Shown: one piece after another, positions 1-64,000 of the stretch
Position numbering within the stretch: the first letter of the stretch is position 1
Layout of the letters: every line of letters starts with the position of its first letter
Assembly: GCA_022710715.1 (NCBI GenBank)
Contig: JAKLGJ010000004.1
Coordinates: 166 to 64,165, forward strand
Source: Candidatus Omnitrophota bacterium
GTDB lineage: Bacteria; Omnitrophota; Gorgyraeia; Gygaellales; Profunditerraquicolaceae
Length of the DNA: 64,000 nucleotides
Reading direction: 5' to 3'
Notes under the pieces: model-generated
Told to the model about the DNA's origin: nothing
The model's database searches: none
The model's input: only the letters and a program-made list of their open reading frames with translations
Translations under genes and position numbers: made by a program

Positions 1-1
1 G

Positions 2-121
2 GCCGACCTTGCCGGCATAGACTACGCTTTTGACCACGGGAACATCCTGCAGGATTATCTTCGCTTCAAACAGGGGCACGATCCCTTCTCACAGGAGAAC
101 ACCGGCGCAAATCCTTTTTAG
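2..121 (+). CDS. 3' end of an upstream gene of unknown product (39 sense codons then TAG), truncated by the window edge
   Basis: Frame 2 is open from the window edge to TAG at 119-121. The translation (ADLAGIDYAFDHGNILQDYLRFKQGHDPFSQENTGANPF) has a coding-like composition. No domain recognised. Confidence 0.2.
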   Translation, partial: ADLAGIDYAFDHGNILQDYLRFKQGHDPFSQENTGANPF

Positions 122-156
122 CGCCGGGTGTCCCTCGTCGCCTTTCGGGCTACGGC

Positions 157-2070
157 TCACCCTTCTCTAAGTTGTTTTTCGGCGTCTACGATGTCGCGGT
201 TGATCACCCGGATGGATTCGGATATGCGCTCGGTGAGAACAAAAGAGGAAATGGGATTATCTTTGATTTCTTTGAGGATCTGTATGGCCATTCTGAAGTA
301 GCGCACCACTTCGCCTTCGTCGGTATCCGTAAAAGGCAGGATCTTGGAGAATTCCGTTCCCCGCATCCAGTATTCCATGGCCAGCGCCAGATGGAAATAG
401 GGAACTTTGCTTACCGGATAGATGCGGTGTTTCATCTCCCGGCTCTTGATTTTTTCGTGCATCTCTTCGCAGAACATGCGTATCCGCCGGGCATTTTTGG
501 AGATATTCAGGAGGTGTTGATTTTTCCGCGGTTCAAAAACCGCGGACACCGCGATTACGCCCAGGCCGAATTCGTCAAGCTGCTCGAATATTCCCTGATC
601 GTATAATTCCGCAAGGATCAGTTCGTAGCCGTAGACGGATTTGGCAAATTCACCTTTCATCGTGACCCCGCCGGAGTCGATATAACCCATCTCTTTCAGC
701 AGGGTGAGTTTCGCCTCCAGCAAACGCAACGCCTCTTTTTGCTGATGTTTCTTCGACTGGAAATAATGCAAAGAGAGGGCGTATACCCTGGTGAGATCGT
801 CTTTGTATTTCTGATAGAGGTTCAGGATAGTGGCGTACGAAGTGTTGAACTGACTGGTCACGCCTTCGGGTTTGTCATAGATGACCCGCTTGACCTCTTC
901 GGGACTGATCCGGCTGGGGTTGACCCGGCAATAAACAAAACCTTCCTCATCCAGCCCGCGCCTGCCCGCGCGTCCGGCCATCTGATAGAAATCGCGGGTT
1001 TTAAGAATGCGGATGTAATGTCCGTAATATTTGCGCAGGTCGTCGAAAATCACCGAGCGACTGGGCATATTGATCCCCAGGGCGAACGTTTCCGTGGTGA
1101 AGATGACTTTGAGCAGTCTGCTGGTGAAAAGCCTCTCGATCGCTTCTTTGAGCGTGGGGAGCATCCCGGCGTGATGATAGGCGATGCCGCGCTCTATGAG
1201 AGGGTAGATGTTCTGCGCGGATTTTTCGCCTTTCAGATCGAAACGCTGCGCCAGGCCGCGGTACATATCGATGATAATGCGTTTTTCTTCCTTGTTCAGG
1301 AAATCCCGGCTGGCTAATTCGCAGGCCAGGTCTTCGGCGCGTTTGCGGCCGAAAACAAAATAAATGCACGGCAACCCTTCGCGGTTTTCCAAATAACTGA
1401 CCAGCGAAAAGAGCTTGTTTGATTTTGCGTAGGCGAATTTCCTCGGCTGGGGTATTTTGTCCGAAACCATGTTGCCGCACTGGAAAAAGAAATGCAGCGG
1501 CACCGGCCGCTTTTCTTCGATAACGATTTTGATGGGTTTGGCGTGTATGGATTCTATCCAGTCCGCGACCTGCTTGATGTTGGGAATGGTGGCGGATAGC
1601 CCGAGCAGGTTCATGTGCTTGGGGAGGAACATCAGCGATTCTTCCCAGACGGTCCCGCGTTCGGGATTGTCCAGGTAATGGATTTCGTCGAAAATGACCC
1701 AGGAATAACGCTTGAGGCTGTCCGGTTCGTCGAGGATCTTGTTGCGGAAGATCTCGGTGGTCATGATCAGGACCGGCGCGTCGGGGTTGAGCGAGACGTC
1801 CCCGGTCAGGATCCCGATACTGTCGGCGAATCCAACCTGGAAATCGCGGAATTTCTGGTTCGAAAGGGCTTTGATGGGAGCGGTATAGATGACCCCTACG
1901 CCGCGTTCCAGGGAGCTTTGTATGACATGTTCGGCAATGGCGGTTTTGCCTGCGCCGGTGGGAGCGGAGACGATGACGGAGAGATCCTGATTGATGTAGT
2001 CGATGGCTTCCTGCTGGAACCGGTCGTAGCGCATGCTTCTATTATATTCTAAATCAGTTGATTTATCCAC
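157..2070 (-). CDS. Superfamily-2 DEAD/DEAH-box helicase, Ski2/HelY-like
   Basis: Walker A SAPTGAGKT, DEIH (motif II) and SAT motifs; helicase C-terminal domain with the QMAGRAGRRG motif. 637 aa. The start could instead be the ATG at 2034 (MRYDRF...); the track start is a GTG. Confidence 0.85.
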   Translation of the reverse strand: MDKSTDLEYNRSMRYDRFQQEAIDYINQDLSVIVSAPTGAGKTAIAEHVIQSSLERGVGVIYTAPIKALSNQKFRDFQVGFADSIGILTGDVSLNPDAPVLIMTTEIFRNKILDEPDSLKRYSWVIFDEIHYLDNPERGTVWEESLMFLPKHMNLLGLSATIPNIKQVADWIESIHAKPIKIVIEEKRPVPLHFFFQCGNMVSDKIPQPRKFAYAKSNKLFSLVSYLENREGLPCIYFVFGRKRAEDLACELASRDFLNKEEKRIIIDMYRGLAQRFDLKGEKSAQNIYPLIERGIAYHHAGMLPTLKEAIERLFTSRLLKVIFTTETFALGINMPSRSVIFDDLRKYYGHYIRILKTRDFYQMAGRAGRRGLDEEGFVYCRVNPSRISPEEVKRVIYDKPEGVTSQFNTSYATILNLYQKYKDDLTRVYALSLHYFQSKKHQQKEALRLLEAKLTLLKEMGYIDSGGVTMKGEFAKSVYGYELILAELYDQGIFEQLDEFGLGVIAVSAVFEPRKNQHLLNISKNARRIRMFCEEMHEKIKSREMKHRIYPVSKVPYFHLALAMEYWMRGTEFSKILPFTDTDEGEVVRYFRMAIQILKEIKDNPISSFVLTERISESIRVINRDIVDAEKQLREG

Positions 2071-2086
2071 GAAAAATGAGTAGAAT
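2058..2086 (+). promoter_or_regulatory. Sigma70-like promoter TTGATT-N17-TAGAAT that places the transcription start at about the ATG of the 2093 ORF (leaderless)
   Basis: TTGATT at 2058-2063 and TAGAAT at 2081-2086, inside an AT-rich divergent intergenic region. The ATG at 2093 is 7 nt after the -10 element and has no SD. Confidence 0.35.
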
Positions 2087-2092
2087 GAAACT

Positions 2093-2644
2093 ATGAGTTA
2101 CGAAACGGCATTGCAGAAAGGATGGGAGAAGGTGGCCGGGGTTATACCGTCCGGATCCGCGAGCGTGCGTTTCATGGGTGATGTCTATGATGTGCAGGCG
2201 CGCGAAAAGCGGATCCTTTCCCGCTCCTGCAATGCTCCGGTCAAAGATTTTCTCTCTATCCTGCTCTTGCATTATCTGGCGGCCAGAACTGCCGGGTTAC
2301 CGGCGCCCGGAGGAGAGTGGATCTCTTTTAAAGAATTGGCAGGGGGGGAAAGTTATTATCCGGCGTTTCGCAAAAGAGCCATTGAACCTATCCTGCATAA
2401 ATACGGTAAACAGCCGACATTGCTTCTGGAGGTTGGTCTGCGATTGCCCGCGAGGAGGATTCAGCAGGCGGATGCCGCAGTAATTCTGGAAGTATTTGAA
2501 AACATTGAAGTTTTGATTGAAATATGGGCGGGAGATGAAGAGTTTGGCCCGGAAGCGAATATGCTTTTTGACCGAACGTTGCCCTTGATTTTCTGCACCG
2601 AGGATATTGCGGTGCTGGGTGGCTTTATTGCCAAGTATCTCTAG
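2093..2644 (+). CDS. Hypothetical protein (183 aa), no confident domain
   Basis: Clean ORF divergent from the helicase, followed 24 bp later by the nuclease gene. Sequence is coding-like. Confidence 0.5.
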   Translation: MSYETALQKGWEKVAGVIPSGSASVRFMGDVYDVQAREKRILSRSCNAPVKDFLSILLLHYLAARTAGLPAPGGEWISFKELAGGESYYPAFRKRAIEPILHKYGKQPTLLLEVGLRLPARRIQQADAAVILEVFENIEVLIEIWAGDEEFGPEANMLFDRTLPLIFCTEDIAVLGGFIAKYL

Positions 2645-2668
2645 CCGGCTATATATAGGAAGGCGAGC

Positions 2669-3223
2669 ATGAAAAAAAGCCTTTGGATAGTGCTGGCGGC
2701 GTCAGCAGCCGCGCTGTTGTACGGTTGTGAAGCCGGTTCGCTCGAGACGTCTGGCGCCGGCAAAACGGGCGTTCCGTTCGGTCAGCGCTTCAGCTATAAT
2801 GATATCCTGGTAACCAGGGTGGTTGACGGCGATACCTTAAAACTGGCCAACGGCGAACGGGTGCGGTTGATCGGTATCGACACGCCGGAAGTGCATGAAT
2901 CCTACAAGCTCCATCGTGACAGTCAACAAAGCGGGAAAGACATTTCAACCATCCGTTCTCTGGGAAAACGCTCCAGCGTTTTCGTCAAAGAGCTGGTCGA
3001 AAATAAACGCGTGCGGCTGGAGTTCGATGTGGAACGGCGAGACAAATATGGCCGTCTGCTGGCGTATGTATATCTTCAGGACGGGACGTTTCTCAATGCC
3101 GAGATCATCCGCCAGGGATATGCTTCATTGCTGACGTACCCTCCGAACGTCAAACACGCGGAGGAATTCCGGAAATTATATCAGCAGGCCCGTGATGATA
3201 AGCGGGGTTTGTGGAAAGACTAA
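2669..3223 (+). CDS. Thermonuclease (staphylococcal nuclease, SNase) family lipoprotein
   Basis: Signal peptide ending LLYGC (lipobox-like). SNase motifs DGDT, RLIGIDTPE and YGRLLAYV. An AGGAAGG SD precedes the ATG. Confidence 0.8.
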   Translation: MKKSLWIVLAASAAALLYGCEAGSLETSGAGKTGVPFGQRFSYNDILVTRVVDGDTLKLANGERVRLIGIDTPEVHESYKLHRDSQQSGKDISTIRSLGKRSSVFVKELVENKRVRLEFDVERRDKYGRLLAYVYLQDGTFLNAEIIRQGYASLLTYPPNVKHAEEFRKLYQQARDDKRGLWKD

Positions 3224-3235
3224 ACGGAGGTTGGT

Positions 3236-4285
3236 ATGTTACGATATCTGACTGCGGGAGAATCGCACGGCCGGGGACTGGTGGCTATCCTTGAAGGCAT
3301 GCCGGCAGGCGTGCGCGTTGACCTGTCGTATATCAACGCTCAACTTAAGCGGCGCCAGATGGGTTTCGGTCGCGGTAAGCGCATGCAAATCGAAAACGAT
3401 AAGGCGCGGATACTCTCGGGACTCAAAGGCGGGGTGACGCTGGGCAGCCCGCTTACCGTCCTGGTGGAGAACAAAGATTTCAGTATCGAAAAACTGCATA
3501 ACGTTCTGGCTGCGCGACCCGGACATGCCGATTTGGCCGGCGCGTTGAAATACGGATTCAGCGATATTCGCAATGTCCTGGAAAGAGCCTCTGCGCGCAG
3601 CACTGCCGCTACCGTGGCTGTGGGGGGGCTGTGCCGGATTCTCTTGAAGGTTTTTCATATTGAAATAACCAGCACGGTCGTTTCCATAGGCGGAGAGCGT
3701 TCCCATCGCGGGCGCATTGCCAGGATCAAGCAGGCGATGGAAGCAAAAGATACTGTGGGCGGGATCTTCGAAGTCAGAGCTCAAGGCGTGCCGGTCGGTC
3801 TGGGTAGTTATGCCCAGCCGGATAGAAGACTGGATGGCCGTCTGGCCCAGGCGTTGATGTCCATTCCCGGGATCAAAGCAGTGGAGATCGGATTGGGGTT
3901 TGGTTACGCGGACCAATTCGGTTCCCGGGTGCACGATGCGATTTATTGTTCTCCCGGTAAAGGTTTTTATCATCGCACCAACAATGCCGGCGGCATCGAA
4001 GGCGGGATCTCCAATGGCGAAGCGGTGGTAGTGCGGGCCTGCATGAAACCCATTGCTACGTTATTGCAGCCTCTTGATTCTGTGAACATCGCGACGCGCA
4101 AGCCGGCTCAAGCGGCTGTAGAGCGCTCGGATTATTGCGCGGTAGAATCTGCGGGAGTCGTGGCGGAAGCCGCATGCGCGCTGGTGCTGGCGGATCTTTT
4201 CCTGGAGAAATTCGGGTCGGATAATCTGGAGGATATTCAAGCCGCCGTCGCTCGCTACAGGAAACGCTTAAAAAATAAACGTTAG
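3236..4285 (+). CDS. aroC: Chorismate synthase
   Basis: N-terminus LRYLTAGESHGRGLVAILEGMPAG and the GGISNGE motif are typical of AroC. 349 aa. Confidence 0.95.
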   Translation: MLRYLTAGESHGRGLVAILEGMPAGVRVDLSYINAQLKRRQMGFGRGKRMQIENDKARILSGLKGGVTLGSPLTVLVENKDFSIEKLHNVLAARPGHADLAGALKYGFSDIRNVLERASARSTAATVAVGGLCRILLKVFHIEITSTVVSIGGERSHRGRIARIKQAMEAKDTVGGIFEVRAQGVPVGLGSYAQPDRRLDGRLAQALMSIPGIKAVEIGLGFGYADQFGSRVHDAIYCSPGKGFYHRTNNAGGIEGGISNGEAVVVRACMKPIATLLQPLDSVNIATRKPAQAAVERSDYCAVESAGVVAEAACALVLADLFLEKFGSDNLEDIQAAVARYRKRLKNKR

Positions 4286-4331
4286 AAATCGCCTCCTCGC
4301 GCGTCTATTAAAGCGGAAGGAGGTGATACCC

Positions 4332-4589
4332 ATGCCCAAGGTTCCAGCAATTCAGGTTATCCGCCTGCATAAGTTTGACGGTGATTCCAAGACGAAAGCG
4401 TTTGCGGATATCTCCATCGGTGATTTTATCGTCAAAGGCTTGCGGGTCGTCGAAGGATCAGACGGGTTGTTTCTGGCTATGCCGAGCGAGAAAGCTAAGG
4501 ACGGAAAGTGGTACAATACGTTCTTTCCGGCTACCAAGGAAGCCCATCAGGTCTTAGCGGATGCCGTGTTAGCAGAGTTTCAAAAGTAG
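4332..4589 (+). CDS. spoVG: Septation protein SpoVG
   Basis: IxVxRLHK...DGLFLAMPS core of the SpoVG family. AAGGAGG SD 7 nt upstream of the ATG at 4332; the track start is an upstream GTG. Confidence 0.9.
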   Translation: MPKVPAIQVIRLHKFDGDSKTKAFADISIGDFIVKGLRVVEGSDGLFLAMPSEKAKDGKWYNTFFPATKEAHQVLADAVLAEFQK

Positions 4590-4602
4590 CGTTCCCGCGG
4601 AT

Positions 4603-4631
4603 ATGCTGCCGGCCTTATCGACCGGCAGCAT
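4603..4631 (+). promoter_or_regulatory. Perfect 10-bp stem-loop (ATGCTGCCGG-N9-CCGGCAGCAT) between spoVG and aroK, without a U-tract
   Basis: Inverted repeat read directly from the sequence. Possible RNA processing or attenuation element, or a weak terminator. Confidence 0.3.
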
Positions 4632-4662
4632 ACCGTAAGGCTTCTGGACCAAGGAAGGTGCG

Positions 4663-5184
4663 TTGGTGAAAACGATCTATCTCGTGGGGTTTATGGGTAC
4701 GGGTAAGACCAGTGTGGGCAAGGCCCTGGCGGCGCAGAAAGGGCTTTCTTTTGTCGATCTGGATACGCGTATTGAAATTCGCGAAAAACGGCCGATTAAG
4801 ACTATTTTCTCCCAGGAAGGAGAAGCATATTTTCGCGCAATAGAGAGAGCCGCACTGGAAGATGTTGCTATCCAGCAGGACCAGGTGGTTTCCTGCGGCG
4901 GAGGCATTGTGCTTGCTCCGGAAAATATACGGACCATGAAGCAGCATGGAGTGATGATTTGTCTTGCTGCCAGCGTAGACTGTATCCTTAAGCGCACCGG
5001 CACATCGGCTGACCGTCCGCTTTTACAGGTAGCAGCGCCCAGAGCGCAGATTGAAAAAATGTTGGCCCAGCGGCAACCGTTGTATGCGCAGGCAGATTAT
5101 ACCGTAGATACGACCCGCCTTTCTATCCCCGCAATCGTCGCTCAAATCGACGCCTTCTTGAAAACGCTTTCTACTGCCTCTTGA
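4663..5184 (+). CDS. aroK: Shikimate kinase
   Basis: IYLVGFMGTGKTSVGKALA Walker A and overall AroK architecture, 173 aa. GTG start. Confidence 0.9.
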   Translation: MVKTIYLVGFMGTGKTSVGKALAAQKGLSFVDLDTRIEIREKRPIKTIFSQEGEAYFRAIERAALEDVAIQQDQVVSCGGGIVLAPENIRTMKQHGVMICLAASVDCILKRTGTSADRPLLQVAAPRAQIEKMLAQRQPLYAQADYTVDTTRLSIPAIVAQIDAFLKTLSTAS

Positions 5185-5371
5185 TAATCTATTGAAAAGG
5201 GTTGACTTACCGGGTACACTTAAGTAGATACATTATCGATGTATGCTTTATTAAGAGCGTGTCCTACCGAAAAGGGCCTTAGTTGAAACAAGAGGCCAAA
5301 GCCACGGGGTCAGGGGGGGAACTTCCGAACAGGTAGCATAACCTCTCTATAGATTTTTGACTAACCGGGTT

Positions 5372-5403
5372 GCCGAAGAGGATAAGGCAATTCGGTTTTT
5401 TTA
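5372..5403 (+). terminator. Hairpin (GCCGAA-N13-TTCGGT) followed by a U-tract, 14 nt upstream of the start of the large surface-protein gene
   Basis: Stem-loop plus TTTTTTTATTT. It could terminate the aroK unit or attenuate entry into the downstream gene. Confidence 0.4.
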
Positions 5404-5416
5404 TTTAGGACATAAA

Positions 5417-7999
5417 ATGAAAAATCAGCGTTTAAACCAGATAATCCGGAAAGTTACTTCAGCCCTGCTGGTCCTGATTTTCTCTCTTTCAGAGATTATC
5501 GGGATTGGAGCAGGAGAAGCGCTGGTTTACGATTTCCTGGGTCAAATCGGTGATTTTGCTTTACCTTCAGCCCAGGCTGCCCTGGATAGTGGATATAGCA
5601 GTTCGATCCCCAGCGGTTATTTCAGTTCTGTAACTTCTTCCACGTCAAGTTTTCCAACCGTATCATCAACCGTATCATCCGGGTCTTCTTATAGCTTTCA
5701 GAGTCCCAGTACAGTCATGGCTAGAGCGAATACCGAGTTTAGCTCTTCCAGCTATTCTAATTCTTTCGCCGCATCTTATGGCTCGACTATTCCCAGTACA
5801 GCGTCATTATTAAGCAGGTTCAGTGGCACTGAATCAGGCTTCAATGTAAGTGCCACTTCAACCAGCCCGGTTACCGCCTCTTCAAGTTTCACCAATCTGG
5901 TGGGGCAGAATTACCAGAACAATCAGGTTAATTTCCAGTCTTTATTAAACAACTATTCTGCTGAATCTTCACCGCTCCAATTCCGGTCTTTGGAAAGCCG
6001 TTTTTCTTCCGAATACACACCAATCCAATTCCGGAATTCTACCTCTGAAACTCCTTTTCAGAGCCTGGTTTCGCAGAATTATGCTGATCTTCGCTCTACT
6101 TTGGCGGCCCAGTATGCGGCTGAATCTTCCTGGTATTCCAACCCTTTGAATCCCAGTTCCCAGAGTTCGACTACCGGTTCAACAGGTTCCACCACTGCAC
6201 CCGGTTCTGTTTATCAGACCAGTTCGTTTTCAGATCTAATATCTCGATTTTCCAGTACTTATTCCGAATTTGCCAGCAATCCCCGGTTTCAGTTTACCGA
6301 TTACACTGCTACTTCCAGCCTTGTTTCACGCTTTACCACAAGTTCCGATACGTCTTCTACCAGCTCTTCATTGCTTTCCCGGCTTATATCTTCAACAACA
6401 ACCGGAACTCTAACTGGTACGGCTACCACCGGAACTTCCAGCAATAACGCCACTGCGCCCAGCACACAGAATTACACTTCTACTCATACTGTGGCTACGC
6501 CCAGCCCTGCGGTTGCGGTCCAAACAGCCAATACCACACAATCCGCGGCTAACGCTCCGGCTTCGCAAAGATCTGCCGGTTCACCGATCGTGGATGGGAG
6601 AGTGCAGGGTAAGAGCGCGATGACTGTCAGCGGTACAACGGCGGCACTATCCGGGGGGGTTAATTCGATTCTGTATAATCCGGGGATCAACAGCCAGTTA
6701 CCCGCAGAATATAACAAATTATTGACCGTTAACGGCAGCCGCTCACTGGTGGAAAACGGGGTCGTGGCTACAGAGAACCAGATGGTGGAAGTCGGTCCGC
6801 GCACTGCCCGGGATTTATTGATTGCCCGCCAGTCCCGCGCAGCGGAATCAGTAGCCGGCGATAATGTCCTGGTCGAAGCAGCGAACGCGTCTGCCGAACA
6901 GCCTCTTTTTAAAGCCAATTTATTGAACGCTAATCCTGCTACCGGTGATTTTACGGCCAAGAATGACTGGCAGGCTTATAAGAATCAGATCGATATAGTC
7001 AAGCAGAAGAATAATGACATCAAATTATCGGAATTATTGAAGAATTCACTCACCCCGTTGATGAAATCGCCGCTCGCCAACAAGCTTATGAACGGTTTAA
7101 TGGAAGTTTGCAGTGATGTACGCATGCCGTCATCCAGAAAAACATTTGATACGGATACGTTGCCGCCGTTACCCCGGCAAACGAATGATAAAGAAAGCAT
7201 CAGCGCTCATTCTAAAGAGAAGGGTATCATTGCCCAGGATTACCACGCACAATCCAGCCCGATCAATCCGGTTACTCAATTCATAGATTATACTCGACCG
7301 GTCAGTGATTATCTGATCAAAAACGGTTTGTCTCCGCCGGGCGGGAACATTTTATTTTCCTCTCTTCCCGCTTCAAATAACCGTATCACCACCTCATCCG
7401 AAGATAAAAACAGTCGGCTCGAGTCTTTGCCGCTGATTTATTCCTCTGGTAATTCCTCCACGCTTGATTCAAACAAAAATTCCATTGCCTTCACTAATGT
7501 TTCTCATTCGAATTCAATCAGTTCTATAGATTGTTTCTCCCCCAGGGCCCTGACGACTTCACGTGTTGGGGCCCTCCCCCTGACAGACCAGCCCGTTACC
7601 GGGCATAAAAATAGCGAAAGCGTAGATTGTTTCTCCCCCAGGGCCCTGACGACTTCACGTGTTGGGGCCCTCCCCCTGACAGAACAGCCCGTTACCGGGC
7701 ATAAAAATAGCGAAAGCGTAGATTGTTTCTCCCCCAGGGCCTTGGTGACTTCAGTTGCCAGGGCCCTCCCCCTGACAGAACAGCCCGTTACCGGGCATAA
7801 AAATAGCGAAAGCGTAGATTGTTTCTCCCCCAGGGCCTTGGTGACTTCAGTTGCTAGGGCCCTCCCCCTGACAGACCAGCCCGTTACCGGGCATAAAAAT
7901 AGCGAAAGCGTAGATTGTTTCTCCCCCAGGGCCCTGACGACTTCACGTGTTGGGGCCCTCCCCCTAAACCATTGTAACCAAGGAGGCAGCAATGTGTAA
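5417..7999 (+). CDS. Large Ser/Thr-rich signal-anchored (secreted or surface) protein with five C-terminal 32-aa tandem repeats
   Basis: N-terminal hydrophobic anchor (ALLVLIFSLSEIIGIGAG). About 600 aa of low-complexity S/T/Q-rich sequence with degenerate FQS/RFSS motifs. The C-terminus is DCFSPRALTTSRVGALPLTDQPVTGHKNSESV x5. Start taken at the ATG at 5417 (MKNQRL...). Confidence 0.75.
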   Translation: MKNQRLNQIIRKVTSALLVLIFSLSEIIGIGAGEALVYDFLGQIGDFALPSAQAALDSGYSSSIPSGYFSSVTSSTSSFPTVSSTVSSGSSYSFQSPSTVMARANTEFSSSSYSNSFAASYGSTIPSTASLLSRFSGTESGFNVSATSTSPVTASSSFTNLVGQNYQNNQVNFQSLLNNYSAESSPLQFRSLESRFSSEYTPIQFRNSTSETPFQSLVSQNYADLRSTLAAQYAAESSWYSNPLNPSSQSSTTGSTGSTTAPGSVYQTSSFSDLISRFSSTYSEFASNPRFQFTDYTATSSLVSRFTTSSDTSSTSSSLLSRLISSTTTGTLTGTATTGTSSNNATAPSTQNYTSTHTVATPSPAVAVQTANTTQSAANAPASQRSAGSPIVDGRVQGKSAMTVSGTTAALSGGVNSILYNPGINSQLPAEYNKLLTVNGSRSLVENGVVATENQMVEVGPRTARDLLIARQSRAAESVAGDNVLVEAANASAEQPLFKANLLNANPATGDFTAKNDWQAYKNQIDIVKQKNNDIKLSELLKNSLTPLMKSPLANKLMNGLMEVCSDVRMPSSRKTFDTDTLPPLPRQTNDKESISAHSKEKGIIAQDYHAQSSPINPVTQFIDYTRPVSDYLIKNGLSPPGGNILFSSLPASNNRITTSSEDKNSRLESLPLIYSSGNSSTLDSNKNSIAFTNVSHSNSISSIDCFSPRALTTSRVGALPLTDQPVTGHKNSESVDCFSPRALTTSRVGALPLTEQPVTGHKNSESVDCFSPRALVTSVARALPLTEQPVTGHKNSESVDCFSPRALVTSVARALPLTDQPVTGHKNSESVDCFSPRALTTSRVGALPLNHCNQGGSNV
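7529..7966. repeat. Direct tandem repeat, 96-bp unit x about 4.5 copies, more than 90% identical, inside the coding sequence
   Basis: Unit starts at 7529, 7625, 7721, 7817 and 7913. Copies differ only in a short TTGGTGACTTCAGTTGC versus CTGACGACTTCACGTGT segment. Confidence 0.95.
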
Positions 8000-8297
8000 A
8001 CGTAACTATGTCGGGTTAACCTTCGATCACATGGTGATATTCAAGCAGGATCAGAGCGTTTTCGCCAAAGCGCGGGAAATGGGCACGGAAAAGACCTTTC
8101 TTTTCCTGGTTTCCACTGCTACCGGGATCATTTACGCTTTTGATGCCTTGAGAAACCGCTGGGAAACCCTGCACGGTGAAGATGAATACACGGTGCGGGA
8201 AGCCGTTGATCAGTCCATGCATTCCGGTATCACCGTTTATAAGTTACAGGGCAATTTCCGGCAGGTCATGGCTATCGGCTACAATGTGATGGCTTGA
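7992..8297 (+). CDS. Hypothetical protein (101 aa), translationally coupled to the repeat protein
   Basis: AAGGAGG SD and an ATG overlapping the stop of the upstream gene. No recognisable domain. Confidence 0.45.
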   Translation: MCKRNYVGLTFDHMVIFKQDQSVFAKAREMGTEKTFLFLVSTATGIIYAFDALRNRWETLHGEDEYTVREAVDQSMHSGITVYKLQGNFRQVMAIGYNVMA

Positions 8298-8398
8298 GCT
8301 TCGGGCAGGAAAAAGTTGTTAGATTCTTCCGGTTAAAGCGTCTATTAAAGAGAGCAGGCAGTTTTTTCAAAAACGCTCATTTTAACCGGAGGAGCGAC

Positions 8399-9532
8399 AT
8401 GACAGATTTCGAAGCATTAGTTGGTCTGAACCTCATCCCTGAAATCGGCAGCGTGCGTTTGAACAAGCTGCTGGAACGTTTCACCACCCCCGGGAATATT
8501 CTTCAATCTTCTCCTCACGAACTGCAGCAAGTCATGGGTATTGGTCCGGCGATTGCCGGCCATATCTGTTCGATCCGGGAATCCGAAATCAAAAAAGAAT
8601 TATCTGCCGCCGCCGCGCTGGGGTTGAGCGTGGTGAGTCTGGACCATCCGGATTATCCGCATCATCTCAAGCATATCCCCGATCCGCCGTTGGTGATTTA
8701 TGTCAAGGGCGCTTTTTCTTGCGCAGACGCCTGCGCCATTGCTATCGTCGGCTCGCGCCGGCCGTCTTTGTATGGGGGGGAGGCGGCAGAACGGTTCGGC
8801 CGGGAATTGAGCATGCGCAAAGTGACCGTTGTTTCCGGTATGGCCAAAGGTATTGATACCAGCGCACATAACGGAGCTTTAAAAGCTAAAGGCAGGACCA
8901 TTGCGGTCATGGGCAGTGGATTCGGCCAGATTTATCCTCCGGAAAACCGGCGACTTGCCGAGCGCATCGCGGAAAACGGAGCGGTTATCTCGGAGTTCCC
9001 TGTCGGGATGCAGCCTTTAAAGCAGAATTTTCCCTGCCGTAACCGGATTATCAGCGGTTTGTCCCTGGGCGTGCTGGTAGTGGAAGCTGCGCGCAACAGC
9101 GGAGCATTGATCACCGCACAGTACGCGCTGGAACAGAACAGGGATGTTTTCGCCCTTCCGGGAAGGATCGATTCGCTCACATCCTGCGGGCCGCACGATT
9201 TGATCAAGCAGGGCGCAAAGCTGGTCACCTGCGCAGAAGATATTATAGAAGAATACGCTTCGCTGGAGAGTTTGTCCCGGTCTGCTCTGGCCGAAGCGGA
9301 TAGCCGGGATACGTCGCCGGCCGGGAATGCGCCGCCGCCGGAATGTTTATCTTGCGCAGAAAGCGTTTTGTATACTATAATATCTCAACAACCCGTCACC
9401 GTAGACGATCTGGTGGAAAAAAGCGGGCGGAGCGTCGGTGAAATTGCACCTGCTCTTCTCGGTTTACAGCTGCGGAAAATGATCGTACAGTTACCCGGGA
9501 AGAGATTCGCGAGGAGACCCCATGTCAGCTAA
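8399..9532 (+). CDS. dprA: DNA processing protein DprA (Smf)
   Basis: Rossmann-like DprA core (GMAKGIDTSAHNGAL...TIAVMGSGFGQIYPPEN...GAVISEFP) and a C-terminal winged-helix region. GGAGG SD. Confidence 0.9.
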   Translation: MTDFEALVGLNLIPEIGSVRLNKLLERFTTPGNILQSSPHELQQVMGIGPAIAGHICSIRESEIKKELSAAAALGLSVVSLDHPDYPHHLKHIPDPPLVIYVKGAFSCADACAIAIVGSRRPSLYGGEAAERFGRELSMRKVTVVSGMAKGIDTSAHNGALKAKGRTIAVMGSGFGQIYPPENRRLAERIAENGAVISEFPVGMQPLKQNFPCRNRIISGLSLGVLVVEAARNSGALITAQYALEQNRDVFALPGRIDSLTSCGPHDLIKQGAKLVTCAEDIIEEYASLESLSRSALAEADSRDTSPAGNAPPPECLSCAESVLYTIISQQPVTVDDLVEKSGRSVGEIAPALLGLQLRKMIVQLPGKRFARRPHVS

Positions 9533-11498
9533 GCAATTGATTATTGTAGAATCGCCTACCAAAGCAAAAACAATCGGCAAGATTATGGGCAAAGATTATT
9601 CGGTAATGTCGACCATGGGACATATGATCGATTTGCCTAAAACCAAGCTGGGAGTGGATATCGAGAAAGGATTTGAACCTTCCTACGTCATCCTTACCGG
9701 GAGAAAAAAAGTCGTCGCTCAATTGAAAAAAGAAGCCGCCGCGGTGGAGCATATCTACATCGCTACCGACCCTGACCGGGAAGGAGAAGCTATCGGCTGG
9801 CATATCAAGGCGAGATTCCTCAAGGATAAGAGCGTATCCCGGGTTAATTTCCACGAGATTACCGCGGAAGCCGTCAAGCACGCTTTTACCCAGCCGCGGG
9901 AATTCGACGCCAATATGATCGAAGCGCAAACCAGCCGCAGGATTCTTGATCGTATCGTGGGTTATTATTTAAGCCCGCTGCTGTGGAAAAAGATCGCCCG
10001 GGGGTTGAGCGCCGGCCGGGTCCAGTCGGTAGCGCTGCGTTTGATCGTGGAACGGGAGCGTCAGATCCAGGCATTCGTGCCGCAGGAATACTGGGAGATT
10101 GAAGCCCGGCTGCAGCAGAAAGCGTCGCCGGCGGTATTTATCGCCAAGCTGACAGCGATCGACGGCCAGAAGGTCCAGGTTGCCGTCAAAGAAGAGGCGG
10201 ATAAGCTGCTGGCGGATATACAGAGCAAGCAGTTTACGGTGCAGGATATCAGGGAAACCGAGAAGCGGCGTAATCCCGACGCGCCGTTTATTACCAGCAC
10301 GCTGCAGCAGGAAGCGTTCAATAAGCTGCGCTATAACGCCGTGAAGACCATGCTGGTCGCCCAGCAGTTGTATGAAGGTATCGATATCGGAGAGGAAACC
10401 CCGGTGGGGTTGATCACCTATATGCGAACCGATTCCACCACCGTTGCCGCCGAGGCGGTAGCCCAGGTCCGCAGCCTTATCGAGGAGAAATACGGCAAGC
10501 CGTATCTGCCCGAGAAGCCGCCGGTGTACAAAAGCAAGAAATTCGCGCAACAGGCGCATGAAGCCATTCGTCCGACGTTGATTCGCCGGCCTCCGGAGAG
10601 CTTGCGGCAATTCCTTACCCCGGAGCAAGCCGAGCTGTATCAGCTTATCTATAACCGTTTTATCGCCAGCCAGATGACTCCCAGCGTGTACAAAGTAATC
10701 AGCGTCGATATCCGGGCGGACCGATATGGTTTTTCCGCCAGCGGCAGCACGCTTCTGTTCGACGGGTTCTCTACGGTCTATGTCAAAGAGGACGAAGAGA
10801 AAGACAAGGAGAAGGAAAAGCAGCACTTGCCCGTGTTGTCCAAAGAGGAGATCCTGGATCTGGTCGGGTTGGACCCTTCCCAGCATTTTACCAAGCCGCC
10901 CGCGCGTTTTTCCGACAGCTCCCTGGTCAAGATACTTGAAGAGGAAGGCATCGGCCGTCCGTCCACCTATGCCCCGATCATCTCCACGTTGATCCAGCGC
11001 GGGTATGTGCATCGGATCAAAGGATATCTTAACCCGTCCGAGCTGGGATTCAAGGTGTGCGATATGCTGGTTTCTTATTTCCCCGAGATACTCGACGTCA
11101 AATTTACCGCCTATATGGAAGAAGAGCTCGATGAGGTCGAAGACGGCACGATCAAGGGCGTCAAGGTTCTGAATGATTTCTATACCCCGTTCAAGAATAG
11201 TTTCGATTACGCGCAAAACAACATCAAAAAAGAAGTGATCGAAGCGGGAGAGAATTGCGAAAAGTGCGGAAAGCCGATGATCATCAAGTGGGGCAGAAAA
11301 GGGAAATTCTTGAGCTGCTCGGGTTTCCCGGAATGCAAGCATTCCAAGTCGATTACCACCGGGATCAAATGCCCGCAGCCCGATTGTACCGGGGAGATCA
11401 TCGAGCGCCGTTCCAAGCGGGGCGCTTTCTACGGCTGCACCCGTTACCCGAACTGCACCTATACCGCCAAGACGCTGCCTGAACAGAAAGAGGAGTGA
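9522..11498 (+). CDS. topA: DNA topoisomerase I with C-terminal zinc-ribbon repeats
   Basis: TOPRIM N-terminus LIIVESPTKAKTIG, the active-site region and C-terminal CxxC zinc fingers. The start overlaps the dprA stop. Confidence 0.95.
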   Translation: MSAKQLIIVESPTKAKTIGKIMGKDYSVMSTMGHMIDLPKTKLGVDIEKGFEPSYVILTGRKKVVAQLKKEAAAVEHIYIATDPDREGEAIGWHIKARFLKDKSVSRVNFHEITAEAVKHAFTQPREFDANMIEAQTSRRILDRIVGYYLSPLLWKKIARGLSAGRVQSVALRLIVERERQIQAFVPQEYWEIEARLQQKASPAVFIAKLTAIDGQKVQVAVKEEADKLLADIQSKQFTVQDIRETEKRRNPDAPFITSTLQQEAFNKLRYNAVKTMLVAQQLYEGIDIGEETPVGLITYMRTDSTTVAAEAVAQVRSLIEEKYGKPYLPEKPPVYKSKKFAQQAHEAIRPTLIRRPPESLRQFLTPEQAELYQLIYNRFIASQMTPSVYKVISVDIRADRYGFSASGSTLLFDGFSTVYVKEDEEKDKEKEKQHLPVLSKEEILDLVGLDPSQHFTKPPARFSDSSLVKILEEEGIGRPSTYAPIISTLIQRGYVHRIKGYLNPSELGFKVCDMLVSYFPEILDVKFTAYMEEELDEVEDGTIKGVKVLNDFYTPFKNSFDYAQNNIKKEVIEAGENCEKCGKPMIIKWGRKGKFLSCSGFPECKHSKSITTGIKCPQPDCTGEIIERRSKRGAFYGCTRYPNCTYTAKTLPEQKEE

Positions 11499-11511
11499 TA
11501 GAGCAGGCTGT

Positions 11512-12372
11512 ATGGAACGCTTTATCGAGAAATTCATCCGCTATCTGGAAATAGAGAAAAATTATTCCCGGCATACCATTCTCAATTACGGCCTGGACCT
11601 GGAAGAATTTCAGCGGTTCCTGGGGAACGTGCCGATAGAAGAGGTGGATTATCTGGGCGTGCGCAAATATCTGGCGTTGCTCAAGGAAAAAAACGCCGAT
11701 CCGCGCACGGTCAGCCGCAAACTTTCTTCGCTGCGCTCTTTTTTCAGATTTCTCTCCCGGGAGGGATTGGTCAAAGCCAATCCCACCAGCGCCGTGGCCA
11801 GCCCCAAGCTGGATAAACATTTACCGGTATTCCTGACCGAGGAAGAAGTGACGCGGTTGATCGAATCCAGCCTGCCCAAGGACGAAGCGGGCGCGCGCGA
11901 CCGGGCCATCCTGGAAACATTCTACAGCACCGGCATCAGAATCAGCGAGCTGGTCGGGTTGAATATCGACGATATCGATCTGATCAGCGGCATCGCTAAA
12001 GTCAGGGGCAAGGGCAAGAAAGAACGCATCGTTCCGGTGGGCGACACCGCTCTGGCCGCGATCCGGGCGTATTTAAATCTAAAGAAAAAAGAGTCCCAGG
12101 CGGTTTTCCTGAATCGCGGCGGCCGGCGCTTGAGCGACCGGGGAGTGCGCGGGATCGTCAGGAAATATATCCTGCGTTCCGGGACCCGGCAGGGCGTATC
12201 TCCGCATACGCTGCGGCATTCCTTCGCCACGCATCTGCTCAACCGCGGCGCCGACCTGCGCACGGTGCAGGAATTGCTGGGGCATGTGAATCTGGCTACC
12301 ACCCAGATTTACACACATCTGACCACGGATAAACTCAAAAGCGTATACGATAAGGCGCATCCGCGCGCGTAG
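11512..12372 (+). CDS. Tyrosine site-specific recombinase of the XerC/XerD family
   Basis: C-terminal RHSFATHLL...LGHxxLATTQIYTH catalytic motif. It sits in the conserved dprA-topA-xer arrangement, so it is chromosomal dimer resolution rather than a mobile-element integrase. Confidence 0.9.
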   Translation: MERFIEKFIRYLEIEKNYSRHTILNYGLDLEEFQRFLGNVPIEEVDYLGVRKYLALLKEKNADPRTVSRKLSSLRSFFRFLSREGLVKANPTSAVASPKLDKHLPVFLTEEEVTRLIESSLPKDEAGARDRAILETFYSTGIRISELVGLNIDDIDLISGIAKVRGKGKKERIVPVGDTALAAIRAYLNLKKKESQAVFLNRGGRRLSDRGVRGIVRKYILRSGTRQGVSPHTLRHSFATHLLNRGADLRTVQELLGHVNLATTQIYTHLTTDKLKSVYDKAHPRA

Positions 12373-12385
12373 AAAAGGTTGATCG

Positions 12386-13654
12386 ATGACGTTCCTGTAC
12401 GATCTGGCTTATTGGCTGTACCTGGTGATGTGCCTGCCGCTGTTTTTGGTAAGAAAAAAAGCCCATCCCGGCCTGGCCATGCGTCTGGGGCGTATCCCCC
12501 GGGAGCTGTCATTCCGCCGGCCGCTGTGGATACACGCGGTGAGTGTCGGCGAGATGATGACCATGAAATCGCTGATCAACCAGATCCGGGGGTTCCTGCC
12601 GCAACAGCAGCTGGTCCTTTCCACGGTTACCCCCACCGGCAACGCGATTGCCCGGAGCATTGCCGCAGGCGACGACGCGGTAATCTACCTGCCGCTGGAT
12701 ATAAGCGGTATCGTCCGCGCCGTCCTTGAACGCGTGCAACCCGGGGCTTTTGTGATCGCAGAGACCGAGTTCTGGCCGAATATGCTCACCGCATTATCTG
12801 AACGGTCGGTCCCGGTGATGATCGTTAACGGCAGGATCTCCGACCGTTCCTTTCCCCGGTATGCATTTGTCCGGAGTGTTTTTCGCCCCTTGCTGAATCG
12901 GGTAACGCTGTTCTGCATGCAGACCGAAACCGACGCCGAAAGATTATGCGCCCTGGGCGTTTCCCGCGACAAGATCAGGGTAACCGGGAACATGAAGTTT
13001 GATTCCGTATCCCAGCCGGTCTCCGGTATCCTGACCAGGCAGCAGTTGGGTATGACCGAGAGCGCGTTCTTGCTGGTCGCCGGAAGCACGCACGCCGGCG
13101 AAGAGGAGTTCTTGCTCGATGCTTTCAAAGAGATGGTCAAGCTGTATCCTTCCTTGAAAATGGTGCTGGCTCCCCGGCATCCCGAGCGCAGCGCGGATGT
13201 GGAAAAACTGGTCGCTGCCCGGTGCCTTTCCGCCTGCAGGATGTCCCGGCTTAGCCGGGATCCCGATTCCGCCGCCGCAGAAATATTCATCCTGGATACC
13301 GTCGGTCAGTTGACCGCGGTCTACAGCCTGGCCGATATCGTTTTTATCGGGGGCAGTCTGGTGAAAACCGGGGGGCACAATATCCTGGAACCCGCGGCGC
13401 TGGCCAAGCCGGTGGTCTGCGGTCCCTATATGTTCAACTTCCGGGATATCATCGATCTGTTTGTGCGTCATGAAGCGGTCTGGCAGATCAAGCGGCCGCA
13501 GGAACTCTCGGACGCGTTCAGGGCCCTGCTTGAGACGCCCGGCCGGCGCCAGGCTCTGGGGAAAAAGGGGCAGGAGCTGGTGCTGCGCAATAAGGGCGCC
13601 ACCGCGCGCACCGCGACTTATTTAAAAGAGATTTTACTTACGTTGAAAAAGTGA
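12386..13654 (+). CDS. waaA: 3-deoxy-D-manno-octulosonic acid (Kdo) transferase
   Basis: WIHAVSVGE motif and a GT30 fold length of 422 aa. Confidence 0.9.
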   Translation: MTFLYDLAYWLYLVMCLPLFLVRKKAHPGLAMRLGRIPRELSFRRPLWIHAVSVGEMMTMKSLINQIRGFLPQQQLVLSTVTPTGNAIARSIAAGDDAVIYLPLDISGIVRAVLERVQPGAFVIAETEFWPNMLTALSERSVPVMIVNGRISDRSFPRYAFVRSVFRPLLNRVTLFCMQTETDAERLCALGVSRDKIRVTGNMKFDSVSQPVSGILTRQQLGMTESAFLLVAGSTHAGEEEFLLDAFKEMVKLYPSLKMVLAPRHPERSADVEKLVAARCLSACRMSRLSRDPDSAAAEIFILDTVGQLTAVYSLADIVFIGGSLVKTGGHNILEPAALAKPVVCGPYMFNFRDIIDLFVRHEAVWQIKRPQELSDAFRALLETPGRRQALGKKGQELVLRNKGATARTATYLKEILLTLKK

Positions 13655-13667
13655 TACAATAACTCCT

Positions 13668-14309
13668 ATGAGAAAAGTCGGCTTCACTCTGGTTGAATTG
13701 ATCGTGGTGATTGCCATCATCGCTCTTCTGTCGGCGACAATCGCGCCCAACGCTTTCCGGGCTATCGAGAAAGCGAAAGTAACCAAGGCGGCGGCGGATA
13801 TCCGGACCATTGCCAAGGCCATGGAAATACTCTATAGCGATACCGGCGACCGGACGACCTGCATCAACGCTCCGCCGCATTGCGCGCCCATCATGCGCAA
13901 CGGCTGCTGCGCGGTCTGGGGCGGCAACACCTGCTGCACCAAAACCGGCAGTTTGCCCGGCTGGGACGGTCCGTATCTTGAAGGCGGCCGGGGCGCGGAC
14001 ATGACTCCCTGGGGCGGGACGTATTTGATCCAGAACGGAGCGCTGACGTGTGTTGCGGGGTATCCGCTTAATCTTGTCGGCGGGGCCCGGGGAGAAATAT
14101 GGATCGATATCGATAACCTCGGGTTTAACAACAACGTTAACGGCGCTGCGCCCATGCCGCTGCAATCCGCGCAGATGATGGATCTGGTTTATGACGATAA
14201 TAACCTGGCCACCGGCAATATCGGGCGCGGCGGGTCGGCCAGCAGTAGCGATCCGAGCGACGTGCACTGGGTTATATCCGTGGATGTAGAACCTACCTCT
14301 TGCTGGTAG
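13668..14309 (+). CDS. Prepilin-type N-terminal cleavage/methylation domain protein (pseudopilin/pilin-like), Cys-rich
   Basis: N-terminus GFTLVELIVVIAIIALL (class III signal peptide). The globular part carries about 10 Cys, including CC pairs. Confidence 0.75.
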   Translation: MRKVGFTLVELIVVIAIIALLSATIAPNAFRAIEKAKVTKAAADIRTIAKAMEILYSDTGDRTTCINAPPHCAPIMRNGCCAVWGGNTCCTKTGSLPGWDGPYLEGGRGADMTPWGGTYLIQNGALTCVAGYPLNLVGGARGEIWIDIDNLGFNNNVNGAAPMPLQSAQMMDLVYDDNNLATGNIGRGGSASSSDPSDVHWVISVDVEPTSCW

Positions 14310-14329
14310 CGCTGCCTGTTAAAACAGCT

Positions 14330-15046
14330 ATGTTAGAGATCAAATCCCGAAGAATAAAGACGACGGTCATCCTGGAACTCTCGGGCACCATCGATATCGA
14401 TTCCGCGAATCTCATCGAACGGGTCGGCCAGGCCCTGACCGACGGTTACCGCGATATCCTCTGCGATTTCGAAAGCGTCACCTCCGTGGATTACTCCGGG
14501 CTTTCTGCTCTGGCGATCGCTTTCAAAAATACGGTCAACCATAAAGGCAGGATGAAATTCTTCAGCGTCCCGGCGCATATCATGAAGACGTTCAGCCTGG
14601 TGTGCCTGGACAAGGTTTTCGAGATTTTTCCCGACGAAAAAAGCGCGCTCAAGAGCCTGGAAGACGATACGCATATTTCGGAAATACAGCGTAAGAACCT
14701 GCGTCGCAGGTTCAAGCGTTTGCCGCTGGATATCGACATCCAGTTCAAATCCCTCTTCGATCAGCAATTCCATCACGGCAAGGTGATGAATATCAGCGGC
14801 ATCGGCATGCTGGTTTTTGCCGAGAAGGTCTATCCCATCGGAGAGATACTGGAAATGAAAGTATCCTTGTTGCCCATCGCCCCGATGCTGGCACTTAAAG
14901 GAAAAGTGGTCTGGTTGATCCAGAAAGAGATCCAGCCGCAGTTTTACCCGGGCATGGGGATCGAATATTATCACATCGATTGCCCCACCCAGGAAAAGAT
15001 CCTGGAGTTCATTGAGCGCAACCTGCCGTTGGATTCTCCAAGTTGA
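14330..15046 (+). CDS. STAS (anti-sigma-factor antagonist-like) domain fused to a PilZ (c-di-GMP binding) domain
   Basis: N-terminus ILELSGTIDIDSANLIE is STAS-like. C-terminus has RRRFKR...DISGIG, matching the PilZ RxxxR and D/NxSxxG motifs. Confidence 0.65.
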   Translation: MLEIKSRRIKTTVILELSGTIDIDSANLIERVGQALTDGYRDILCDFESVTSVDYSGLSALAIAFKNTVNHKGRMKFFSVPAHIMKTFSLVCLDKVFEIFPDEKSALKSLEDDTHISEIQRKNLRRRFKRLPLDIDIQFKSLFDQQFHHGKVMNISGIGMLVFAEKVYPIGEILEMKVSLLPIAPMLALKGKVVWLIQKEIQPQFYPGMGIEYYHIDCPTQEKILEFIERNLPLDSPS

Positions 15047-15065
15047 CCCTATAAAGACAGCGCGG

Positions 15066-15776
15066 ATGCATACGTACGCACGATCCCCGAAACCCGCCGC
15101 AGTAATCTTCGACATGGACGGAGTGATTGTCGATTCCATGCCGTATCATTTTCTGGCCTGGTATGAAACGCTGCGCGGATGGGGTATCCGGGTAAGTTGT
15201 TTTGACGTCTATACCAAAGAGGGCGAGCGCTGGGACAAGTCATTGAAAGATTTCCTTATCCGCGCCCGGGTGCGGCCGACGCCCGCGGTGCTGCGGACCA
15301 TCTTTAACCGGCGCCAGCGTATTTTCAAGAAATATTTCAAGCGATTCATCTTCAAAGGATCGGCGCAGCTGCTGGCCTGTTTGAAAAAACGCAGGTATAA
15401 GCTGGCTTTGGTGACCGGCACGCCTTTGTCCGAAGTGCGCAAGATCCTCCCGGCGCATACCCGCAATTATTTCGACTGTATCGTCGCCGGAGACGACGTC
15501 AAGCAGGGAAAGCCGCATCCGGAGCCTTACCTGAAAGCCGGCGCGCTGCTGCAGCTGTCTCCGCGGGAATGCGTGGTGGTGGAGAATGCGCCTTTCGGGA
15601 TCGAATCCGCCAAGCGGGCCGGCATGTTCTGCGTAGCCGTGACCACCAGCCTGCCGGCGGCATATTTGAAACGGGCGGACAGGATCGTGGACAGTCTGGA
15701 AGCGATCCCTGCGGTGATTGCCGGCGTCTGTTCGACGGGCGGCGCAGCCGGCCGACGTAAAAAGGAGCGAAGATGA
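15066..15776 (+). CDS. HAD-superfamily hydrolase (beta-phosphoglucomutase/phosphatase-like)
   Basis: AVIFDMDGVIVDS motif I; VTGTP motif II; the K and GDD motifs. Confidence 0.8.
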   Translation: MHTYARSPKPAAVIFDMDGVIVDSMPYHFLAWYETLRGWGIRVSCFDVYTKEGERWDKSLKDFLIRARVRPTPAVLRTIFNRRQRIFKKYFKRFIFKGSAQLLACLKKRRYKLALVTGTPLSEVRKILPAHTRNYFDCIVAGDDVKQGKPHPEPYLKAGALLQLSPRECVVVENAPFGIESAKRAGMFCVAVTTSLPAAYLKRADRIVDSLEAIPAVIAGVCSTGGAAGRRKKERR

Positions 15777-16117
15777 AAAAGATCATTCTGATGTGCGCGC
15801 TGTCCGTGTTTTTAGCGCAGGCGGGGGCGCGGGCCAATCCTCCCCGGGACGCCAGGCTCACGGCTGCCGGCGAGGCGGTGACTGTCATCATCGACCATCC
15901 GGTGAGCGATCCCGCGACGCATTACGTGAAACTGGTCAGAATTACCCAGGAGGGACTGGCGCCGGTGGAAAAGAGCCTGTCTACCCAGGAACCGGCGGGC
16001 GTCACCTTGAGTATTGAGATTGCCGGGTTGCGGACAGACAAACCGATCACGGTAGAAGCTTTTTGTTCGCGGTACGGATCGATCAGCAGAACGATCTCGC
16101 CGGATACCGCTTCCTGA
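15773..16117 (+). CDS. Small secreted protein (114 aa) with a signal peptide; fold unknown
   Basis: MKKIILMCALSVFLAQAGA signal peptide; strong AAGGAGCG SD; overlaps the upstream stop. It is immediately upstream of copA. Confidence 0.5.
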   Translation: MKKIILMCALSVFLAQAGARANPPRDARLTAAGEAVTVIIDHPVSDPATHYVKLVRITQEGLAPVEKSLSTQEPAGVTLSIEIAGLRTDKPITVEAFCSRYGSISRTISPDTAS

Positions 16118-16118
16118 C

Positions 16119-16364
16119 ATGCATACTGCGCGCTGGCTGGGAATAACGAATCTCGTCCTTTTTGTCTGTTTGCTGGTTCAAGCGGGCAGCGGTTTTTTGC
16201 TTCTGGCGGCAGATTCCGGCGTACTCATCCGTCTTCATATCGTCAATGCCGTTGTTTTTTCTGCGGTCGCAGGTCTGCATATCGCACTTAACTGGGGCTG
16301 GATCCGTTCGCGTTTGAACATTCCTTTTGCCGGCGGGCGCCGGCAGGACAGGAGGCTGTCGTGA
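16119..16364 (+). CDS. Small two-helix membrane protein (DUF4405-like, His-containing)
   Basis: Two hydrophobic helices with conserved His and an NWGW motif. Overlaps the copA start. Confidence 0.45.
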   Translation: MHTARWLGITNLVLFVCLLVQAGSGFLLLAADSGVLIRLHIVNAVVFSAVAGLHIALNWGWIRSRLNIPFAGGRRQDRRLS

Positions 16365-18598
16365 AAGGTTTGACCAAAACAGTAATCCGGGTTAAAGGCA
16401 TGCATTGCGCCAGTTGTGTGGCTGGCATCGAAGAGCTTCTCAAAAAGACGCCGGGAGTAAAGGACGCCAGTGTGAATTTCGGCACCGAACAGGCATTTAT
16501 CGAACATGATCCCGAAGCCGTTCCGGTAAACGCATTGCATCAAGCGATCCGTTCCGCAGGATTCCGCACCGAAGAAGAAGCGCCGGATTTTTCGTCGCAC
16601 CACCACCATGCAGAAAAAGACATAACCGTTTTGCGCCTGCAATTCCTGGTTGCCGCGCTCCTGTCCGTGCCGTTGATGTACGTGGCGATGGCGGATATGT
16701 TCGATCTGCCTCTTCCCGCAATTATCCGGAACAATTCCCCGCTGGTCCAGTTCTTGCTGGCAACGCCCGTAGTGCTGGTTTGCGGTTACCAGTTCTTCGT
16801 GCGGGGTTTTCTGGCGCTGGCACGCACGCGCCTGGCCACCATGGATACGCTGGTAGCTCTGGGGGTGAGCGCCGCCTATCTCTACAGCCTGATCATTTCC
16901 ATCGATATCTGGGGAAGCGGCAATGTCTATACCGGCGTGCATCTCTATTATGAAACCGCGGCATTCCTGATCACCTTTATTCTCCTGGGTAAGTATCTGG
17001 AGGCCGGCGCCCGCGGCAAGACGTCGGAAGCGATAAAGAAGCTGATCGCTCTTGCGCCGGATACGACGCTGGTGTTGCGTGACGGCAGGGAGCACTCTCT
17101 CCCGGTGGAACAGGTCATTATCGGCGATATCATCGTGGTCAAACCCGGTCAGCGTATCGCTGTGGACGGTATCGTCATCGAAGGCTATTCCGGCGTCGAT
17201 GAATCCATGATTACCGGCGAGAGCATTCCGGTGGAGAAGGCTCCGGGTAAGCAGGTGATCGCCGGAACCCTCAACAAGACCGGCAGTTTCAAATTCGAAG
17301 CGCTCAAGGTGGGAAAAGATACCATGCTGGCCCAGATTATCCGCCTGGTGCAGGCGGCGCAGGGATCAAAAGCGCCGATCCAGAATCTCGCGGACACGAT
17401 CTCCGCGTATTTCGTGCCTGCGGTGCTCGTTATCGCGCTCTGCGCCTTTCTTATCTGGCAGCTCCTGGGCATGGAATTCTTCAAGACCCTGGAAATATTT
17501 ATTTCGGTTCTCATCATCGCCTGTCCCTGCGCATTGGGTCTGGCAACGCCTACTGCGGTAATGGTCGGTACGGGTATCGGCGCGCAGAACGGTATTCTGA
17601 TCAAAAAAGCCGCCTCGCTTGAGCTGGCGCATAAGATCGATACCATCGTGCTGGACAAAACCGGCACGCTTACCCGGGGCGAACCGAAAGTGACCGATGT
17701 GATCGGATACGGTAAGACCCGGCAGGAGATACTTGCTTTTGCCGCTTCGGTGGAGAAAAGTTCCGAGCATCCGCTGGCCGATGCGCTGGTTAAAAGCGCG
17801 GAAGAAGAAACCGTCGCTTTGAAACCGGTCGAGGATTTTCTTTCGCTTCCCGGCAAAGGGGTTATGGGGAAGGTCGAGGCGGAAATGGTTTTTCTGGGTA
17901 ACCGCAAATTGATCGAGTCGAAAAATATCGAGCTGCCGGTCAGGATCAAAGAAGACGCGGAACGGCTGGAGAGCGAAGGAAAAACCGTGATGTTCGTCGC
18001 CCGGCACAATAAGATGATCGGCCTGGTGGCGGTCGGCGATACGCTGAAGAATTTCTCCCTCGAAGCCGTGGCGGCATTGAAGAGATCAGGGCGGCAGGTG
18101 ATCATGATTACCGGCGACAACAAACGTACGGCGCAGGCGATCGCTAAATTGATCTCGCTGGACCAGGTGATTGCCGAGGTCCTGCCCCAGGAGAAGGCGG
18201 AAAAGATCAAGGAATTGCAGTCCCGCGGCAGGAAGGTGGCCATGGTCGGCGACGGGATCAATGACGCCCCGGCGCTGACGCAGGCGGATATCGGGATTGC
18301 CCTGGGCTCGGGAACGGATATCGCCATCGAGGCGGGCGATATCGTTCTGGTCAAAGACGATTTGCGGGATGTGGTCATGGCGCTGGACCTGTCGCGGTAT
18401 ACCATGAAGAAAATACGTCAGAATTTATTCTGGGCGTTGATCTATAACCTGATCGGTATTCCCATCGCCGCCGGCGTTTTATCCGCATATAATTTGCACA
18501 TTAACCCCGTGGTGGCCGCGATAGCCATGGCGTTCAGTTCGGTATCCGTGGTCGGCAACGCGCTTTTGATGCGCAGATACCGCCGTCCGGCAGTGTGA
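16361..18598 (+). CDS. copA: Copper-translocating P1B-type ATPase
   Basis: N-terminal HMA domain (GMHCASCV), transmembrane CPC motif, DKTGTLT phosphorylation site and GDGINDAP. Confidence 0.95.
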   Translation: MKGLTKTVIRVKGMHCASCVAGIEELLKKTPGVKDASVNFGTEQAFIEHDPEAVPVNALHQAIRSAGFRTEEEAPDFSSHHHHAEKDITVLRLQFLVAALLSVPLMYVAMADMFDLPLPAIIRNNSPLVQFLLATPVVLVCGYQFFVRGFLALARTRLATMDTLVALGVSAAYLYSLIISIDIWGSGNVYTGVHLYYETAAFLITFILLGKYLEAGARGKTSEAIKKLIALAPDTTLVLRDGREHSLPVEQVIIGDIIVVKPGQRIAVDGIVIEGYSGVDESMITGESIPVEKAPGKQVIAGTLNKTGSFKFEALKVGKDTMLAQIIRLVQAAQGSKAPIQNLADTISAYFVPAVLVIALCAFLIWQLLGMEFFKTLEIFISVLIIACPCALGLATPTAVMVGTGIGAQNGILIKKAASLELAHKIDTIVLDKTGTLTRGEPKVTDVIGYGKTRQEILAFAASVEKSSEHPLADALVKSAEEETVALKPVEDFLSLPGKGVMGKVEAEMVFLGNRKLIESKNIELPVRIKEDAERLESEGKTVMFVARHNKMIGLVAVGDTLKNFSLEAVAALKRSGRQVIMITGDNKRTAQAIAKLISLDQVIAEVLPQEKAEKIKELQSRGRKVAMVGDGINDAPALTQADIGIALGSGTDIAIEAGDIVLVKDDLRDVVMALDLSRYTMKKIRQNLFWALIYNLIGIPIAAGVLSAYNLHINPVVAAIAMAFSSVSVVGNALLMRRYRRPAV

Positions 18599-18606
18599 GG
18601 TCTCCT

Positions 18607-19107
18607 ATGGATTGCATTGATCTGATCAAGAAGAGAAGAAGCGTGCGGGAGTTTGACCCAAAACCGGTAAGCCGGGATGTTCTGGAGCGGATTATTGATG
18701 CCGCGCGTTTTGCGCCCACTGCCCGGGGAGTGCAACCCTGGGAGTTCGTGGTTATCACGCAGTCCCCGATGTTGAAGCAGATCGGCGAGACCACCGATCA
18801 CGGCAGATTTATCGCCCAATCGGCGGCCTGCATCGCTGTTTTCTCCCAGGATACTAAATACTATCTTGAAGATGGTTCTGCGGCAACCCAGAACGCCATG
18901 CTGGCTGCTGCTGCGTTGGGCGTGGGTTCATGCTGGGTTGCCGGGGATAAAAAACCATACGCCGCCAGGATCAATGAGCTGCTGGGCGTGCCCCCGTCCT
19001 ATAAGCTGGTCAGTCTGATCGCCCTGGGATATCCGCTTACCGGCAAAAGTTTTCGCATCGTGGCAAAACGGCCGCTTGCCAATCTCCTCCACTGGGAGGA
19101 ATTCTAA
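18607..19107 (+). CDS. Nitroreductase-family (FMN) protein
   Basis: Nitroreductase-fold signature (RRSVREF...PTARGVQPWEFVV); 167 aa. Confidence 0.85.
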   Translation: MDCIDLIKKRRSVREFDPKPVSRDVLERIIDAARFAPTARGVQPWEFVVITQSPMLKQIGETTDHGRFIAQSAACIAVFSQDTKYYLEDGSAATQNAMLAAAALGVGSCWVAGDKKPYAARINELLGVPPSYKLVSLIALGYPLTGKSFRIVAKRPLANLLHWEEF

Positions 19108-19259
19108 GCAAACGCTTCCAGAAATATTTTTTATCTCCTTGCAAAAGATAACGTTGCGTAGTATATTTTATACATGCGCAGCGGCGTTCCCTGCTGCGGT
19201 ACCGGGTCTGCAGTATGTCAGGGTCAGTGGTTTTTTTGTACCGTGCGAGGTAGACTGGA

Positions 19260-22200
19260 ATGATTTTACTTTTTATCCTCGGCACAGTTATTGTGCTGGG
19301 CGTTGCGGCAATCCTCTATGTAACCTCTCCTTCACAGGAAACTTCCGGTAAGGTCGATCCGGCAGCCATGCCTGACCTGCAGCTGAAAGATCAGAAAATC
19401 GGCAAGCTTGAACAGCAGCTCAATGCGATCAGGATCGATACGGATAAGATGCGCGCGGAACACGCCGCTCTCCAGAAGGCGCTCGAGACTGCGCAGAAGA
19501 CGGAAGCCGATGCCAAAAGCGAACTTGCCCGAAGGAAAGAATGGGACGGCAAGAATGACGAGATGTTCAACAAGCTCAAGAAAGACGTGCAGGAGCTTAA
19601 AGAACAACTGCACGCCAAAGAGCGCGATCTTACCGCTGAATTCTCCAAGAATGTCGAATTGACCCGCCAGATACGCACGCTGGATTCCCAGATCGAACAA
19701 TTGACCAAAGAGACCAAGGCTAAATCCGAAGACCTGGAACGTTTGAAGCATCAGATCAACGGGTACGTGAAAGTTCTGCAGGATACCAAAGCCGAATCCC
19801 AGATGCATCAAAAGACCATCGCCGATATGAAGCTGCAGCAGGAACAGAGCGAATGGGTCCCTAAAAAAGAATTCCAGAAACTCAACGATGAATATTCGCG
19901 GCTGGAAGAAGAGCTGGAAGAAAAAGATAAAGAATTGGAGTTGCGGGAAGACAAGATCCGCCAGATCTATCAGGAAAGACTGCGCCTGGAAGCGCAGTTG
20001 AAAGAGGGCGGCAGCCCTGCTGCGGCAGCCGCACCGCCCGCCGCGCCGGTTGAACCCGAGCCTGTCAGTGCGCCGCCCGCAGAGCCGGTCGTTGCACCGC
20101 CTGTTCCTGAACAGGCGGCGGCTGCGCAACCGCCGGCAGAACCGGTTATTCCTGCAGAGCCGGTTGTTCCCGCAGAACCGGTTGTTCCTTCAGAGCCGGC
20201 ACCGCCGGAAGCCGCGCAGAATACCGCGTCCGGTGTAGATGAGTCTGTGGCACCGGTTGAGCCGGTGGCGCCGCAAGAGGAAATCGTCATTCCGGACCTG
20301 CACCTGGAAAAAGTACGCAACATCGGGATTATGGCGCATATCGATGCCGGAAAAACCACCACCAGTGAGCGTATTCTATACTATACCGGCAAATCCCATA
20401 AGATCGGCGAGGTTCACGACGGCAAGGCCCAGATGGACTGGATGAAGCAGGAGCAGGAGCGCGGGATCACTATTACCGCCGCTGCCACGACCTGTTTCTG
20501 GAAGGAGTATCGCATCAACATCATCGATACTCCCGGCCATGTGGATTTTACCGCGGAAGTGGAACGCAGTTTGCGCGTGCTCGACGGAGCAGTGGCAGTG
20601 TTCTGCGCGGTGGGAGGGGTGCAACCGCAGTCCGAGACCGTCTGGCGCCAGTCCGACAAATACCATGTCCCCAAACTCGCTTTCGTCAATAAGATGGACC
20701 GCACCGGCGCGGATTTCTTTGCCGTGGTTGCGGACATGGAAAAGATGCTGCAGGCGCACGTGGTGCCCCTGCAGATCCCTATCGGGGCTGAAGATACGTT
20801 CAAAGGCGTGGTCGACCTGCTGGAGATGCAAGCGTATGTCTATACCGAAGAAGACGCCACCGGAAAGAATTTCAAAGTGGAGGAAGTGCCTGCGGATCTG
20901 CTGGAGAAGGCTAAAGAGTGCCGCCGCGTGATGGTGGAAAAAAGCGCGTCGATGGATGACGCGTTGACCCATAAATTCCTGGAGAACGCCGAGAGCATAA
21001 CCCCCGAAGAAATAAAAGCGGCTTTGCGCAAAGGGACAGTGGCCAATAAAATCGTGCCGGTGCTCTGCGGCGCATCGTTCAAGAATAAAGGCGTGCAGAA
21101 ACTGCTCGACGCCGTGATCGATTATCTGCCGTCGCCGATCGACGTGCCGGCAGTGGAGGGCCGTGATCCTGAAAACAGCGAGGTCGTGGTGCCGCGGCAT
21201 CCCGACGCACATGAGCCGCTGGCTGCTCTGGCTTTCAAAGTGCAATCCGATCCGCACATGGGCAAGCTGATCTACGTGCGGATCTATTCCGGCGTATTGC
21301 GCGCGAGCACGTACGTGTTGAACTCCACCAAGAACAAGCGCGAGCGCATCGGCCGGATCTTCCTGATGCATGCTAATCAGCGCGAGCCGCGCGACCGGGC
21401 GTATGCCGGAGAGATCGTCGCGGTCATCGGTTTGACCGATACGATTACCGGCCATACATTATGTGATCCGGAGCATCCGGTTTTGCTGGAAGCGATACAA
21501 TTCCCGGTGCCGGTGGTCTCGTTGAGCATTGCCGCCAAGACCCGCGCGGATCAGGATAAACTGGGCAAAGCCCTGGCGCGCCTGTCCGACGAAGACCCCA
21601 CTTTCAGCGTGGAGACCAATGAAGAGACCCAGGAAGTCATCTTGAGCGGTATGGGCGAGTTGCACCTGGACGTTCTGGTCGACCGGATGAAAACGGAATT
21701 CGGCGTAGACGCGGTAGTCGGCCAGCCCAAAGTCGCTTTTCGCGAGACGATCCAGGGCACGGTCAAAGAAGAGTACAAACATGTCAAACAATCCGGCGGC
21801 CGCGGTCAGTACGGCCATGTTGTTTTTGAAATGAGCCCCGGCGAACCGGGCAAAGGGTTGCAGTTTGTCGACGCCATAAAAGGCGGCGCCATTCCCAAAT
21901 CCTATATGCCCGCTATACAAAAGGGCTTGCTGGAAGCGATGCGCAAAGGAGTGATCGCCGGCTATCCGGTAGTGGACGTGAAAGTCGTGCTGGTGGACGG
22001 CTCCTATCATGACGTCGATTCCTCGGAATTAGCCTTCAAACTCGCCGCTATCGGAGGGTTCAAGAGCGGTTTCGTTAAAGCCAATCCGGTCTTGCTTGAA
22101 CCGAGCATGTCTCTGGAGGTGACCACTCCCGAAGAGTTCGTCAATACCATTATCGGCAATATCTGTTCCCGTCGCGGTAAAGTGCTGGGCATGGAGACAA

Positions 22201-22385
22201 AAGGCAACCAGAAGATCGTCGACGCGGAAGTGCCGCTTTCAGAAATGTTCGGTTATGTTTCCACGTTCCGCTCCTTATCCAGCGGCCGGGCCAGCGGGAA
22301 TATGGAATTTTCCAAATATACCCAGGTCCCCGCGGAAATCGCCGCCAAGATCATCGAAGAGAAGAAGCAGCAGAAGCAGGAATAG
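19260..22385 (+). CDS. fusA: Elongation factor G (all five domains) fused in-frame to a ~335-aa N-terminal extension: transmembrane helix, coiled coil and a Pro/Ala/Glu-rich linker
   Basis: Residues ~340-1041 align colinearly with EF-G: [37 protein letters not shown] and [12 protein letters not shown]. Residues 1-335 are a hydrophobic helix ([21 protein letters not shown]), a ~230-aa heptad-like K/E/Q/L-rich segment and PAEPVVP repeats. There is no stop codon and no convincing internal start or RBS before the EF-G part. Confidence 0.85.
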
Positions 22386-22410
22386 CCCCGCGTCGCAATC
22401 CTCTCCCCGC

Positions 22411-22439
22411 TTGACATCCACACAAATGTGTGGTATGCT
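22411..22439 (+). promoter_or_regulatory. lexA promoter (TTGACA-N17-TATGCT) with a 7-N2-7 inverted repeat CCACACA-AA-TGTGTGG (22418-22433) in the spacer, a candidate LexA operator
   Basis: Consensus -35, good -10, and a perfect inverted repeat between them. The lexA ATG at 22447 lies 8 nt after the -10 element, giving a leaderless transcript. Confidence 0.5.
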
Positions 22440-22446
22440 CATTCCG

Positions 22447-23052
22447 ATGGTCACTTTATCTGCCAAACAAAAACAGGTGCTGGAGTTCATCCGGCAGAAA
22501 ATTTACGGAGAGCATTGTGCGCCTACGATCCGCGAGATCGCGGGGCGTTTCGGCTTTTCTTCCACGGGCACGGTGCGGGATTATCTCAAGGCGCTGCAGA
22601 AAAAAGGCTATGTGGCTGTATCTGCATCGAAGGCCCGGGCCATTGTATTGACCGATGCCGCGGCAGGCATCCCGCTGGTAGGAAGAGTTGCGGCCGGCCG
22701 GCCGCAACTGGCGCTGGAGGATGTCGAGGGATATCTGCGCCCCGATGAGCTTCTGGGCCCGACAGGTGCCGGCGATGCTTCGGCGTTGTTCGCTTTGCGG
22801 GTGAAGGGCGAGAGCATGACCGGTAAAGGGATCCTGGATGGAGATACGGTGATCGTGCGGCGTCAGTCCCGGGCAGACGATGGCGATATCGTGGTCGCTC
22901 TCATCGCCGATGAAGCCACGGTCAAGACCCTGCGCCGCAGGCATAACCGATTGCTGCTGGAGCCGGCCAATTCCCGCTATAAGCCGATTGCCTGCGATGA
23001 GAATACCGCTATTATCGGAAAGGTTATCCGGGTGTTACGAAACTATGTTTAA
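22447..23052 (+). CDS. lexA: LexA repressor (SOS regulator, S24 peptidase)
   Basis: N-terminal wHTH (LSAKQKQVLEFIRQ...PTIREIAGRFGFSSTGTVRDYLKALQKKGYV) and a C-terminal S24 domain with GESM and the Lys region. Start chosen by alignment to LexA N-termini. Confidence 0.9.
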   Translation: MVTLSAKQKQVLEFIRQKIYGEHCAPTIREIAGRFGFSSTGTVRDYLKALQKKGYVAVSASKARAIVLTDAAAGIPLVGRVAAGRPQLALEDVEGYLRPDELLGPTGAGDASALFALRVKGESMTGKGILDGDTVIVRRQSRADDGDIVVALIADEATVKTLRRRHNRLLLEPANSRYKPIACDENTAIIGKVIRVLRNYV

Positions 23053-23323
23053 TCCGCATGCCCGCTGGGACAGAAAGCTTCCCTGCGCCGATCCCGACGC
23101 TGCCGAGACGGTTGAGGTATGCGCCCGTTTTCTCAAGGGCAAGGTTATCCCGCTGTACTTTACCGTGAGCGGCAGCAGGATTGCCGTCAAGCGCATCAAT
23201 TATTCCTGGCAGGAGCGCAAGGGTAACGTCATCCTGCGTTACTTCAGCGTGGCTGATGCCGGCGATACCTATTGTTTATGTCTCGACCCCGAGACCATGA
23301 TCTGGCGTTTATGGAACCCATAA
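23045..23323 (+). CDS. Small hypothetical protein (92 aa) within the lexA-dinB operon
   Basis: ATG overlaps the lexA stop (ATGTTTAA) and the ORF ends inside the dinB start region. No domain recognised. Confidence 0.45.
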   Translation: MFNPHARWDRKLPCADPDAAETVEVCARFLKGKVIPLYFTVSGSRIAVKRINYSWQERKGNVILRYFSVADAGDTYCLCLDPETMIWRLWNP

Positions 23324-24471
23324 TCCTGCATATGGACATGGATGCTTTTTTCGCGTCGGTCGAACAGGCCACCACTCCGCGGCTTGCGGGTAAGCCTTTG
23401 ATCGTAGGTTCCCGCGGCAGAAAGAATAATACCGTGGTGGCAGCCTGCTCGTATGAAGCCAAGGCTTTTGGCGTCGAGTCCGGCATGCCCACCTGGCGCG
23501 CTTTCAAGCTCTGCCCCCATGCGGAGTTTGTCAGCGCCGATTCGGGAAAATACCTGTATACCGCGCATGCTATCTTTGAGATGCTCAAGCGTTATTCGCC
23601 GCAGGGGGAAATGGCGTCGATAGACGAGTTCTATCTTGATTTGAGCAACGATACGCTGTGCGCTGCGGAGCGGATTGCCGTCGGGATCAAAGAGCAGATC
23701 CGCCGGGAGTTTCACATCACCTGTTCCATCGGTATCGCGCCGGCAAAGATCATCGCTAAGATCGCCGCCAAAGCGCATAAACCCGACGGGCTGGTAGTGC
23801 TGGAGGAGAAAGATGTCCCGCGTTTTCTCGAGGAACTGCCGGTAGGAAAAGTTCCGGGCATCGGGCCCCGCCTTCAGGAGCATCTGCACGGCATGTCGAT
23901 ATTCAACTGCGGCCAGTTAGCCGGTTTGTCCGAAGCGTTCCTGGTGCAGCGTTTCGGCAAAGCCGGCGTGTGGCTGTATGAAACAGCGCATGGCCGGGAT
24001 TCCAGCGAGGTGGGGTATTGGGCCCAACCGGAACTGCCGCCCAAATCCGTCAGCCATTCCTATACCCTGGAAAAAGAACTGTATCGCCGCGATGCCGTCC
24101 TGGCCTGGATACGCATGCTCTGCGAGATGGTCGCTTACCGTTTGCGTAAAGACAGCCTGGAATCCCGGGGAGTGCAGCTCTATCTGCGGGGCAGCGCCGG
24201 AGCGTTCAGCCGGCAGAAAAGTTTCACTGTCGCTGTTTCCGATGCGCAGGCGCTTTACCGCCGCAGCCTGGCGATACTGGAGAGTTTCCCGGCTAAACGT
24301 CTTTCTTGCCGGGCCCTGGGCGTATGCGCTTTTTCGCTCTCCGGCGCTCAAGAGCTCTGTTTGTTTCCCGAAGACCGGAAGCAGAACCGGCTGATCCGGG
24401 CAGTGGACCGGATCAACGAGCGTTTCGGGGAATGGTCCATTTATCCGGCAGTAATAGCCATTACGCGATAA
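23311..24471 (+). CDS. dinB: DNA polymerase IV (Y-family)
   Basis: ILHMDMDAFFASVEQ N-terminus, SIGIAPAK and the little-finger region. Confidence 0.9.
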   Translation: MEPIILHMDMDAFFASVEQATTPRLAGKPLIVGSRGRKNNTVVAACSYEAKAFGVESGMPTWRAFKLCPHAEFVSADSGKYLYTAHAIFEMLKRYSPQGEMASIDEFYLDLSNDTLCAAERIAVGIKEQIRREFHITCSIGIAPAKIIAKIAAKAHKPDGLVVLEEKDVPRFLEELPVGKVPGIGPRLQEHLHGMSIFNCGQLAGLSEAFLVQRFGKAGVWLYETAHGRDSSEVGYWAQPELPPKSVSHSYTLEKELYRRDAVLAWIRMLCEMVAYRLRKDSLESRGVQLYLRGSAGAFSRQKSFTVAVSDAQALYRRSLAILESFPAKRLSCRALGVCAFSLSGAQELCLFPEDRKQNRLIRAVDRINERFGEWSIYPAVIAITR

Positions 24472-24545
24472 CCCGCCAAAAAATCCTATTTTTCTCCAAT
24501 CTCTTATGGTAACATGATACCCGGTGTTATTAACAGGGGTAGTCT

Positions 24546-25844
24546 ATGGCGTCGAATGGTTCCCGTCTTCCATCGGATCCGCTGGGATTGCAGATCGCTT
24601 TCCGGGCTTTGCGTTACCGCAATTTCCGCCTCTTCTTCGGCGGCCAGATCATTTCACTGACCGGCACCTGGATGCAGCAGATGGCTATGGGCTGGATGGT
24701 GTATCGGTTGACGCATTCTCCTCTGATGCTGGGAATAGTGGGGTTTGTCAGCCAGATCCCCTCGTTTGTCTTGAGCCCTTTTGCGGGCGTGCTGGCTGAT
24801 CATTTCAACCGGCACCGCATCATCATCATTACCCAGGTTCTCTCCATGCTGCAGGCGAGCATTCTGGCTTTTTACGTATTGACCGGCACCATTTCCATCG
24901 CCAAGATCATTGTCCTGGGCGCTTTCCTCGGGTTGATCAACGCTGTCGATATTCCTGCCCGGCATTCATTTTTGTTCGAGATGATCGACAATAAAGAGGA
25001 TCTGGGGAATGCCATCGCTTTGAATTCCATGATGTTCAACGCCGCCCGACTGATAGGGCCGTCGGTTGCCGGAGTGCTTATCGGACTATGGGGCGAAGGT
25101 TTCTGTTTCCTGCTCAACGGTTTAAGTTTCCTGGCGGTAATCGGCGCGCTGCTGCTCATGCGGTTACGTCCGCGTCCGCACAATCATCTGAACGGACAGC
25201 CGTTGCAGAAGCTTCAGGAAGGCTTCCGCTATGCTTTCGGTTTTGCGCCGATCCGGAGCATATTGTTTCTGGTAGCCACGGTTAGCCTGATGGCCATGTC
25301 CGTAACCGTGCTTATGCCGGTGTTTGCCCGGGATATTCTGGGGGGAGGAGCGCATACCCTGGGTTTTCTGGTGGGGGCTACCGGTCTCGGGGCCTTGAGC
25401 GGAGCCATCTTCATCGCTTCGCGCGAGAAACCCATAGGTTTGAGCCGGTTGATGCCGGTTTCTTCCGGACTCTTCTTCGGTCTGGGCATGGTGGTGTTTT
25501 CTTTTTCCCGGAATGTCGGCCTTTCCATGCTGGTATTGTTCTTTACCGGTCTGGGGTTAATGATTCACATGGTTTTATGCAACACCGTGCTCCAGACCAT
25601 CGTGGATGATGATAAACGGGGTCGGGTGATGAGCCTGTATACCATGGCTTTCATGGGTATGGCTACTTTCGGCTCGTTGCTGGGAGGGAGCCTGGCCAGC
25701 AAGATCGGTTCAGCTAATACCGTACGCCTGGGCGCGCTGGTTTGCATGCTCATTTCCGGGATTTTTTTCCTGCAGCTGCCCCGGCTCAAAGTCCTGGTCA
25801 AACCGCTGTATCAAAAGAGCGAACTTCCCCTGGAACATGCCTAA
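24546..25844 (+). CDS. MFS transporter
   Basis: 12 predicted transmembrane segments and MFS loop motifs; 432 aa. Confidence 0.85.
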   Translation: MASNGSRLPSDPLGLQIAFRALRYRNFRLFFGGQIISLTGTWMQQMAMGWMVYRLTHSPLMLGIVGFVSQIPSFVLSPFAGVLADHFNRHRIIIITQVLSMLQASILAFYVLTGTISIAKIIVLGAFLGLINAVDIPARHSFLFEMIDNKEDLGNAIALNSMMFNAARLIGPSVAGVLIGLWGEGFCFLLNGLSFLAVIGALLLMRLRPRPHNHLNGQPLQKLQEGFRYAFGFAPIRSILFLVATVSLMAMSVTVLMPVFARDILGGGAHTLGFLVGATGLGALSGAIFIASREKPIGLSRLMPVSSGLFFGLGMVVFSFSRNVGLSMLVLFFTGLGLMIHMVLCNTVLQTIVDDDKRGRVMSLYTMAFMGMATFGSLLGGSLASKIGSANTVRLGALVCMLISGIFFLQLPRLKVLVKPLYQKSELPLEHA

Positions 25845-25952
25845 AATGCTTGACTTGCCCGAACAAGTGTGATATTGTTATACTCCATAGGGTTAGTGCA
25901 ACCGCATCGGATGGACGAACCGCTATAACCCGCATTGATAAGGAGGTGGCAG

Positions 25953-26633
25953 ATGGGTAATATGCAGGCGATTTTTGTTGAGCCTACAAAGACTATCCTT
26001 GACCAGATCCAGCTCTTCCTCGTAGACATATCGCTGGTACTTATCATTCTCTTTATCGGCTGGATCATCTCCAAGTTTATCAAAGTTGCGGTAGCCAAGT
26101 TCTTGAAAGTAGCCAAGATCGACAAGCTGTCCGATAAAATAGAATTGGACAAGCTGCTGGAGAAGGGCGGCATCCGGCTGCATCTTTCCGATATGATCGC
26201 CATTATCGTCTACTGGCTGTGTTTGTTGATTACTCTGGTGGTGGCGTTGAACGCCGTGAATCTGCCTATCGCCGCAGATCTTTTCAACCGGGTCGTGGTA
26301 TACATCCCGAATGTCATCGCGGGGGTTTTCATACTCGTGCTGGGGATGTTCCTGGCGACTCTGCTGCGTAATATCGTGCAGACTGCCGCAACCAACGCCG
26401 GCCTGGCCCAGGCCAAGTTCCTTTCCAAGACCGTCGAGACTGTGGTGATCGTGTTTGCCGTGATGATCACCCTGGAGCAGTTGAAGATCGGCGAGCGCAT
26501 CATCGATCTGGCTGTGGGTATTTTCCTGGGTTCCATCGGCCTGGCTTTTGCTCTGGCGGTAGGGTTTGGCTGCCAGGATATCGCCAAGAAGCTGGTGGGG
26601 GATTTGATCGAAAAGAACAAGTCCCAGAAATAG
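25953..26633 (+). CDS. Integral membrane protein with repeated 'conserved TM helix' segments (MscS-associated family-like)
   Basis: Four or five hydrophobic helices. Its own promoter (TTGACT...TATTGT) and an AAGGAGG SD precede the ATG at 25953. Confidence 0.55.
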   Translation: MGNMQAIFVEPTKTILDQIQLFLVDISLVLIILFIGWIISKFIKVAVAKFLKVAKIDKLSDKIELDKLLEKGGIRLHLSDMIAIIVYWLCLLITLVVALNAVNLPIAADLFNRVVVYIPNVIAGVFILVLGMFLATLLRNIVQTAATNAGLAQAKFLSKTVETVVIVFAVMITLEQLKIGERIIDLAVGIFLGSIGLAFALAVGFGCQDIAKKLVGDLIEKNKSQK

Positions 26634-26672
26634 GCTGTCGGGGCATCGGGATACGGAAGTGAACATCTTTAA

Positions 26673-26705
26673 CAGCCCCACATCTTCCCAGAAGATGTGG
26701 GGCTG
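26673..26705 (+). terminator. Perfect 15-bp stem hairpin (CAGCCCCACATCTTC-CCA-GAAGATGTGGGGCTG) after the membrane-protein gene
   Basis: Read directly from the sequence. No classical U-tract follows, but the stem is very stable. It overlaps the GTG alternative start of the next ORF, which favours the ATG at 26721. Confidence 0.5.
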
Positions 26706-26720
26706 CTACTCATAAGAGCC

Positions 26721-29321
26721 ATGCATTACCGATTCATCGACCAACAAGGCACATTTGTCATCCGGAACCCGCAGGGGTTCAATCTGTATTTCCCGCTCAC
26801 CAATAAAACCGGAAGCCTGTTGAGCTCGATCAGTCCGAATCTCTCCGGCGATATCAAAACAGATAACGAACATTTCCTCACGCTTCCCGCCAGCAGCGAA
26901 GATCTGCGTTCCAGTCTTTTGTGCCGGCGGGAATTTTTTGTCAGGGTGGACCGGCGCGTGATCCGCCTGTCGCGTCCTGCGCAGGACAGTCTGGAGTGCG
27001 GGTTCCTTTATCAGAAGCTGACCAAGCGTTCCGGAGCGCTACGCATAGAAATAACCAATTTCATTCCCCACGACAGCTCCGCGGAAGTGATGCGGATCCG
27101 CCTGACCAATGCCGGTAAACATCCGGTAGAAATAACCCCGACCAGCTTTATCCCCCTGTTCGGCCGCAGTGAAAAAAATCTGCGAGACCATCGTCACGTC
27201 AGCTCGTTACTTAACCGCATAGAGATGGATCGTTTTGGCATCGTTCTCTCGCCGACAATGATCTTTGACGAACGGGGACACCGATTGAATAAAACGCTGT
27301 ATTACGTGCTGGGTTACGAAGACAGCACCCGGCCTCCTGTCGGGCAATTTCCCACCCTGGACGCTTTCTACGGCCGGGGAGATATCTGCTCGCCCGACGC
27401 CGTGGTAAAAGATACCCCTCCGCTGCGCCGCAATGAGCCGGGGGTTGACGGCAAAGAGGCGTGCGCGGGTTTGCGTTTCAGCCGAAGACGGCTCAAGCCC
27501 CGGGAGCAGGCCGAGTATGTGCTGATCATGGGAGTTGCCGAAAGCTACGCTGCGGCGAAGAAGTGTTTCCAGACGCTCGATACCCCGCATAAAGTAGAAA
27601 CGGCTTTGCTGCGTACCAAAAACTACTGGCAGGCGTATCTATCCGGGCTGCGTTTCGATTTTCAGGATAACGACTATACTAACTGGCTGCTCTGGGTTAA
27701 ATTCCAGCCGACGTTACGCAAGCTTTTCGGCTGTTCATTCCTGCCGCATTTCGATTACGGCAAAGGAGGCCGGGGATGGCGTGATCTCTGGCAGGATGCG
27801 CTCACCCTGCTTTTGACCGAACCGGAAAAAGCCAGACGGTTGATACTGGAGAGCTTCCGCGGGGTGCGGCTTGACGGGTCCAATGCCACGATCATTACCC
27901 GCACCGGGGATTTCATAGCCGATCGTAACAAAATCAGCCGGGTATGGATGGATCACGGCGTTTGGCCGTATCTGACCCTGCGTTTGTATATGGATAAAAC
28001 CGGCGATACCGGCATATTGAGTCAGCGGATAGCCTATTTCCGGGATCATCAGCTGCGCCGGGCCCGCGCCGTTGACCGGGCGTTTGATCAGAAAGATTTT
28101 CTGCAGCGCACAACCGCAGGCCGGGTGTATCAGGGGAGCGTCCTGGAGCACTTGCTGGTGCAGCATCTGGTGCCGTTTTTCAACGTCGGAGAGCATAATA
28201 TCATCCGTCTGGAGAACGCGGATTGGAACGACGGCCTGGATATGGCTGCGAACCGGGGCGAGAGCGTGACGTTCAGCTGTATGTATGCGCATAACCTGGA
28301 GGATCTCTGCCGTTTCCTGGAAGAGCTGAAGAAGACCGCCGGCAGCGTGGAGCTGTTCCAGGAGATACTGATGTTGCTGGAGCCGGTGGATTATACCAGC
28401 GTACGCGCCAAAAACCGGCGGCTTGACCGGTATTTTGCCGCTGTAGAAAAGATCAGCGGTAAAACCGTCAAGGTCGATCTCGACATGCTGATAGCTGACT
28501 TGCGTCGGAAAGCGGCCTTTCTCTCCGGGATTATCCGCAAGCAGGAATGGCTGCCCCAGGGCTTTTTCAACGGATATTATGACGATACCGGTCGCCGGGC
28601 AGAAGGTCTCCGGGGAAAAACTGTCCGGATGTTCCTGCCTTCCCAGGTTTTCGCGCTGATGAGCGGAGCTGCCGATGAACAACAGGTTACCCGGACGTGG
28701 CACTCGATCAAAGAACATCTGCAGGATAAAGCGCTAACCGGATTCCGCTTGAATACCGATCTGAAGCATCCGTATATGGAACTGGGGCGGGCTTTTGGAT
28801 TTGCTTACGGGGAGAAGGAAAACGGCGCTTTCTTCAGCCATATGAATGTCATGCTGGCCAATGCTTTGTACAAGCGAGGTCGCATTGCCCAGGGGCGTGA
28901 AGTGCTAACTTCGATTTACCGGATGGCTTGTCATTCCCGGGCCGGGATCGGGCCGGTGCTTCCGGAATATTTCAATGGCCAGGGCCGGGGTGTATACGCT
29001 TATTTGACCGGTTCCGCAAGCTGGTATATCTATACTCTGATGGAAGAAGTCCTGGGCATCAAGTTTGTGCATGGCTCGATCGATCTGCAGCCGCAGCTTG
29101 TCCCCGATGATTTTCGTGCGGCGTCCATCACCTGCAGCTTTGCTCTTCGCGGAAAAAGCGTGACCGTGACCTACCATAAGTCGGTTGGCGCCCGGGCGCC
29201 GCTTACCATCCGCGCTGCCTATCTGGGAAAACGGGCTCTGGCTCATCAGCCGCATAGCTGCTTGATCCCTCTTTCCTGCCTTAAATCCCGCGTTACTGCT
29301 ATTCGCATCGAACTTGCCTGA
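26721..29321 (+). CDS. Glycoside hydrolase/phosphorylase of the (alpha/alpha)6 six-hairpin superfamily (GH94 / 'GT36'-like)
   Basis: Length of about 870 aa and a DWNDGLDM-type motif (ENADWNDGLDM) as found in cellobiose/chitobiose phosphorylase-like enzymes. Family assignment is tentative. Confidence 0.55.
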   Translation: MHYRFIDQQGTFVIRNPQGFNLYFPLTNKTGSLLSSISPNLSGDIKTDNEHFLTLPASSEDLRSSLLCRREFFVRVDRRVIRLSRPAQDSLECGFLYQKLTKRSGALRIEITNFIPHDSSAEVMRIRLTNAGKHPVEITPTSFIPLFGRSEKNLRDHRHVSSLLNRIEMDRFGIVLSPTMIFDERGHRLNKTLYYVLGYEDSTRPPVGQFPTLDAFYGRGDICSPDAVVKDTPPLRRNEPGVDGKEACAGLRFSRRRLKPREQAEYVLIMGVAESYAAAKKCFQTLDTPHKVETALLRTKNYWQAYLSGLRFDFQDNDYTNWLLWVKFQPTLRKLFGCSFLPHFDYGKGGRGWRDLWQDALTLLLTEPEKARRLILESFRGVRLDGSNATIITRTGDFIADRNKISRVWMDHGVWPYLTLRLYMDKTGDTGILSQRIAYFRDHQLRRARAVDRAFDQKDFLQRTTAGRVYQGSVLEHLLVQHLVPFFNVGEHNIIRLENADWNDGLDMAANRGESVTFSCMYAHNLEDLCRFLEELKKTAGSVELFQEILMLLEPVDYTSVRAKNRRLDRYFAAVEKISGKTVKVDLDMLIADLRRKAAFLSGIIRKQEWLPQGFFNGYYDDTGRRAEGLRGKTVRMFLPSQVFALMSGAADEQQVTRTWHSIKEHLQDKALTGFRLNTDLKHPYMELGRAFGFAYGEKENGAFFSHMNVMLANALYKRGRIAQGREVLTSIYRMACHSRAGIGPVLPEYFNGQGRGVYAYLTGSASWYIYTLMEEVLGIKFVHGSIDLQPQLVPDDFRAASITCSFALRGKSVTVTYHKSVGARAPLTIRAAYLGKRALAHQPHSCLIPLSCLKSRVTAIRIELA

Positions 29322-29437
29322 AGACAGGGGGAATATCCACAGAACCACCGGTCTCCGTAAAGCTTAAGGAGAAGCAAAAGTGCTTGGGATTTTTAGGGTT
29401 CGGCGGTATAATGATGGGTTAAAAGGTGCACGATACC

Positions 29438-30466
29438 ATGGATCTGACCAACTATTTCCTTGAACTGGTAACGGATAAGCGCAAAGGTTTTTTTGCCGCT
29501 TTAATCTCGTTTTTACTCTATTTGCTCTCCCTGCTCTATGGCCTGGCAGTGCGTTTCCTGGCTTTTTTCTACGCGATCAATCCCTATCGGGCCTCCTGTA
29601 AAGTGATCGGCGTGGGTAATATTACCCTGGGCGGTACCGGTAAGACTCCGCTGGTGGAATGGCTCGCCCGGTATGTGCGCTCGCAAAGAAAGAAGACGGC
29701 GATACTTACCCGGGGTTATGGCGGCGGGGATGAGCCGGCGATGCTGGCCGCGAAGCTGCCCGACGTTCCGGTGCTGGTGGATAAAGACCGGGTCAAGACT
29801 ATACGGCGGGCGATAAAGGATCATGGCGTGGATGCGGTTATCCTTGATGACGCTTTTCAACAGTGGCGCATTATCAAGGATTTGAATATTCTCACCATCG
29901 GCGTTGATCAGGGTTTTGGGAATCGGCATCTGCTTCCCCGGGGCGTGCTGCGCGAACCGCTTTCGGCGCTTACACGCGCCGATGTTTTTGTGCTGCATCA
30001 GGCCGGCCAGGCGCAGGATACAGCGACGTTGAGGTCGTTCTTGTCCCGGATTAACCCCCGCGCGGAAATTGTGGAGACCGCACTGGTGCCTACGGAGATC
30101 TTCCGATTGAATGCCGCCGGGCATCGGCTCGAACCCGGGATACTCAAAGGCAAGAGAGCCGGCGTTTTTTCCGGCATCGGCAATCCCGCGGCTTTTGAGC
30201 AGACGGTACGCGGTCTGGGAACCGCAGTGGCAGCGGTATACCGGTTCCGGGATCACCATATCTATACGCCCGCGGATATCAGCGTCATGCGTCAGGAGGC
30301 TCGCTCTCTCGATCTATTGATCACCACTGAAAAAGACGCGGTACGTTTCCCCGCGACGCTGGCGGCGGATCTGCCGTGCGCAGTGTATGTCGTGGCCGCA
30401 GAGATGAGAATAACGAACAATGAACAGGGATTCCGTCACCGATTATCTGGGTTGTTTGCTACTTAA
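29438..30466 (+). CDS. lpxK: Tetraacyldisaccharide 4'-kinase
   Basis: VIGVGNITLGGTGKTP P-loop and the LpxK length. Confidence 0.9.
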   Translation: MDLTNYFLELVTDKRKGFFAALISFLLYLLSLLYGLAVRFLAFFYAINPYRASCKVIGVGNITLGGTGKTPLVEWLARYVRSQRKKTAILTRGYGGGDEPAMLAAKLPDVPVLVDKDRVKTIRRAIKDHGVDAVILDDAFQQWRIIKDLNILTIGVDQGFGNRHLLPRGVLREPLSALTRADVFVLHQAGQAQDTATLRSFLSRINPRAEIVETALVPTEIFRLNAAGHRLEPGILKGKRAGVFSGIGNPAAFEQTVRGLGTAVAAVYRFRDHHIYTPADISVMRQEARSLDLLITTEKDAVRFPATLAADLPCAVYVVAAEMRITNNEQGFRHRLSGLFAT

Positions 30467-32366
30467 ATCCGCCGGCCCGTGTTTGCGGTTATTGCCGGTT
30501 GGTTTTGTTTTCTGGCTCGGCCGCCGGCTGGGGGATCTGGTGCATTTCTTTGACGCCAGGCATCGCACGCTGGTATACGCCAACTTGAAGACCGCTTTCG
30601 GCGGCACGCTGTCGCTTGCTGCGTTGCGCCGGATAACGCATGCTTTCTACCACAGCTTCGGCCAGAACATCATGGAGATTTTTCTCATCCCCCGGATCGA
30701 CCGGCGGTATGTCGATCGGTATATTACCATTGAGGGCAAGGAGAACATTGAAGCCGCTTTCCATAACGGCAAAGGCGTGATCTTCGTTTCGGTGCACGCC
30801 GGCAGCTGGGAATTATCCAATATCCTGTCCGCGAACCTCGGAGTGCCTTTCTGGATGTTTGTCCGGGAGCAGAAGCTTCCCCGTTTGAACCGGGTACTCA
30901 ACGAGTATCGCCGGCAGAGAGGGTGCCGTCTCCTGCAGAAAGAAAATCAGCTGCGTGAAGTGATCCGGGTGCTCAAGAGCAACGAAGCGATCGGGATGAC
31001 GCTTGACCAGGGAGGAAGAGACGGATTGCCGGTTGATTTCATGGGCCGGTCCGCGTCCATGGCTTACGGAGCGGTGCGGCTGGCGCTCAAATACGGCGCT
31101 GCGGTCGTTCCGGTATTTTCCACCCGTTTGCGGGGACCCCGGATCAAGATGATCATTCAACCGCCGGTTGTGCTGCAGCGCAGCGGCGACGAAGAAAAAG
31201 CGGTGCGCGATAACCTGCAGTCGCTGGTGCGGATATTCGAAGAGTATATCCGCCGGTATCCGCAGGAGTATCTCTGGTCCTATCGGATCTGGAAATATTC
31301 CGTCTGGCGGGAAGTGTTGATTGTAAGCGACGGAAAGACCGGTCATCTGCGCCAGTCGCAGGCTCTGGCGCAGCTGGTGAGCCGGCACTATCAGGCCAGA
31401 CAGATACAGACGCGTATGCGCACGGTTGAGGTGCGCTTTCGCGCGCCCCTCGTTAAGATGCTTCAGGCCTGCAGCAGTCTGTTTTCGAACCGGTTGACCT
31501 GTCCGGGATGTCTGCAGTGTTTGCGCCGGGCAGTCGATCCGGCGACGTTCCAACAGCTCTGCGGGGTCCGACCGGACATCATTATTTCCTGCGGCTCAAG
31601 CGTGGCGCCGGTGAATGCGTTGCTTGCCCGGGAGAATCAGGCCAAATCCCTGGCCATCCTCAAACCCGCTTTTCTGGATTTCAAGAAGTTCGATCTGGTG
31701 GTCATGCCGGAACACGACCATCCGGCGCGCAGGAAGAATGTGGTGGTAACGCAGGGCGCGCTCAATCTTATTACGCCGGAGTATCTGCGCGAACAGTCCG
31801 ATCAGCTTTCACCGCTGCTTGCCGCGCCGCCGGGGCAGGACGCGTGCATCGGCGTATTGCTGGGAGGCGACACCAAGCAATTCCGTCTTCCGCCGCAGAC
31901 GGTCCGGACAGTTCTGGAGCAGGTCAGGCAGTCCGCCGAAGCGCTCAATGTTTCTTTACTGGTAACAACGTCCCGCAGGACGTCGGCGCCCGTGGAAGCC
32001 GTAGCCAGGGAGGTTCTGGGCCGGGAAGAGCGCTGTAAACTGCTGGTGATCGCTAACGAACGCAATATTCCTGCTGCGGTAGGCGGTATTCTGGGAATGA
32101 GCCGGATAACGGTCGTTTCTCCGGAAAGTATCTCTATGATTTCCGAAGCGGCAAGCAGCAAGAATCATGTGATTGTTTTTACCGCTCCCGGGTTGAGCGC
32201 CCGGCATCAGACGTTTCTGCAGTCCTGTGCCGAAAAAAAATACATCTATCTGGCTGAACCGGACGAGGTATCCGGGGTCATCGCGATGATCCGGGCGCGC
32301 CAGCCGCAGACCGTGGCTTTACCCGATGCTCAACGGGTCAGTCAAGCGTTAGAAAGCGTGTTATGA
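30420..32366 (+). CDS. Lipid A late acyltransferase (LpxL/HtrB family) fused to a C-terminal ELM1/DUF1022-like domain
   Basis: The N-terminal 300 aa match the lipid A biosynthesis acyltransferase family (HAGSWE-type region, LDQGG). The C-terminal 340 aa (VLIVSDGKTGH...GVLLGGDTKQF...) resemble the ELM1 (mitochondrial fission ELM1 / DUF1022) family. Confidence 0.75.
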   Translation: MNRDSVTDYLGCLLLKSAGPCLRLLPVGFVFWLGRRLGDLVHFFDARHRTLVYANLKTAFGGTLSLAALRRITHAFYHSFGQNIMEIFLIPRIDRRYVDRYITIEGKENIEAAFHNGKGVIFVSVHAGSWELSNILSANLGVPFWMFVREQKLPRLNRVLNEYRRQRGCRLLQKENQLREVIRVLKSNEAIGMTLDQGGRDGLPVDFMGRSASMAYGAVRLALKYGAAVVPVFSTRLRGPRIKMIIQPPVVLQRSGDEEKAVRDNLQSLVRIFEEYIRRYPQEYLWSYRIWKYSVWREVLIVSDGKTGHLRQSQALAQLVSRHYQARQIQTRMRTVEVRFRAPLVKMLQACSSLFSNRLTCPGCLQCLRRAVDPATFQQLCGVRPDIIISCGSSVAPVNALLARENQAKSLAILKPAFLDFKKFDLVVMPEHDHPARRKNVVVTQGALNLITPEYLREQSDQLSPLLAAPPGQDACIGVLLGGDTKQFRLPPQTVRTVLEQVRQSAEALNVSLLVTTSRRTSAPVEAVAREVLGREERCKLLVIANERNIPAAVGGILGMSRITVVSPESISMISEAASSKNHVIVFTAPGLSARHQTFLQSCAEKKYIYLAEPDEVSGVIAMIRARQPQTVALPDAQRVSQALESVL

Positions 32367-34477
32367 ACATACTTCAGGTTTTACCGGAATTGCGTGTGGG
32401 AGGCGTCGAGCGGGGAACCGTTGACCTGGCTAAATACCTGGTTAAAATGGGGCATAAGGCGGTCGTGGTTTCCGCCGGAGGGGAGATGGTCAAGGATCTC
32501 GAAGCCCTGGGCGCTATCCATTATCAGCTGCCGGTGCATAAAAAATCGATCATCGATATGCTCAAGGTTGTGCCGCGACTTGAGGAAATCATCAAGAAGG
32601 AGAATATCGATATCGTTCATGCCCGATCGCGCATTCCCGCCTGGTCGGCGTTTCTGGCCAGTCGCCGGACCCAGCGGGTATTTATTACCACCTGCCACGG
32701 ATATTATACCAAGCACCTGTTCAGTTACGTCATGGGCTGGGGCAAGAAGGTCATTGTTTTGAGCAATGTCATTGCCCGGCACATGATCGAAGATTTCGGC
32801 GTGCCGCATGAGCGGATCCGTTTGATCCCGCGCAGCGTTGATAGTGAACGTTTCAGCTTTGTTCCTCCGTCGAAACGCAAGCACCGGGAATATAATATCG
32901 GCATTATCGGGCGTTTGACGCCGATCAAAGGACATCTGTATTTCCTCAAGGCCATGGCGCGCGCAGCGCGCATCATGCCAAAGCTCAAAATCTGGATAGT
33001 CGGTGACGCTCCTGCTTCCAAGGAGGCGTATAAAGAACAGATGCGGGTGTTGACCCGCCGGCTGGGGCTGTGGCATTGCACGGAATTCCTGGGCGCGCAA
33101 AAAGATATTCCTGAAATCATGCAGCATCTTGACGTGCTGGTGCTGGCGACTACTACTCAGGAGGCGTTCGGCCGGGTGATCGTGGAAGCGCAGGCGGCGG
33201 GAGTGCCGGTGGTGGCCACCAGCGTAGGAGGGGTTGTCGATATCATCGACGATGGGAAAACAGGATTGCTGGTCCCGCCGGCCGATCCGCAGGCGATGGC
33301 CGATGCAGTGGTACGTATCGGCAAAGACCCCGCGCTGGCCAATGCGCTCGCCGAACAGGCCTATGCGCGGGTCAAGGAGCGTTATGGCGTGGAGTTGATG
33401 GTGGAGCGGACGCTGGCGGTTTATCGCGAGGCTCTGGAGCAGACCAAGATTCTGGCGATCAAATTCAGTTCTCTGGGAGACATTATCCTTTCCACGGCGG
33501 CCGTGCGCGCGCTGCGCCAGCGTTTCCCCCGTCCGCGGTATTCCTTGAGCTTCCTGGTGGGAGCCGATTTCAAGGATATTCTACTGCGCAATCCCCATAT
33601 CGACGAGTTGCTGGTATGCGACTTCAAGAACAAGGATAAAGGGGTCAATGCGTTTACCCGCCTGGCTTCACTGCTGCGGCGCAAGCATTTTGACATGGTT
33701 ATCGATCTGCAAAACAACCGCCGCAGCCATCTTCTGGCGGCTTTGACCATGGCCTTGAAACGGTACGGGTATAATAATAAAAAATGGGGATTTTTGCTCA
33801 ACTACTCGGTAAAGGACGATGGCGCGGCTCTGGGGCCGGTGGAGCATCAGTTCCGTATCTTCAAACAGTTCGGGATGGACGCCGGGGCGGCAGCGCTGGA
33901 ATTGTTCCCTACCGCCGAAGATCAGAAATGCGTCGACGATTTTCTGGCTTCGCACTGGTTAAGCGCGCATCAGGTTGTTGTGGGCATCAACGCCAGTGCC
34001 AGCAAACGCTGGTCCAGCAAGGTCTGGCCGCGGGAGCATCTTATCCGGCTCTGCGAAGAACTCGGGCGGCGGGATATCCGGGTGGTGATCACCGGTACCG
34101 CAGATGACCGCTTTCTGGTGGAGCAGCTCCGGGTCACCGCTCCCGGGCTCAAGCTGATCGACAGCTGCGGCAAGTTGACCATCAACCAGCTGGCATGTTT
34201 GATCAAGCGCTGCCAGGTGTATATCTCCGGAGATTCGGCTCCCCTGCATGTCGCTGCGGCGATGGGCACGCCGTTTATCGCCCTCTTCGGGCCGACCGAC
34301 CCGCGCAGGCATTTGCCTCCTGCTTTGCAATGCGTGGTGATACATAAACAGCTCGGTTGCACCCCCTGTTATAAATCCAAATGCGCCCGGTTGAAATGCA
34401 TGAAAGCGATCACTGCCGAAGAGGTGCTCCGGGGGATAGATTCTTTGTTGTCATTATCGCAGGGTAAACGCCCATGA
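32363..34477 (+). CDS. Fusion of a GT4 glycosyltransferase (N-terminal) and a GT9 heptosyltransferase-like domain (C-terminal)
   Basis: N-terminus: GT4 fold with EAFGRVIVEAQAAGVPVVAT. C-terminus: ILAIKFSSLGDIILSTAAVRAL GT9 signature. Confidence 0.8.
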   Translation: MNILQVLPELRVGGVERGTVDLAKYLVKMGHKAVVVSAGGEMVKDLEALGAIHYQLPVHKKSIIDMLKVVPRLEEIIKKENIDIVHARSRIPAWSAFLASRRTQRVFITTCHGYYTKHLFSYVMGWGKKVIVLSNVIARHMIEDFGVPHERIRLIPRSVDSERFSFVPPSKRKHREYNIGIIGRLTPIKGHLYFLKAMARAARIMPKLKIWIVGDAPASKEAYKEQMRVLTRRLGLWHCTEFLGAQKDIPEIMQHLDVLVLATTTQEAFGRVIVEAQAAGVPVVATSVGGVVDIIDDGKTGLLVPPADPQAMADAVVRIGKDPALANALAEQAYARVKERYGVELMVERTLAVYREALEQTKILAIKFSSLGDIILSTAAVRALRQRFPRPRYSLSFLVGADFKDILLRNPHIDELLVCDFKNKDKGVNAFTRLASLLRRKHFDMVIDLQNNRRSHLLAALTMALKRYGYNNKKWGFLLNYSVKDDGAALGPVEHQFRIFKQFGMDAGAAALELFPTAEDQKCVDDFLASHWLSAHQVVVGINASASKRWSSKVWPREHLIRLCEELGRRDIRVVITGTADDRFLVEQLRVTAPGLKLIDSCGKLTINQLACLIKRCQVYISGDSAPLHVAAAMGTPFIALFGPTDPRRHLPPALQCVVIHKQLGCTPCYKSKCARLKCMKAITAEEVLRGIDSLLSLSQGKRP

Positions 34478-35592
34478 ATATACTCTATGTAACCACTCAT
34501 CTGAATATCGGCGGCATCACCAGCTATATCCTGACTCTGGCCAAAGGCTTCAAGAAAAGAGGCCACGCGGTTTATATCGCTTCCAGCGGAGGGGAGTGCC
34601 TGCCGAAGTTCACCGATGAAGGGATCGTGCATATCCCGATACCCATACGCACCAAGTCCGAAGCGCATCTGGTGAAACTGGGCTTGAGCCTGGTCCGGCT
34701 GAAGCAACAGGTCCGGGAAAAAGATATACAGCTGATTCACAGTCATACCCGGGTAACGCAGGTCCTGTGCACGCTGTTGGCTTCCCGCGCGCATATTCCG
34801 CACATCACCACCTGTCACGGATTTTTTAGGAACCGCATGTTCCGCCGGTTATACCCGTGCTGGGGGGACAGAGTGATTGCCATCAGCGATTCGGTCAAAT
34901 TCCATCTGATCGACGATTTTGGTTTGAAGGAATCGATGGTCCGGCTGGTCTACAGCGGGATCGATCTGGACCGGTTTATCATCCCGGCTGCGTCGGTACA
35001 GCGGGATAAGTATTCACTCAAACGCGCGCTGGGACTCGGGGGAGGGCCGGTTGTCGGGGCGATCGGCAGGTTATCCGATGTCAAAGGCTACCGTTATCTG
35101 GTGGAAGCGATGCCTGCGGTGCTCAAGTGTGTCCCCCAGGCGCAGTTGTTGATTGTCGGCGACGGCAGAGAATATTCCCACCTGGCGCGTCTGGCCGCCA
35201 GGCTGGGCATCGAAAAGAAAGTCACCTTTATCACCAAAGTATACGATACCGTCAAGGCGCTTTCGGTGATTGATGTATTTGCCATGCCTTCCTTGAAAGA
35301 AGGTCTGGGGTTGAGCCTGATGGAAGCGATGGCTGCGGGGCTGCCGTGTGTCGGCTCGGATATCGGCGGCATCCGGAATTTGATCACGCACCGGGAAAAC
35401 GGCCTGTTGGTGGAAGCGAAAAACAGCCCCAGGCTCGGCGAAGCGCTGGTGGAAGTGATCGAAGATGAAAAGCTGGCGCAGCGGCTGGGCGATACCGCGC
35501 GGACGTTCATCAACCACAATTTTTCGCAGGCCGAGATGCTCTTTCGGACAGAGGAGGTATACCGGGAATGTCTCAACAACGGACGCGGATAA
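34474..35592 (+). CDS. GT4 (group 1) glycosyltransferase
   Basis: EGLGLSLMEAMAAGLPCVGSDIGG motif; 372 aa. Confidence 0.85.
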   Translation: MNILYVTTHLNIGGITSYILTLAKGFKKRGHAVYIASSGGECLPKFTDEGIVHIPIPIRTKSEAHLVKLGLSLVRLKQQVREKDIQLIHSHTRVTQVLCTLLASRAHIPHITTCHGFFRNRMFRRLYPCWGDRVIAISDSVKFHLIDDFGLKESMVRLVYSGIDLDRFIIPAASVQRDKYSLKRALGLGGGPVVGAIGRLSDVKGYRYLVEAMPAVLKCVPQAQLLIVGDGREYSHLARLAARLGIEKKVTFITKVYDTVKALSVIDVFAMPSLKEGLGLSLMEAMAAGLPCVGSDIGGIRNLITHRENGLLVEAKNSPRLGEALVEVIEDEKLAQRLGDTARTFINHNFSQAEMLFRTEEVYRECLNNGRG

Positions 35593-36362
35593 TCAAACGG
35601 GCGGCGGTTATCGTCGCCGTTGTGGCGCTGATTGCTGGCGTGCTGTATGCGCGCGCCAAATACGTGCTGCCTATCGCTATGTATCATTCGGTTCAGCCGC
35701 AGGTCCCGGCGGGCAACCGTTTGATCGTTTCAACGCGCACCTTCGATCGCCAGATGGCATTTCTCAAAAAGCACCGGTACAACGTGCTTTCTCTTGAAGC
35801 GGCCGCCCGGATCCTCGCCGGCCACGCACGCATTCCTGCGCGGGCGGTGGTGTTGACGTTCGACGACGGCAATGAGGATAACTATATCTACGCGTACCCC
35901 ATTCTCAAGAAGTACGGATTGCCGGCCACGATATTCGTTATTGTGGAAGATATCGGCAAACCGGGCAGATTAACTTTGGCACAGATACGCGAAATGCGCG
36001 CTTCCGGTCTGGTTACATTCGGCAGCCATTCCCTCACGCATCCTTTTCTGGAACAGATCGATGATCCCGTCCGTTTGCACGCCGAGATAACCGGATCAAG
36101 AATACAGCTCGCGCAGCTGCTCGGCGAACCGGCGAACACTTTTTCCTATCCCTGCGGCAGGTTCAGCCCTACCGTCAGACAACTGGTGCAGGAAGCGGGG
36201 TACGCCGCGGCAGTAGTGACCAATCCGGGAAAGAATTGCGCCGATGATGATGTCTTCGCTCTCAAGCGACTGCGCATCTCCGAAAACGCCGCACACATGT
36301 TTATTTTCTGGGTAGAAATAAGCGGGTATTATAATGTCATACGGGAAAACCGTCATAAATAA
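35568..36362 (+). CDS. Polysaccharide deacetylase (CE4) family protein
   Basis: VVLTFDDGNEDNY NodB motif, an N-terminal transmembrane anchor and the HSxxH region. Confidence 0.85.
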   Translation: MSQQRTRIIKRAAVIVAVVALIAGVLYARAKYVLPIAMYHSVQPQVPAGNRLIVSTRTFDRQMAFLKKHRYNVLSLEAAARILAGHARIPARAVVLTFDDGNEDNYIYAYPILKKYGLPATIFVIVEDIGKPGRLTLAQIREMRASGLVTFGSHSLTHPFLEQIDDPVRLHAEITGSRIQLAQLLGEPANTFSYPCGRFSPTVRQLVQEAGYAAAVVTNPGKNCADDDVFALKRLRISENAAHMFIFWVEISGYYNVIRENRHK

Positions 36363-37416
36363 ACCTCCGGATACTCGTTTTCTCAACCAGCCCCGGCGTA
36401 TCGTGGTGTTCAATGTCAACTGGCTGGGGGACGTGGTTTTTTCTACCGCGGTCCTGCGTAACATAAAGTATAATTTCCCCGACGCGCATATCGCCTGTAT
36501 TATCCCGCCCCGCTGCCAGGCCGTGCTGGCCGGGAATCCACACCTTGATGAAATAATCCTGTTCGACGAACAGGGCAGGGAAAAAAGCCTGTGGGGTAAG
36601 ATCGCCTTCAGCCTGGCCTTACGGAAAAAGCGTTTTGATACCGCTTTCCTGCTGCACCGTTCGTTTTCCCGCGCGTTGATCGTTGCCGCAGCGGGGATAG
36701 CGCAGCGGGTGGGTTATTATACTTCCAAACGGGGATGGTTGTTGAGCCGCAGGATCATCGCTCCCGATCTATTGAGGGTTCACCGTATCGATTATTATCT
36801 CGGGGTGATTGCCGGCGCCGGGTTGGAGATCAAGGACCGGCACACGGAATTTTTTATTGCCTCCCGGGATGCCGAGTACGCACAACGTTTTCTCCGGGAG
36901 CAGGGTCTGGAGCGGTCCGGGGTTCTGGCGGCGATCAATCCCGGAGGTAACTGGGCGCCGAAGCGCTGGGCGAAAGAGTATTGGGCGCAGCTGGCCGAGC
37001 GGTTGATCAGCGAGTGCGGCATGCAGGTAATCATTACGGGCGGCGAACAGGATGCATCCCTGGCCGGGCAGATCCAGCAATTGATGGGCGCCGGACGGGT
37101 GATCAGCGCCTGCGGTAAACTGTCCCTGGGACAGTTTGCCGCGTTGTGCAAGCGGCTGCGTCTGTTCATCAGCGCCGATTCCGGACCATTGCACATCGCC
37201 AATGCCGCGGGGGCCGTCAGGATCATTGCGTTGTTCGGTCCGACCGCGCCGCTGCTTACCGGTCCGTATCCGGCTGACCGGGTCAGCGTTCTGCAGGAAG
37301 CGGTCGGTTGCACGATCCCCTGTTATCGGGTCGACTGTAACGATCATCGTTGCATGAACGCCATTACTCCGGAGAAAGTGATGCGGGCGGTTAAAACCTA
37401 TGTCCATCGCGGCTAA
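36334..37416 (+). CDS. GT9 ADP-heptose:LPS heptosyltransferase
   Basis: RIVVFNVNWLGDVVFSTAVLRNI N-terminal GT9 signature and C-terminal nucleotide-sugar fold motifs. Confidence 0.85.
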   Translation: MSYGKTVINKPPDTRFLNQPRRIVVFNVNWLGDVVFSTAVLRNIKYNFPDAHIACIIPPRCQAVLAGNPHLDEIILFDEQGREKSLWGKIAFSLALRKKRFDTAFLLHRSFSRALIVAAAGIAQRVGYYTSKRGWLLSRRIIAPDLLRVHRIDYYLGVIAGAGLEIKDRHTEFFIASRDAEYAQRFLREQGLERSGVLAAINPGGNWAPKRWAKEYWAQLAERLISECGMQVIITGGEQDASLAGQIQQLMGAGRVISACGKLSLGQFAALCKRLRLFISADSGPLHIANAAGAVRIIALFGPTAPLLTGPYPADRVSVLQEAVGCTIPCYRVDCNDHRCMNAITPEKVMRAVKTYVHRG

Positions 37417-39448
37417 ACATATTCTTTTTGTCACCTTGAGCAACATCGGCGACGTCGTGTTGACTTTACCGGTGATGGATCGGCTCAAGCAGATCTTTCC
37501 CGGGTGCCGGATAACGGTAGTGGTCAGTCCGCGCGCCCGGGACATCTTTGCGCAGGATGCCTCGGTAGAGCAGGTCATCGTGTATGATAAACATGCACCG
37601 CTGCGGGAAAAGTTCGCTCTTCTCAAGAAGCTCTCTGCCGGACGGTTTGATGCGGTCATAGATCTGCGCAACAGCCTGTTCGGCTATCTGGTGCCGGCGC
37701 GTTTAAAGTCGCGGAAAGCGTATCGACTGGCCCGCAGCGCGCATATGAAGGAGCGTCATCTTGCCGCCGTGTCCCATTTCCCGCATCAGACGCACGAGCC
37801 CCGCCCCGGCTGCCTGAATAGTTCTGCAGAAGAAATCGCCGGGGTGCAACGTCTGCTTGCCGGGTACGGTGTCAATGCCGGAGAAAAACCGGTACTGCTT
37901 TCAGCCGGTGCGCGCAGCCTGACCAAACGTTGGCCGAAGGAGCATTTTGCCGAACTGGCCCGCCGCTTGATCAAGGAACTGCGGGTGCGGGTTATCCTGG
38001 TAGGGGATAGCGCCGATGTCGAGAATAACCGCGGTATTGCCGCTGCCTGCAACGGCGTTATCGATCTCACCGGAAAGACGACGCTGCGCGAATTAATTGC
38101 GCTGGTGCGCATCGCGGAATTGATCATTACCAACGACAGCGCTACGTTGCATCTGGCAAGTTATCTTGACCGGTCGGTACTGGCGCTGTTCGGTCCTACG
38201 GACGAAGTTCGTTACGGACCCTGGTCGCGGCGCAAGCAGGCGATTTTCAAACATATTGCCTGCCGGCCCTGCCAGCAGGCGTTATGTCGCTTCGGTCATT
38301 GCTATTGTCTGACCAGTATCCGGCCGGACGCGGTTTTCCAGGCCGCCCGGCGTTTTCTGACCCAGCCCGGATTACCTGTCGGAGCGTTGCCCGGAGAGGA
38401 TGCCGTCCGGCGGATCCTGATCGTCCGCACCGACAAACTCGGCGATGTCATCCTTTCGACGCCGGTATTTCAGGCGTTGCGTGAAGCGTATCCGCGCGCC
38501 TATCTGGTGCTGCTGGTCCGTCCCTATACCTTCCCGGCGGTGAAGCACAATCCGTTTATCGACGAGATAATCCCCTATGACAAAGCCGGCATCGGCAGAA
38601 GCTGGTGGAAAACCCTGGGCATGGTCCGCGTCCTCCGGCAGCACCGGTTTGATCTGGCGGTTATCCTGCATCCATCCATCCGTAATCATCTGCTGACCTT
38701 CCTGGCCGGGATCCCTCATCGGGTCGGTTACAGCGGCAAAGGCAGTTTCCTGCTTACCGATACGCTCGAGAACAGCAAACATCTCGGAAAAAAGCATGAG
38801 ATCGATTATAATCTGGATCTTATCCGTTCTTTAGGCATCGAGCCCCAGCGGCCGGCATTGTTCCTGGGGATAGGTGCCGGTGAGCGGGAGTGGGCCGCGC
38901 AAGCGTTGGATCAGGCGCATATCCTGCCTGCGGATCGGCTGGTAATCCTCCATCCGGGCACCAATGATCCGTCGCGCACCTGGTTGCCGCAGCGGTATGC
39001 CGCGGTTGCCGATGCCGTCATTCAGCGCTGGGGGTGCAAAGTGATGGTTTTTTCCGGAGAGACGGATCGCGCAATCGCCGAACAGGTGCTTAAGGAAATG
39101 CGCGCTCCGGCCGTCAATATGATCGCCCGGGCCACGATCATGCAGGAAGCTGCGGTGCTGCAGCGAGCCGCAGTGTTCATTTCCACAGACACCGGGCCGA
39201 TGCATATCGCTTCCGCTCTGGGGGTACCGGTGGTCGCTCTTTTTGGCAGGAGAGATCCCGGCGTGGGGCCGCTGCGCTGGGGGCCGGTAAGCCCGCGCAG
39301 CCGGGTAGTGCAAAAAGATCCCGGTTGTCCGCAATGCTTCGCTCACCGGTGTACCCGGGGATTCCGCTGCTTGCAGGCGATCGAGGTTCAGGATGTGCTG
39401 CAAGCGGTCGAAGCGGTCCTGAACGGGGTTGAGCGCGCGCAATCCTAA
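37400..39448 (+). CDS. Tandem double GT9 heptosyltransferase (two complete GT9 modules in one polypeptide)
   Basis: Two copies of the N-terminal signature (ILFVTLSNIGDVVLTLPVM... and ILIVRTDKLGDVILSTPVF...), each followed by a GT9 C-terminal half. 682 aa. Confidence 0.8.
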   Translation: MSIAAKHILFVTLSNIGDVVLTLPVMDRLKQIFPGCRITVVVSPRARDIFAQDASVEQVIVYDKHAPLREKFALLKKLSAGRFDAVIDLRNSLFGYLVPARLKSRKAYRLARSAHMKERHLAAVSHFPHQTHEPRPGCLNSSAEEIAGVQRLLAGYGVNAGEKPVLLSAGARSLTKRWPKEHFAELARRLIKELRVRVILVGDSADVENNRGIAAACNGVIDLTGKTTLRELIALVRIAELIITNDSATLHLASYLDRSVLALFGPTDEVRYGPWSRRKQAIFKHIACRPCQQALCRFGHCYCLTSIRPDAVFQAARRFLTQPGLPVGALPGEDAVRRILIVRTDKLGDVILSTPVFQALREAYPRAYLVLLVRPYTFPAVKHNPFIDEIIPYDKAGIGRSWWKTLGMVRVLRQHRFDLAVILHPSIRNHLLTFLAGIPHRVGYSGKGSFLLTDTLENSKHLGKKHEIDYNLDLIRSLGIEPQRPALFLGIGAGEREWAAQALDQAHILPADRLVILHPGTNDPSRTWLPQRYAAVADAVIQRWGCKVMVFSGETDRAIAEQVLKEMRAPAVNMIARATIMQEAAVLQRAAVFISTDTGPMHIASALGVPVVALFGRRDPGVGPLRWGPVSPRSRVVQKDPGCPQCFAHRCTRGFRCLQAIEVQDVLQAVEAVLNGVERAQS

Positions 39449-39456
39449 AAAACCTG

Positions 39457-39484
39457 TTGACAAAGTATGGTCGGGTGCTATCAT
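39457..39484 (+). promoter_or_regulatory. Sigma70-like promoter TTGACA-N16-TATCAT immediately after the LPS operon stop
   Basis: Consensus -35 and a good -10 read from the sequence. The predicted transcription start (about 39491) is only ~15 nt before a strong terminator. Confidence 0.4.
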
Positions 39485-39506
39485 AACAACCTAACTGCTG
39501 TGGACA

Positions 39507-39550
39507 AAGACGTCCTTGGAAGTGACAAGGTCGTCTTTTTTGTTTTTCAA
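39507..39550 (+). terminator. Rho-independent terminator (12-bp stem with one mismatch, 7-nt loop, TTTTTTGTTTTTCA tail)
   Basis: AAGACGTCCTTG-GAAGTGA-CAAGGTCGTCTT followed by the U-tract. Confidence 0.7.
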
Positions 39551-39650
39551 TGTGCCTAAAAAACAGGCAATCGTAGCATAGATGAACGTAAATAAGGCAA
39601 AACAGGCCGCGTATCAATCAACACACCCGACGCAGACAGGTGGTGCGCCG

Positions 39651-39770
39651 GTGTCGCCCTTGCGGGAATACACCTTGCGCAATCGGAATATGCGCAAGTG
39701 TTGCCCTTGCGGGAACATACCTTGCGCAATTGGAATATGCGCAAGTGTTGCCCTTGCGGGCAAGGAGGAG
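39651..39770 (+). promoter_or_regulatory. Tandemly duplicated (47-nt unit, about 2.5 copies) two-hairpin element in the gdhA 5' leader; the last copy presents the GGAGG SD
   Basis: Hairpin A: CTTGCGCA-(ATCGGAATA or ATTGGAATA)-TGCGCAAG at 39674-39698 and 39721-39745. Hairpin B: TTGCCC-TTGC-GGGCAA at 39748-39763, followed directly by GGAGG and the ATG at 39776. Confidence 0.55.
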
Positions 39771-39775
39771 AAGAG

Positions 39776-41113
39776 ATGTCGAAGAGAATTGACGAATTCA
39801 TGGAACTGGTTATCGCGAAAAACCCCGGTGAGAAAGAATTTCATCAGGCGGTTCGCGAGGTCGTGGAAACGGTAATGCCGTTTATCGAAGAGAATCCCAA
39901 GTATCTCAAGGCAAAAATCCTTGAGAGAATCATTGAGCCTGAACGGATAATCATCTTCCGCGTTCCCTGGCTGGATGATAAAGGCGAAGTGCAGGTAAAC
40001 CGCGGTTTCCGCATTGAAATGAACAGCGCCATCGGGCCGTACAAAGGCGGATTGCGTCTGCATCCCAGCGTGAATCTGGGGATCCTGAAATTCCTGGCTT
40101 TTGAGCAGGTATTCAAGAACAGTCTGACCACGCTGCCCATGGGTGGCGGCAAGGGCGGTTCGGATTTCGATCCCAAAGGAAAGTCCGATAATGAAGTAAT
40201 GCGTTTTTGCCAGAGTTTCATGACCGAACTGCAAAGACATATCGGTCCGGATACGGATGTGCCTGCCGGCGATATCGGCGTAGGCGGCCGCGAGATCGGT
40301 TTTCTGTTCGGCCAGTACAAAAGACTGCGCAACGAGTTTACCGGGGTTCTCACCGGTAAAGGATTGAACTGGGGCGGCAGCCTTATCCGTCCGGAAGCTA
40401 CCGGTTATGGCTGCGTGTATTTTGCCCAGGAAATGCTGCGTACCCGCGGCGAGTCCCTTGAGGGTAAAGTCTGCACCGTATCCGGTTCCGGCAACGTCGC
40501 CCAGTATACCGTGGAGAAGTTGCTGCAGCTGGGAGCAAAACCGGTGACGCTCTCCGATTCCGACGGATATATCTATGACGCTGACGGGATCAGCGAACAG
40601 AAGCTTAAATTCGTTCTGGAGCTTAAGAACGTCAAGCGCGGGCGCATCAAAGAATATGCCCAGAAGTACGGCTGCAAATTCCTGGAAGGCAAGCGGCCGT
40701 GGGAAGTCAAATGCGATATCGCATTCCCGTCCGCCACGCAGAACGAGATCGATGAAGCTGACGCCAAGAAACTGGTCAAGAACGGCTGCATGTGCGTGGC
40801 CGAAGGCGCGAACATGCCGTCTACTCCGGAGGCGATCGCAGTTTTTCAGGCAGCGAAGATCCTGTATGCTCCCGGCAAAGCTTCCAATGCCGGCGGCGTC
40901 GCTACCAGCGGTCTGGAAATGTCCCAGAATAGCCAGCGTTTAGCCTGGACCAGAGAAGAAGTGGATGAGAAATTGCATCAGATCATGATCAAGATACATG
41001 ATTCATGCGTCAAGTATGGAAAAGAAGGCAAGTATATCAATTATGTCAAAGGCGCCAATATCGCCGGGTTCGTCAAAGTGGCGGACGCCATGATCGATCA
41101 GGGTTTAGTGTAA
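39776..41113 (+). CDS. gdhA: NADP-specific glutamate dehydrogenase
   Basis: GDH catalytic region [11 protein letters not shown]...[19 protein letters not shown] and a Rossmann GSGNVAQY motif. Confidence 0.95.
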
Positions 41114-41149
41114 TCGTTTGACATAACGCATCGCGGTGCATTTCACCGG

Positions 41150-41186
41150 CAGGCCGGGTCATTACCATGATCCGGCCTGTTTTTTA
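41150..41186 (+). terminator. Rho-independent terminator after gdhA (CAGGCCGG-N14-CCGGCCTG + TTTTTT)
   Basis: 8-bp GC-rich stem plus U-tract. Confidence 0.7.
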
Positions 41187-41328
41187 AAGTCGTCTAACGC
41201 TTTGTCCCGTAATGGCTTTTATCCCTCAAGTATCTCTCCCGGAATGCCGATAACTAATTAGCAATCAAAGGTATTGCATACCTTACGCTAAAAAAAGCAT
41301 ACGTATTGCCTTCGCAGGCAAGGAGTGA

Positions 41329-43458
41329 ATGGTGTCGATATTGCTGGAAGCGTTGTTAAGGGAGCATGTCATCAGTCCTGAACAGGTGCAGGAAGCGCAG
41401 GAAAAGCAGCTCGGCGCTAAAAAGCCGCTATTGACTTTGCTGCTGGAAATGCATTCCGTGACCGAACAGAATCTGATGACTGCGGCGTCGCATGTATTCA
41501 ATATGCCGGTATGCGACCTGGATAAAGAGTTCATCGACGCGGAAGCGCTCAAACTTATTCCTTACGAGACCGCTAAACAATACAGCATCATTCCGTTGCG
41601 CGTGGAGGCGGATGCGCTGGTTATCGCGATGAGCGATCCGGAAGACAGCCTGGTCATAGATCAGATGCGCGCGGTGTCCGGAAAACAGGTTACATCCGTT
41701 CTGGCCATAGAAAGCCAGATCGTCAAGGCCATTGAAAAAGCGTATCACGCCGATGATGTCGTTTATGACCTGCTCAAGAACACGCAGACATGCGGCGATC
41801 TGTCCATCGACCAGGATGCGGCGTTCGGGCGTCAGGCGGTCGATGTCAGCGCCAGCCGGGATATCCATTCGCCGGCGGTAAAATTGGCGCATATGATCAT
41901 TCACGATGCGATCAAAAACCGGGCCAGCGATATTCACATAGAACCGAAAGAGAACGAAGTGCTGGTGCGCTATCGCATCGACGGTGAACTGCGGCAGATC
42001 ATGACTCTTCCGGCAATCACGTACGCTTCGCTGATCGGCAGAATCAAGATCATGGGCGGTATCGATATATCGGAAAACAGAAAGCCGCAGGACGGCAGGG
42101 TCAGGATAGTGCTGGATAAAAGAAAGATCGATATCCGCATATCCACGCTGCCCACGGTTTTCGGCGAGCGGGTGGAATTGAGAGTTCTCGATCCCCAGGA
42201 AGCCAAAATCGTCCTGGACAGGATCGGCTTGGAGACCCAGGAGCTGGGCATGTTCACCGACGCTATTCACCGCCCCAAGGGGATGGTTCTGGTTACCGGG
42301 CCGACCGGCGCCGGCAAGAATTCCACCATTTACGCGGCTTTGAATGTTTTAAAAGACGGCAAACGCAACATCATTACTCTCGAAGATCCGGTCGAGTATC
42401 TGATGGACGGGATTAACCAGATCCAGGTCAATCCGGCTATCGATCTGACGTTCGCCGCCGGCCTGCGCAGCATTCTGCGGCAGGACCCGGACATTATTTC
42501 GGTCGGCGAGATCCGCGATGAAGAGACCGCCGAGATCGCTTTTAAAAGCGCCATGACCGGGCATCTGGTGTTTTCGACCCTGCATACGATCAATGCCGTG
42601 GCGACCCTGTCGCGGTTGATGAATATGGGGCTGCAGCCGTATATGCTCTCTTCGGCTCTGCTGTTGATCGTTGCCCAGCGGCTGGTGCGTTGCATTTGCC
42701 CGTTGTGCAAGGAAGAGTACCGGCCTGATGAGAAGACTGTTCAGCTGTTCCTGGAGTATTTCGACAATTCCACATTACGCAAGACGTACCGGGGCAGGGG
42801 GTGCGCCAGCTGTAATTTCAGCGGCTATTTCGGCCGGATCGCAATTTTCGAGCTCCTGCCGATCACCATGGAAATCCGTCGTATCATCGATTCCGGTTTC
42901 AGCGAGGAAGCGGTATTCCAGCAGGCGCGTAACCACGGGTTAAGGACTCTGGCCGAAGCGGGTATCGCTAAAGTATCCCAGGGTATAACCACGCTGGAAG
43001 AAGTCGCGCGGGTGGCGGAGCTGATTCCCATGGGTACGAATACCGGGGAATCTCCGGGCATCCAGCGCAAAGGAACGCATATCCTGGTGGCGGATGACGA
43101 TGAGAGTATACACAAATTGCTCGGCGCCTATCTTGAGCATGCCGGATTTCAGGTCAGCCATGCCAGAGACGGGGAAGAGTTGATCGCGCTGGTTATGAGC
43201 GAAAAACCGGATATGGTCATTACTGACGTGACCATGCCCAAGAAGACGGGGTTGGAAGCCACCCAACAGCTGCGTTCGAATCTCTCCACTGCGGGTATTC
43301 CCATCCTGATGCTCACCGCCCGGGAAGATAAAGCCAGCGAACTGGCCGGTTTGCATGCCGGAGTGGATGATTATATGACCAAGCCGTTTGATTACGAAAA
43401 GCTTCTGGCGCGGGTACAGATGCTTTTGCGTCGCAGCACCGCGTCTTCTTTTGCTTGA
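41329..43458 (+). CDS. Type II secretion / type IV pilus assembly ATPase (GspE/PilB family) with a C-terminal CheY-like receiver (REC) domain
   Basis: N-terminal GSPII_E domain; Walker A GPTGAGKNST; Asp and His boxes; the CxxC...CxxC tetracysteine. The C-terminal ~125 aa (ILVADDDESI...DMVITDVTMPKKTG...LTAREDK...KPF) are a REC domain. Confidence 0.85.
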   Translation: MVSILLEALLREHVISPEQVQEAQEKQLGAKKPLLTLLLEMHSVTEQNLMTAASHVFNMPVCDLDKEFIDAEALKLIPYETAKQYSIIPLRVEADALVIAMSDPEDSLVIDQMRAVSGKQVTSVLAIESQIVKAIEKAYHADDVVYDLLKNTQTCGDLSIDQDAAFGRQAVDVSASRDIHSPAVKLAHMIIHDAIKNRASDIHIEPKENEVLVRYRIDGELRQIMTLPAITYASLIGRIKIMGGIDISENRKPQDGRVRIVLDKRKIDIRISTLPTVFGERVELRVLDPQEAKIVLDRIGLETQELGMFTDAIHRPKGMVLVTGPTGAGKNSTIYAALNVLKDGKRNIITLEDPVEYLMDGINQIQVNPAIDLTFAAGLRSILRQDPDIISVGEIRDEETAEIAFKSAMTGHLVFSTLHTINAVATLSRLMNMGLQPYMLSSALLLIVAQRLVRCICPLCKEEYRPDEKTVQLFLEYFDNSTLRKTYRGRGCASCNFSGYFGRIAIFELLPITMEIRRIIDSGFSEEAVFQQARNHGLRTLAEAGIAKVSQGITTLEEVARVAELIPMGTNTGESPGIQRKGTHILVADDDESIHKLLGAYLEHAGFQVSHARDGEELIALVMSEKPDMVITDVTMPKKTGLEATQQLRSNLSTAGIPILMLTAREDKASELAGLHAGVDDYMTKPFDYEKLLARVQMLLRRSTASSFA

Positions 43459-43482
43459 CAAATCGCTCTGACGTGCTATACT
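43455..43482 (+). promoter_or_regulatory. Sigma70-like promoter TTGACA-N16-TATACT overlapping the stop codon of the GspE-REC gene
   Basis: Consensus -35 (includes the TGA stop) and a TATACT -10. Confidence 0.4.
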
Positions 43483-43516
43483 TCTTTCTGTAAGCAATGA
43501 ATGAAGCTGAACAGTG

Positions 43517-43547
43517 ACGTTCGCGAAAGCGAGCGTTTTTTGTTTTT
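43517..43547 (+). terminator. Rho-independent terminator (ACGTTCGC-GAAA-GCGAGCGT, GNRA loop) with the same TTTTTTGTTTTTCA tail as the 39507-39550 terminator
   Basis: 8-bp stem (one G-U pair), GAAA tetraloop and U-tract. Confidence 0.7.
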
Positions 43548-43596
43548 CAGTCCCCACACCGGCATGTTGTGAGGGAGCAAAGGATAACGACGTCCT

Positions 43597-43637
43597 GGAT
43601 TATACATCAGAGGTAGATGTATAGTCCGGGATTTTTT
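43597..43637 (+). promoter_or_regulatory. Terminator-like leader hairpin (GGATTATACATC-N7-GATGTATAGTCC, then GGGATTTTTT) abutting the nadE SD
   Basis: 12-bp stem with one mismatch, 4-nt spacer and a 6-U tract. It ends 4 nt before the TAAGGAG SD. It is also a DNA palindrome, so it could be an operator. Confidence 0.45.
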
Positions 43638-43655
43638 GCTTAAGGAGACTGCGAG

Positions 43656-45365
43656 ATGTCCGGAAAAGCTGCGGCAATCACGCGTATAGCATGCGCCCAG
43701 ATGAACGCGACCGTGGGAGACATCGAGGGGAATAAAGAAAAGATCCGCTTTTGTATCGAACGGGCGCACGCGCACGCAGCGGATATAGTGGTTTTCCCGG
43801 AATTGTCTTTGACCGGGTATCCGCCGGAAGACCTGTTGCTCAAACCGTCGTTTATCGCGGACAACCTGACCGCGCTGGGGCAACTCGCGGCAGCGGTCCC
43901 GGACATTATTGCGGTGGTGGGATGTGTGGATAAAGCGGGAGGACGGATTTTCAATGCCGCGGCTATCCTGTACCGGGGAGCGGTCGCCGGGATCTATCAC
44001 AAGAAGCTTCTGCCGAACTACGGCGTATTTGATGAAAAGCGTTATTTCACGCCGGGTCAGCGGCCCGGAGTTTTTGCCTACGCGCACCATATGTTCGGGG
44101 TGACGATCTGTGAAGATATCTGGCTTGCCGGTGGTCCGCTGGATGAGCAGGCTCGACTGGGAGCCGGATGTATACTCAACTTGAGCGCTTCCCCGTATCA
44201 TATGGGCAAACAGAAAATCAGGGAACAGACGGTTTGCCGGCAGGCCAGGCACTACGGCCTTCCTATCGTATATACCAATCTCATCGGAGGACAGGATGAG
44301 CTTGTGTTTGACGGCCAGAGCATGATGATTGACGGGCGGGGAAAGGTGGTTGTACGGTTGCCCGCGTTTCGCGAGGATATGCTTTTTGCGGACCTGCAGC
44401 TCAAGCCTGCCGGGAACAGGAAGAGCAAAGCAGCGCTGAATCTGGGCTGCCCGCGGGGCAGCCGGAATAAGCCGGTTTTGATCCGCAGGGATGCAGAGTC
44501 GCTTGAGCCTGTCGCCGAGGTGTATCGCGCGCTGGCGGTGGGGCTGCGCGACTATGTCGTCAAGAACGGGTTCAAAAAGGTGGTTCTGGGGTTAAGCGGC
44601 GGTATTGATTCCGCGCTGGTGGCGTGTCTAGCGGTAGATGCGCTGGGGCAGGATAATGTAACCGGGGTATTCATGCCTTCGCGCTACTCTTCGCAGGAAT
44701 CACTGACAGACGCGCAGATGCTGGCAGAGAATCTGCATATTGAGTTCCAGCAGATCAGTATCGAGCATATCTATAAAATGTATCTATTGGTTTTAGAGCC
44801 GCATTTCACGGGGAGGGGCAAAGACGTCACTGAAGAGAACTTGCAGGCGCGTATCCGGGGCAACATCCTCATGGCTCTTTCCAATAAATTCGGGTGGTTG
44901 GTGTTGACCACGGGGAATAAGTCCGAGATGAGCACCGGTTACGCCACGCTGTATGGCGATATGGCCGGAGGGCTGGCGGTGATCAAAGACGTTCCGAAGA
45001 CGCTTGTGTACCGGCTGTGCGCTTTCCGCAACAGCCTGCATGCGGCGATCCCGCAGCGTATCTTTACCAAGCCTCCTACTGCGGAGCTGCGGCCGAACCA
45101 GAAAGACAGCGACTCGTTGCCGGACTATGCGCTGCTTGACCCGATTCTCAAGGAGTATATAGAAAACGACCGCAGTTCCCGGGATATCGCCGGCAAAGGC
45201 TATGCGCAAGCGATAGTGGAAAAAGTGGTGCGCCTGGTCGATCGTACCGAATATAAGCGTCGTCAGGCGCCCCCGGGTATCAAAATCACGCCCAAAGCGT
45301 TCGGCAGAGACCGGCGCATGCCCGTGACCAATCGGTATAGCGATACGGGCTCAACGGGTGCGTAG
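43656..45365 (+). CDS. nadE: Glutamine-dependent NAD+ synthetase (N-terminal CN-hydrolase/nitrilase domain plus C-terminal NAD synthase domain)
   Basis: CN hydrolase catalytic triad region (FPELSLTGY...ICEDIW) and the SGGIDS PP-loop of NAD synthase. Confidence 0.9.
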   Translation: MSGKAAAITRIACAQMNATVGDIEGNKEKIRFCIERAHAHAADIVVFPELSLTGYPPEDLLLKPSFIADNLTALGQLAAAVPDIIAVVGCVDKAGGRIFNAAAILYRGAVAGIYHKKLLPNYGVFDEKRYFTPGQRPGVFAYAHHMFGVTICEDIWLAGGPLDEQARLGAGCILNLSASPYHMGKQKIREQTVCRQARHYGLPIVYTNLIGGQDELVFDGQSMMIDGRGKVVVRLPAFREDMLFADLQLKPAGNRKSKAALNLGCPRGSRNKPVLIRRDAESLEPVAEVYRALAVGLRDYVVKNGFKKVVLGLSGGIDSALVACLAVDALGQDNVTGVFMPSRYSSQESLTDAQMLAENLHIEFQQISIEHIYKMYLLVLEPHFTGRGKDVTEENLQARIRGNILMALSNKFGWLVLTTGNKSEMSTGYATLYGDMAGGLAVIKDVPKTLVYRLCAFRNSLHAAIPQRIFTKPPTAELRPNQKDSDSLPDYALLDPILKEYIENDRSSRDIAGKGYAQAIVEKVVRLVDRTEYKRRQAPPGIKITPKAFGRDRRMPVTNRYSDTGSTGA

Positions 45366-45380
45366 AAAGGCAGGTGAAGC

Positions 45381-45905
45381 ATGATCACATTCGAGCGGGT
45401 TCTGGAGAAATTTACCCCCCGGCTGAAAGGCATCGCGCACAGGATATACACCTGCAGTCCTTCGGTATCCAGCGACGACCTGATGCAGGAAGCAGCGGTG
45501 CATTTATGGATGGAGTATACGCAAGGCAACCTGTCCGACAAAACGGACAGTTATATCCTGCAGGGCTGTTATTTTCATCTCAAGAATTTTGTGCGCACGA
45601 TCAAAGGGCGCAATCGGCTGATCAGCATCGATGAACACGCCGGCGAAACCGATGAGCATCCGGAATCGCTGCTCTGGAAGCGCGATCGGGAAGCGGCTGC
45701 GGATTACCTGGAGTATCTCAATGACCGCATGCTCGCGGATGTGATCCGCAATAACGGTCTGACCGTGAAAGAAAAAGAACTGCTTCCTTTTTTAAGCCAG
45801 GGATTGACTACCCGCGAGATCGGAGCGAAACTGGGCGTTTCGCATGTGCGGGTGATAAAACTAACCCGGGCGATCCGCGAAAAATGCCGTAAGTATCTCG
45901 ATTGA
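45381..45905 (+). CDS. Sigma-70 family (ECF-like) RNA polymerase sigma factor
   Basis: Region 2-like helix (LMQEAAVHLWMEY) and a C-terminal region 4 HTH (LTTREIGAKLGVSHVRVIKL). Confidence 0.7.
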   Translation: MITFERVLEKFTPRLKGIAHRIYTCSPSVSSDDLMQEAAVHLWMEYTQGNLSDKTDSYILQGCYFHLKNFVRTIKGRNRLISIDEHAGETDEHPESLLWKRDREAAADYLEYLNDRMLADVIRNNGLTVKEKELLPFLSQGLTTREIGAKLGVSHVRVIKLTRAIREKCRKYLD

Positions 45906-46019
45906 TCTTCGTCCGTTACCGGGAGGTGAAGTAAATACAGGTTACCAGCCGGCGCGCAGATTTACTTGTATACATGGCAGACTTGAGAGCATGACACAGC
46001 GATGTGTGAAAGTACGATG

Positions 46020-46137
46020 ACGTTCGCCGGACAGCGAACGTTTTTCATTTGAGGTCGTTTTTTGCGTTGAACGCAAAAGTTTTCTGACGCGGGCGTCTTA
46101 GATCCAGACAACAGTTCGGATCGAAGACGCCTTTTTT
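46020..46137 (+). promoter_or_regulatory. Three consecutive hairpin-plus-U-tract structures in the 245-bp gap before glnB; the last ends 3 nt before the SD
   Basis: (1) ACGTTCGC-CGGACA-GCGAACGT + TTTTT at 46020-46046. (2) TTTTGCG-TTGAA-CGCAAAA + GTTTT at 46058-46084. (3) GGCGTCTT-N24-AAGACGCC + TTTTTT at 46092-46137. Confidence 0.55.
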
Positions 46138-46153
46138 GTTGAAGGAGGACGGG

Positions 46154-46492
46154 ATGAAGAAAATCGAAGCGGTGATCCGTTCGGAAAAAGTCGGGGCGGT
46201 ACGTAAAGCCCTGGAGCAGGTTGCGATAGCCGGGTTGACCCTGATCCAGGTCGATGGCCACGGGAATCAACGGGGAACGGTACAGAGACTGCGGGGGGAA
46301 GAATTTAAAGTGGGTATCCTTCCCAAGACCAAACTGGAACTGATCGCTGCGGACAAGCATGTCCCGGCGATCATCCGGGCCATCTGTACGGCAGCTCGCA
46401 CCGGGCAGATCGGTGACGGCAAGATATTCGTCTATCCGGTGGAAGAAGCCGTGCGTATCCGCACCGGGGAGTGCGGAGAAAAAGCGCTGTGA
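46154..46492 (+). CDS. glnB: Nitrogen regulatory protein P-II
   Basis: PII fold signature with a T-loop (RGEEFKVGILPK); 112 aa. GAAGGAGG SD. Confidence 0.9.
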   Translation: MKKIEAVIRSEKVGAVRKALEQVAIAGLTLIQVDGHGNQRGTVQRLRGEEFKVGILPKTKLELIAADKHVPAIIRAICTAARTGQIGDGKIFVYPVEEAVRIRTGECGEKAL

Positions 46493-46517
46493 TCACGCTC
46501 TACTATAGGAGGAAGCT

Positions 46518-47744
46518 ATGAATACAGGAGATACCGCGTGGGTGCTGATATCTGCGGCGCTGGTGCTGTTGATGACGCCGGGGCTGGCCTTCTTTTACGG
46601 CGGCATGGTGCGCAAGAAGAACATTTTGAGCGTGCTCATGCAATGTTTTATCATCATGTGTCTGGTGGGAGTGCAATGGGTGCTTTGCGGCTACAGCCTT
46701 TCTTTTGCTCCGGGCAAGGGGTTCTGGGGGGGATTCGCCTGGATGGGGCTTAACGGCGTGGGGTTCGAGCCGTATGCCGCTTATGCCGGCACTATTCCGC
46801 ATCAAGCCTTCATGATCTTTCAGGCGATGTTCGCAATCATTACTCCGGCGTTGATCATCGGCGCTTTTGCCGAGCGGATGAAATTTTCGGCGTTTCTGAT
46901 CTTTATCCTGCTCTGGTCGACTTTTGTCTACGATCCGGTCTGTCACTGGGTCTGGGGCATCGGCGGATGGCTGCGCGCTCTTGGCGCTTTGGATTTTGCC
47001 GGCGGTACCGTGGTGCACGTCAATGCCGGCATAGCCGCGCTGGTTACGGCATTGATCATAGGAAAGCGCAAACATGTGGAAAAGAATGTTCCGGTTCCCC
47101 ACAATATGCCGTTTGTAGCCCTGGGTACGGGGCTGTTGTGGTTCGGATGGTTCGGGTTCAACGCCGGAAGCGCACTGGCGGCAAACGGACTGGCGGTTAA
47201 TGCTTTTGTTGTGACGACCACCGCCGCTTCAGCCGCGGGGTTAAGCTGGGCGTTGATCGAATGGATGCGTAACGGCAAACCGACGTTGTTGGGCGTCTGT
47301 TCGGGCGCGGTTGCCGGGCTAGTGGCTATTACTCCTGCTGCCGGGTTTGTGAGCGTGGTTCCGGCAATCGTCATCGGGTTGCTGGTCAGTGTTTTTTGCT
47401 ATACTGCGGTAAGCGTGATCAAGCCCGCGCTGGGGTACGACGATTCTCTGGATGCTTTCGGGGTGCATTGCGTGGGCGGCATCTGGGGCGCTCTGGCAAC
47501 CGGGCTGTTCGCTTCCAAAGCGGTGAATCCTGCGGGAGCCGACGGTGCGTTCTTCGGCAATCCCAGGCTGTTCCTGGTGCAATTGATCGCCGTGGGTATC
47601 ACTATCGTCTATTCTTTCATCGTCACCATCGTCATCTACAAAGTGGTCGACGCTCTGGTCGGCGTGCGGGTAGGGGAAAAAGAAGAGTCGCTGGGGCTGG
47701 ATCTGTCTCAACATCACGAACGGGCGTACACGGTGCTGGAGTAG
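46518..47744 (+). CDS. amtB: Ammonium transporter
   Basis: Amt family: 11 transmembrane segments and the DFAGGTVVH and GxxGxxxxG motifs. Confidence 0.95.
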
Positions 47745-47755
47745 CGGTGTTATAC

Positions 47756-47804
47756 CCCGCGCAGATCGGAATTGCGCGGGTATTGCCCTTGTGGGCAAGG
47801 AGGG
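47756..47804 (+). promoter_or_regulatory. Second copy of the two-hairpin motif, filling the amtB-glnK intergenic region: CCCGCGCA-GATCGGAAT-TGCGCGGG, TA, TTGCCC-TTGT-GGGCAA, GGAGGG
   Basis: Same architecture and spacing as the gdhA leader element. The stem sequence differs but pairing is preserved (compensatory changes). Confidence 0.55.
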
Positions 47805-47808
47805 TGGA

Positions 47809-48150
47809 ATGAAGCTGATTATTGCGATCATCCAGCCGGACAAGCTGGAGGAAGTCAAAGAAGAGTTGTATAAGGCCGAAGTGAATCTGCTGACCGTGAA
47901 TGAAGTGTTGGGACATGGTCGTCAAAAAGGGGTAACTGAGGTGTACCGCGGCGCCAGGGAATCCGGGAATCTGCTGCGTAAGGTCCGCCTGGAGATAGCG
48001 GTTAACGACGGTTTTGTGGAGCCGACCGTGAAAGCGATCATCAAAGGCGCTAGAACCGGGGAAACCGGCGACGGAAAGATTTTCGTCCTGGATCTGAAGG
48101 AATGCGTGCGCATCAGAACCGAAGAGCGCGGCTCTCCGGCTATCGGTTGA
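47809..48150 (+). CDS. glnK: Nitrogen regulatory protein P-II (second paralog, GlnK-like)
   Basis: PII fold signature (KLEEVKEEL...[22 protein letters not shown]); 113 aa. Confidence 0.9.
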
Positions 48151-48247
48151 GAGCGGTCGTTCAAAAAAGAATAGACACCTCATTGCGGCAGCGATATAAT
48201 AATTATCTATACGTATGGCATAGTATGCCGCACATGAGGTTTTGTTC

Positions 48248-48565
48248 ATGAAAGAGACCGTAGATAAGATACTGAAGGAAGAAGCGCTGGCTAACGCCAA
48301 GCTTGAACAGGCGCGCCAGGATGGCGAGCGCATTGTGCAGCAGGCCAAGAAAGATGCGCAGGCAATTCTGGAACAGACCGTCCTGGAATCGGAAGCGCTT
48401 GCTCAAAAGCGCCGTGATGACATCTCCCAGCAGCTGCTCGCCGAAAAGGAAAAAGCACTGGCGGATATCCGGTCTCAAGTTTCCGGCCGGGCCAAAGCCA
48501 AAGAAAAGACTATCCCTGCAATCGCGCAAAGTATCTTTACCAGAGTCATAGAGATCAACCCGTAG
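48248..48565 (+). CDS. V/A-type ATPase peripheral-stalk subunit (G/H-like), coiled-coil
   Basis: 105 aa, Ala/Gln/Glu/Lys-rich coiled coil. First gene of the V-type ATPase operon. Confidence 0.5.
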   Translation: MKETVDKILKEEALANAKLEQARQDGERIVQQAKKDAQAILEQTVLESEALAQKRRDDISQQLLAEKEKALADIRSQVSGRAKAKEKTIPAIAQSIFTRVIEINP

Positions 48566-48571
48566 GCTCTC

Positions 48572-49612
48572 ATGCGTCAACTCTCAAAATATTCCTTCGC
48601 CAACGCCAAGATCCGGGCAATGCTTTCGTTTCTTCTTGACCCGGCGACGTTTACTTCGATGCTTGAAGCCGGCAATCGGGATGAAGTGATTGAGCTGTTG
48701 CGCAAAACTCCCTATGCGTATATCTTTGAAGGAGTTTCGTCCGAGAATTTCGAGATTTCCCGGATAGAACGGGCTCTTTTTCGCCATGATATCGCCTTAC
48801 ATCAAAAGCTCTTCGCCATGCTCTCCGGCCAGCCGGAAAAGGATTTTGTGACTTTGCTTCTGCAGAGATACGAGATCGAAGAGCTCAAGGTTGTCCTGCG
48901 GATCTGGCATAAAAAAGCCCCGGTCGATCTGCAAGACTATATCGTGCAGCCGGTAATCAGTTTCGATATCGATTTCAAAAAAGTGCTTGCGGCGCCCACT
49001 ATCGAAGAAATCATACTCTTACTGGATCATACCCCGTATAAAAACGCGTTAATGAACGTCCGGGAAAAATATCGGGCGCACAACGCTTCTTTTTACCTGG
49101 AAACCGGGCTGGATCTGGACTATTATAATCGTCTCAACGAAGCGATTAAGCGGTTTACCGGGGTTGACCGGGGCATAGCCGCCAGGATCCTGGGTATCGA
49201 GATCGACATCCAGAATATCAACTGGCTGGTCCGTTTGCGCAAATATTATTCTCTGGGGATCGGGGAGATGCTGGAATGGTTCATTCCCGGGGGAGCCTGG
49301 ATCGCCAAGGACCGGGTGAGGGAGCTCTACGTTTCAGACGGACTCACCAAAGTCGTGGAGAGCGTGTCCCTTGGCCCCTATGCGCGGATCAAGGAAATGG
49401 TCGAAGGGAATATGGCGGCGATGGAAGCATTTTTATATTCCTTCCTGCTCCAGGAAGTCAAAAAGGCCCTGGCGGGTTTTCCGTTCACTGTCGGCACCGT
49501 CCTGGGATATCTGGTGCTTAAACACCGGGAGACGAGAAATATCATCTCTATACTGAACGCCAAACAATTCGGCTGGGACAAGGAGCACATTCTGCCTCTG
49601 CTCAATCTATGA
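48572..49612 (+). CDS. atpC: V/A-type ATPase subunit C (eukaryotic d homolog)
   Basis: N-terminus KYSFANAKIRAMLSFLL typical of bacterial/archaeal subunit C; 346 aa. Confidence 0.8.
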   Translation: MRQLSKYSFANAKIRAMLSFLLDPATFTSMLEAGNRDEVIELLRKTPYAYIFEGVSSENFEISRIERALFRHDIALHQKLFAMLSGQPEKDFVTLLLQRYEIEELKVVLRIWHKKAPVDLQDYIVQPVISFDIDFKKVLAAPTIEEIILLLDHTPYKNALMNVREKYRAHNASFYLETGLDLDYYNRLNEAIKRFTGVDRGIAARILGIEIDIQNINWLVRLRKYYSLGIGEMLEWFIPGGAWIAKDRVRELYVSDGLTKVVESVSLGPYARIKEMVEGNMAAMEAFLYSFLLQEVKKALAGFPFTVGTVLGYLVLKHRETRNIISILNAKQFGWDKEHILPLLNL

Positions 49613-51570
49613 TTACGCCGGCGGCAATGGAACTGGTCAGTTTTGTGGTGTTACGGGAGAACGTCGAAGCGGTAGCTGCGCATCTGCTTAAACTCGGCAT
49701 TTTCCACCCGGTGGATATTCGGCATATAGAAGAGAAGCTGCACGGTCTTTCGCTTTTTGAAATAGAGAAAGAAAACAACGACTGGAGCGCTGTCCAGACG
49801 CGGGTCAGGGATGTGGCCCGGAAGTTGCGGCTCGATCTCTATTCCGTTTTCGACCAGCCGGTCCCGGCGTCCTCGGTCAAAGACATTGAGGACGCGGTTG
49901 ATTCGCTGGAGAAGAAAGTCAATCCCCTCCTGGAAGAAAAAGAAGCGATTAGCCGTCAGATCGAAACGGACCAATCCATTCTGTCGCATGTAAACGAATC
50001 TATGCCGCCGGGGTTGCAGAGGAACGCGCTGTATTCTTTCCTGGATGTTTCAACCGGGAAGATGGAAGAGAAGAATCTGGTTGTGCTTGAACGCAGCCTC
50101 GCGGATATCCCGCACGTCATCTATCCGTTCCGCAAGGAAGTTCCGGGGAAAATTTCGGTCATGGTGATGGGGTTGCGTCGCGACCGTGTGCTTATCGATA
50201 AAGTGCTGCGCGATGTGGCCTGGGAAGCGGCGGATTATTCCAGCGAAGGGCAGGGGTTAAGCCAGGCGGCCCAGGAGAAGCTCACGCAGCAGATAGCGAA
50301 CGGCCGGCAAAAGATGGTTGAACTGCAGCAGCGTATCGCCGCGCTCGGCCAGGAACATGCGCAGCAGCTCCAGAAGTTTTTGTCTTTTATCACGCTGAAG
50401 AAATCGCTGCTGGAAGCGCAGCGGTATTCCTGCACGACGGAAAAGACCGCGCTTTTTTCCGGCTGGGTCCCCCGGGCGGATAAAGAGCGGGTTGTCCGCG
50501 AGATCAAGGCGGTGGCCGGCGCGTCTTACGTGGAAAGTAAGTCCGCAGAGCAGTCCGGGGTGCCGCAGGAAGAAGTTCCGGTGCGTTTTCAGCATAACGC
50601 GACTCTCAAGCCGTTCGAGATGCTTATCGAAGCGTATGGCGTTCCGCGCTACGGAACGGTGGACCCGACACTGTTCGTGGCCATCAGTTTTCTCTTGATG
50701 TTCGGGGCGATGTTCGGCGACCTGGGGCATGGTCTGGTACTGGTGTGTATCGGTTTGCTGATCGCGGTACCGTCATTCAACAGGTTGCTCAAGCCATTCC
50801 TTAAGGCCGGGCCGGTATCCGAGGGAGGCCGGCGTTTCGGGACGTTGATTCTGTATTGCGGGATCAGTTCGAGTGTTTTCGGCGTTCTGTACGGCAGTTT
50901 CTTCGGGTTCGAGTTTCCCTCTCTCTGGATCAAACCCATGGAAAATGTGATGGAAGCGTTCAGAGTGGGGATCGGGTTCGGGGTTATCATGATCTCTCTG
51001 GGGATTGTCATCAATGTGTTCAACGCTTTCCGGGATAAAGATTATGCCAAAGCGTTTTTTGATAAGGCGGGGCTGGTGGTGGGATTGCTTTACTGGGCGG
51101 GTATCGGTCTGGTGAGCAAGATCCTGTCCGCCCAGCAGAAGATCAATCCTCTTTATTTTTATCTGGTGTTCGGCAGCATCCTGGTGCTCTTTCTTTTTCC
51201 TATTGTCGAAAACATTCTTTTCAAGAAGCACGCGAGCTTGATTGAGGCGTTCTTTGAAAGCATCGTGAACATGCTCGAGATCTTCATGGGATATTTGTCC
51301 AACACCGTATCTTTTATCCGCGTGGCGGCTTTCGCTCTGGCGCACACCGGTCTCTTCCTGGCGATTTTCGGGCTTTCACACGCGACGGAGTCCAGCGGGA
51401 ACCTGGGTTCGGCGCTGGCCTGGTTGATCATCATCGGAGGCAATATCCTGGTGGTCTGTCTGGAAGGGCTGGTGGTAAGCATACAGTCGATCAGGCTTAA
51501 TTACTATGAGTTCTTCTCAAAATTTTTCATCGCGGGCAAACAGATGTATAAACCGCTTTCGTTGACATAA
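49609..51570 (+). CDS. atpI: V/A-type ATPase subunit I (a-subunit homolog, membrane)
   Basis: Soluble N-terminal ~330 aa plus a C-terminal multi-transmembrane domain with the conserved Arg region (SFIRVAAFALAH). Confidence 0.85.
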   Translation: MITPAAMELVSFVVLRENVEAVAAHLLKLGIFHPVDIRHIEEKLHGLSLFEIEKENNDWSAVQTRVRDVARKLRLDLYSVFDQPVPASSVKDIEDAVDSLEKKVNPLLEEKEAISRQIETDQSILSHVNESMPPGLQRNALYSFLDVSTGKMEEKNLVVLERSLADIPHVIYPFRKEVPGKISVMVMGLRRDRVLIDKVLRDVAWEAADYSSEGQGLSQAAQEKLTQQIANGRQKMVELQQRIAALGQEHAQQLQKFLSFITLKKSLLEAQRYSCTTEKTALFSGWVPRADKERVVREIKAVAGASYVESKSAEQSGVPQEEVPVRFQHNATLKPFEMLIEAYGVPRYGTVDPTLFVAISFLLMFGAMFGDLGHGLVLVCIGLLIAVPSFNRLLKPFLKAGPVSEGGRRFGTLILYCGISSSVFGVLYGSFFGFEFPSLWIKPMENVMEAFRVGIGFGVIMISLGIVINVFNAFRDKDYAKAFFDKAGLVVGLLYWAGIGLVSKILSAQQKINPLYFYLVFGSILVLFLFPIVENILFKKHASLIEAFFESIVNMLEIFMGYLSNTVSFIRVAAFALAHTGLFLAIFGLSHATESSGNLGSALAWLIIIGGNILVVCLEGLVVSIQSIRLNYYEFFSKFFIAGKQMYKPLSLT

Positions 51571-51613
51571 TCGGATTAATAGAAATGCATAATCAAAAAT
51601 AAGGAGGGTGCGC

Positions 51614-51949
51614 ATGAAAGTAACCAAGAGAGGTGCGGGCGTAGTTTTATTGACACTCATCATGCTGGCGGTGGCGTTGTGCGGTATCGCCTGCGCGCAG
51701 GAAGCGCAATCCACGGCGATGGCTAAGGATCCGCAGCTTGCGCGCTGGGCGTTTATCGCCGCGGCGTTATCCACCGGGTTAAGCGCCCTGGCCGGCGGTA
51801 TTGCCGTTGCCTACGTGGGATCGGCTGCGGTAGGAGCGGTGAGCGAAAAACCGGAAGTATCCGGCAAGGTGCTGTTGTACGTAGGGTTAGCCGAAGGTAT
51901 TGCTATTTACGGGTTGATCATCGCCATTATGATACTTATCAAGGTGTAA
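51614..51949 (+). CDS. atpK: V/A-type ATPase proteolipid subunit K (c ring)
   Basis: Two-hairpin proteolipid with GLAEGIAIYGLIIAIMIL. AAGGAGGG SD. Confidence 0.9.
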   Translation: MKVTKRGAGVVLLTLIMLAVALCGIACAQEAQSTAMAKDPQLARWAFIAAALSTGLSALAGGIAVAYVGSAAVGAVSEKPEVSGKVLLYVGLAEGIAIYGLIIAIMILIKV

Positions 51950-51954
51950 GCTCG

Positions 51955-52257
51955 ATGAATTTTTTCTGTATCGCGGATAAGGCAAGCAGCCTGGGATTCA
52001 AGCTGGCCGGAGTCGAAACCAGGGAAGTCGGCACCCGGCAGGAAGCCATGGAGGCCTTGCAGGTCGCCCGGGCCACCAAAGATACCGGGATCATCCTGAT
52101 TACCGAAAAGGCCGCTGCTCTGATCAAAGCGGAGATTGCCGATCATATTGTCGAAGATCCGATCCCTTTGATTATTGAAATTCCATCGTCAGGGTCGCTG
52201 CAAAAACGCACGAGCGCCGGCGAATTGCTCAAACAACTTGTTGGCATAGGGATGTGA
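51955..52257 (+). CDS. atpF: V/A-type ATPase subunit F
   Basis: IADKASSLGFKLAGVE motif; 100 aa. Confidence 0.8.
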   Translation: MNFFCIADKASSLGFKLAGVETREVGTRQEAMEALQVARATKDTGIILITEKAAALIKAEIADHIVEDPIPLIIEIPSSGSLQKRTSAGELLKQLVGIGM

Positions 52258-52258
52258 T

Positions 52259-52900
52259 ATGGATAAAACCATTTTAAGTCAGGTGAATGCGGAGAACGCG
52301 GAGGTGATTTGCGCGAAGATCCGCGAAGAAACCGATTCCGAAGTCAATGCCATCCTGGGGAGGGCGCAGAGCCAGGCGCAGCAAATTCTACAGGAAGCCC
52401 GGGCGCAGGCAGCTCAAAAACAGGCAACGCAGTTGACGATCCTGGAGAAAGATCTGGAGAAGACCAGGGAAAAGGCGCATTCCTCTTTGAGCCTGGAAAA
52501 GAAACGTTTTACTCTGGAAGGCAAGAATACCGTGGTGCTCTCCGTGCTGGAACTGGTCAAGCATAAAGCCGATGATTTTCGCCGCAGCGCCGGTTACGGC
52601 GACTTCCTTCAGAAAGCCATTGTGGAGGGGGCGCAGGTCATCGAGCAGCAGGATCTGGAAATCAGGTTTTCCTATAAAGATGAGCGCCTGTTCGATGAAA
52701 AGTTCATTGCGCAGGTCAATGCGGCGTGCGCCGCTGTCGTATCGGGCGGTTGTTCGCTGCGCGTGCGTAAAGAAGAATTCGGGGATATCGGGGTGATCGT
52801 CAGTTCCCGGGACGGGCGCATGATGTTCGATAACCGCTTTACCGCCCGGCTGGAACGCATGTATGAAAGTATTTATATGGATTTATTAAGAGAGGCGTAA
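52259..52900 (+). CDS. atpE: V/A-type ATPase subunit E
   Basis: Long N-terminal helix and C-terminal globular domain; 213 aa. Position between subunits F and A. Confidence 0.7.
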   Translation: MDKTILSQVNAENAEVICAKIREETDSEVNAILGRAQSQAQQILQEARAQAAQKQATQLTILEKDLEKTREKAHSSLSLEKKRFTLEGKNTVVLSVLELVKHKADDFRRSAGYGDFLQKAIVEGAQVIEQQDLEIRFSYKDERLFDEKFIAQVNAACAAVVSGGCSLRVRKEEFGDIGVIVSSRDGRMMFDNRFTARLERMYESIYMDLLREA

Positions 52901-52905
52901 GCAAA

Positions 52906-54663
52906 ATGGCTCAAATTGCGGGGAAGGTATACAGGGTGGTGGGGCCGGTCGTGGAAATGGAAGAGGTGCATTCGCTGCGCATCCTGGATATGGTTGAAGT
53001 CGGCGAACATCATTTGATCGGCGAGGTGGTGCGTTTAAAAGGCGATCATGCCTACGTGCAGGTGTATGAGGATACTACTTCGGTCAAGGCCGGGGATCTG
53101 GTTTACACCGAGGGGTTCCCGCTCTTCGCGGAATTGGGCCCCGGGTTGATCGGCACCATTTATGACGGGATACAGAGACCGCTGCAGGTGATCCAGGAGA
53201 AGGAAGGAGTGTTCATCAAGCGCGGGGTGCATGTCACCGCGCTTGACCGTCAGAAGCGCTGGCATTTCGTGCCTCTGGCGAAAGACGGGGATATGCTCGC
53301 TGCGGGGGCGGTCATCGGCGAAGTCCAGGAAGCGCAGTTGATCAAACATAAGATACTCGTTCCTCCTGACGCCCAGGGTAAAGTGGTCTGGTCCGCGCGT
53401 GAGGCCGATTATACGCTCGAAGAGATCATTTGCAAACTTGAACACAACGGCCAGGTCAGGGAATTATCCATGTTCCAGCGCTGGCCGGTGCGCAAGCCCC
53501 GTCCGTATAAAGAGCGCTTGCCTATCGCCGAACCCCTGATTACCGGTCAGCGCGTGATCGATACGCTCTTCCCCATCGGCAAAGGCGGATGCGTGGCGGT
53601 GCCCGGCGGATTCGGGACAGGGAAAACCGTGATCCAGCATCAAGTGGCCAAATGGTCCGATGCGGATATCGTTATCTATGTCGGCTGCGGGGAGCGCGGC
53701 AACGAAATGACCGACGTGCTGCTTAATTTTCCCCGGTTGATCGACCCGCGCACCCAGAGACCGCTCTCGGAACGCACGATCTTCATCGCCAATACTTCGA
53801 ACATGCCTGTTGCTGCCCGCGAGGCCAGTATTTATACCGGGATCACCATGGCGGAGTATTATCGCGATATGGGATATAATGTCGCATTGATGGCGGATTC
53901 CACTTCGCGCTGGGCGGAAGCGCTGCGCGAATTATCCGGCCGACTGGAAGAAATGCCTCTGGAAGAAGGATTCCCGGCGTATCTGCCGTCGCGGCTGGCG
54001 GAGTTCTACGAACGCGCGGGGAAAGTGACCACGCTGCAGTCCGTCACCGGCTCGATCAGTATTATCGCCGCAGTATCGCCGCAGGGAGGCGATTTTTCCG
54101 AGCCGGTCACATCGCATACCAAGCGGTTTATCCGTTGTTTCTGGGCGCTTGATCGCGATCTGGCCAACGCGCGTCATTACCCGTCGATCTCCTGGATAGA
54201 CAGCTATTCCGAATATCTCGACGACATCAAAGACTGGTGGCATACCCATATAGATAAACAATGGCTGGAGTTGCGTTTCGCCATCATGGAACTGCTGCAG
54301 AAAGAGCAGCGTCTTCTGCAGGTGGTCAAACTGGTCGGGCCGGATGTGTTGCCTCCTTCGCAGAGACTGGTGCTGGAGGTCTGCTCGATTTTCAAGAATG
54401 CTTTTCTCCAGCAGACTTCTTACGACAAGATAGACACGTATTCTTCCGCGCGCAAGCAGTTCCTCATGCTCAAGGCGATCATGTATTTCTACCGCCGCAG
54501 CGATGAGCTGGTTCGCAAAGGGATCAGCGTTCAGGAAGTGAAGGAAACGACCGCGCACGCGGAGTTGATGCGCATGAAACTGACGTACACGGAAAACGAT
54601 ATCAATAAGCTCGAGCAGTTGACCGGGACAATAGAGGAATCCTTGAACACGCTGGATTTCTAA
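52906..54663 (+). CDS. atpA: V/A-type ATPase catalytic subunit A
   Basis: GGFGTGKTV P-loop, the non-homologous insert region and the conserved GER...E motifs; 585 aa. Confidence 0.95.
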   Translation: MAQIAGKVYRVVGPVVEMEEVHSLRILDMVEVGEHHLIGEVVRLKGDHAYVQVYEDTTSVKAGDLVYTEGFPLFAELGPGLIGTIYDGIQRPLQVIQEKEGVFIKRGVHVTALDRQKRWHFVPLAKDGDMLAAGAVIGEVQEAQLIKHKILVPPDAQGKVVWSAREADYTLEEIICKLEHNGQVRELSMFQRWPVRKPRPYKERLPIAEPLITGQRVIDTLFPIGKGGCVAVPGGFGTGKTVIQHQVAKWSDADIVIYVGCGERGNEMTDVLLNFPRLIDPRTQRPLSERTIFIANTSNMPVAAREASIYTGITMAEYYRDMGYNVALMADSTSRWAEALRELSGRLEEMPLEEGFPAYLPSRLAEFYERAGKVTTLQSVTGSISIIAAVSPQGGDFSEPVTSHTKRFIRCFWALDRDLANARHYPSISWIDSYSEYLDDIKDWWHTHIDKQWLELRFAIMELLQKEQRLLQVVKLVGPDVLPPSQRLVLEVCSIFKNAFLQQTSYDKIDTYSSARKQFLMLKAIMYFYRRSDELVRKGISVQEVKETTAHAELMRMKLTYTENDINKLEQLTGTIEESLNTLDF

Positions 54664-54679
54664 GGGAGCGTTAGGGACG

Positions 54680-56065
54680 ATGAAAGGGCATAGTTTACGG
54701 GAATACGTTGGATTGGATGAAGTAGTCGGTCCGATATTCGTTATCCGCAACATCCACAATGTCGGGTACAACGAACAGGTGGAGATTGTGGATGCGGACG
54801 GTAAGAGCCGTTTGGGCATCACGCTTGAAGTGGGCAGAGGCATGGCGGTGGTCCAGGTTTTAGGCGGCACCAGCGGTCTGTCTTTGAACAACAGCCGGGT
54901 GCGGTTCCGGGAAGAACCGTTGAAGATCGGCGTTTCCGAAGAAGTCCTGGGCCGGGTTTTCGACGGTCTGGGCAATCCTCTCGACGGAATGCCGAAGCCG
55001 CTGAATGAGCACGTCCTCGACGTCAACGGACTGGCGATCAATCCCACTGCGCGGGATTATCCCCGGAATATCATCGAGACCGGGATTTCTTCTATTGACG
55101 TCATGAATACCCTGGTCCGCGGGCAGAAGCTGCCCATATTCTCCGGGAGCGGCCTTCCGCACGACATGATCGCCACGCAGATCGCCCGCCAGGCGCGGGT
55201 CAAGAGTGAGGATTTCTGCGTTGTTTTCGCAGCCATGGGCGTCAAATACGATACCGCCCGTTTTTTTATCAAAAGCTTCGAGGAATCCGGGGTCCTCGAC
55301 CGGGTAGCGATCTTCTTGAGCCTTGCCGATTCGCCGTCCATCGCGCGTATCCTGACGCCGCGCTTCGCTCTGACCTGCGCGGAATACCTCGCGTTCCAGA
55401 AGAACATGCATGTACTGGTGATCATGACCGATATGTCCAATTATTGCGAAGCTTTGCGGGAACTCTCCACTATCCGCGGCGAGATCCCGGCCAGAAAAGG
55501 GTACCCGGGTTATCTCTACAGCGACCTGGCCAGCCTCTACGAGCGCGCCGGTATGATCAAAGGGGTCAACGGGTCCATTACCCAGCTGCCCATCCTGACC
55601 ATGCCCAACGACGACATTACCCATCCCATCCCGGACCTTACCGGCTATATCACCGAGGGGCAGATCGTTCTGGAGCGGGAATTGCACAGCCGCGGAATTT
55701 ATCCTCCGGTAGCAGGTTTGCCGTCGTTGTCGCGATTGATGAAAGACAATATCGGCAAAGGCCTGACCCGCGATGATCACCCGTCTCTGTCCTCGCAGCT
55801 TTTCTCCTTTTATGCGCATGTCAAAGATATCCGCGCTTTGGCCTCGATTATCGGGGAAGAGGAACTTGCGCCGCTGGACCATCAATATCTGAAATTCGGC
55901 GATGAATTCGAAAAGAGATTCTTGACCCAGGGGTATTTTGAACGGCGCACGCTCGAAGAGGGGCTGGACCTGGGCTGGGATGTGTTATCTCTTCTGCCCC
56001 GGGACGAGCTGGTGCGTATCCGTAAAGAAGATATCGACAACCATTATAAAGCGCGCACCCCATGA
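54680..56065 (+). CDS. atpB: V/A-type ATPase subunit B
   Basis: B-subunit signature (degenerate P-loop SGSGLPHD, PGYPGYLYSDLASLYERAG). Confidence 0.95.
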   Translation: MKGHSLREYVGLDEVVGPIFVIRNIHNVGYNEQVEIVDADGKSRLGITLEVGRGMAVVQVLGGTSGLSLNNSRVRFREEPLKIGVSEEVLGRVFDGLGNPLDGMPKPLNEHVLDVNGLAINPTARDYPRNIIETGISSIDVMNTLVRGQKLPIFSGSGLPHDMIATQIARQARVKSEDFCVVFAAMGVKYDTARFFIKSFEESGVLDRVAIFLSLADSPSIARILTPRFALTCAEYLAFQKNMHVLVIMTDMSNYCEALRELSTIRGEIPARKGYPGYLYSDLASLYERAGMIKGVNGSITQLPILTMPNDDITHPIPDLTGYITEGQIVLERELHSRGIYPPVAGLPSLSRLMKDNIGKGLTRDDHPSLSSQLFSFYAHVKDIRALASIIGEEELAPLDHQYLKFGDEFEKRFLTQGYFERRTLEEGLDLGWDVLSLLPRDELVRIRKEDIDNHYKARTP

Positions 56066-56682
56066 AGATAACCATTGCCGCGACCAAGACAAACCTGTTG
56101 AAAGCGAAAAAATCGCTTTCCCTGACCCGGGAAGGGTACGAGCTACTCGACGAGAAACGCCGGATACTGATGGCGGAATTGACCGCTATTATCGACAGCG
56201 TGGATACGTTGCAGGGGCAGGTGGATACCGCTCTGCGCCAGGGGTATGAGTTCGTGAATAAAGCGGTGGTGAGCATGGGGCGGCAGCGGGTAGAGGAAAT
56301 CAGTTATGCGGTGAATATCAAAACCGAGATCGGTATTTCCCAGCGCAGGGTTATGGGGGTTTCGCTGCCGGTGATTGCCCTGCGGCTGATCGAACATCCG
56401 CCCTACTACAGTCCGCACGAGGTGAATCTTTACGTCGACGAATCGATCGTCAAGTTCAGATCGATCCTGGAATTGATCGGGCAACTGGCGGAAAAAAAGA
56501 TCGCTTTATTGCGTATGGCCCGGGAAGCGCAGAAAACCATACGCAAGGTCAACGCTCTGGAAAAAGTGTATCTGCCTTATTACAAAGACACGGTTAAATA
56601 CATCAGCGACCGGTTGGATGAGGAGTCGCGGGACAGCTTTTCGATGCTCAAGTTGATCAAGAAAGCGCAAGCGAATCAGTAG
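56062..56682 (+). CDS. atpD: V/A-type ATPase subunit D (central stalk)
   Basis: N-terminus TKTNLLKAKKSLSLTREGYELLDEKRRIL typical of subunit D. Confidence 0.85.
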   Translation: MKITIAATKTNLLKAKKSLSLTREGYELLDEKRRILMAELTAIIDSVDTLQGQVDTALRQGYEFVNKAVVSMGRQRVEEISYAVNIKTEIGISQRRVMGVSLPVIALRLIEHPPYYSPHEVNLYVDESIVKFRSILELIGQLAEKKIALLRMAREAQKTIRKVNALEKVYLPYYKDTVKYISDRLDEESRDSFSMLKLIKKAQANQ

Positions 56683-56692
56683 CGGAGGATGT

Positions 56693-57172
56693 ATGGCGAT
56701 AAGAAATATTGTGGTTTCGGTTGCCGGCGCGCCGGGTTCTCTGGTGACCGCCAAATACGCTATTGCCCTGTCCAAGCTTTTGGGCGCCAAGCTCACCGCG
56801 CTTTATGTGGTGAATGAGAAGGTTCTGCATGAATTGCTGCATACCAGGATTTTCGTCGAAGCCGAAGCGCAGGCCTATGCCCGGGATATGGAACAGCAGG
56901 GTAAGTCTTTCCTGGAGCGTTTGCAGAAAATGGCGGAGCAAAAGGGAGTCCCGTATGAAGGGTTTTTGCTCAAGGGCGTGATCAGCGACGAAGTGATCAA
57001 TAAAACTAAAGCCGTGCAGGCGGATATGCTGGTTATAGGAGAATTGCGGGAGGTCACGTCTGTTTCGCAGCTTTTTTATGACGAGGGTGAGCGCATCTTC
57101 CGTAAAAGCCACTGTCCGGTGGTGATGGTGCGGGACCAGGCCATGGTGGAAGCGCTTTTCAAGGAGATCTGA
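56693..57172 (+). CDS. Universal stress protein (UspA family)
   Basis: Usp alpha/beta fold with the C-terminal G...G(9)G(S/T) ATP-binding-like region. Confidence 0.85.
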   Translation: MAIRNIVVSVAGAPGSLVTAKYAIALSKLLGAKLTALYVVNEKVLHELLHTRIFVEAEAQAYARDMEQQGKSFLERLQKMAEQKGVPYEGFLLKGVISDEVINKTKAVQADMLVIGELREVTSVSQLFYDEGERIFRKSHCPVVMVRDQAMVEALFKEI

Positions 57173-57176
57173 TCGG

Positions 57177-57653
57177 ATGCAACTTTCCGAATGTCTTCAA
57201 CGGGAGCATTGTCTGATGCGCCTGACGGCAACGACGAAAGAGGCGGCGATCGCCGAATTGACCGGCACGCTCGCAGCTTCAGGCCTGGTGAAAGATCAGC
57301 CGGAGCTTATCCGTCGCATCCTTGACCGGGAGAAGCTGGGTTCTACCGGGATAGGGAACCAGGTGGCGATTCCGCATGCGCCGACGCCGGCGGTATCCGG
57401 ACTGGTCATTGCCTTCGGACGCAGCGAGCAGGGGATCGATTTTAACGCTCTTGACGGTCAGGAAGTCCGGCAGATTTTTCTCATCGGCAGCAATCCCCGG
57501 GATTTGAACGTATATCTGCATCTGCTGGCCCGGCTTTCCAAATTGCTCAACGACAAATTCTTCCGGCATGAGTTTACGCGGGCCCGGACAGCGGATGAGC
57601 TGCTGGCGGTAATAAAAAAACACGAAAAATCAGCTTTAGCGGTTACCAAATAG
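57177..57653 (+). CDS. ptsN: PTS EIIA type-2 domain protein (PtsN / EIIA-Ntr-like)
   Basis: GIGNQVAIPHA active-site His motif. Confidence 0.75.
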   Translation: MQLSECLQREHCLMRLTATTKEAAIAELTGTLAASGLVKDQPELIRRILDREKLGSTGIGNQVAIPHAPTPAVSGLVIAFGRSEQGIDFNALDGQEVRQIFLIGSNPRDLNVYLHLLARLSKLLNDKFFRHEFTRARTADELLAVIKKHEKSALAVTK

Positions 57654-57736
57654 CCGGTTGCTTTACTTGTATCAGGTAGAGAGTACAACGCAGGGATTAA
57701 GCACACGGTAGTGCGGTAATGTGAGTAACGAACAGA

Positions 57737-57788
57737 GATGTTCATGAAGGTCGCTTGAATGCGATCTCTCGTGAACGTCTTTTTTTTT
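57737..57788 (+). promoter_or_regulatory. Terminator-like leader hairpin (GATGTTCA-N27-TGAACGTC + 9-U tract) ending 2 nt before the glnN SD
   Basis: 8-bp stem with one G-U pair. The U-tract is followed directly by CAGGAGG and then the ATG at 57803. Confidence 0.45.
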
Positions 57789-57802
57789 CAGGAGGCGCAA
57801 CC

Positions 57803-59995
57803 ATGAGTATACGTAATGAGATCCTGTTGAAAATCAAGTCGGTTGACTTGGCGAAAACAGAGAAACCGGAGAAGGTCTCCGCGTATTTCGGGGTGAATAC
57901 GTTCAGCCTCGCCACCATGAGCGAGCACTTGTCCGAAAAAACCTTCGAAGCTTTTAAACGCTGGATGGCCGCTGGAGAAGTGATTTCGCTGGAACAGGCC
58001 AACGAGATCGCCGAAGCTATGAAAGAATGGGCCATGGCTAAAGGCGCGACGTATTATACGCATTGGTTCCAGCCGATGACCGGTCTGACCGCCGAGAAAC
58101 ACGATTCATTCATCGCCATCACCGGGCCGGGAACAGTCCTGGAGAAATTTTCCGGTTCCAAACTGATTCAGGGCGAGCCTGATGCTTCCAGTTTCCCTTC
58201 GGGCGGCATCCGCGCAACCTTCGAAGCCAGAGGGTACACTGCCTGGGATCCTTCCAGCCCGGCGTTCATTATCGAGACCGCGCTGGGAAAAACCATGTGT
58301 ATCCCGAGCATATTCATTTCCTATACCGGAGAGGCCCTGGATAAAAAACTGCCGCTTTTACGCTCGGATGAAGCGGTGAGCAAAGCCGCGATCGATCTGC
58401 TGCGGCTGTTCGGCCATACCGACGTCAAGAAAGTCTATTCGACCTGCGGCCCGGAACAGGAGTATTTCCTTATCGATCGCACGTATTACAATCTCCGTCA
58501 GGATTTGATCCTCTGCGGCCGCACATTAGTGGGCGCGCCTTCTCCCAAGGGACAGCAGATGGAAGATCAGTATTTCGGCGCGATCAAGGAACGGGTTCAG
58601 AATTACATGTTTGAAGTGGCCCAGGAGGCTTATAAGCTCGGTATCCCGCTGATGACCCGGCATAATGAAGTGGCCCCGCATCAGTATGAGTTTGCGCCCA
58701 TCTTTGAGGAATCGAATCTGGCCGCGGATCATAATCAGCTGTTGATGGAGCTGATGAGAAAGATAGCTCTGCGCCATAACCTGGTGTGTTTGCAGCATGA
58801 AAAACCTTTTGCCGGGATCAACGGCAGCGGCAAGCATTTGAACTGGTCGCTGGCAGACGATAAGGGCACGAATCTGCTTAACCCCGGCGCGACGCCCGAA
58901 GACAACCTGCAGTTTTTAACGGTGCTGGTAGCGGTTTTACGCGCGGTCTACCTGCACGCGGATCTCTTGCGGGCAAGCGTGGCATTGGCGGGGAATGAAC
59001 ACCGGCTGGGAGCCAATGAAGCGCCGCCGGCGATCATGTCGGTATTTCTTGGCGAACAGTTGAGCGCCATTCTGGATACGATCGAAAAAGGCACCAAGTC
59101 CACGGTCTCCCGGAAGAATGTGGTGGATATGGGCGTATCGCGGCTGCCGCAGTTCAATAAAGATACCACTGACCGCAACCGCACCTCGCCGTTCGCATTC
59201 ACCGGCGCGAAATTCGAATTCCGGGCAGTAGGATCTTCGCAGAATATCTCGACACCGATCATGGTGGTCAATACCATTATTGCCGAGTCCCTGGATTATG
59301 TTACCGACAGGATCAAAGCGGCGATGAAGAAACAGGATTTTAACGGCGCAGTCATGAGCGTACTATCCGAGCTGATCAAAGAAACCAGGCATATCCGTTT
59401 TGAAGGCAATAACTACGCCGAGGAATGGGTCAAAGAAGCCAGGCGCCGCAAGCTTCCCAATGTCGCTTCTACCGTAGAAGCACTGGAAGCGCTTTCCCGG
59501 AAAGAGAACATTGCCCTGTTCGAGAAATACAAGGTTCTTTCCGAGACAGAGCTGCGCGCCCGCCACCATATCTGGGTAGAGACGTATTGCAAGTTGCTTG
59601 AGATCGAGGCCAATACGCTCAAGGAGATGGTTAACTCCAGCATCGTCCCTCCGGGGTATGAGTATCAGAGTCTTCTGGCGAACAATGTATCTCAACTGAC
59701 GGCGCTGAAGAGACAGACCGGGTTCACAATCGATCCTAAAGCTTACGCGGACCAGGCCGGGCATCTGTCGGACGTGACCGAAAAGATTTTCTATGTACGC
59801 CGCACTACGGGTGAGATGGAAAAGCTGCTTGTCAAAGCTGCGCGCCTTGATTACGAAGAGCGCGCACATGTGTATTTTGACGAGCTCAAACCCCTGATGG
59901 AGCACATCCGCAAGCACGCCGATGCTCTGGAATGCGTAGTTTCCGACGATCGATGGGTATTGCCGAAGTACCGGGAGATGCTGTTTATTAAATAG
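57803..59995 (+). CDS. glnN: Glutamine synthetase type III
   Basis: ~730-aa GS with GSIII-specific N-terminal extension and conserved catalytic regions (NGSGKHLNWS, the ATP-binding region). Confidence 0.9.
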   Translation: MSIRNEILLKIKSVDLAKTEKPEKVSAYFGVNTFSLATMSEHLSEKTFEAFKRWMAAGEVISLEQANEIAEAMKEWAMAKGATYYTHWFQPMTGLTAEKHDSFIAITGPGTVLEKFSGSKLIQGEPDASSFPSGGIRATFEARGYTAWDPSSPAFIIETALGKTMCIPSIFISYTGEALDKKLPLLRSDEAVSKAAIDLLRLFGHTDVKKVYSTCGPEQEYFLIDRTYYNLRQDLILCGRTLVGAPSPKGQQMEDQYFGAIKERVQNYMFEVAQEAYKLGIPLMTRHNEVAPHQYEFAPIFEESNLAADHNQLLMELMRKIALRHNLVCLQHEKPFAGINGSGKHLNWSLADDKGTNLLNPGATPEDNLQFLTVLVAVLRAVYLHADLLRASVALAGNEHRLGANEAPPAIMSVFLGEQLSAILDTIEKGTKSTVSRKNVVDMGVSRLPQFNKDTTDRNRTSPFAFTGAKFEFRAVGSSQNISTPIMVVNTIIAESLDYVTDRIKAAMKKQDFNGAVMSVLSELIKETRHIRFEGNNYAEEWVKEARRRKLPNVASTVEALEALSRKENIALFEKYKVLSETELRARHHIWVETYCKLLEIEANTLKEMVNSSIVPPGYEYQSLLANNVSQLTALKRQTGFTIDPKAYADQAGHLSDVTEKIFYVRRTTGEMEKLLVKAARLDYEERAHVYFDELKPLMEHIRKHADALECVVSDDRWVLPKYREMLFIK

Positions 59996-60012
59996 CAGCA
60001 TCTTCTTTGTAC

Positions 60013-60046
60013 GACGCCCTCGTATGCGCACCGGGGGCGTTTTTTG
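60013..60046 (+). terminator. Rho-independent terminator after glnN (GACGCCC-N15-GGGGCGT + TTTTTT)
   Basis: Hairpin plus U-tract 18 nt after the stop codon. Confidence 0.6.
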
Positions 60047-60098
60047 CAGGTCGCGTGATTAATAATTAAGCAGAAAATGACTTGGTGCGGAGGCAGGC

Positions 60099-60479
60099 AT
60101 GATCACGGTTTTGATCACTGAAAATGAGGCAAAAATCAAGGCTATGCTGATGCAGATACTGCAGAAGCAGGGATATGCTTTTGCTCCGGATGCCCCTGTC
60201 GTGGAGAGCGTGGTTCAGGTGTTAAGTTCCGAAGAAGCGAACCGGTTGTCGTTGAAGGAGAAGATCGGAGAGATCGGAGACGCTCTGCTGCATGAAAAGA
60301 AGGGCCAGCTTTATAAGTCGATCCTGGCGATCATCGAGAAACCGTTGCTTGAACATGTGCTTGCGCGCACTGAAGGCAATCAACTCAAGGCCGCGCGCAT
60401 TCTGGGGATCAATCGTAATACCATACGCGCAAAAATCAAAAAACTGGGCATAAATACCGGTGAATGGAAGAACGCATAA
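60099..60479 (+). CDS. Small Fis-type HTH DNA-binding protein (126 aa)
   Basis: C-terminus [25 protein letters not shown] matches the Fis/NtrC-type HTH_8 motif. No receiver or AAA+ domain. Confidence 0.6.
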
Positions 60480-63400
60480 TGAATACGCGTAGTACTGCTG
60501 CCGCTAACTCTGGATTATACGACCCGCGTTTTGAGCACGACGCCTGCGGGGTAGGCTTTGTCTGTAATTATAAGGGTACCAGATCGAACCGGGTGATCCG
60601 TCAGGGATTGGAAGTCCTTAGCCGATTGGCGCATCGCGGGGCGACCGGCGCTGACCCCAGGACCGGGGATGGCGCGGGGATCCTGATCCAGGTCCCGCAC
60701 GAGTTTTTTCTTCAGGAATGCGTCAAAGCAAAGATCCGTTTGCCTGCAGCCGGTTCCTATGGTGTCGGAATGGTCTTTCTGCCTCCGCTTGCCCAAGAGC
60801 GGCTTGCCTGCAAAGAAATTGTGGAGAAGATCGCCCGCGAAGAAGGATGCCTGGTGCTGGGCTGGCGGCCGGTACCCGTGGATGATGCGGATATCGGCGT
60901 CACTGCCCGGCGTACCCAACCGGCGATTGAACAGGTGTTTATCGGTGAATCTGCGCAGCTGGCAGCGAAGCGCCCGTCCGGGGATACTCTTTTTCTGGAG
61001 CGTCGCTTATATGTGATCAGAAAAAGGGTGGAGAGCGTTATCCGCACATCTTCCTCAAAACAGGAATCTTCCTTCTACATCACGAATCTTTCCAGCCGCA
61101 CCTGCGCGTATAAAGGTTTGTTAATGCCCGGCCAGGTCGTCCGGTATTTCCCGGATTTGAGCGATCCTCTGCTCAAAAGCTCCATCTGTCTGGTGCATTC
61201 ACGCTACAGCACCAATACTTTTCCGACCTGGGATCTGGCCCAGCCGTTCCGCTATCTGGCGCATAACGGGGAGATCAATACTTTGCGCGGCAACATCAAC
61301 TGGATGCAGGCGCGGGAAAGCCTGTTGCGAAGCGGATTGTTCAAATCGCAGATCGATGCATTGAAACCGGTCATCGTGCCGGGAGGCAGCGACTCCGCCA
61401 TGCTGGATAATATCTTCGAGTTGTTGTATCTTTCCGGCCGACCGCTGGCGCAGGTGATGATGATGCTGGTGCCTGTGGACTGGGAGAACAACCCGGAGGC
61501 TCCGGATAAGCTCAAGGCTTTTTATAAATACCATGCTTGTCTGATGGAGCCCTGGGATGGTCCCGCGGCGATTTGTTTTACCGACGGGATACGTATCGGC
61601 GCGATGCTGGACAGGAACGGTTTGCGCCCCTGCCGGTATCTGGTGACCAAACACGACCAGGTGATCATGGCATCGGAAGCAGGTGTACTGGATATCCCTG
61701 CGGAAGATATCTTAAGTTCCGGCCGGCTCGAACCGGGCAAGATGTTTTTTATCAATACCGAGGCAGGCCGGATAATCGGCGACCGGGAACTTAAAGAGCT
61801 CATCGCCGCCAGGCAGCCGTATCAATCCTGGCTTGACGAATATATGGTGGAGCTGGACACTCTGCCGCGCTCCACTCCCCGGCGCGGTCGATTTTCTCAA
61901 GAAGAGCTTTTCGGGTTGATGAAAGCTTTCGGGTATACCCGGGAAGACCTCAAGATGATCATCAAGCCGATGCTGGAGACCGCGCAGGAACCGGTGGGAG
62001 CCATGGGTAACGATACCCCGCATGCCGTGCTTTCCGCTCAACCGCAGCTGCTCTACAGCTATTTCAAACAGCTGTTTGCCCAGGTGACGAATCCGGCGAT
62101 CGATCCCATCCGCGAAGAGCTGGTGATGAGCCTGGCCACTTATCTCGGTCCGGAGAAGAATCTGCTCGAAGAAAGCCCGCTGCATTGTCATAAGGTCCTG
62201 GTGAAACAACCCATCCTGGATAATGAAGAGCTCGAACGTATTCGCAGTATCAAAGTCAATTCTTTCCGTACCAAGACCATTTCCCTGCTCTTTGACGCGC
62301 GGGATACTGCGGATTTCCTTAAAGCGTTGCAGCGTGTCTGCGAAGAAGCCGCCGGCGCGATCAAGCAGGGGTACACGTTCATTATCTTAAGCGACCAGGG
62401 CGTGGATAAACAGCGCGCCGCTCTCCCGGCTTTACTGGCGTGTTCCACGGTGCATCAGTATCTGGTCAAGCGGGCCCTGCGGTCCCAGATCGGGATCATT
62501 GTAGAGAGCGCTGAACCAAGAGAGGTGCATCATTTCGCGCTGCTGCTTGGCTATGGAGCGGATTGCGTCAACCCTTATCTGGCGTATGCGGTGGTCGAAC
62601 ATAGTGCGCAGGAGGAAGATAGCGAGCTCGATGCCCATACCTGCCGACATAATTATATCAAGGCAGTGCATAAAGGGATATTGAAGATCCTTTCCAAGAT
62701 GGGCATTTCCACGCTGCAGAGTTATCGCGGAGCCCAGATATTCGAAGCGCTGGGATTATCCGCAGACGTCATCGACCGTTGTTTCACCGGCACGGTCTCG
62801 CGTATCGGAGGAGCAACTCTTTCTATGATCGCGCGGGAAACGCTGCAACGCCACCGCCAGGCCTGGCCGGCCAGGTATGGATACAGCGGTCCGGAAATTC
62901 TGGCCAGCGGCGGTCTGTATCAATGGAAGAAAGACGGCGAATTCCACCTCTGGAATCCTGAAAGCATAGCGGCGTTGCAGGACGCAGTGCGCAACGAGAA
63001 CTTCGCGCGTTATCAGGAATTCGCGAAGCTGATCAATGATCAATCGTCTCATCCGACTACCCTGCGCAGCCTGTTCGTTTTTAAGAAGACAGAAGCCATT
63101 GATTCCGGTCAGGTGGAAACCGTGGAAAGCATCGTCAAGCGGTTCGCCACCGGCGCGATGAGTTTTGGTTCAATCAGCGGCGCAACCCATAAAACTATCG
63201 CGGTGGCGATGAATCGCCTGGGCGGCAGGTCCAATACCGGAGAAGGAGGAGAGGATCCGGCTCGTTTTATCCGGCTGCCTAATGGCGACAGCATGCGCAG
63301 CGCCATCAAGCAGGTCGCCTCCGGCAGGTTTGGAGTGACTACCAATTACCTGATCAATGCCGATGAGCTGCAGATCAAGATCTGTCAGGGCGCAAAACCC

Positions 63401-64000
63401 GGGGAGGGAGGACAATTGCCCGGCCATAAAGTCAGCGCTATCATCGCCCGGACGCGTTATACTACGCCCGGAGTGATGTTGATCTCGCCTCCCCCGCATC
63501 ACGATATTTATTCTATCGAGGACCTGGCTCAACTGATTTTCGATCTCAAGAACGTCAATCCCCGCGCGCGTATCAGCGTGAAACTGGTATCGGAGATAGG
63601 GGTGGGGACCGTGGCTGCCGGAGTGGCTAAAGGACATGCCGATATGATTTTGATCTCGGGCGGCGACGGGGGAACCGGCGCTTCTCCCTGGAGCTCGATA
63701 AAACACGCCGGGTTACCCTGGGAGCTGGGGCTGGCCGAGGCGCATCAGACCCTGGTGCTCAACGATCTGCGCAGCAGAGTGCGCTTGCAGACTGACGGGC
63801 AGATGCGCACCGGCCGCGATGTGGTCATCGCCGCATTGCTGGGGGCGGAGGAGTTCGGTTTTTGTACCGCGGTGCTGGTCACTCTGGGCTGCGTTATGCT
63901 GCGACACTGCAACCTGAACAACTGTTCGCTGGGCGTGGCTACCCAGGATGAACTTCTGGAAAAACGTTTTTCCGGACGGCCGGAGTACGTGATCAATTAC
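60479..64000 (+). CDS. gltB: Glutamate synthase large subunit (N-terminal amidotransferase, central and FMN domains), 3'-truncated by the window end
   Basis: Starts [28 protein letters not shown] (Cys1 Ntn amidotransferase). FMN-domain motif [12 protein letters not shown] at ~63143, in the same frame. The ATG overlaps the upstream stop (TAATG). The ORF is missing from the six-frame track because it has no stop inside the window. Confidence 0.9.

Follow-up and report, generated by a model that had tools for sequence, protein, structure and literature searches.

Does a single long reading frame in an Omnitrophota genome encode an elongation factor G that is anchored in the membrane, and if so, what might such a protein do for the ribosome? 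The prevailing view of EF-G is of a core factor that is soluble in all organisms and diffuses freely. The question arises from a preliminary description of a 64-kb window (the whole stretch of DNA that was analysed), which picked out one uninterrupted frame of 1041 codons and read its product as a complete EF-G behind a membrane anchor, a coiled coil and a Pro-rich linker. The frame begins with ATG and contains no internal stop, and its neighbours, a nitroreductase gene upstream and lexA downstream, place it outside the str operon as that description had it. The features of the gene and its product are collected in Table 1.

Table 1. Coordinates, in the window, of the tethered EF-G gene, its upstream signals and the parts of its product
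Feature	Position	Strand	Evidence
Promoter-like TTGCAA-17-TATATT, ~93 nt 5' of the start codon	19139..19167	+	Consensus scan; weak, suggestive
Shine-Dalgarno-like GAGG, 9 nt 5' of ATG	19247..19250	+	Sequence reading
Whole ORF, putative membrane-tethered EF-G, 1041 aa, ATG start	19260..22385	+	Translation without internal stop
TM helix at the N-terminus, a predicted N-out/C-in signal anchor, aa 2-21	19263..19322	+	Kyte-Doolittle mean 2.97; helix in both AlphaFold models
Short disordered juxtamembrane spacer, aa 22-40	19323..19379	+	pLDDT <50 in both AlphaFold models
Stalk, a heptad coiled coil forming the conserved core of the N-module, aa 41-240	19380..19979	+	Periodicity test, AlphaFold, conserved columns
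First conserved Trp motif, aa 92-105, family consensus RRxEWVxKxEExLNK	19533..19574	+	W95 conservation
Second conserved Trp motif, aa 197-216, helix kink at SEWVP	19848..19907	+	Invariant columns, models
Acidic Pro/Ala/Glu/Val-rich disordered linker, aa 241-345	19980..20294	+	Composition, net charge -14, pLDDT 31-43
18-nt x 3.6 tandem repeat inside the linker, encoding (P)AEPV(V/I)P repeats	20136..20199	+	Tandem Repeats Finder
G domain including G', aa 351-625	20310..21134	+	Pfam PF00009, 1.9e-66; G motifs invariant in family
Domain II, aa 654-735	21219..21464	+	Pfam PF22042 and PF03144
Domain III (EFG_III), aa 748-821	21501..21722	+	Pfam PF14492
Domain IV (EFG_IV), aa 823-942, tip loops SGGRGQYGH (845) and HDVDSS (917)	21726..22085	+	Pfam PF03764
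Domain V (EFG_C), aa 944-1029	22089..22346	+	Pfam PF00679

One polypeptide or two genes

The layout could be an artefact, in which a misassembly or a frameshift over a low-complexity repeat has joined a membrane coiled-coil gene to fusA. A tandem repeat does sit in the linker, where PAEPVVP-type Pro-rich repeats had already been noted, and the frames of two related loci (L122 and L133) are broken near the junction, but these apparent splits are 1-nt homopolymer frameshifts in genes that are otherwise colinear and fused, and the comparative data already refute the artefact. The best 120 database matches all share the fused architecture, with lengths of 1001-1172 aa; it recurs in more than 120 protein clusters and at about 76 of 80 genome loci, representing about 76 independent, species-level genomes that come from many studies and assemblers and are nearly all labelled Candidatus Omnitrophota. 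Metagenomes contribute at least about 36 further long forms, and a protein identical to that of the window is present on 10 contigs. Nor does the G domain have a conserved start of its own, in line with what had been claimed for the EF-G part from the window sequence: an in-frame start with a Shine-Dalgarno-like motif occurs within the 30 codons ahead of it in only 3 of 77 genes, in none of them as ATG, and the consensus scan that found the promoter-like site upstream of the gene (3 sites observed against 1.7 expected) found none near the junction between linker and G domain, a region that is loosely conserved. An internal start yielding a soluble EF-G was ruled out on these two grounds, the lack of a conserved Shine-Dalgarno-borne start and of a promoter-like site by the junction.

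The earlier preference for a true fusion over two genes is borne out by these matches, loci and contigs, and that the long EF-G is a single polypeptide is strongly supported by comparison among relatives, whose N-terminal parts are likewise joined to EF-G. The predicted tethered design is conserved across this uncultured phylum, and we infer that EF-G was joined to the C-terminus of the N-terminal module early in Omnitrophota; a search of IMG/VR returned zero matches and hence no sign of mobile or viral carriage. The preliminary description had allowed that fused homologs might turn out to be widespread and already annotated. Widespread they are, and annotated in the sense that database pipelines label the long form plainly "elongation factor G", but they are not described: the searchable literature yielded no publication on a membrane-tethered EF-G, and of two EF-G surveys neither uses the word "transmembrane", while that of Atkinson 2015 also contains neither "membrane" nor "coiled". 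A membrane-anchored EF-G thus appears to be undescribed, as had been supposed.

A canonical EF-G behind an anchor, a stalk and a linker

All five EF-G Pfam domains exceed their cutoffs, and the NCBIfam EF-G equivalog TIGR00484 covers aa 347-1036 with model positions 5-690 of 691, scoring 1042.4 bits where the cutoff is 659.4. The GTPase motifs AHIDAGKTT (aa 359), DTPGHVDF (aa 423, switch with the catalytic His) and NKMD (aa 477) are in place, and across an alignment of 58 long homologs the G1-G4 motifs are invariant, as are both tip loops of domain IV, the parts of EF-G that reach the decoding centre. E. coli EF-G aligns end to end with this region at 867 bits and about 57-59% identity, as does T. 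thermophilus EF-G at 862 bits; the AlphaFold model is confident in the EF-G fold, for which Foldseek returns a TM-score of up to 0.94 against the solved structure of S. aureus EF-G. The EF-G2/EFG II families score below their cutoffs (NF009377, 505.7 bits against 890; NF058620, 492.5 against 1000), as do ribosomal protection proteins of the Tet(M)/Tet(O) type (376.6 against 775), and the similarity of the protein to mitochondrial EF-G1 (567 bits), to mitochondrial RRF2/EF-G2 (481) and to T. thermophilus EF-G-2 (390) is much lower than that to canonical EF-G. The equivalog model, the Pfam domains and the motif positions all agree with the G-domain and domain IV/V signatures first read from the translation, and the C-terminal part is apparently a complete, canonical and active EF-G. 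It shares five domains, fold, G motifs and tip loops with the fusA (EFG I) proteins of E. coli and T. thermophilus, and differs in adding an N-terminal extension of 345 aa made of TM helix, coiled coil and linker. Such a fusion is compatible with ribosome binding, since an engineered L9-EF-G chimera, also fused at the N-terminus, still binds the 70S ribosome (PDB 4wpo, from the entry name), although that chimera is artificial, has a ribosomal protein as its partner and lacks a membrane anchor.

The layout of anchor, rod and flexible linker proposed for the extension agrees with the charge bias, the heptad periodicity and the AlphaFold models. Of 122 long homologs, 114 have a TM helix (Kyte-Doolittle mean above 1.6), and across the family K/R residues flanking it average 5.2 after the helix against 0.1 before, from which an N-out/C-in topology with the C-terminal bulk in the cytoplasm is predicted. 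The claim that the positively charged side is cytoplasmic therefore holds at the level of the family but not in the window protein itself, where the 20 residues following the helix contain 3 K/R against 4 D/E and are not net positive. The stalk has a 3.5-residue hydrophobic periodicity with a power of 2.85, compared with 0.17 +/- 0.17 for shuffled sequences (0 of 2000 shuffles reach 2.85), and is modelled as two helices, 41-196 and 202-246, at a pLDDT of 90-98. The coiled coil was thus correctly recognised, while its length is about 200 aa and not about 230, because the heptad periodicity covers aa 41-240; it is probably oligomeric and, if extended, would be about 30 nm long. In the first Trp motif W95 is invariant or nearly so in the family, and the full-length AlphaFold model has a local pLDDT dip and a helix break there; in the second, residues E198, W199, P201, K202, F205, L208, N209, E211 and E216 are invariant among 44 modules, and both AlphaFold models kink at aa 197-201. 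The module has no Pfam or NCBIfam match above cutoff, only sub-threshold ones to generic coiled coils (SMC, Rad50, crescentin, ATG16), and is, on its sequence, an unannotated protein family with conserved Trp motifs.

The linker (P 26%, A 23%, E 14%, V 14%) ranges across the family from 50 to 146 aa, with a median of 77, and being long, disordered and variable it might be thought a site of cleavage, constitutive or on signal, by which a membrane-bound reservoir or pro-protein would release soluble EF-G. Modules that stand alone without EF-G also end in similar E/K/P-rich tails. This idea is purely speculative and we consider it very unlikely: the linker carries no conserved cleavage motif, the G-domain junction is loosely conserved, and no cognate protease is conserved nearby in a neighbourhood that is itself variable.

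In its design logic the protein resembles RNase Y and EzrA of Firmicutes, in which an N-terminal TM anchor is followed by a cytoplasmic coiled coil and a functional domain, so that a single anchor and a helical stalk hold a soluble-type domain at the membrane; the module has no sequence relationship to either, and its cargo is a translation GTPase. An N-terminal TM anchor and then a helical and/or Pro-rich spacer also make up TolA and TonB, the analogy drawn in the preliminary description, but these proteins span the periplasm, whereas the bulk of the window protein is predicted from the charge bias to be cytoplasmic, and Pfam finds no TolA or TonB C-terminal domain in it.

The stand-alone module and the other EF-G genes

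In one lineage the N-module occurs without EF-G (proteins P0245-P0261), and it does so in the chromosomal slot pheT-rarA-[gene]-PPIase-UvrD-DUF5981-NifU, which in 15 genomes is occupied by the long EF-G. These 15 loci form the sole recurrent neighbourhood of the long EF-G, one that suggests no function, and no neighbourhood is conserved phylum-wide. The stand-alone modules are 55-79% identical to one another, from which it follows that the stand-alone state has long been maintained, and the survival of the module without EF-G in the same slot suggests that it was once an autonomous membrane protein. The module could even be the part that matters most, a membrane-associated scaffold of the envelope, of division or of a membrane skeleton, with EF-G acting mainly as an adaptor that docks or parks ribosomes on it and less as a turnover elongation factor. 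The module's separate conservation, its invariant Trp motifs and its persistence without EF-G would fit this, as would the existence of a distantly related family of about 225 aa with a TM helix and coiled coil that is independent of EF-G, and the coiled coil, judged from its periodicity, probably oligomerises and would make the EF-G heads multivalent. We nevertheless regard the scaffold reading as unlikely, because invariant GTPase motifs, switch regions and tip loops argue for full catalytic cycling over mere binding, and the module matches no Pfam family and has no known partner or function.

A lineage that lost the EF-G moiety and kept the module must have another EF-G, and this bears on whether the tethered protein is an extra copy or the only one. 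A short EF-G of about 698 aa adjoins the long form at three loci (L047, on the complete chromosome CP070797.1; L055; L080), and at a fourth (L110) about 9 kb separates a short-type match from an N-module ORF that is truncated at the end of the locus. Between the EF-G domains of long and short Omnitrophota forms only 4 class-specific positions differ, all conservatively. A preprint also reports the S12-S7-EF-G-EF-Tu operon in complete Omnitrophota genomes (bioRxiv 10.64898/2026.06.07.730766). The str operon context (rpsL-rpsG-fusA-tuf) marks the original fusA, and EFG-I-type genes outside it are usually additional copies (PMC3150367). Since a short EF-G coexists with the long form in some genomes and the preprint places an EF-G in a str-type operon, the tethered form is, judged from related genomes, probably an additional copy. 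In this it resembles the extra EFG-I copies of the P. aeruginosa EF-G1B type, which are likewise EFG-I-like, lie off the str operon and coexist with another EF-G in some genomes (PMC3150367, PMC3832671), although those are soluble proteins of about 700 aa with neither membrane anchor nor coiled coil.

That the tethered protein is instead the main or only canonical EF-G, responsible for all elongation and recycling in these very small cells, with a leash so long that it hardly affects access to ribosomes and a module that serves, for instance, partitioning, stoichiometry control or scaffolding, is a possibility that we hold to be doubtful but that has several observations on its side. Its identity to E. 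coli EF-G is what would be expected of an ordinary ortholog from another phylum, the equivalog cutoff is comfortably exceeded and the function-critical residues are all invariant. No second EF-G is present in the window, a short-form search gave no short-type match on a contig of 1,620,792 bp, and among the Omnitrophota-type matches listed for the short-form query there are about 5 long forms to every short one, so that the short paralog is not a general partner of the long form. In a neighbour-joining tree rooted with a single outgroup the basal branches are long forms; against this, the internal branches measure only 0.002-0.02 and faster-evolving long forms may be pulled toward the outgroup. 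The branch lengths of this tree are too short to separate a fusion-first from a loss-first history.

At the roughly 130 Omnitrophota-type loci, the 10 kb on either side contain neither S12 nor S7 nor EF-Tu, while the same queries found S12/S7/EF-Tu at 30 of 30 EF-Gs from other phyla; the long forms are outside the operon at every examined locus, in contrast to canonical EF-G, and a str-operon EF-G of Omnitrophota was seen at none of these loci and is stated only by the one preprint. One candidate for an Omnitrophota str operon (L149) was set aside because the N-terminus of its S12 was judged Gram-positive-like, and a protein from a single-cell genome (P0235), considered as a same-genome companion of the long form at L079, comes from a different SAG and is uninformative. 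Against a sole EF-G stand the lineage whose orthologous gene lacks the EF-G moiety, the complete chromosome that holds both short and long forms, the operon reported in the preprint, and the usual status of EFG-I-type genes off the str operon.

What a leashed EF-G might do

The reading that we favour, with a probability of roughly 0.55, is that the protein is a specialised extra EF-G, leashed to the membrane by a module acquired early in Omnitrophota and serving ribosomes that work there. A stalk of about 200 residues would follow the signal-anchor helix, and then some 100 residues of disordered linker, acidic and rich in Pro; on this leash a pool of EF-G would never be more than a few tens of nanometres from the membrane, where it could provide translocation and, with RRF, recycling. 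Leashing could matter in very small cells with many giant proteins that are mostly membrane-anchored or secreted. The topology, the oligomeric state, the leash length, the activity and the biological role in this scheme are all inferred. An Omnitrophota cell is about 200-300 nm across, and a leash of 30-60 nm in such a cell would constrain EF-G very little. The giant proteins of Omnitrophota are reported to be mostly membrane-associated (bioRxiv 10.64898/2026.06.07.730766); the link between them and the tethered EF-G is circumstantial.

A precedent for two EF-Gs sharing labour exists in the split-function pairs spdEFG1/spdEFG2 of Spirochaetes, Planctomycetes and deltaproteobacteria and in mitochondrial EF-G1/EF-G2, between which translocation and recycling are divided (PMC3150367). 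The long and short Omnitrophota forms bear no sequence sign of such a functional split, because they differ at only the 4 conservative positions noted above. A stronger proposal, that the tethered protein is either the principal EF-G of most Omnitrophota, the window genome included, or a dedicated elongation or processivity factor for membrane-docked ribosomes making giant (10,000-147,000 aa) anchored or secreted proteins, is tentative and in our estimation rather unlikely; if either were true, membrane anchoring of a core factor would spatially organise elongation in a manner unreported for any bacterium.

The "elongation factor G" annotations of Omnitrophota conceal at least two, and perhaps three, distinct genes. 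With the stand-alone module comes a family of membrane coiled-coil proteins that has no annotation and whose fusion to EF-G points to a functional link with the ribosome. A phylum-wide EF-G that is predicted to be membrane-anchored and that retains all catalytic features would amount to an experiment of nature on how bacterial translation is organised in space, bearing on how ribosomes are arranged in ultra-small, host-dependent cells and on how they may stay productive through the very long synthesis of giant envelope proteins.

The EF-G part and its extension

The tethered EF-G gene is, as the preliminary description had it, a single uninterrupted reading frame of 1041 codons with a full EF-G at its C-terminus, and Pfam and the NCBIfam EF-G equivalog agree in this: all five EF-G domains are present at residues 351-1029, and the TIGR00484 score of 1042 bits exceeds that model's cutoff of 659. 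Over its whole length the EF-G part aligns with the EF-Gs of E. coli (867 bits) and T. thermophilus (862 bits), with far weaker matches to mitochondrial EF-G1 (567 bits), mitochondrial RRF2/EF-G2 (481 bits) and T. thermophilus EF-G-2 (390 bits), and the protein falls below cutoff for each of the NCBIfam models of EF-G2, Tet(M)-type factors, RF3, LepA and BipA. Its sequence places it outside the EF-G2, spd-type, mitochondrial-type and Tet(M)-type factors. It keeps the P-loop, switch II, NKMD and the two tip loops of domain IV, its EF-G part as modelled by AlphaFold reaches TM-scores of up to 0.94 with solved EF-G structures, and the EF-G part is fully conserved across the long forms, that is, the EF-Gs carrying the N-terminal extension. 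The C-terminal 700 residues are thus a canonical EF-G (EFG I) by sequence, fold and motifs, and the sole defining feature of this class that is missing is the str-operon context.

The first 345 residues comprise four parts: a hydrophobic helix (residues 2-21), a short disordered spacer, a heptad coiled coil (residues 41-240; power 2.85 at period 3.5, compared with 0.17 ± 0.17 in shuffles, 0 of 2000 being as high), and a disordered linker (residues 241-345; 26% P, 23% A, 14% E, 14% V, net charge -14) that contains an 18-nt x 3.6 tandem repeat. Across the family the linker is acidic and disordered and varies in length from 50 to 146 residues. The architecture of transmembrane helix, coiled coil and Pro-rich linker is therefore as first described, but the coiled coil spans ~200 residues and not ~230. 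A cytoplasmic positive side had also been proposed, and a basic flank C-terminal to the hydrophobic helix is indeed family-wide, but the window protein's own flank has no net positive charge.

The neighbouring genes, a nitroreductase and LexA, are those already named, and the remaining features of the window are collected in the table. MshEN is a c-di-GMP-binding domain, and the combination of DEAD-box and DSHCT domains is an architecture seen more usually in the Ski2/Mtr4 proteins of eukaryotes and archaea and in HelY of actinobacteria.

Features of the window around the tethered EF-G gene and elsewhere
Feature	Position	Strand	Remarks
Ski2-like DEAD-box helicase	157-2070	-	with DSHCT (NUC185) domain
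880-aa ORF	5357-7999		main coding strand; no Pfam match at E <= 1e-5
Promoter-like site, weak	19139-19167	+	upstream of tethered EF-G ORF
Shine-Dalgarno-like GAGG	9 nt upstream of ATG	+	read from sequence
Tethered EF-G ORF	19260-22385	+	1041 codons, ATG start, single frame
Promoter-like site, strong	22411-22439		TTGACA-17-TATGCT, upstream TG; overlaps lexA start
SOS-type cassette	22435-24471		directly downstream of tethered EF-G; LexA (205 aa), 92-aa ORF with no Pfam match, IMS/DinB-type translesion polymerase
LPS/lipid A cluster	29426-39448		unusual multidomain fusions: LpxK; 648-aa lipid-A-acyltransferase + Elm1 protein; 704-aa GT4 + GT1 + GT9 (heptosyltransferase) fusion; second GT9 protein, 682 aa
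709-aa protein	41329-43458		MshEN domain, T2SSE secretion/pilus ATPase, C-terminal response-regulator receiver

Fusion to an autonomous membrane coiled-coil protein

The best 120 matches among 5.8 billion proteins are each 1001-1172 aa long, with query coverage mostly of 92-100%, and those inspected all have a hydrophobic helix at the start, in most cases with a K/R cluster and a coiled coil after it; in the databases the fused proteins are annotated just as "elongation factor G". When each species was scanned through one genome, 80 loci emerged, almost all labelled Candidatus Omnitrophota and two of them complete chromosomes, with a full-length fused ORF in ~76. A protein identical to that of the window is encoded on a 1.62-Mb JGI contig and was read on 10 contigs in total. 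Misassembly is excluded by this recurrence. The alternative of two adjacent genes might draw on two loci in which the gene is seemingly split (L122 and L133), but each break comes from a 1-nt homopolymer error, the gene being otherwise colinear, and an in-frame ATG, GTG or TTG with a Shine-Dalgarno-like motif occurs within 30 codons before the G domain in only 3 of 77 genes, in none of them as ATG, so this reading is excluded as well. The original argument for a real fusion, that no plausible start or ribosome-binding site precedes the EF-G part, holds across these genes apart from those three candidate non-ATG starts.

The transmembrane and coiled-coil part of the long form (the N-module) is also found without EF-G, and it matches no family above cutoff in Pfam or NCBIfam. 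Alignments of 58 full-length proteins and 44 modules reveal invariant or nearly invariant positions inside the coiled coil: W95 within RRxEWVxKxEExLNK; KEKELxxEFxKNVxL around residues 120-132; KHxIE around residue 164; and E198, W199, P201, K202, F205, L208, N209, E211 and E216 within SEWVPKxEFNKLNEEY. AlphaFold models the module as a transmembrane helix, ~20 disordered residues, a continuous helix at 41-196 (pLDDT 90-98), a kink at the invariant SEWVP and a further helix at 202-246, which by helix geometry would form a rod of roughly 30 nm.

Profile searches yielded complete stand-alone modules of 261-378 aa, with a transmembrane helix, a coiled coil and an E/K/P-rich tail. Two of these, the proteins P0251 and P0245, are encoded immediately after TrkH-...-pheT-rarA, with PPIase-UvrD-DUF5981-NifU-5FTHF downstream of P0251, and the same slot is held by a long EF-G in 15 other genomes, for example at locus L015 with the same gene order. 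Since the stand-alone modules share 55-79% identity among themselves and 41-47% with the syntenic long forms, they represent a long-lived state and did not arise by recent truncation. Evidently the module serves some role independent of EF-G, and genomes without the EF-G moiety on the module must carry another EF-G. The tethered EF-G arose by fusing EF-G to this autonomous, unannotated membrane coiled-coil protein.

A distant family of ~210-235 aa (locus L168, 8001-8684; proteins P0259 and P0351-P0400) likewise has a transmembrane helix and a coiled coil, with E(S/T)WVAKxEYxKLEK as its terminal motif. Clustering at 50% leaves at least 30 representatives of this family, and its gene sits in a slot that is conserved (hybrid histidine kinase, Hpt, ..., TPR protein, the gene itself, aminotransferase). 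Further short ORFs with a transmembrane helix and a coiled coil, whose match to the module profile is confined to its first 100-190 positions, lie a few kilobases from a short or long EF-G gene at three loci (L081, 14417-15010; L035, 14020-14904; L032, 6437-6958).

Extra copy or sole EF-G

The placement outside the str operon, stated earlier for this gene, is general: nothing within ±10 kb of ~130 Omnitrophota-type loci, short or long (L002-L137, L170), matched the S12, S7 or EF-Tu of E. coli, and the same queries recovered S12-S7-EF-G(-EF-Tu) at 30 of 30 EF-Gs of other phyla that the scan included. The short forms, ~698-aa EF-Gs without the extension, are widespread (at least 120 clusters) and stand alone in each of about a dozen contexts checked. 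At three loci (L047, on the complete chromosome CP070797.1, L055 and L080) a long EF-G is preceded, at a distance of between a few hundred and ~1,850 bp, by a short one of 697-704 aa, and at L110 a short-type match lies ~9 kb from a module ORF that runs off the end of the locus. Among the Omnitrophota-type matches listed for a short-form query there are about five long forms for every short one, so the short form is not a general partner of the long. One genome carrying a short EF-G (L082) has an intein with a LAGLIDADG endonuclease (20790-22097) interrupting a 1617-aa SMC protein.

Median identity of the EF-G domain is 77% among short forms, 71% among long forms, 68% between the two and 57-59% to E. 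coli. Only four class-specific positions differ, all conservatively, so the EF-G domain itself gives no indication of functional divergence. A neighbor-joining tree with E. coli as the root gathers the short forms into a single clade nested among deep-branching long forms, a branching order that is unreliable because the internal branches measure only 0.002-0.02. The protein P0231 (1029 aa, on a 4.5-kb NCBI contig) joins a divergent module (ESGWVSKEDYNRLEE) to an EF-G nested in the short clade, 82% identical to the short-clade P0205, which suggests an independent fusion or a recombination between paralogs and points to a dynamic of fusion and loss.

A 2026 preprint on 176 complete Omnitrophota genomes reports S12-S7-EF-G-EF-Tu-S10-L3 on several of the chromosomes (bioRxiv 10.64898/2026.06.07.730766). 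If this is correct, a third, operon-borne EF-G exists outside the loci scanned here, and because neither long nor short forms lie near rpsL, rpsG or tuf, Omnitrophota may have up to three EF-G genes, annotated alike. The preliminary description had left the window protein as either a paralog or the only EF-G. That it is the principal or only EF-G of the organism would fit the finding of no second EF-G in the 64-kb window and of none, among the matches listed for the short-form query, on a contig of 1.62 Mb, but we consider this unlikely. An extra, specialised copy is favored, with a probability of roughly 55-60%, because the EF-G moiety was lost in one lineage, tandem pairs exist, an operon EF-G is reported, and an EFG-I gene that lies elsewhere than in the str operon is, as a rule, an additional copy (PMC3150367).

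Proposed mechanism and known systems

The proposed mechanism builds on a single polypeptide with a hydrophobic helix and basic flank, a heptad stalk, an acidic disordered linker and a fully conserved EF-G. The helix would insert N-out/C-in, which also suits the need of EF-G for GTP and ribosomes; the stalk would oligomerise and extend ~30 nm from the membrane, the linker would add flexible reach of perhaps 10-30 nm, and the EF-G head would bind and leave ribosomes inside that shell. An engineered L9-EF-G chimera in ribosome crystals (4wpo) shows that ribosome binding is sterically compatible with an N-terminal fusion. The most plausible benefit would be a high local EF-G concentration for membrane-engaged ribosomes. 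According to the same preprint (bioRxiv 10.64898/2026.06.07.730766), Omnitrophota encode many proteins of 10,000-147,000 aa, and 94% of those catalogued have transmembrane helices or signal peptides; their synthesis would hold ribosomes at the membrane very long, a circumstantial link to the tethered EF-G. This preprint was also the single apparent match when the literature was searched for a membrane-anchored EF-G, but its "membrane-anchored" describes the giant proteins, not EF-G. Rival proposals would make the tethered EF-G a scaffold on which ribosomes dock, or a cleavable pro-protein.

In design the protein resembles RNase Y and EzrA, in which a cytoplasmic coiled coil connects a transmembrane anchor to a functional domain. 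The TolA/TonB-style design suggested at first captures the layout of anchor, rod and linker, but the likeness is superficial, since the orientation is opposite and the window protein has no C-terminal TolA or TonB domain. P. aeruginosa EF-G1B and other extra EFG-I copies also lie outside the str operon but are soluble, unlike the membrane-tethered protein. The word "transmembrane" is absent from two systematic surveys of the diversity of EF-G and trGTPases, as are "membrane" and "coiled" from the Atkinson survey, and full-text searches on EF-G in Omnitrophota, Omnitrophica or Velamenicoccus, or on membrane-anchored EF-G, returned no description. A phylum-wide, membrane-tethered form of canonical EF-G is real and apparently undescribed, an architecture unexpected in a core translation factor and robustly supported.

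Follow-up and report, generated by a model that had tools for sequence, protein, structure and literature searches.

REP and BIME elements are mobilised by RAYT tyrosine transposases, and their units are commonly paired in opposite orientation. REP sequences are small GC-rich hairpin repeats of transcribed intergenic or intercistronic space, found mostly after the coding regions of co-oriented genes, and they consist of a palindrome of 20-40 bp, one end of which carries GTAG or CGTC as an unpaired motif; their stems covary between subfamilies, their copy number varies between genomes, and they may have a role as RNA hairpins (PMC3733652). The two-hairpin sequence upstream of gdhA and glnK in the window, a 64-kb stretch of a metagenome-assembled Candidatus Omnitrophota genome, is one family of a repeat of about 48 bases that adjoins the Shine-Dalgarno (SD) sequences of many unrelated genes. 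Like a REP, its hairpin 1 is a 20-40-bp palindrome able to form a stem-loop, and the element is likewise small, structured and transcribed, with covarying stems and a variable copy number. Unlike REP, it has neither GTAG nor CGTC in its aligned copies, its unit is made of two different hairpins, its arrays are direct tandem repeats and not BIME pairs of alternating orientation, its orientation is fixed so that it touches the downstream SD, and its sequence is nearly constant across genomes of very different GC content.

IS200/IS605 elements have hairpin ends and no terminal inverted repeats, excise seamlessly, and insert by a short specific sequence in one orientation and without target duplication. 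Our repeat resembles these elements and the PATEs in that its two hairpins are different, neither end is an inverted copy of the other, and four pairs of filled and empty sites place the insert 5' of GGAG (on the opposite strand, 3' of CTCC) with no duplication. However, at 48 nt the unit falls well below the size of known PATEs, the loci of the element that we examined showed no TnpA, and we know of no report of an insertion target that is the complement of the SD core (CTCC). The repeat also differs from a classical MITE, as there are no terminal inverted repeats and no target duplication at the four resolved junctions and, among all copies, only that of locus L040 lies within inverted repeats (25 bp, perfect). 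BOX of Streptococcus pneumoniae includes the 45-nt boxB module in variable tandem copy number, and both BOX and the Correia elements of Neisseria are short structured repeats near gene starts that are co-transcribed with their neighbours and reported to alter their expression; these composites measure about 100-200 nt, can face either way and are not tied to the SD, and Correia elements have terminal inverted repeats. The Omnitrophota repeat is also short, structured, probably co-transcribed and near gene starts, but it is smaller and, in nearly all loci, sense-oriented and adjacent to the SD. Among regulatory RNAs, the guanidine-II (mini-ykkC) riboswitch, other small riboswitches of two hairpins and the tandem glutamine riboswitches place two short hairpins, sometimes in tandem, directly upstream of the SD in the same way, whereas our element has no Rfam match, its loops are not ACGR, its downstream genes share no pathway, its SD is not sequestered, and it is not kept at orthologous genes. 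The two hairpins of an ANTAR target each have a 6-nt loop with A at position 1 and G at position 4, unlike the loops of about 10 nt (hairpin 1) and 4 nt (hairpin 2) found here.

Four loci in the window carry the element (Table 1). In its typical form the element begins with hairpin 1, whose 10 bp include a bulged C and enclose a conserved loop; a hairpin of 5-6 bp comes next, and GGAGG and the start codon follow. Hairpin 1 spans about 32 nt with 10 pairs and has the consensus 5'-AYA[C]CNNGCGC...GCGCNNGURU-3' around a loop of approximately YUUAUUGGWAU (also written YUUAWWGGWAU); the aligned copies begin with AYACC and end with GURU and then GGGCAA. The preliminary description of this DNA had recognised 2.5 copies of a 47-nt unit upstream of gdhA, and Tandem Repeats Finder (TRF) agrees (39644-39760, period 47, 2.5 copies, 91% matches). 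The perfect 8-bp stems CTTGCGCA/TGCGCAAG at 39674-39698 and 39721-39745, with the 9-nt loops ATCGGAATA and ATTGGAATA, are present as it reported, but hairpin 1 is really 10 bp long with a bulged C and the third unit, furthest upstream, had been missed, the array having three copies of hairpin 1 and not two. Its second hairpin, which runs into GGAGG, is correct for the unit closest to the SD but is degenerate in both upstream units (GGGAAT, GGGAAC). The glnK copy had been located correctly, with hairpin 1 CCCGCGCA/TGCGCGGG at 47756-47780, but its loop core ATCGGAAT is offset by one base from that of the gdhA copies. At both genes GGAGG stands directly 3' of the element, as had been claimed, and Pfam domains support the identities that had been given to GDH, amtB and PII. 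A covariance-model scan of the kind that had been proposed gave two extra copies in the window, the last two rows of Table 1, both of which were outside the seed alignment of the model that scored them.

Table 1. Copies of the two-hairpin element in the 64-kb window
Feature	Position	Strand	Hairpin 1	Hairpin 2 and following sequence	Score or basis
gdhA array, unit 0 (degenerate), furthest upstream	39623..39668	+	39623-39654; ACA[C]CCGACGC / GCGCCGGTGT, one A.C mismatch	39655-39668; remnant CGCCC-TTGC-GGGAA	35.5 and 44 bits (covariance models)
gdhA array, unit 1	39670..39715	+	39670-39701; ACA[C]CTTGCGCA - ATCGGAATA - TGCGCAAGTGT	39702-39715; degenerate, TGCCC-TTGC-GGGAA	Sequence; TRF period 47
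gdhA array, unit 2, closest to SD	39717..39768	+	39717-39748	39749-39762; intact, TGCCC-TTGC-GGGCA (TTGCCC-TTGC-GGGCAA, 39749-39763, up to the SD); SD GGAGG 39764-39768; gdhA ATG 39776	68.9 bits, E 4e-19; sequence
amtB-glnK intercistronic copy (single); amtB stop TAG 47742-47744	47746..47803	+	47752-47783; ATA[C]CCCGCGC...GCGCGGGTAT	47784-47797 (47784-47798 up to the SD); SD GGAGG 47799-47803; glnK ATG 47809	79.6 bits, E 2.5e-22
Divergent copy directly 5' of PilB-like ATPase/response-regulator gene (ATG 41329)	41272..41326	+	Weakened	TTGCCT-TCGC-AGGCAA, closing pair changed on both sides; then GGAG	29.5 bits, E 3.5e-7; 47.9 bits with model R2
Copy after helicase gene (157..2070, minus), 20 nt past its stop and before GTG at 79-77	80..137	-	ACA[C]CCGGCGC/GCGCCGGTGT	TTCTC-CTGT-GAGAA, covaried stem; then GGGA	43 bits, E 2.9e-11; sequence; ORFs

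The gdhA array is the same in four independent assemblies and is thus not an assembly artefact; the species is present in anaerobic-digester samples (JGI 3300010429, 3300009776 and 3300037461; ENA ERZ27257456). A sigma-54 promoter within its units (GGGAAC-ATACC-TTGCG, with GG-N10-GC spacing) was considered and dropped as a junction artefact, because GG is missing from the corresponding position of canonical copies elsewhere and the spacing in the glnK copy differs by one base.

The claim of a structured two-hairpin element with true compensatory changes holds for the family as a whole. Over 28 aligned copies 97.1% of the cells are paired and 10 of the 15 pairs change on both sides, values that were reached by none of 500 shuffles, and RNAalifold independently gives the same structure. 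Half-sites as different as CCCGCGC, CCGGCGC, CTCGCGC, CTGGCGC, CTTGCGC, CTGACGT, CTTGGC and CTGGCCC keep their complementarity. The counts of G.U and A.C cells (11 vs 10) are uninformative on which strand folds. Folded one at a time, the units adopt the modelled structure (z-scores of -1.8 to -3.8), and both hairpins are present in the minimum-energy fold of the glnK copy; the single-sequence fold of the whole gdhA array contains cross-unit pairings and has a weak z-score of -1.0. The conserved fold does not sequester the SD. Across genomes of 39-58% GC there is strong conservation of the loop, the bulged C and the AYACC/GURU base, for which a host factor that binds the RNA would be an equally good explanation. 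The caution that the element might not be the known glnA RNA or Downstream-peptide motif was well placed, as RF01739 and RF01704 remain unmatched even at E<=10. No family of Rfam 15 matches it: cmscan of the whole window at the gathering threshold gave 0 matches, and at E<=10 the region 39300-39900 returned only SNORA70 noise and the region 47650-47900 only RT-4 noise (E 2.4). Sequence and keyword searches of the literature, including those on Omnitrophota with SD, RNA-motif, repeat and hairpin topics, likewise found no description of this family, which occurs across many Omnitrophota contigs over the same GC range.

A metagenome scan with a pattern free of the SD returned 18 loci, 16 of which are true copies. 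In 14 of the 16, GGAG(G/A) follows directly 3' in sense orientation and the start codon stands 4-9 nt further on; the same fraction, 14 of 16, precede genes unrelated to nitrogen, and the products encoded downstream include ExbD, S3, DnaK, ClpP, a porin, a PG-binding lipoprotein, a PF04008 kinase, DUF2934, a YajC-like protein and secreted proteins. Additional copies precede EF-Tu, S8, L6 and S11. Proteins adjoining the copies, and likewise locus L008, have their best relatives among proteins named Omnitrophota or Omnitrophica. The two-hairpin pattern matched 12 loci in a genome-contig collection, of which 11 were chance matches in GC-rich coding sequence and only L008 was real, and no match came from the window's own species in that collection. 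A viral-contig collection gave one chance match that lacked hairpin 1, and a broadened model found no divergent copies beyond those given here in about 400 kb of Omnitrophota DNA. The distribution is patchy: besides the four loci of the window, copies are present at four junctions within 20 kb of the L049 ribosomal-protein cluster, but 78 kb of L043-L046 and 42 kb of L036/L038 contain none. All the arrays seen, namely the gdhA array of the window, L028 (three units with different stems) and L034 (two units), are direct tandem repeats, and in L018 a hairpin-1 unit is nested within the loop of another. Two copies lie away from any SD: that of L008, which is antisense to both its neighbours, and that of L040, within its inverted repeats. 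No transposase or other mobilising gene was found in the loci examined.

The comparison of orthologous loci shows that the element comes and goes between relatives. Related Omnitrophota in which GDH is 87-90% identical and the gene order is unchanged are without it at gdhA, and the one of them that also carries amtB-glnK (L040/L041, GDH 87%) is without it there too, its amtB-glnK spacer being only 19 nt long and free of the element. Strain L042, whose GDH is 99% identical, has exactly 94 nt, or two units, fewer at gdhA: unit 0 is present and units 1 and 2 are missing. Four filled/empty pairs define a 48-nt insert directly 5' of GGAG, these being rplV to rpsC (L021 filled, L049/L050 empty), fusA to tuf and rpsM to rpsK (L049 filled, L050 empty) and tig to clpP (L033 filled, L044 empty); whether each of the four events was an insertion or a precise loss is a direction that we infer. 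In L021 the insert interrupts the two final codons of rplV, so that L22 ends in PSTPR-stop in place of PGE-stop. A target-site duplication AAG, which some copies would suggest (UAAG/ACACC...GCAAG/GAGG), was rejected as not general, since L021 reads CCT/AGCACC. At the S8 to L6 junction a diverged copy is present in two species (L049 and L050), so that some copies persist through speciation; this is as expected of a useful RNA element, and we count it against a mobile repeat.

We believe, with a probability of about 55%, that the element is a REP/MITE-like structured repeat which targets or persists at SD sites and is co-transcribed while the SD is left exposed. At the DNA level, a unit of about 48 nt would be gained or lost as a block directly 5' of the GGAG core of the SD, its insertion being in sense orientation and without target-site duplication. 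An extended SD (CAAGGAGG) is rebuilt at the junction, since the last bases of the unit are ...GGGCAA. Units gained repeatedly at one spot, or slippage from one unit to another, may account for tandem arrays, for example the three units at gdhA. The behaviour would be like that of a non-autonomous REP/MITE-like element mobilised in trans, and insertion in the manner of IS200/IS605, with CTCC of the opposite strand on its 5' side, would fit; movement of the element (as opposed to loss), the mobilising enzyme and any effect on RNA or expression are putative parts of this reading. At the RNA level, the element would be co-transcribed with the host operon and would fold into the 10-bp bulged-C hairpin and the short hairpin, the latter stacked against an SD that would stay single-stranded and be longer by two A residues. 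The expected effect on the translation of the downstream gene and on mRNA stability would be neutral to mildly positive, and the copies at gdhA and glnK would be two such insertions in this species and no nitrogen-sensing device. However, it may be selection for function, and not target preference, that accounts for the copies at genes for ribosomal proteins, chaperones and a porin. We only tentatively go further and suggest, at somewhat less than even odds, that the repeat is an SD-homing mobile element, a 48-nt hairpin pair that an enzyme, possibly of the single-strand HUH/Y1 type, would place site-specifically against GGAG where a ribosome-binding site is in use, even within ribosomal-protein operons and the final codons of rplV. 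The pair would rebuild a stronger SD and thereby act as a portable translation-initiation module tolerated or exploited by the host. If this is true, it would be the first repeat family with the ribosome-binding site as a 'safe harbour'. Placement at the SD by targeting would be a new insertion specificity for small mobile DNA, and synthetic biology could take an interest in the element as a natural 'plug-in' RBS module.

A rather unlikely alternative, although the best of those that we considered, is that the element is a portable translation or stability module serving the host, whose hairpins, loop and bulge are bound by an Omnitrophota-specific factor, either an RNA-binding protein or the ribosome. 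Such a module would boost or tune the initiation and the mRNA half-life of highly expressed genes, would uncouple a cistron from its upstream operon neighbour, and would spread because it is useful. Sense orientation and zero-distance adjacency to the SD in 23 of 25 independent loci speak for it, as does the frequent abundance of the downstream products (EF-Tu, ribosomal proteins, DnaK, ClpP, porin, GDH and PII). The loop motif, the bulged C and the AYACC...GURU base are kept even where the stems are wholly changed (L040 and L028 units), and the orthologous S8 to L6 copy in L049/L050 keeps its pairing by means of U.G pairs and one double change. In addition, the upstream stop codon often abuts hairpin 1 (UAAGACACC in L018, L024 and L033), so that a terminating ribosome would melt this hairpin. 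Nevertheless, near relatives keep the genes and their order but do without the element at gdhA, glnK, clpP, rpsC, tuf and rpsK, strains differ by two units, the L008 and L040 copies adjoin no SD, one copy damages the end of rplV, and no such factor is known. If the placement is due to selection after all, it would point to a lineage-specific factor that reads a conserved SD-adjacent hairpin in an uncultured phylum.

It is very improbable that the element is a target of the CsrA/RsmA type, in which a dimeric global translational repressor would bridge the GGA of the hairpin 1 loop and the GGA of the SD. Many loops do read UUGGAAU or AAGGAAU, with the loop GGA about 32 nt upstream of the SD GGA, and a loop GGA is present in roughly two-thirds of the 28 aligned copies. 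However, the remaining third or so have GGU or no GG in the loop, GGA-less loops being GGTAT in L017, L025, L030 and L049, CAAAT in L008 and AAAAAAA in the window copy at 41272, and the conserved stem base and bulge are not required by CsrA.

The preliminary description had proposed a nitrogen regulon motif, that is, a nitrogen-responsive cis-regulatory RNA that controls access to the SD of gdhA and glnK, either as a tandem riboswitch or as the site of an RNA-binding regulator. This proposal is already largely refuted, and we give it almost no weight. Genes of nitrogen assimilation do follow two of the four loci in the window, and the element is structured and abuts the SD, but neither glnA RNA nor Downstream-peptide nor another Rfam family matches it, and the further copies that had been expected upstream of glnA, amt, gltB and ureA were found upstream of housekeeping genes instead, with more than 20 copies before genes unrelated to nitrogen. 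Moreover, the orthologous gdhA and glnK of syntenic relatives are without the element, the SD is free in the conserved fold, and a conserved promoter-terminator leader upstream of gdhA (39457-39548) is a better candidate for the control of this gene. A false lead is thereby removed, as the element is not a new nitrogen riboswitch. Just as scarcely credible is a double-stranded DNA operator, a palindromic transcription-factor site that would be CIRCE-like at dnaK and clpP, for example, or would serve a regulator of nitrogen genes: the inverted repeat of hairpin 1 (8-10 bp, with a 9-10-bp spacer) does occur before these two heat-shock genes, but, as had been argued against fixed half-sites, conservation lies in the spacer, that of the loop, and the half-sites covary, with double changes in 3 to 10 pairs, many intercistronic copies have the upstream stop 0-3 nt away and so leave no room for a promoter, and the fixed distance is to the SD and not to a promoter.

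The element also affects the handling of the sequence data around it. Gene callers extend N-termini at the element, GDH being called as 471-478 aa and not 445, and assemblies break there, Logan contigs ending within it. The overcalling of N-termini matters for the annotation of these genomes.

As the preliminary description had it, gdhA is preceded by duplicated two-hairpin units, and this observation was confirmed as a whole. Tandem Repeats Finder delimited a 47-nt unit at 39644-39760 (2.5 copies, 91% matches), and direct reading gave perfect 8-bp stems CTTGCGCA/TGCGCAAG with 9-nt loops at 39674-39698 and 39721-39745, together with the small hairpin TTGCCC-TTGC-GGGCAA; the amtB-glnK spacer has the same layout, with the stem CCCGCGCA/TGCGCGGG. 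Because the region upstream of gdhA is the same base for base in the JGI, ENA, NCBI and Logan assemblies, the tandem duplication is genuine. The covariance model of the element (R1), built from 18 copies and applied to the window, found three additional units, all outside its seed (see table), and because one of them follows a helicase gene and another precedes a PilB-like ATPase gene, half of the window loci are unrelated to nitrogen.

Coordinates of features in the window and the four filled/empty junctions between relatives (the slash marks the empty site; brackets enclose the inserted block)
Feature	Window position	Strand	Empty	Filled	Basis
Degenerate third unit, head of gdhA array	39617-39674				R1, 35.5 bits
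Copy after helicase gene, before GTG start	80-137	minus			R1, 43 bits, E 2.9e-11
Copy directly before PilB-like ATPase gene	41272-41326				R1, 29.5 bits, E 3.5e-7
GGAGG of gdhA	39764-39768	+			sequence read
gdhA ATG	39776	+			sequence read
GGAGG of glnK	47799-47803	+			sequence read
glnK ATG	47809	+			sequence read
rplV->rpsC			AAACCT/GGAGAATAATTTATG (L050)	AAGCCT[AGCACC...GGGCAA]GGAGATAATCTATG (L021)	
fusA->tuf			L050	L049	
rpsM->rpsK			L050	L049	
tig->clpP			L044	L033	

Comparison with relatives showed the first stem to be longer than originally described: hairpin 1 (5'-A-Y-A-[C]-C-N-N-G-C-G-C / G-C-G-C-N-N-G-U-R-U-3') has ten pairs, a single bulged C and a loop of ~10 nt with the consensus YUUAUUGGWAU. 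Hairpin 2 (UGCCC-UUGU-GGGCA) adjoins it directly and is followed by one A and then GGAGG; unguided RNAalifold yields the same two-hairpin fold. In the 18-copy seed alignment, 97.8% of cells are paired and three pairs show changes on both sides (CG/UA/GC), and none of 500 shuffles reached the observed paired cells and covariation score. Fitting to the model biases the full alignment of 28 copies towards structure; in it, 97.1% of cells are paired (0/500 shuffles match), both-side changes occur in 10 of 15 pairs, including all five of hairpin 2, and register shifts reduce pairing to 25-62%. The differing stems were read directly from the sequence: CUUGGC/GCCAAG, CUGGCCC/GGGCCAG and CUGACGU/ACGUCAG in hairpin 1, and UGCAC/GUGCA, UGCGC/GCGCA, CCCGC/GCGGG, UUCCGC/GCGGAA and UUGUCU/AGACAA in hairpin 2. 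Across these differing stems, the bulged C, the AYACC/GURU base and the loop stay constant. These comparisons indicate that the structure is under constraint, and since G.U (11) and A.C (10) cells are equally frequent, the pairing pattern cannot distinguish RNA from single-stranded DNA.

The element is not conserved between orthologous sites. In three lineages of related Omnitrophota, with GDH 87-90% identical, the heptosyltransferase-gdhA synteny is kept without the element, and the gdhA leaders continue directly into AAAAAGGAGG; one of them (L040/L041) also has amtB-glnK, with a spacer of 19 nt. A close strain (L042, GDH 99% identical) lacks exactly 94 nt, that is, two units, and no copy was found in 78 kb from four relatives of the ClpP carrier. 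GGAG follows the block directly at all four filled junctions, with no target duplication; the junction reads CAAGGAG, and in three of the four cases the Shine-Dalgarno sequence (SD) is longer by two A residues. The rplV->rpsC insert is 48 nt and falls within the last two rplV codons (L021 3900-3915), so that the L22 C-terminus becomes PSTPR* in place of PGE*, the new stop being a TAA in the hairpin 1 loop. Often the stop codon of the preceding gene lies directly against the element (UAAGACACC in L018, L024 and L033; TGA in L022). One locus (L018) has a hairpin 1 unit nested within the loop of another, and the tandem array of L034 reads GGGCAA/GACACC...GGGCAA/GGAGG, the pattern that would be expected had a further event struck the same position.

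JGI/ENA metagenome contigs were scanned with a pattern limited to the hairpin 1 3' arm and a portion of hairpin 2, leaving the 5' arm, loop and SD unconstrained. Sixteen of the 18 loci found were true copies and two were chance matches; the 5' arm was complementary to the 3' arm in 16/16, and in 14/16 GGGCAA ran directly into GGAG(G/A), with a start codon 4-9 nt further. The genes that follow encode ExbD, ribosomal protein S3, DnaK, ClpP, a porin, a peptidoglycan-binding lipoprotein, a PF04008 kinase, DUF2934, a YajC-like protein, an AMP-ligase-like protein and secreted proteins of unknown function. Among these products, ClpP and S3 are closest to proteins from Omnitrophota, and the window GDH carries the NCBI name 'Candidatus Omnitrophota bacterium'. 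The ribosomal-protein supercluster of a relative (L049) has four filled junctions (EF-G->EF-Tu, S14->S8, S8->L6 and S13->S11), and S8->L6 is also filled in L050/L052. The diverged S8->L6 copy of L050 (13550-13590) has CCUC-UAUUU-GAGG as hairpin 2; its sole SD-like GAGG is paired with a CCUC anti-SD, an arrangement that might repress the ribosome-binding site rather than expose it. Two copies have no SD beside them. One, in L008, is placed between rpsI and a second gene in antisense orientation. The other, a divergent two-hairpin copy of L040/L041 (12099-12220), is enclosed by 25-bp perfect inverted repeats (GGTATCCCCTGTGTAGGGGGTGTCA) in an intergenic region, opposite in strand to the flanking genes; this could be the repeat in composite or carrier form.

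The observations are consistent with a dispersed repeat whose copies appear or disappear as whole units and which occupies a niche at the 5' edge of the SD, a placement that sets it apart among small structured dispersed repeats. The favoured reading, at a probability of roughly 55%, is a REP/MITE-like mobile element that is non-autonomous. It behaves most like the IS200/IS605 family, which has hairpin ends, one orientation, no target duplication, seamless empty sites and a fixed adjacent tetranucleotide, here CTCC on the other strand. Given the intercistronic positions of the copies, the element would be co-transcribed with the host mRNA, and because the SD stays unpaired in the predicted fold, insertion is expected to do no harm or to help slightly. 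The main rival, a module that serves the host and is recognised by a factor specific to the lineage, seems rather unlikely, although the conserved loop and bulge, the position of copies before abundant proteins and the retention of the S8->L6 copy speak for it; the two readings are compatible, not exclusive. That the units are CsrA sites is very doubtful. The first interpretation holds for the structured nature of the element and its contact with the SD; the element is not nitrogen-specific, and a nitrogen riboswitch is highly improbable. Against known RNA families, Rfam 15 cmscan gave no matches at the gathering threshold over the whole 64 kb and only noise at E<=10 around the gdhA and glnK loci. 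A double-stranded DNA operator is scarcely credible, its fixed-half-site form being ruled out by stems that vary around a constant loop, bulge and base. No description of the element came up in literature searches on its sequence or on Omnitrophota combined with pertinent terms.

Control of gdhA probably lies in a promoter-terminator leader instead of the repeat. A near-consensus sigma-70 promoter (TTGACA-16-TGcTATCAT, 39457-39484) stands upstream of the array, with a strong intrinsic terminator ~20 nt further on (39505-39548). This promoter-hairpin-U-run arrangement, with ACAARGACGT at the hairpin foot and GCCTAAAAAACAGGC afterwards, is kept before gdhA in relatives without the repeat (L036, L038 and L040, about 9835-9960), and a similar leader precedes nadE in the window (43457-43545); in leaders of this type the promoter reads TTGACA-16-TGnTATCAT and the promoter-to-terminator distance is within about 20-60 nt. 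They could be short sRNAs or transcription-attenuation leaders for nitrogen-related genes. Pfam identified GDH, AmtB and two PII genes in the window, and since the first PII gene (46155-46492) precedes amtB, the operon is PII-amtB-PII. Three consecutive terminator-like hairpins (46030-46135) lie just before the SD of that gene, one beginning with GACGTTCGC, a sequence shared with the nadE leader.

The 445-aa GDH appears with extended N-termini (window 39698-39775; proteins P0002, P0006, P0016 and others): 478 aa in L042, 451-488 aa in further relatives and 471 aa in the window, the last being a mechanical ORF rather than a gene call. The extension is translation through the repeat in the window and L042, and ordinary upstream sequence, without the repeat's translation, in the others. 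Two Logan contigs (L016, L048) end within the element. A 96-nt tandem repeat at 7527-7965 (4.6 copies, 94% identity) falls within an 880-aa ORF (5357-7999) and is thus a 32-residue coding repeat, not an intergenic one.

Follow-up and report, generated by a model that had tools for sequence, protein, structure and literature searches.

Why should three nitrogen genes of an uncultured bacterium each be preceded by a terminator-like hairpin and a U-tract that end within a few nucleotides of the Shine-Dalgarno (SD) sequence, at a place where termination would stop transcription just short of the gene? The question is raised by a stretch of 64,000 nucleotides from Candidatus Omnitrophota bacterium (GenBank assembly GCA_022710715.1, contig JAKLGJ010000004.1; hereafter the window), in which an earlier note had described such structures before nadE, glnB and glnN and had proposed that they are regulated attenuators that act through an antiterminator protein or RNA, with ANTAR-type control as the first candidate. 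In Proteobacteria, nitrogen control is exerted by NtrBC with sigma-54.

The target of an ANTAR-domain protein has been defined as a pair of small hairpins joined by a short linker: each stem has 3 bp or more, each hexaloop has A as its first and G as its fourth base (A1/G4), and the second hairpin overlaps the terminator (Ramesh et al. 2012, PMC3369931); mutation of A1 impaired control by EutV, and the linkers of the eut leaders are 5-12 nt long (PMC3369931). ANTAR proteins with a GAF domain had not been characterised as of 2012 (PMC3369931), and a look-up of terms in a 2025 review returned no passage on a characterised GAF-ANTAR protein.

All of our evidence is computational; by analysis of the sequences we established the structures, their placement 3' of promoters, the mutually exclusive pairings that they permit, their conservation and covariation, and their linkage to ANTAR genes. 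The comparison set consisted of 80 Omnitrophota-like loci drawn from the more than 440 metagenome relatives of a 174-aa protein, the product of a sigma-like gene immediately downstream of nadE for which we use the name sigX. Judged by these features, the arrangement is most likely a nitrogen switch of a known type, the ANTAR type, in an uncultured phylum.

Terminators adjoin the SD sequences of nadE, glnB and glnN

Hairpins with U-tracts are present before the SD sequences of all three genes at the places where the earlier note had put them, with stabilities of -24 to -27 kcal/mol and with a distance of 1-4 nt between the end of the U-tract and the SD sequence; the gene names that had been given to nadE, glnB and glnN likewise agree with Pfam. 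The features concerned are as follows.

39777-41113: gdhA, upstream of nadE, with a similar element near the gdhA promoter
43592-43632 (stem) and 43632-43637 (U6), + strand: SD-proximal terminator T2 of nadE, 17 bp, -24.8 kcal/mol
43642-43647: SD sequence AAGGAG of nadE, 4 nt past U6; ATG at 43656
43656-45365: nadE, glutamine-dependent NAD synthetase (Pfam)
46091-46132 (stem) and 46132-46137 (U6), + strand: SD-proximal terminator T2 of glnB, -24.4 kcal/mol
46141-46149: SD sequence of glnB; ATG at 46154
46154-46492: glnB, PII protein (Pfam), followed by amtB
57736-57780 (stem) and 57780-57788 (U9), + strand: sole terminator of glnN, SD-proximal, -26.6 kcal/mol
57790-57795: SD sequence AGGAGG of glnN; ATG at 57803
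57803-59995: glnN, type III glutamine synthetase (Pfam)

These hairpins rank among the strongest terminator-like sites found by a terminator scan of positions 41000-60500, which yielded 32 sites vs 20.4 +/- 4.5 in shuffled sequences. Across the leaders, stems of -12 to -27 kcal/mol are followed directly 3' by 6-9 U, as in intrinsic terminators. Further copies of the arrangement of hairpin, U-tract and SD sequence, a search for which had been suggested, were found before 109 distinct nitrogen-gene starts in the related loci, and because the layout recurs in this way it is not a product of chance. A separate SD-adjacent hairpin, TTGCC-N6-GGCAAGGAG, was considered as a feature of the family and set aside, as it occurs only in this genome.

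The supposed operon ends lie within the leaders

The SD-proximal structures had been held to be redundant as simple terminators, on the argument that the operons upstream of nadE and glnB already end at separate canonical terminators. The premise of this argument proved wrong: the hairpins at 43516-43537 and 46019-46042 sit 3' of promoter elements and, because promoter elements lie 5' of both, belong to the nadE and glnB leaders, where they represent first attenuators (T1) that carry the best ANTAR motifs.

39457-39484, + strand: gdhA promoter, TTGACA, 16 nt, TGcTATCAT, sigma-70 type, read from the sequence
39502-39548, + strand: gdhA leader attenuator, in which a mini-hairpin overlaps a terminator at 39508-39536 that is followed by U6GU5
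43455-43482, + strand: nadE promoter, TTGACA-16-TATACT with TG, 11/12 matches, sigma-70 type, near-consensus
43516-43548 (hairpin 43516-43537), + strand: nadE distal terminator T1 with U6GU5, -13.4 kcal/mol
46019-46050 (hairpin 46019-46042), + strand: glnB distal terminator T1 with a U-rich tract, -12.3 kcal/mol
46059-46084, + strand: weak extra hairpin and U-tract, lying between glnB T1 and glnB T2, -7.4 kcal/mol

Attenuators are thereby found in tandem (T1 and T2) in nadE and glnB, singly in glnN, and in a promoter-proximal position in gdhA. The stop codon of the gene upstream of nadE (T2SSE-RR) falls within the -35 element of the nadE promoter, which lies 5' of both nadE hairpins and 34 nt from T1. 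The gdhA promoter is of the same type as those of the nadE and sigX leaders, and the gdhA attenuator combines a mini-hairpin of -4.0 kcal/mol with a terminator of -14.1 kcal/mol. Two further hairpins with U-tracts, which the earlier note had reported 5' of glnB T2, are indeed present at 46019-46042 and 46059-46079; the second of these, the weak extra hairpin, showed no conservation among the relatives inspected.

The nadE leader can be followed into other genomes. The closest NadE relatives found, with 61-63% identity, are in Candidatus Omnitrophota metagenome-assembled genomes (MAGs); a NadE search of genome contigs mostly matched distant phyla, with L003 and L024 as the only informative loci. 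In L024, the gene order is kept (nadE, the 174-aa gene, glnB, amtB, a second PII gene and V-ATPase), and the nadE leader is conserved in sequence, with the promoter, GCUGAACAnUGACGUUCGC, and then AAGGAUAAnGRCGUCCUGGAUUA. T1 of nadE is conserved in L024, L053, L055 and L057, and in the related loci TTGACA-N14-TGnTATACT stands ahead of some 30 leaders of nadE and sigX. Two other loci, L004 and L005, have a nadE leader of a different type, which has no Rfam match.

Weak hexaloop hairpins as predicted competitors of each terminator

The general order of elements in the leaders is promoter, a mini-hairpin P1, a mini-hairpin P2 that overlaps T1 and its U-rich tract, a mini-hairpin H2 that overlaps T2 and its U-tract, and the SD sequence. 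P1, P2 and H2 consist of C-G closed stems of 3-5 bp with loops of six bases, which are given in brackets below.

39502-39515, + strand: gdhA hairpin GGAC[AAAGAC]GUCC, P2 type; gdhA has no P1 and no H2
43493-43508, + strand: nadE P1, AGC[AAUGAAUGAA]GCU, degenerate, with a 10-nt loop
43509-43522, + strand: nadE P2, GAAC[AGUGAC]GUUC, backed by alignment and pair counts
43581-43596, + strand: nadE H2, AGGAU[AACGAC]GUCCU, -3.6 kcal/mol; T2 begins with its 3' arm
45994-46007, + strand: glnB P1, ACAC[AGCGAU]GUGU
46012-46025, + strand: glnB P2, GUAC[GAUGAC]GUUC, with G as its first loop base and one U-U mismatch
46086-46097, + strand: glnB H2, GAC[GCGGGC]GUC, overlapping T2
57701-57714, + strand: glnN P1, GCAC[ACGGUA]GUGC
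57730-57743, + strand: glnN P2, GAAC[AGAGAU]GUUC, before the single terminator of glnN; glnN has no H2

Alternative antiterminator foldings 5' of the hairpins, which the earlier note had asked to be looked for, are present in the form of these hexaloop mini-hairpins: in all elements of the window, the terminator's 5' arm overlaps the 3' arm of the mini-hairpin next to it (P2, P2 type or H2), and the two folds are mutually exclusive. The mini-hairpins have stabilities of -3 to -4 kcal/mol vs -12 to -27 kcal/mol for the terminators, and because they are so much weaker, termination is predicted to be the default and a stabilising factor to be needed for read-through.

The elements differ in how closely they resemble the defined ANTAR target. 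In glnN, two adjacent hairpins (57701-57743) form a canonical dual hairpin with a linker of 15 nt. T1 of glnB and T1 of nadE come near to this arrangement, the former with the U-U mismatch in P2 and the latter with the 10-nt loop of P1, a hairpin that is predicted not to fold (0.0 kcal/mol). The SD-proximal T2 of nadE and that of glnB are each overlapped by a single mini-hairpin, not by an ANTAR-type pair. An A1/G4 hexaloop is present in P1 and P2 of glnN, P1 of glnB, P2 and H2 of nadE (AACGAC in the latter) and the gdhA hairpin; P2 (GAUGAC) and H2 (GCGGGC) of glnB have G instead of A at loop position 1. By these features, the SD-proximal site of glnN is a predicted ANTAR site of the canonical type, unlike T2 of nadE and glnB.

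The layout and its pairings are conserved in related loci

The attenuator layout recurs, with covariation, in about 100 leaders across the 80 related Omnitrophota-like metagenome loci. The 109 SD-proximal terminators precede sigX, amtB, porin, nadE, glnA, glnN and PII genes, and in 88 of them the 5' arm opens with G[GA][CT]GU. The alignments used for pair counts were selected by gene context and not by pairing. In the H2 alignment (87 sequences), 84.9% of cells are paired, with one pair being GC in 36 sequences and AU in 35; the covariation score was 0.294 vs 0.203 in shuffles, 0/500 shuffles reached the score, and slid controls stayed at or below 0.169. This set was anchored on the terminator arm only, by which G4 is fixed. 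For P1 plus P2 (31 leaders), 81.6% of cells are paired and covariation was 0.255 vs 0.134 in shuffles, again with 0/500 reaching the score; P2 considered separately is 93.5% paired, with compensatory changes in 4/5 pairs.

Strict terminators were catalogued in all fetched loci, and this catalogue underlies the counts that follow. Among hexaloop hairpins over terminator 5' arms in the Omnitrophota-like loci, 148/588 (25%) have A1/G4, vs 6.1% of hexaloop hairpins overall, which is the background, and 10% for unrelated loci. The full dual hairpin was found over 80/498 sense-strand terminators vs 0/122 antisense ones in the related loci, over 3/376 terminators in unrelated loci, and over 0.8% after shuffling of the flanks.

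A covariance model (R1), for which 51 dual hairpins from loci other than the window served as input, was run on both strands of the 64-kb window with no filter applied. The glnB leader ranked first (23.3 bits, E 3e-4), followed by glnN in third place (15.0 bits), nadE T1 in fourth (14.2 bits for 43493-43522), nadE T2 in fifth and gdhA in sixth (10.8 bits), the matches being individually weak (E 3e-4 to 0.76). The second-ranking match, at 2479-2514, has a comparable score, lies inside a gene and is probably spurious.

When applied to the window, the rule that defines the dual hairpin also returned two spurious-looking matches, one at the gdhA 3' terminator at 41149 and one intragenic at 53687.

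Proximal and distal sites differ most clearly in the sigX leaders, of which 33 were available, 24 of them tandem. Among the 24 distal terminators, 17 have an A1/G4 hairpin and 16 the full pair, whereas the proximal terminators have a G4 hexaloop hairpin in 32/33 leaders, A1 in only 7 and a partner hairpin in only 3/33. Because of this contrast, the SD-proximal hairpins of nadE and glnB may be read as a single-hairpin relative of the canonical ANTAR site. The dominant loops of the proximal (H2) hairpins are UAAGGC, GCAGGC and AUAGGC, and the first loop base is A in 38/87, U in 24/87 and G in 23/87; conservation of the H2 loop bases is ambiguous, since bases 4-6 (GGC) also belong to the T2 stem. 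In some relatives (L059 and L068 among them), an H2-type hairpin acts as P2 of a full dual motif, which argues for one family of sites and not for two unrelated mechanisms.

GAF-ANTAR genes are linked to the attenuated genes

Proteins of about 245 aa with a GAF and an ANTAR domain are encoded just upstream of sigX in 17 related loci (18 ORFs). They were found with a probe of ANTAR consensus sequences, and the assignment was confirmed by Pfam in the six proteins checked (ANTAR E 1e-17 to 1e-21). Some relatives (L086 and L089) have two GAF-ANTAR genes, one of them behind an attenuator of its own. Within the 64-kb window, neither the consensus probe nor a hidden Markov model built from the six Pfam-confirmed proteins found an ANTAR gene. 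Look-ups with the DUF3786 and HTH_8 proteins of the window led to its own contig, Ga0116241_10000002 (1.62 Mb), which is 100% identical to the window over an overlap of 13.9 kb (window positions 50099-64000). The search for an ANTAR antiterminator in the genome that the earlier note had advised was successful on this contig: a 238-aa GAF-ANTAR gene lies at the window-equivalent positions 68474-69190, 4.5 kb beyond the end of the window. The genes that follow glnN on the same strand are HTH_8, gltB, gltD, asnB and the GAF-ANTAR gene, which overlaps the asnB stop codon. In comparisons with solved structures, the ANTAR domain matches Rv1626 and NasR; the best match of the GAF domain is a cyanobacterial adenylate cyclase, followed by matches that include Nlh1 and EI-Ntr (PtsP), with NifA weaker.

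A sigma-like gene and a promoter-like box

The glnB and glnN leaders lack a TTGACA/TATACT promoter and have instead a box of the form GTTACCA-N14-TWACTTGTA.

45381-45905, + strand: sigX, 174-aa sigma-like gene, co-oriented with nadE and starting 16 nt past it
45941-45970, + strand: box GTTACCA-N14-TTTACTTGTA before the glnB leader
57642-57671, + strand: box GTTACCA-N14-TTTACTTGTA before the glnN leader, overlapping the EIIA-Ntr stop codon

In 578 kb of related loci we counted 106 copies of the box, each oriented in gene sense and all with one fixed spacing, compared with a single copy in 765 kb of unrelated loci; the sequence upstream of the box is A-rich and its spacer T-rich. The box is promoter-like and lies before genes of the regulon. 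The sigX product matches Pfam Sigma70_r2 (E 1e-3) and Sigma70_r4 (E 2e-3), both short of the curated cut-offs, and also matches GerE weakly; a profile of three sigX sequences matched FliA structures (E 7e-8) and sigma-H (E 0.009).

Alternative explanations

The hairpins might be plain, unregulated terminators, doubled as fail-safe tandems at the ends of the upstream operons and brought close to the SD sequences by tight gene packing. T1 of nadE is the first terminator past the T2SSE-RR gene and therefore probably also ends the T2SSE-RR transcript, and hairpins of the same kind stand at true operon ends (41149-41180 and 60014-60040). However, conserved promoters sit 5' of the hairpins, one related locus (L121) has a separate terminator ahead of the promoter, and upstream genes vary from locus to locus while the unit of promoter, hairpin and SD sequence is constant. 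The terminator 5' arms and their upstream complements are also conserved and covary, for which a plain terminator has no need, and the dual hairpins are confined to the gene-sense strand; we therefore consider plain termination very unlikely. We likewise give little credence to an operator role of the nadE T2 palindrome, which the earlier note had entertained; in that case the palindrome, together with an ATACAT-N5-ATGTAT repeat, would serve at the DNA level a dimeric transcription factor. This repeat does exist, at 5228-5244 and not at the position first given (5226-5242); ATACAT-N(3-9)-ATGTAT occurs twice in the window vs 0 expected, and the closest relatives have kept the 5' arm CCUGGAUUA(U)ACAUCA, and the nearest clade the T2 5' arm CCUGGAUUAnAUCA. 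The arms, however, pair through G-U wobbles that would be mismatches in DNA (GGAUU/AGUCC in the window, ACAUCA/UGAUGU plus wobbles in L024), and the 3' arm drifts while pairing is kept by compensatory changes; other clades carry unrelated upper stems on the same GGCGUCC base, and about 110 nt separate the element from the promoter upstream of it. The operator reading was rejected for the G-U pairs and the drifting 3' arm, and has in our estimate very little chance of being correct.

Direct sensing of glutamine, NAD+ or a tRNA, by metabolite riboswitches or T-box-like leaders, would suit the genes concerned, which either consume glutamine (nadE, glnB-amtB control, pyrG) or produce it (glnN), and the leaders are structured and 130-200 nt long. 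Rfam, however, gave no match at the gathering score for the window and only noise at E values up to 10 for positions 39400-48300, T-box and specifier features are absent, and there is no aptamer-sized conserved core, since only the mini-hairpins and terminators are conserved and the spacers vary in length and sequence. With nothing relevant from the Rfam scans, the riboswitch and T-box readings were dropped as highly improbable, and the T-box and NasR-type alternatives raised by the earlier note are unsupported, the window having no Rfam match at all. A more serious contender, which we still judge improbable, accepts the attenuators and assigns H2 to a factor other than the ANTAR protein, such as another RNA-binding protein, a small RNA or a second-class GAF-ANTAR paralogue, with T1 and T2 integrating two signals. 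The H2 loops do differ from those of P1 and P2, with UAAGGC and GCAGGC predominating and A1 in under half; H2 mostly stands without a partner hairpin, and the pairs of GAF-ANTAR genes in L086 and L089 would supply a paralogue. Against such a factor, the geometry of H2 is that of P2 (C-G closing pair, hexaloop, G4 and overlap with the terminator arm), the nadE H2 loop is canonical, H2-type hairpins serve as P2 in relatives such as L059 and L068, and the loci showed no other candidate for an RNA-binding regulator. We thus return to relief of default termination by a GAF-ANTAR protein that would stabilise the mini-hairpins, which we consider probable; the proposal of regulated attenuators with an ANTAR protein as the first candidate is borne out by the hexaloop mini-hairpins, the A1/G4 dual hairpins, the covarying stems and the linked GAF-ANTAR genes.

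Proposed mechanism and comparison with known systems

In the leaders of nadE-sigX, glnB-amtB and glnN (and of gdhA), a stable terminator would form by default and transcription would stop before the SD sequence. The first bases of the terminator 5' arm could alternatively pair with bases just upstream and form a weak hexaloop hairpin of 3-5 bp with G4 and often A1. Under nitrogen limitation, a dimeric ANTAR-domain protein, for which the 238-aa GAF-ANTAR protein encoded beyond the window is the candidate, would bind and hold these mini-hairpins, the terminator would then be blocked, and RNA polymerase would read through into the gene. In nadE and glnB, two such checkpoints would act in series, the distal one being a canonical dual hairpin and the SD-proximal one a single related hairpin. 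We infer that the ANTAR protein binds the leader hairpins; the signal for the GAF domain would presumably be a nitrogen metabolite, for example 2-oxoglutarate or glutamine, and the expected direction of the response is read-through when nitrogen is limiting.

The arrangement shares several features with the targets of EutV (eutP, eutG, eutS and eutA of Enterococcus faecalis), NasR (nasF) and AmiR (amiE), namely a default intrinsic terminator in the 5' leader, two stem-loops with A1/G4 hexaloops (complete in the window only before glnN) of which the second shares bases with the terminator 5' arm, an ANTAR-domain protein in the genome, and predicted targets that are mostly nitrogen-metabolism genes. 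It differs from these systems in that the sensor is a GAF domain in place of a receiver, a NIT domain or an AmiC partner, the leaders mostly have tandem terminators, and the SD-proximal site is a lone hexaloop hairpin, frequently with U or G as the first base of its loop; in addition, linkers range from 0 to 15 nt (that of glnN, at 15 nt, exceeds the 5-12 nt of the eut leaders), the U-tract abuts the SD sequence, and the host is Omnitrophota-like. Protein-stabilised RNA structures also compete with leader terminators in the BglG/SacY/LicT (RAT), HutP, PyrR and TRAP systems; here, by contrast, the element predicted to be recognised is a hexaloop mini-hairpin, and no RAT element of 29-30 nt, UAG/GAG repeats or CAT/PRD protein was seen.

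A close parallel is reportedly provided by the GnfK/GnfR system of Geobacter sulfurreducens, described by Ueki and Lovley in 2010 for nitrogen-fixation and assimilation genes, in which an ANTAR regulator is said to override the leader terminators of nitrogen genes such as glnB, amtB and gdhA in a cascade with a regulator of initiation, GnfR reportedly being a phosphorylated response regulator under a sigma-54/NtrC-type system. Both cases would combine ANTAR control of the leader terminators of nitrogen genes with an initiation tier; unlike GnfR, the candidate regulator here is a GAF-ANTAR protein, and initiation would seem to depend on a small sigma-like protein that has a promoter box of its own.

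More tentatively, and with a probability that we would put clearly on the lower side, the loci may encode a two-tier nitrogen circuit that has not yet been described, in which GAF-ANTAR attenuation is joined to a sigX-directed promoter and the SD-proximal site represents a second class of ANTAR site. In the first tier of such a circuit, the one-component GAF-ANTAR protein, whose GAF domain has here been likened to those of Nlh1, EI-Ntr and NifA, would sense a nitrogen metabolite directly and relieve the tandem attenuators. In the second tier, the nadE-sigX operon would itself be a GAF-ANTAR target, and the sigX product would steer RNA polymerase to GTTACCA-N14-TWACTTGTA; the box promoter would serve porin-amtB-glnB, glnN and glnA, which are themselves attenuated.

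Implications for nitrogen control in Omnitrophota

That nitrogen genes can be controlled by ANTAR antitermination is established, and GAF-ANTAR is a common architecture; the kind of switch proposed here is already known, since the 2012 study predicted ANTAR target RNAs, in many bacteria, ahead of genes for PII, ammonium transporters and glutamine/glutamate synthases (PMC3369931). What sets the present case apart is the GAF sensor, the tandem arrangement with a non-canonical single-hairpin checkpoint that abuts the SD sequence, the host lineage, and the apparent coupling to a sigma-like protein and its box. The locus family offers a GAF-ANTAR gene and about a hundred candidate target leaders with clear sequence rules, and experiments on ligands and binding are therefore straightforward to design.

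The proposed scheme would be a first regulatory model of nitrogen assimilation in an uncultured, widespread phylum, with a candidate dedicated sigma factor, a promoter and a candidate regulon that comprises porins, amtB, PII, glnN, glnA, nadE, gdhA and possibly pyrG. The tandem design suggests a way in which two attenuators that differ in stringency can be placed one after the other right before a ribosome-binding site. If the two-tier circuit is real, it would constitute a coherent feed-forward, AND-gate design that stands in place of the NtrBC and sigma-54 of Proteobacteria.

Sigma-like protein and promoter-like box

The gene directly 3' of nadE (sigX; 45381-45905, forward strand) encodes a 174-aa sigma-like protein whose matches to Sigma70 r2 and r4 were weak, and a three-sequence profile matched FliA at an E value of 7e-8. 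A conserved promoter-like box was found upstream of amtB, PII, porin, glnN, and glnA genes; in some cases (comparison loci L108 and L127), it also lies upstream of sigX itself:

window 45941-45970 and 57642-57671: promoter-like box, conserved motif aaaat..aGTTACCAga-N9-TTtTTTACTTGTA

The protein may be a sigma factor dedicated to nitrogen genes, and the box its promoter. In another comparison locus (L101 6545-6720), a 57-nt unit with a small GC hairpin in each copy is present three times in tandem, flanked by sigX on one side and by the porin gene's box promoter on the other.

Other leaders and hairpins

In three genes, the SD (GGCAAGGAG) is directly adjoined or overlapped by a hairpin of a different pattern, and one of these hairpins lies inside a direct repeat of approximately 50 nt in the gdhA leader (39650-39760); among all fetched loci, this pattern at the SD was found only in copies of the window's genome.

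window 39748-39767, 41306-41325, 47783-47802: hairpins UUGCC(C)-N4-(G)GGCAA at the SD of gdhA, a T2SSE-receiver gene, and the second PII gene, respectively

The layout with a terminator beside the SD also occurs in a non-nitrogen gene, encoding a large surface protein, in whose leader no hexaloop mini-hairpin was seen.

window 5203-5420: surface-protein gene leader with a TTGACT promoter-like hexamer, a palindrome (ATACAT-N5-ATGTAT, 5228-5244), and a hairpin (5364-5396) followed by U7, AGGA, and ATG (5417)

The second-best match of the dual-hairpin covariance model (window 2479-2514; 17.2 bits) falls in an A+T-rich stretch within a DUF3786 gene and is probably a false positive. Two other Omnitrophota MAGs share an alternative nadE leader, which is without the terminator pair, had no Rfam match, and may be an unrelated regulatory RNA.

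L004 9900-9990 and L005 9940-10020: alternative nadE leader, conserved, sequence ACAAAGAAGUUCCUGCCCAAnGAnGGGAAAA

GAF-ANTAR genes and pyrG

Some relatives carry two GAF-ANTAR genes (L086 657-1409 and 1712-2458; L089 102-845); the divergent copy is preceded by a separate leader with tandem attenuators (GGAU[AAUGAC]GUCC ...), an arrangement that suggests autoregulation or a second specificity. Past the window end, the gene order is HTH_8, gltB, gltD, asnB, GAF-ANTAR, and then pyrG.

L134 18376-19092 (window-equivalent 68474-69190): GAF-ANTAR gene, in the cluster after asnB
L134 19440-19538: pyrG leader with a sigma-70-like promoter and a terminator, which is overlapped by mini-hairpin AAC[AACGGC]GUU and followed by U7 and ATG

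With the dual-hairpin model R1, which was built from other loci only, the pyrG leader scored 12.9 bits; pyrG may belong to the same regulon, which would be one of glutamine-using enzymes.
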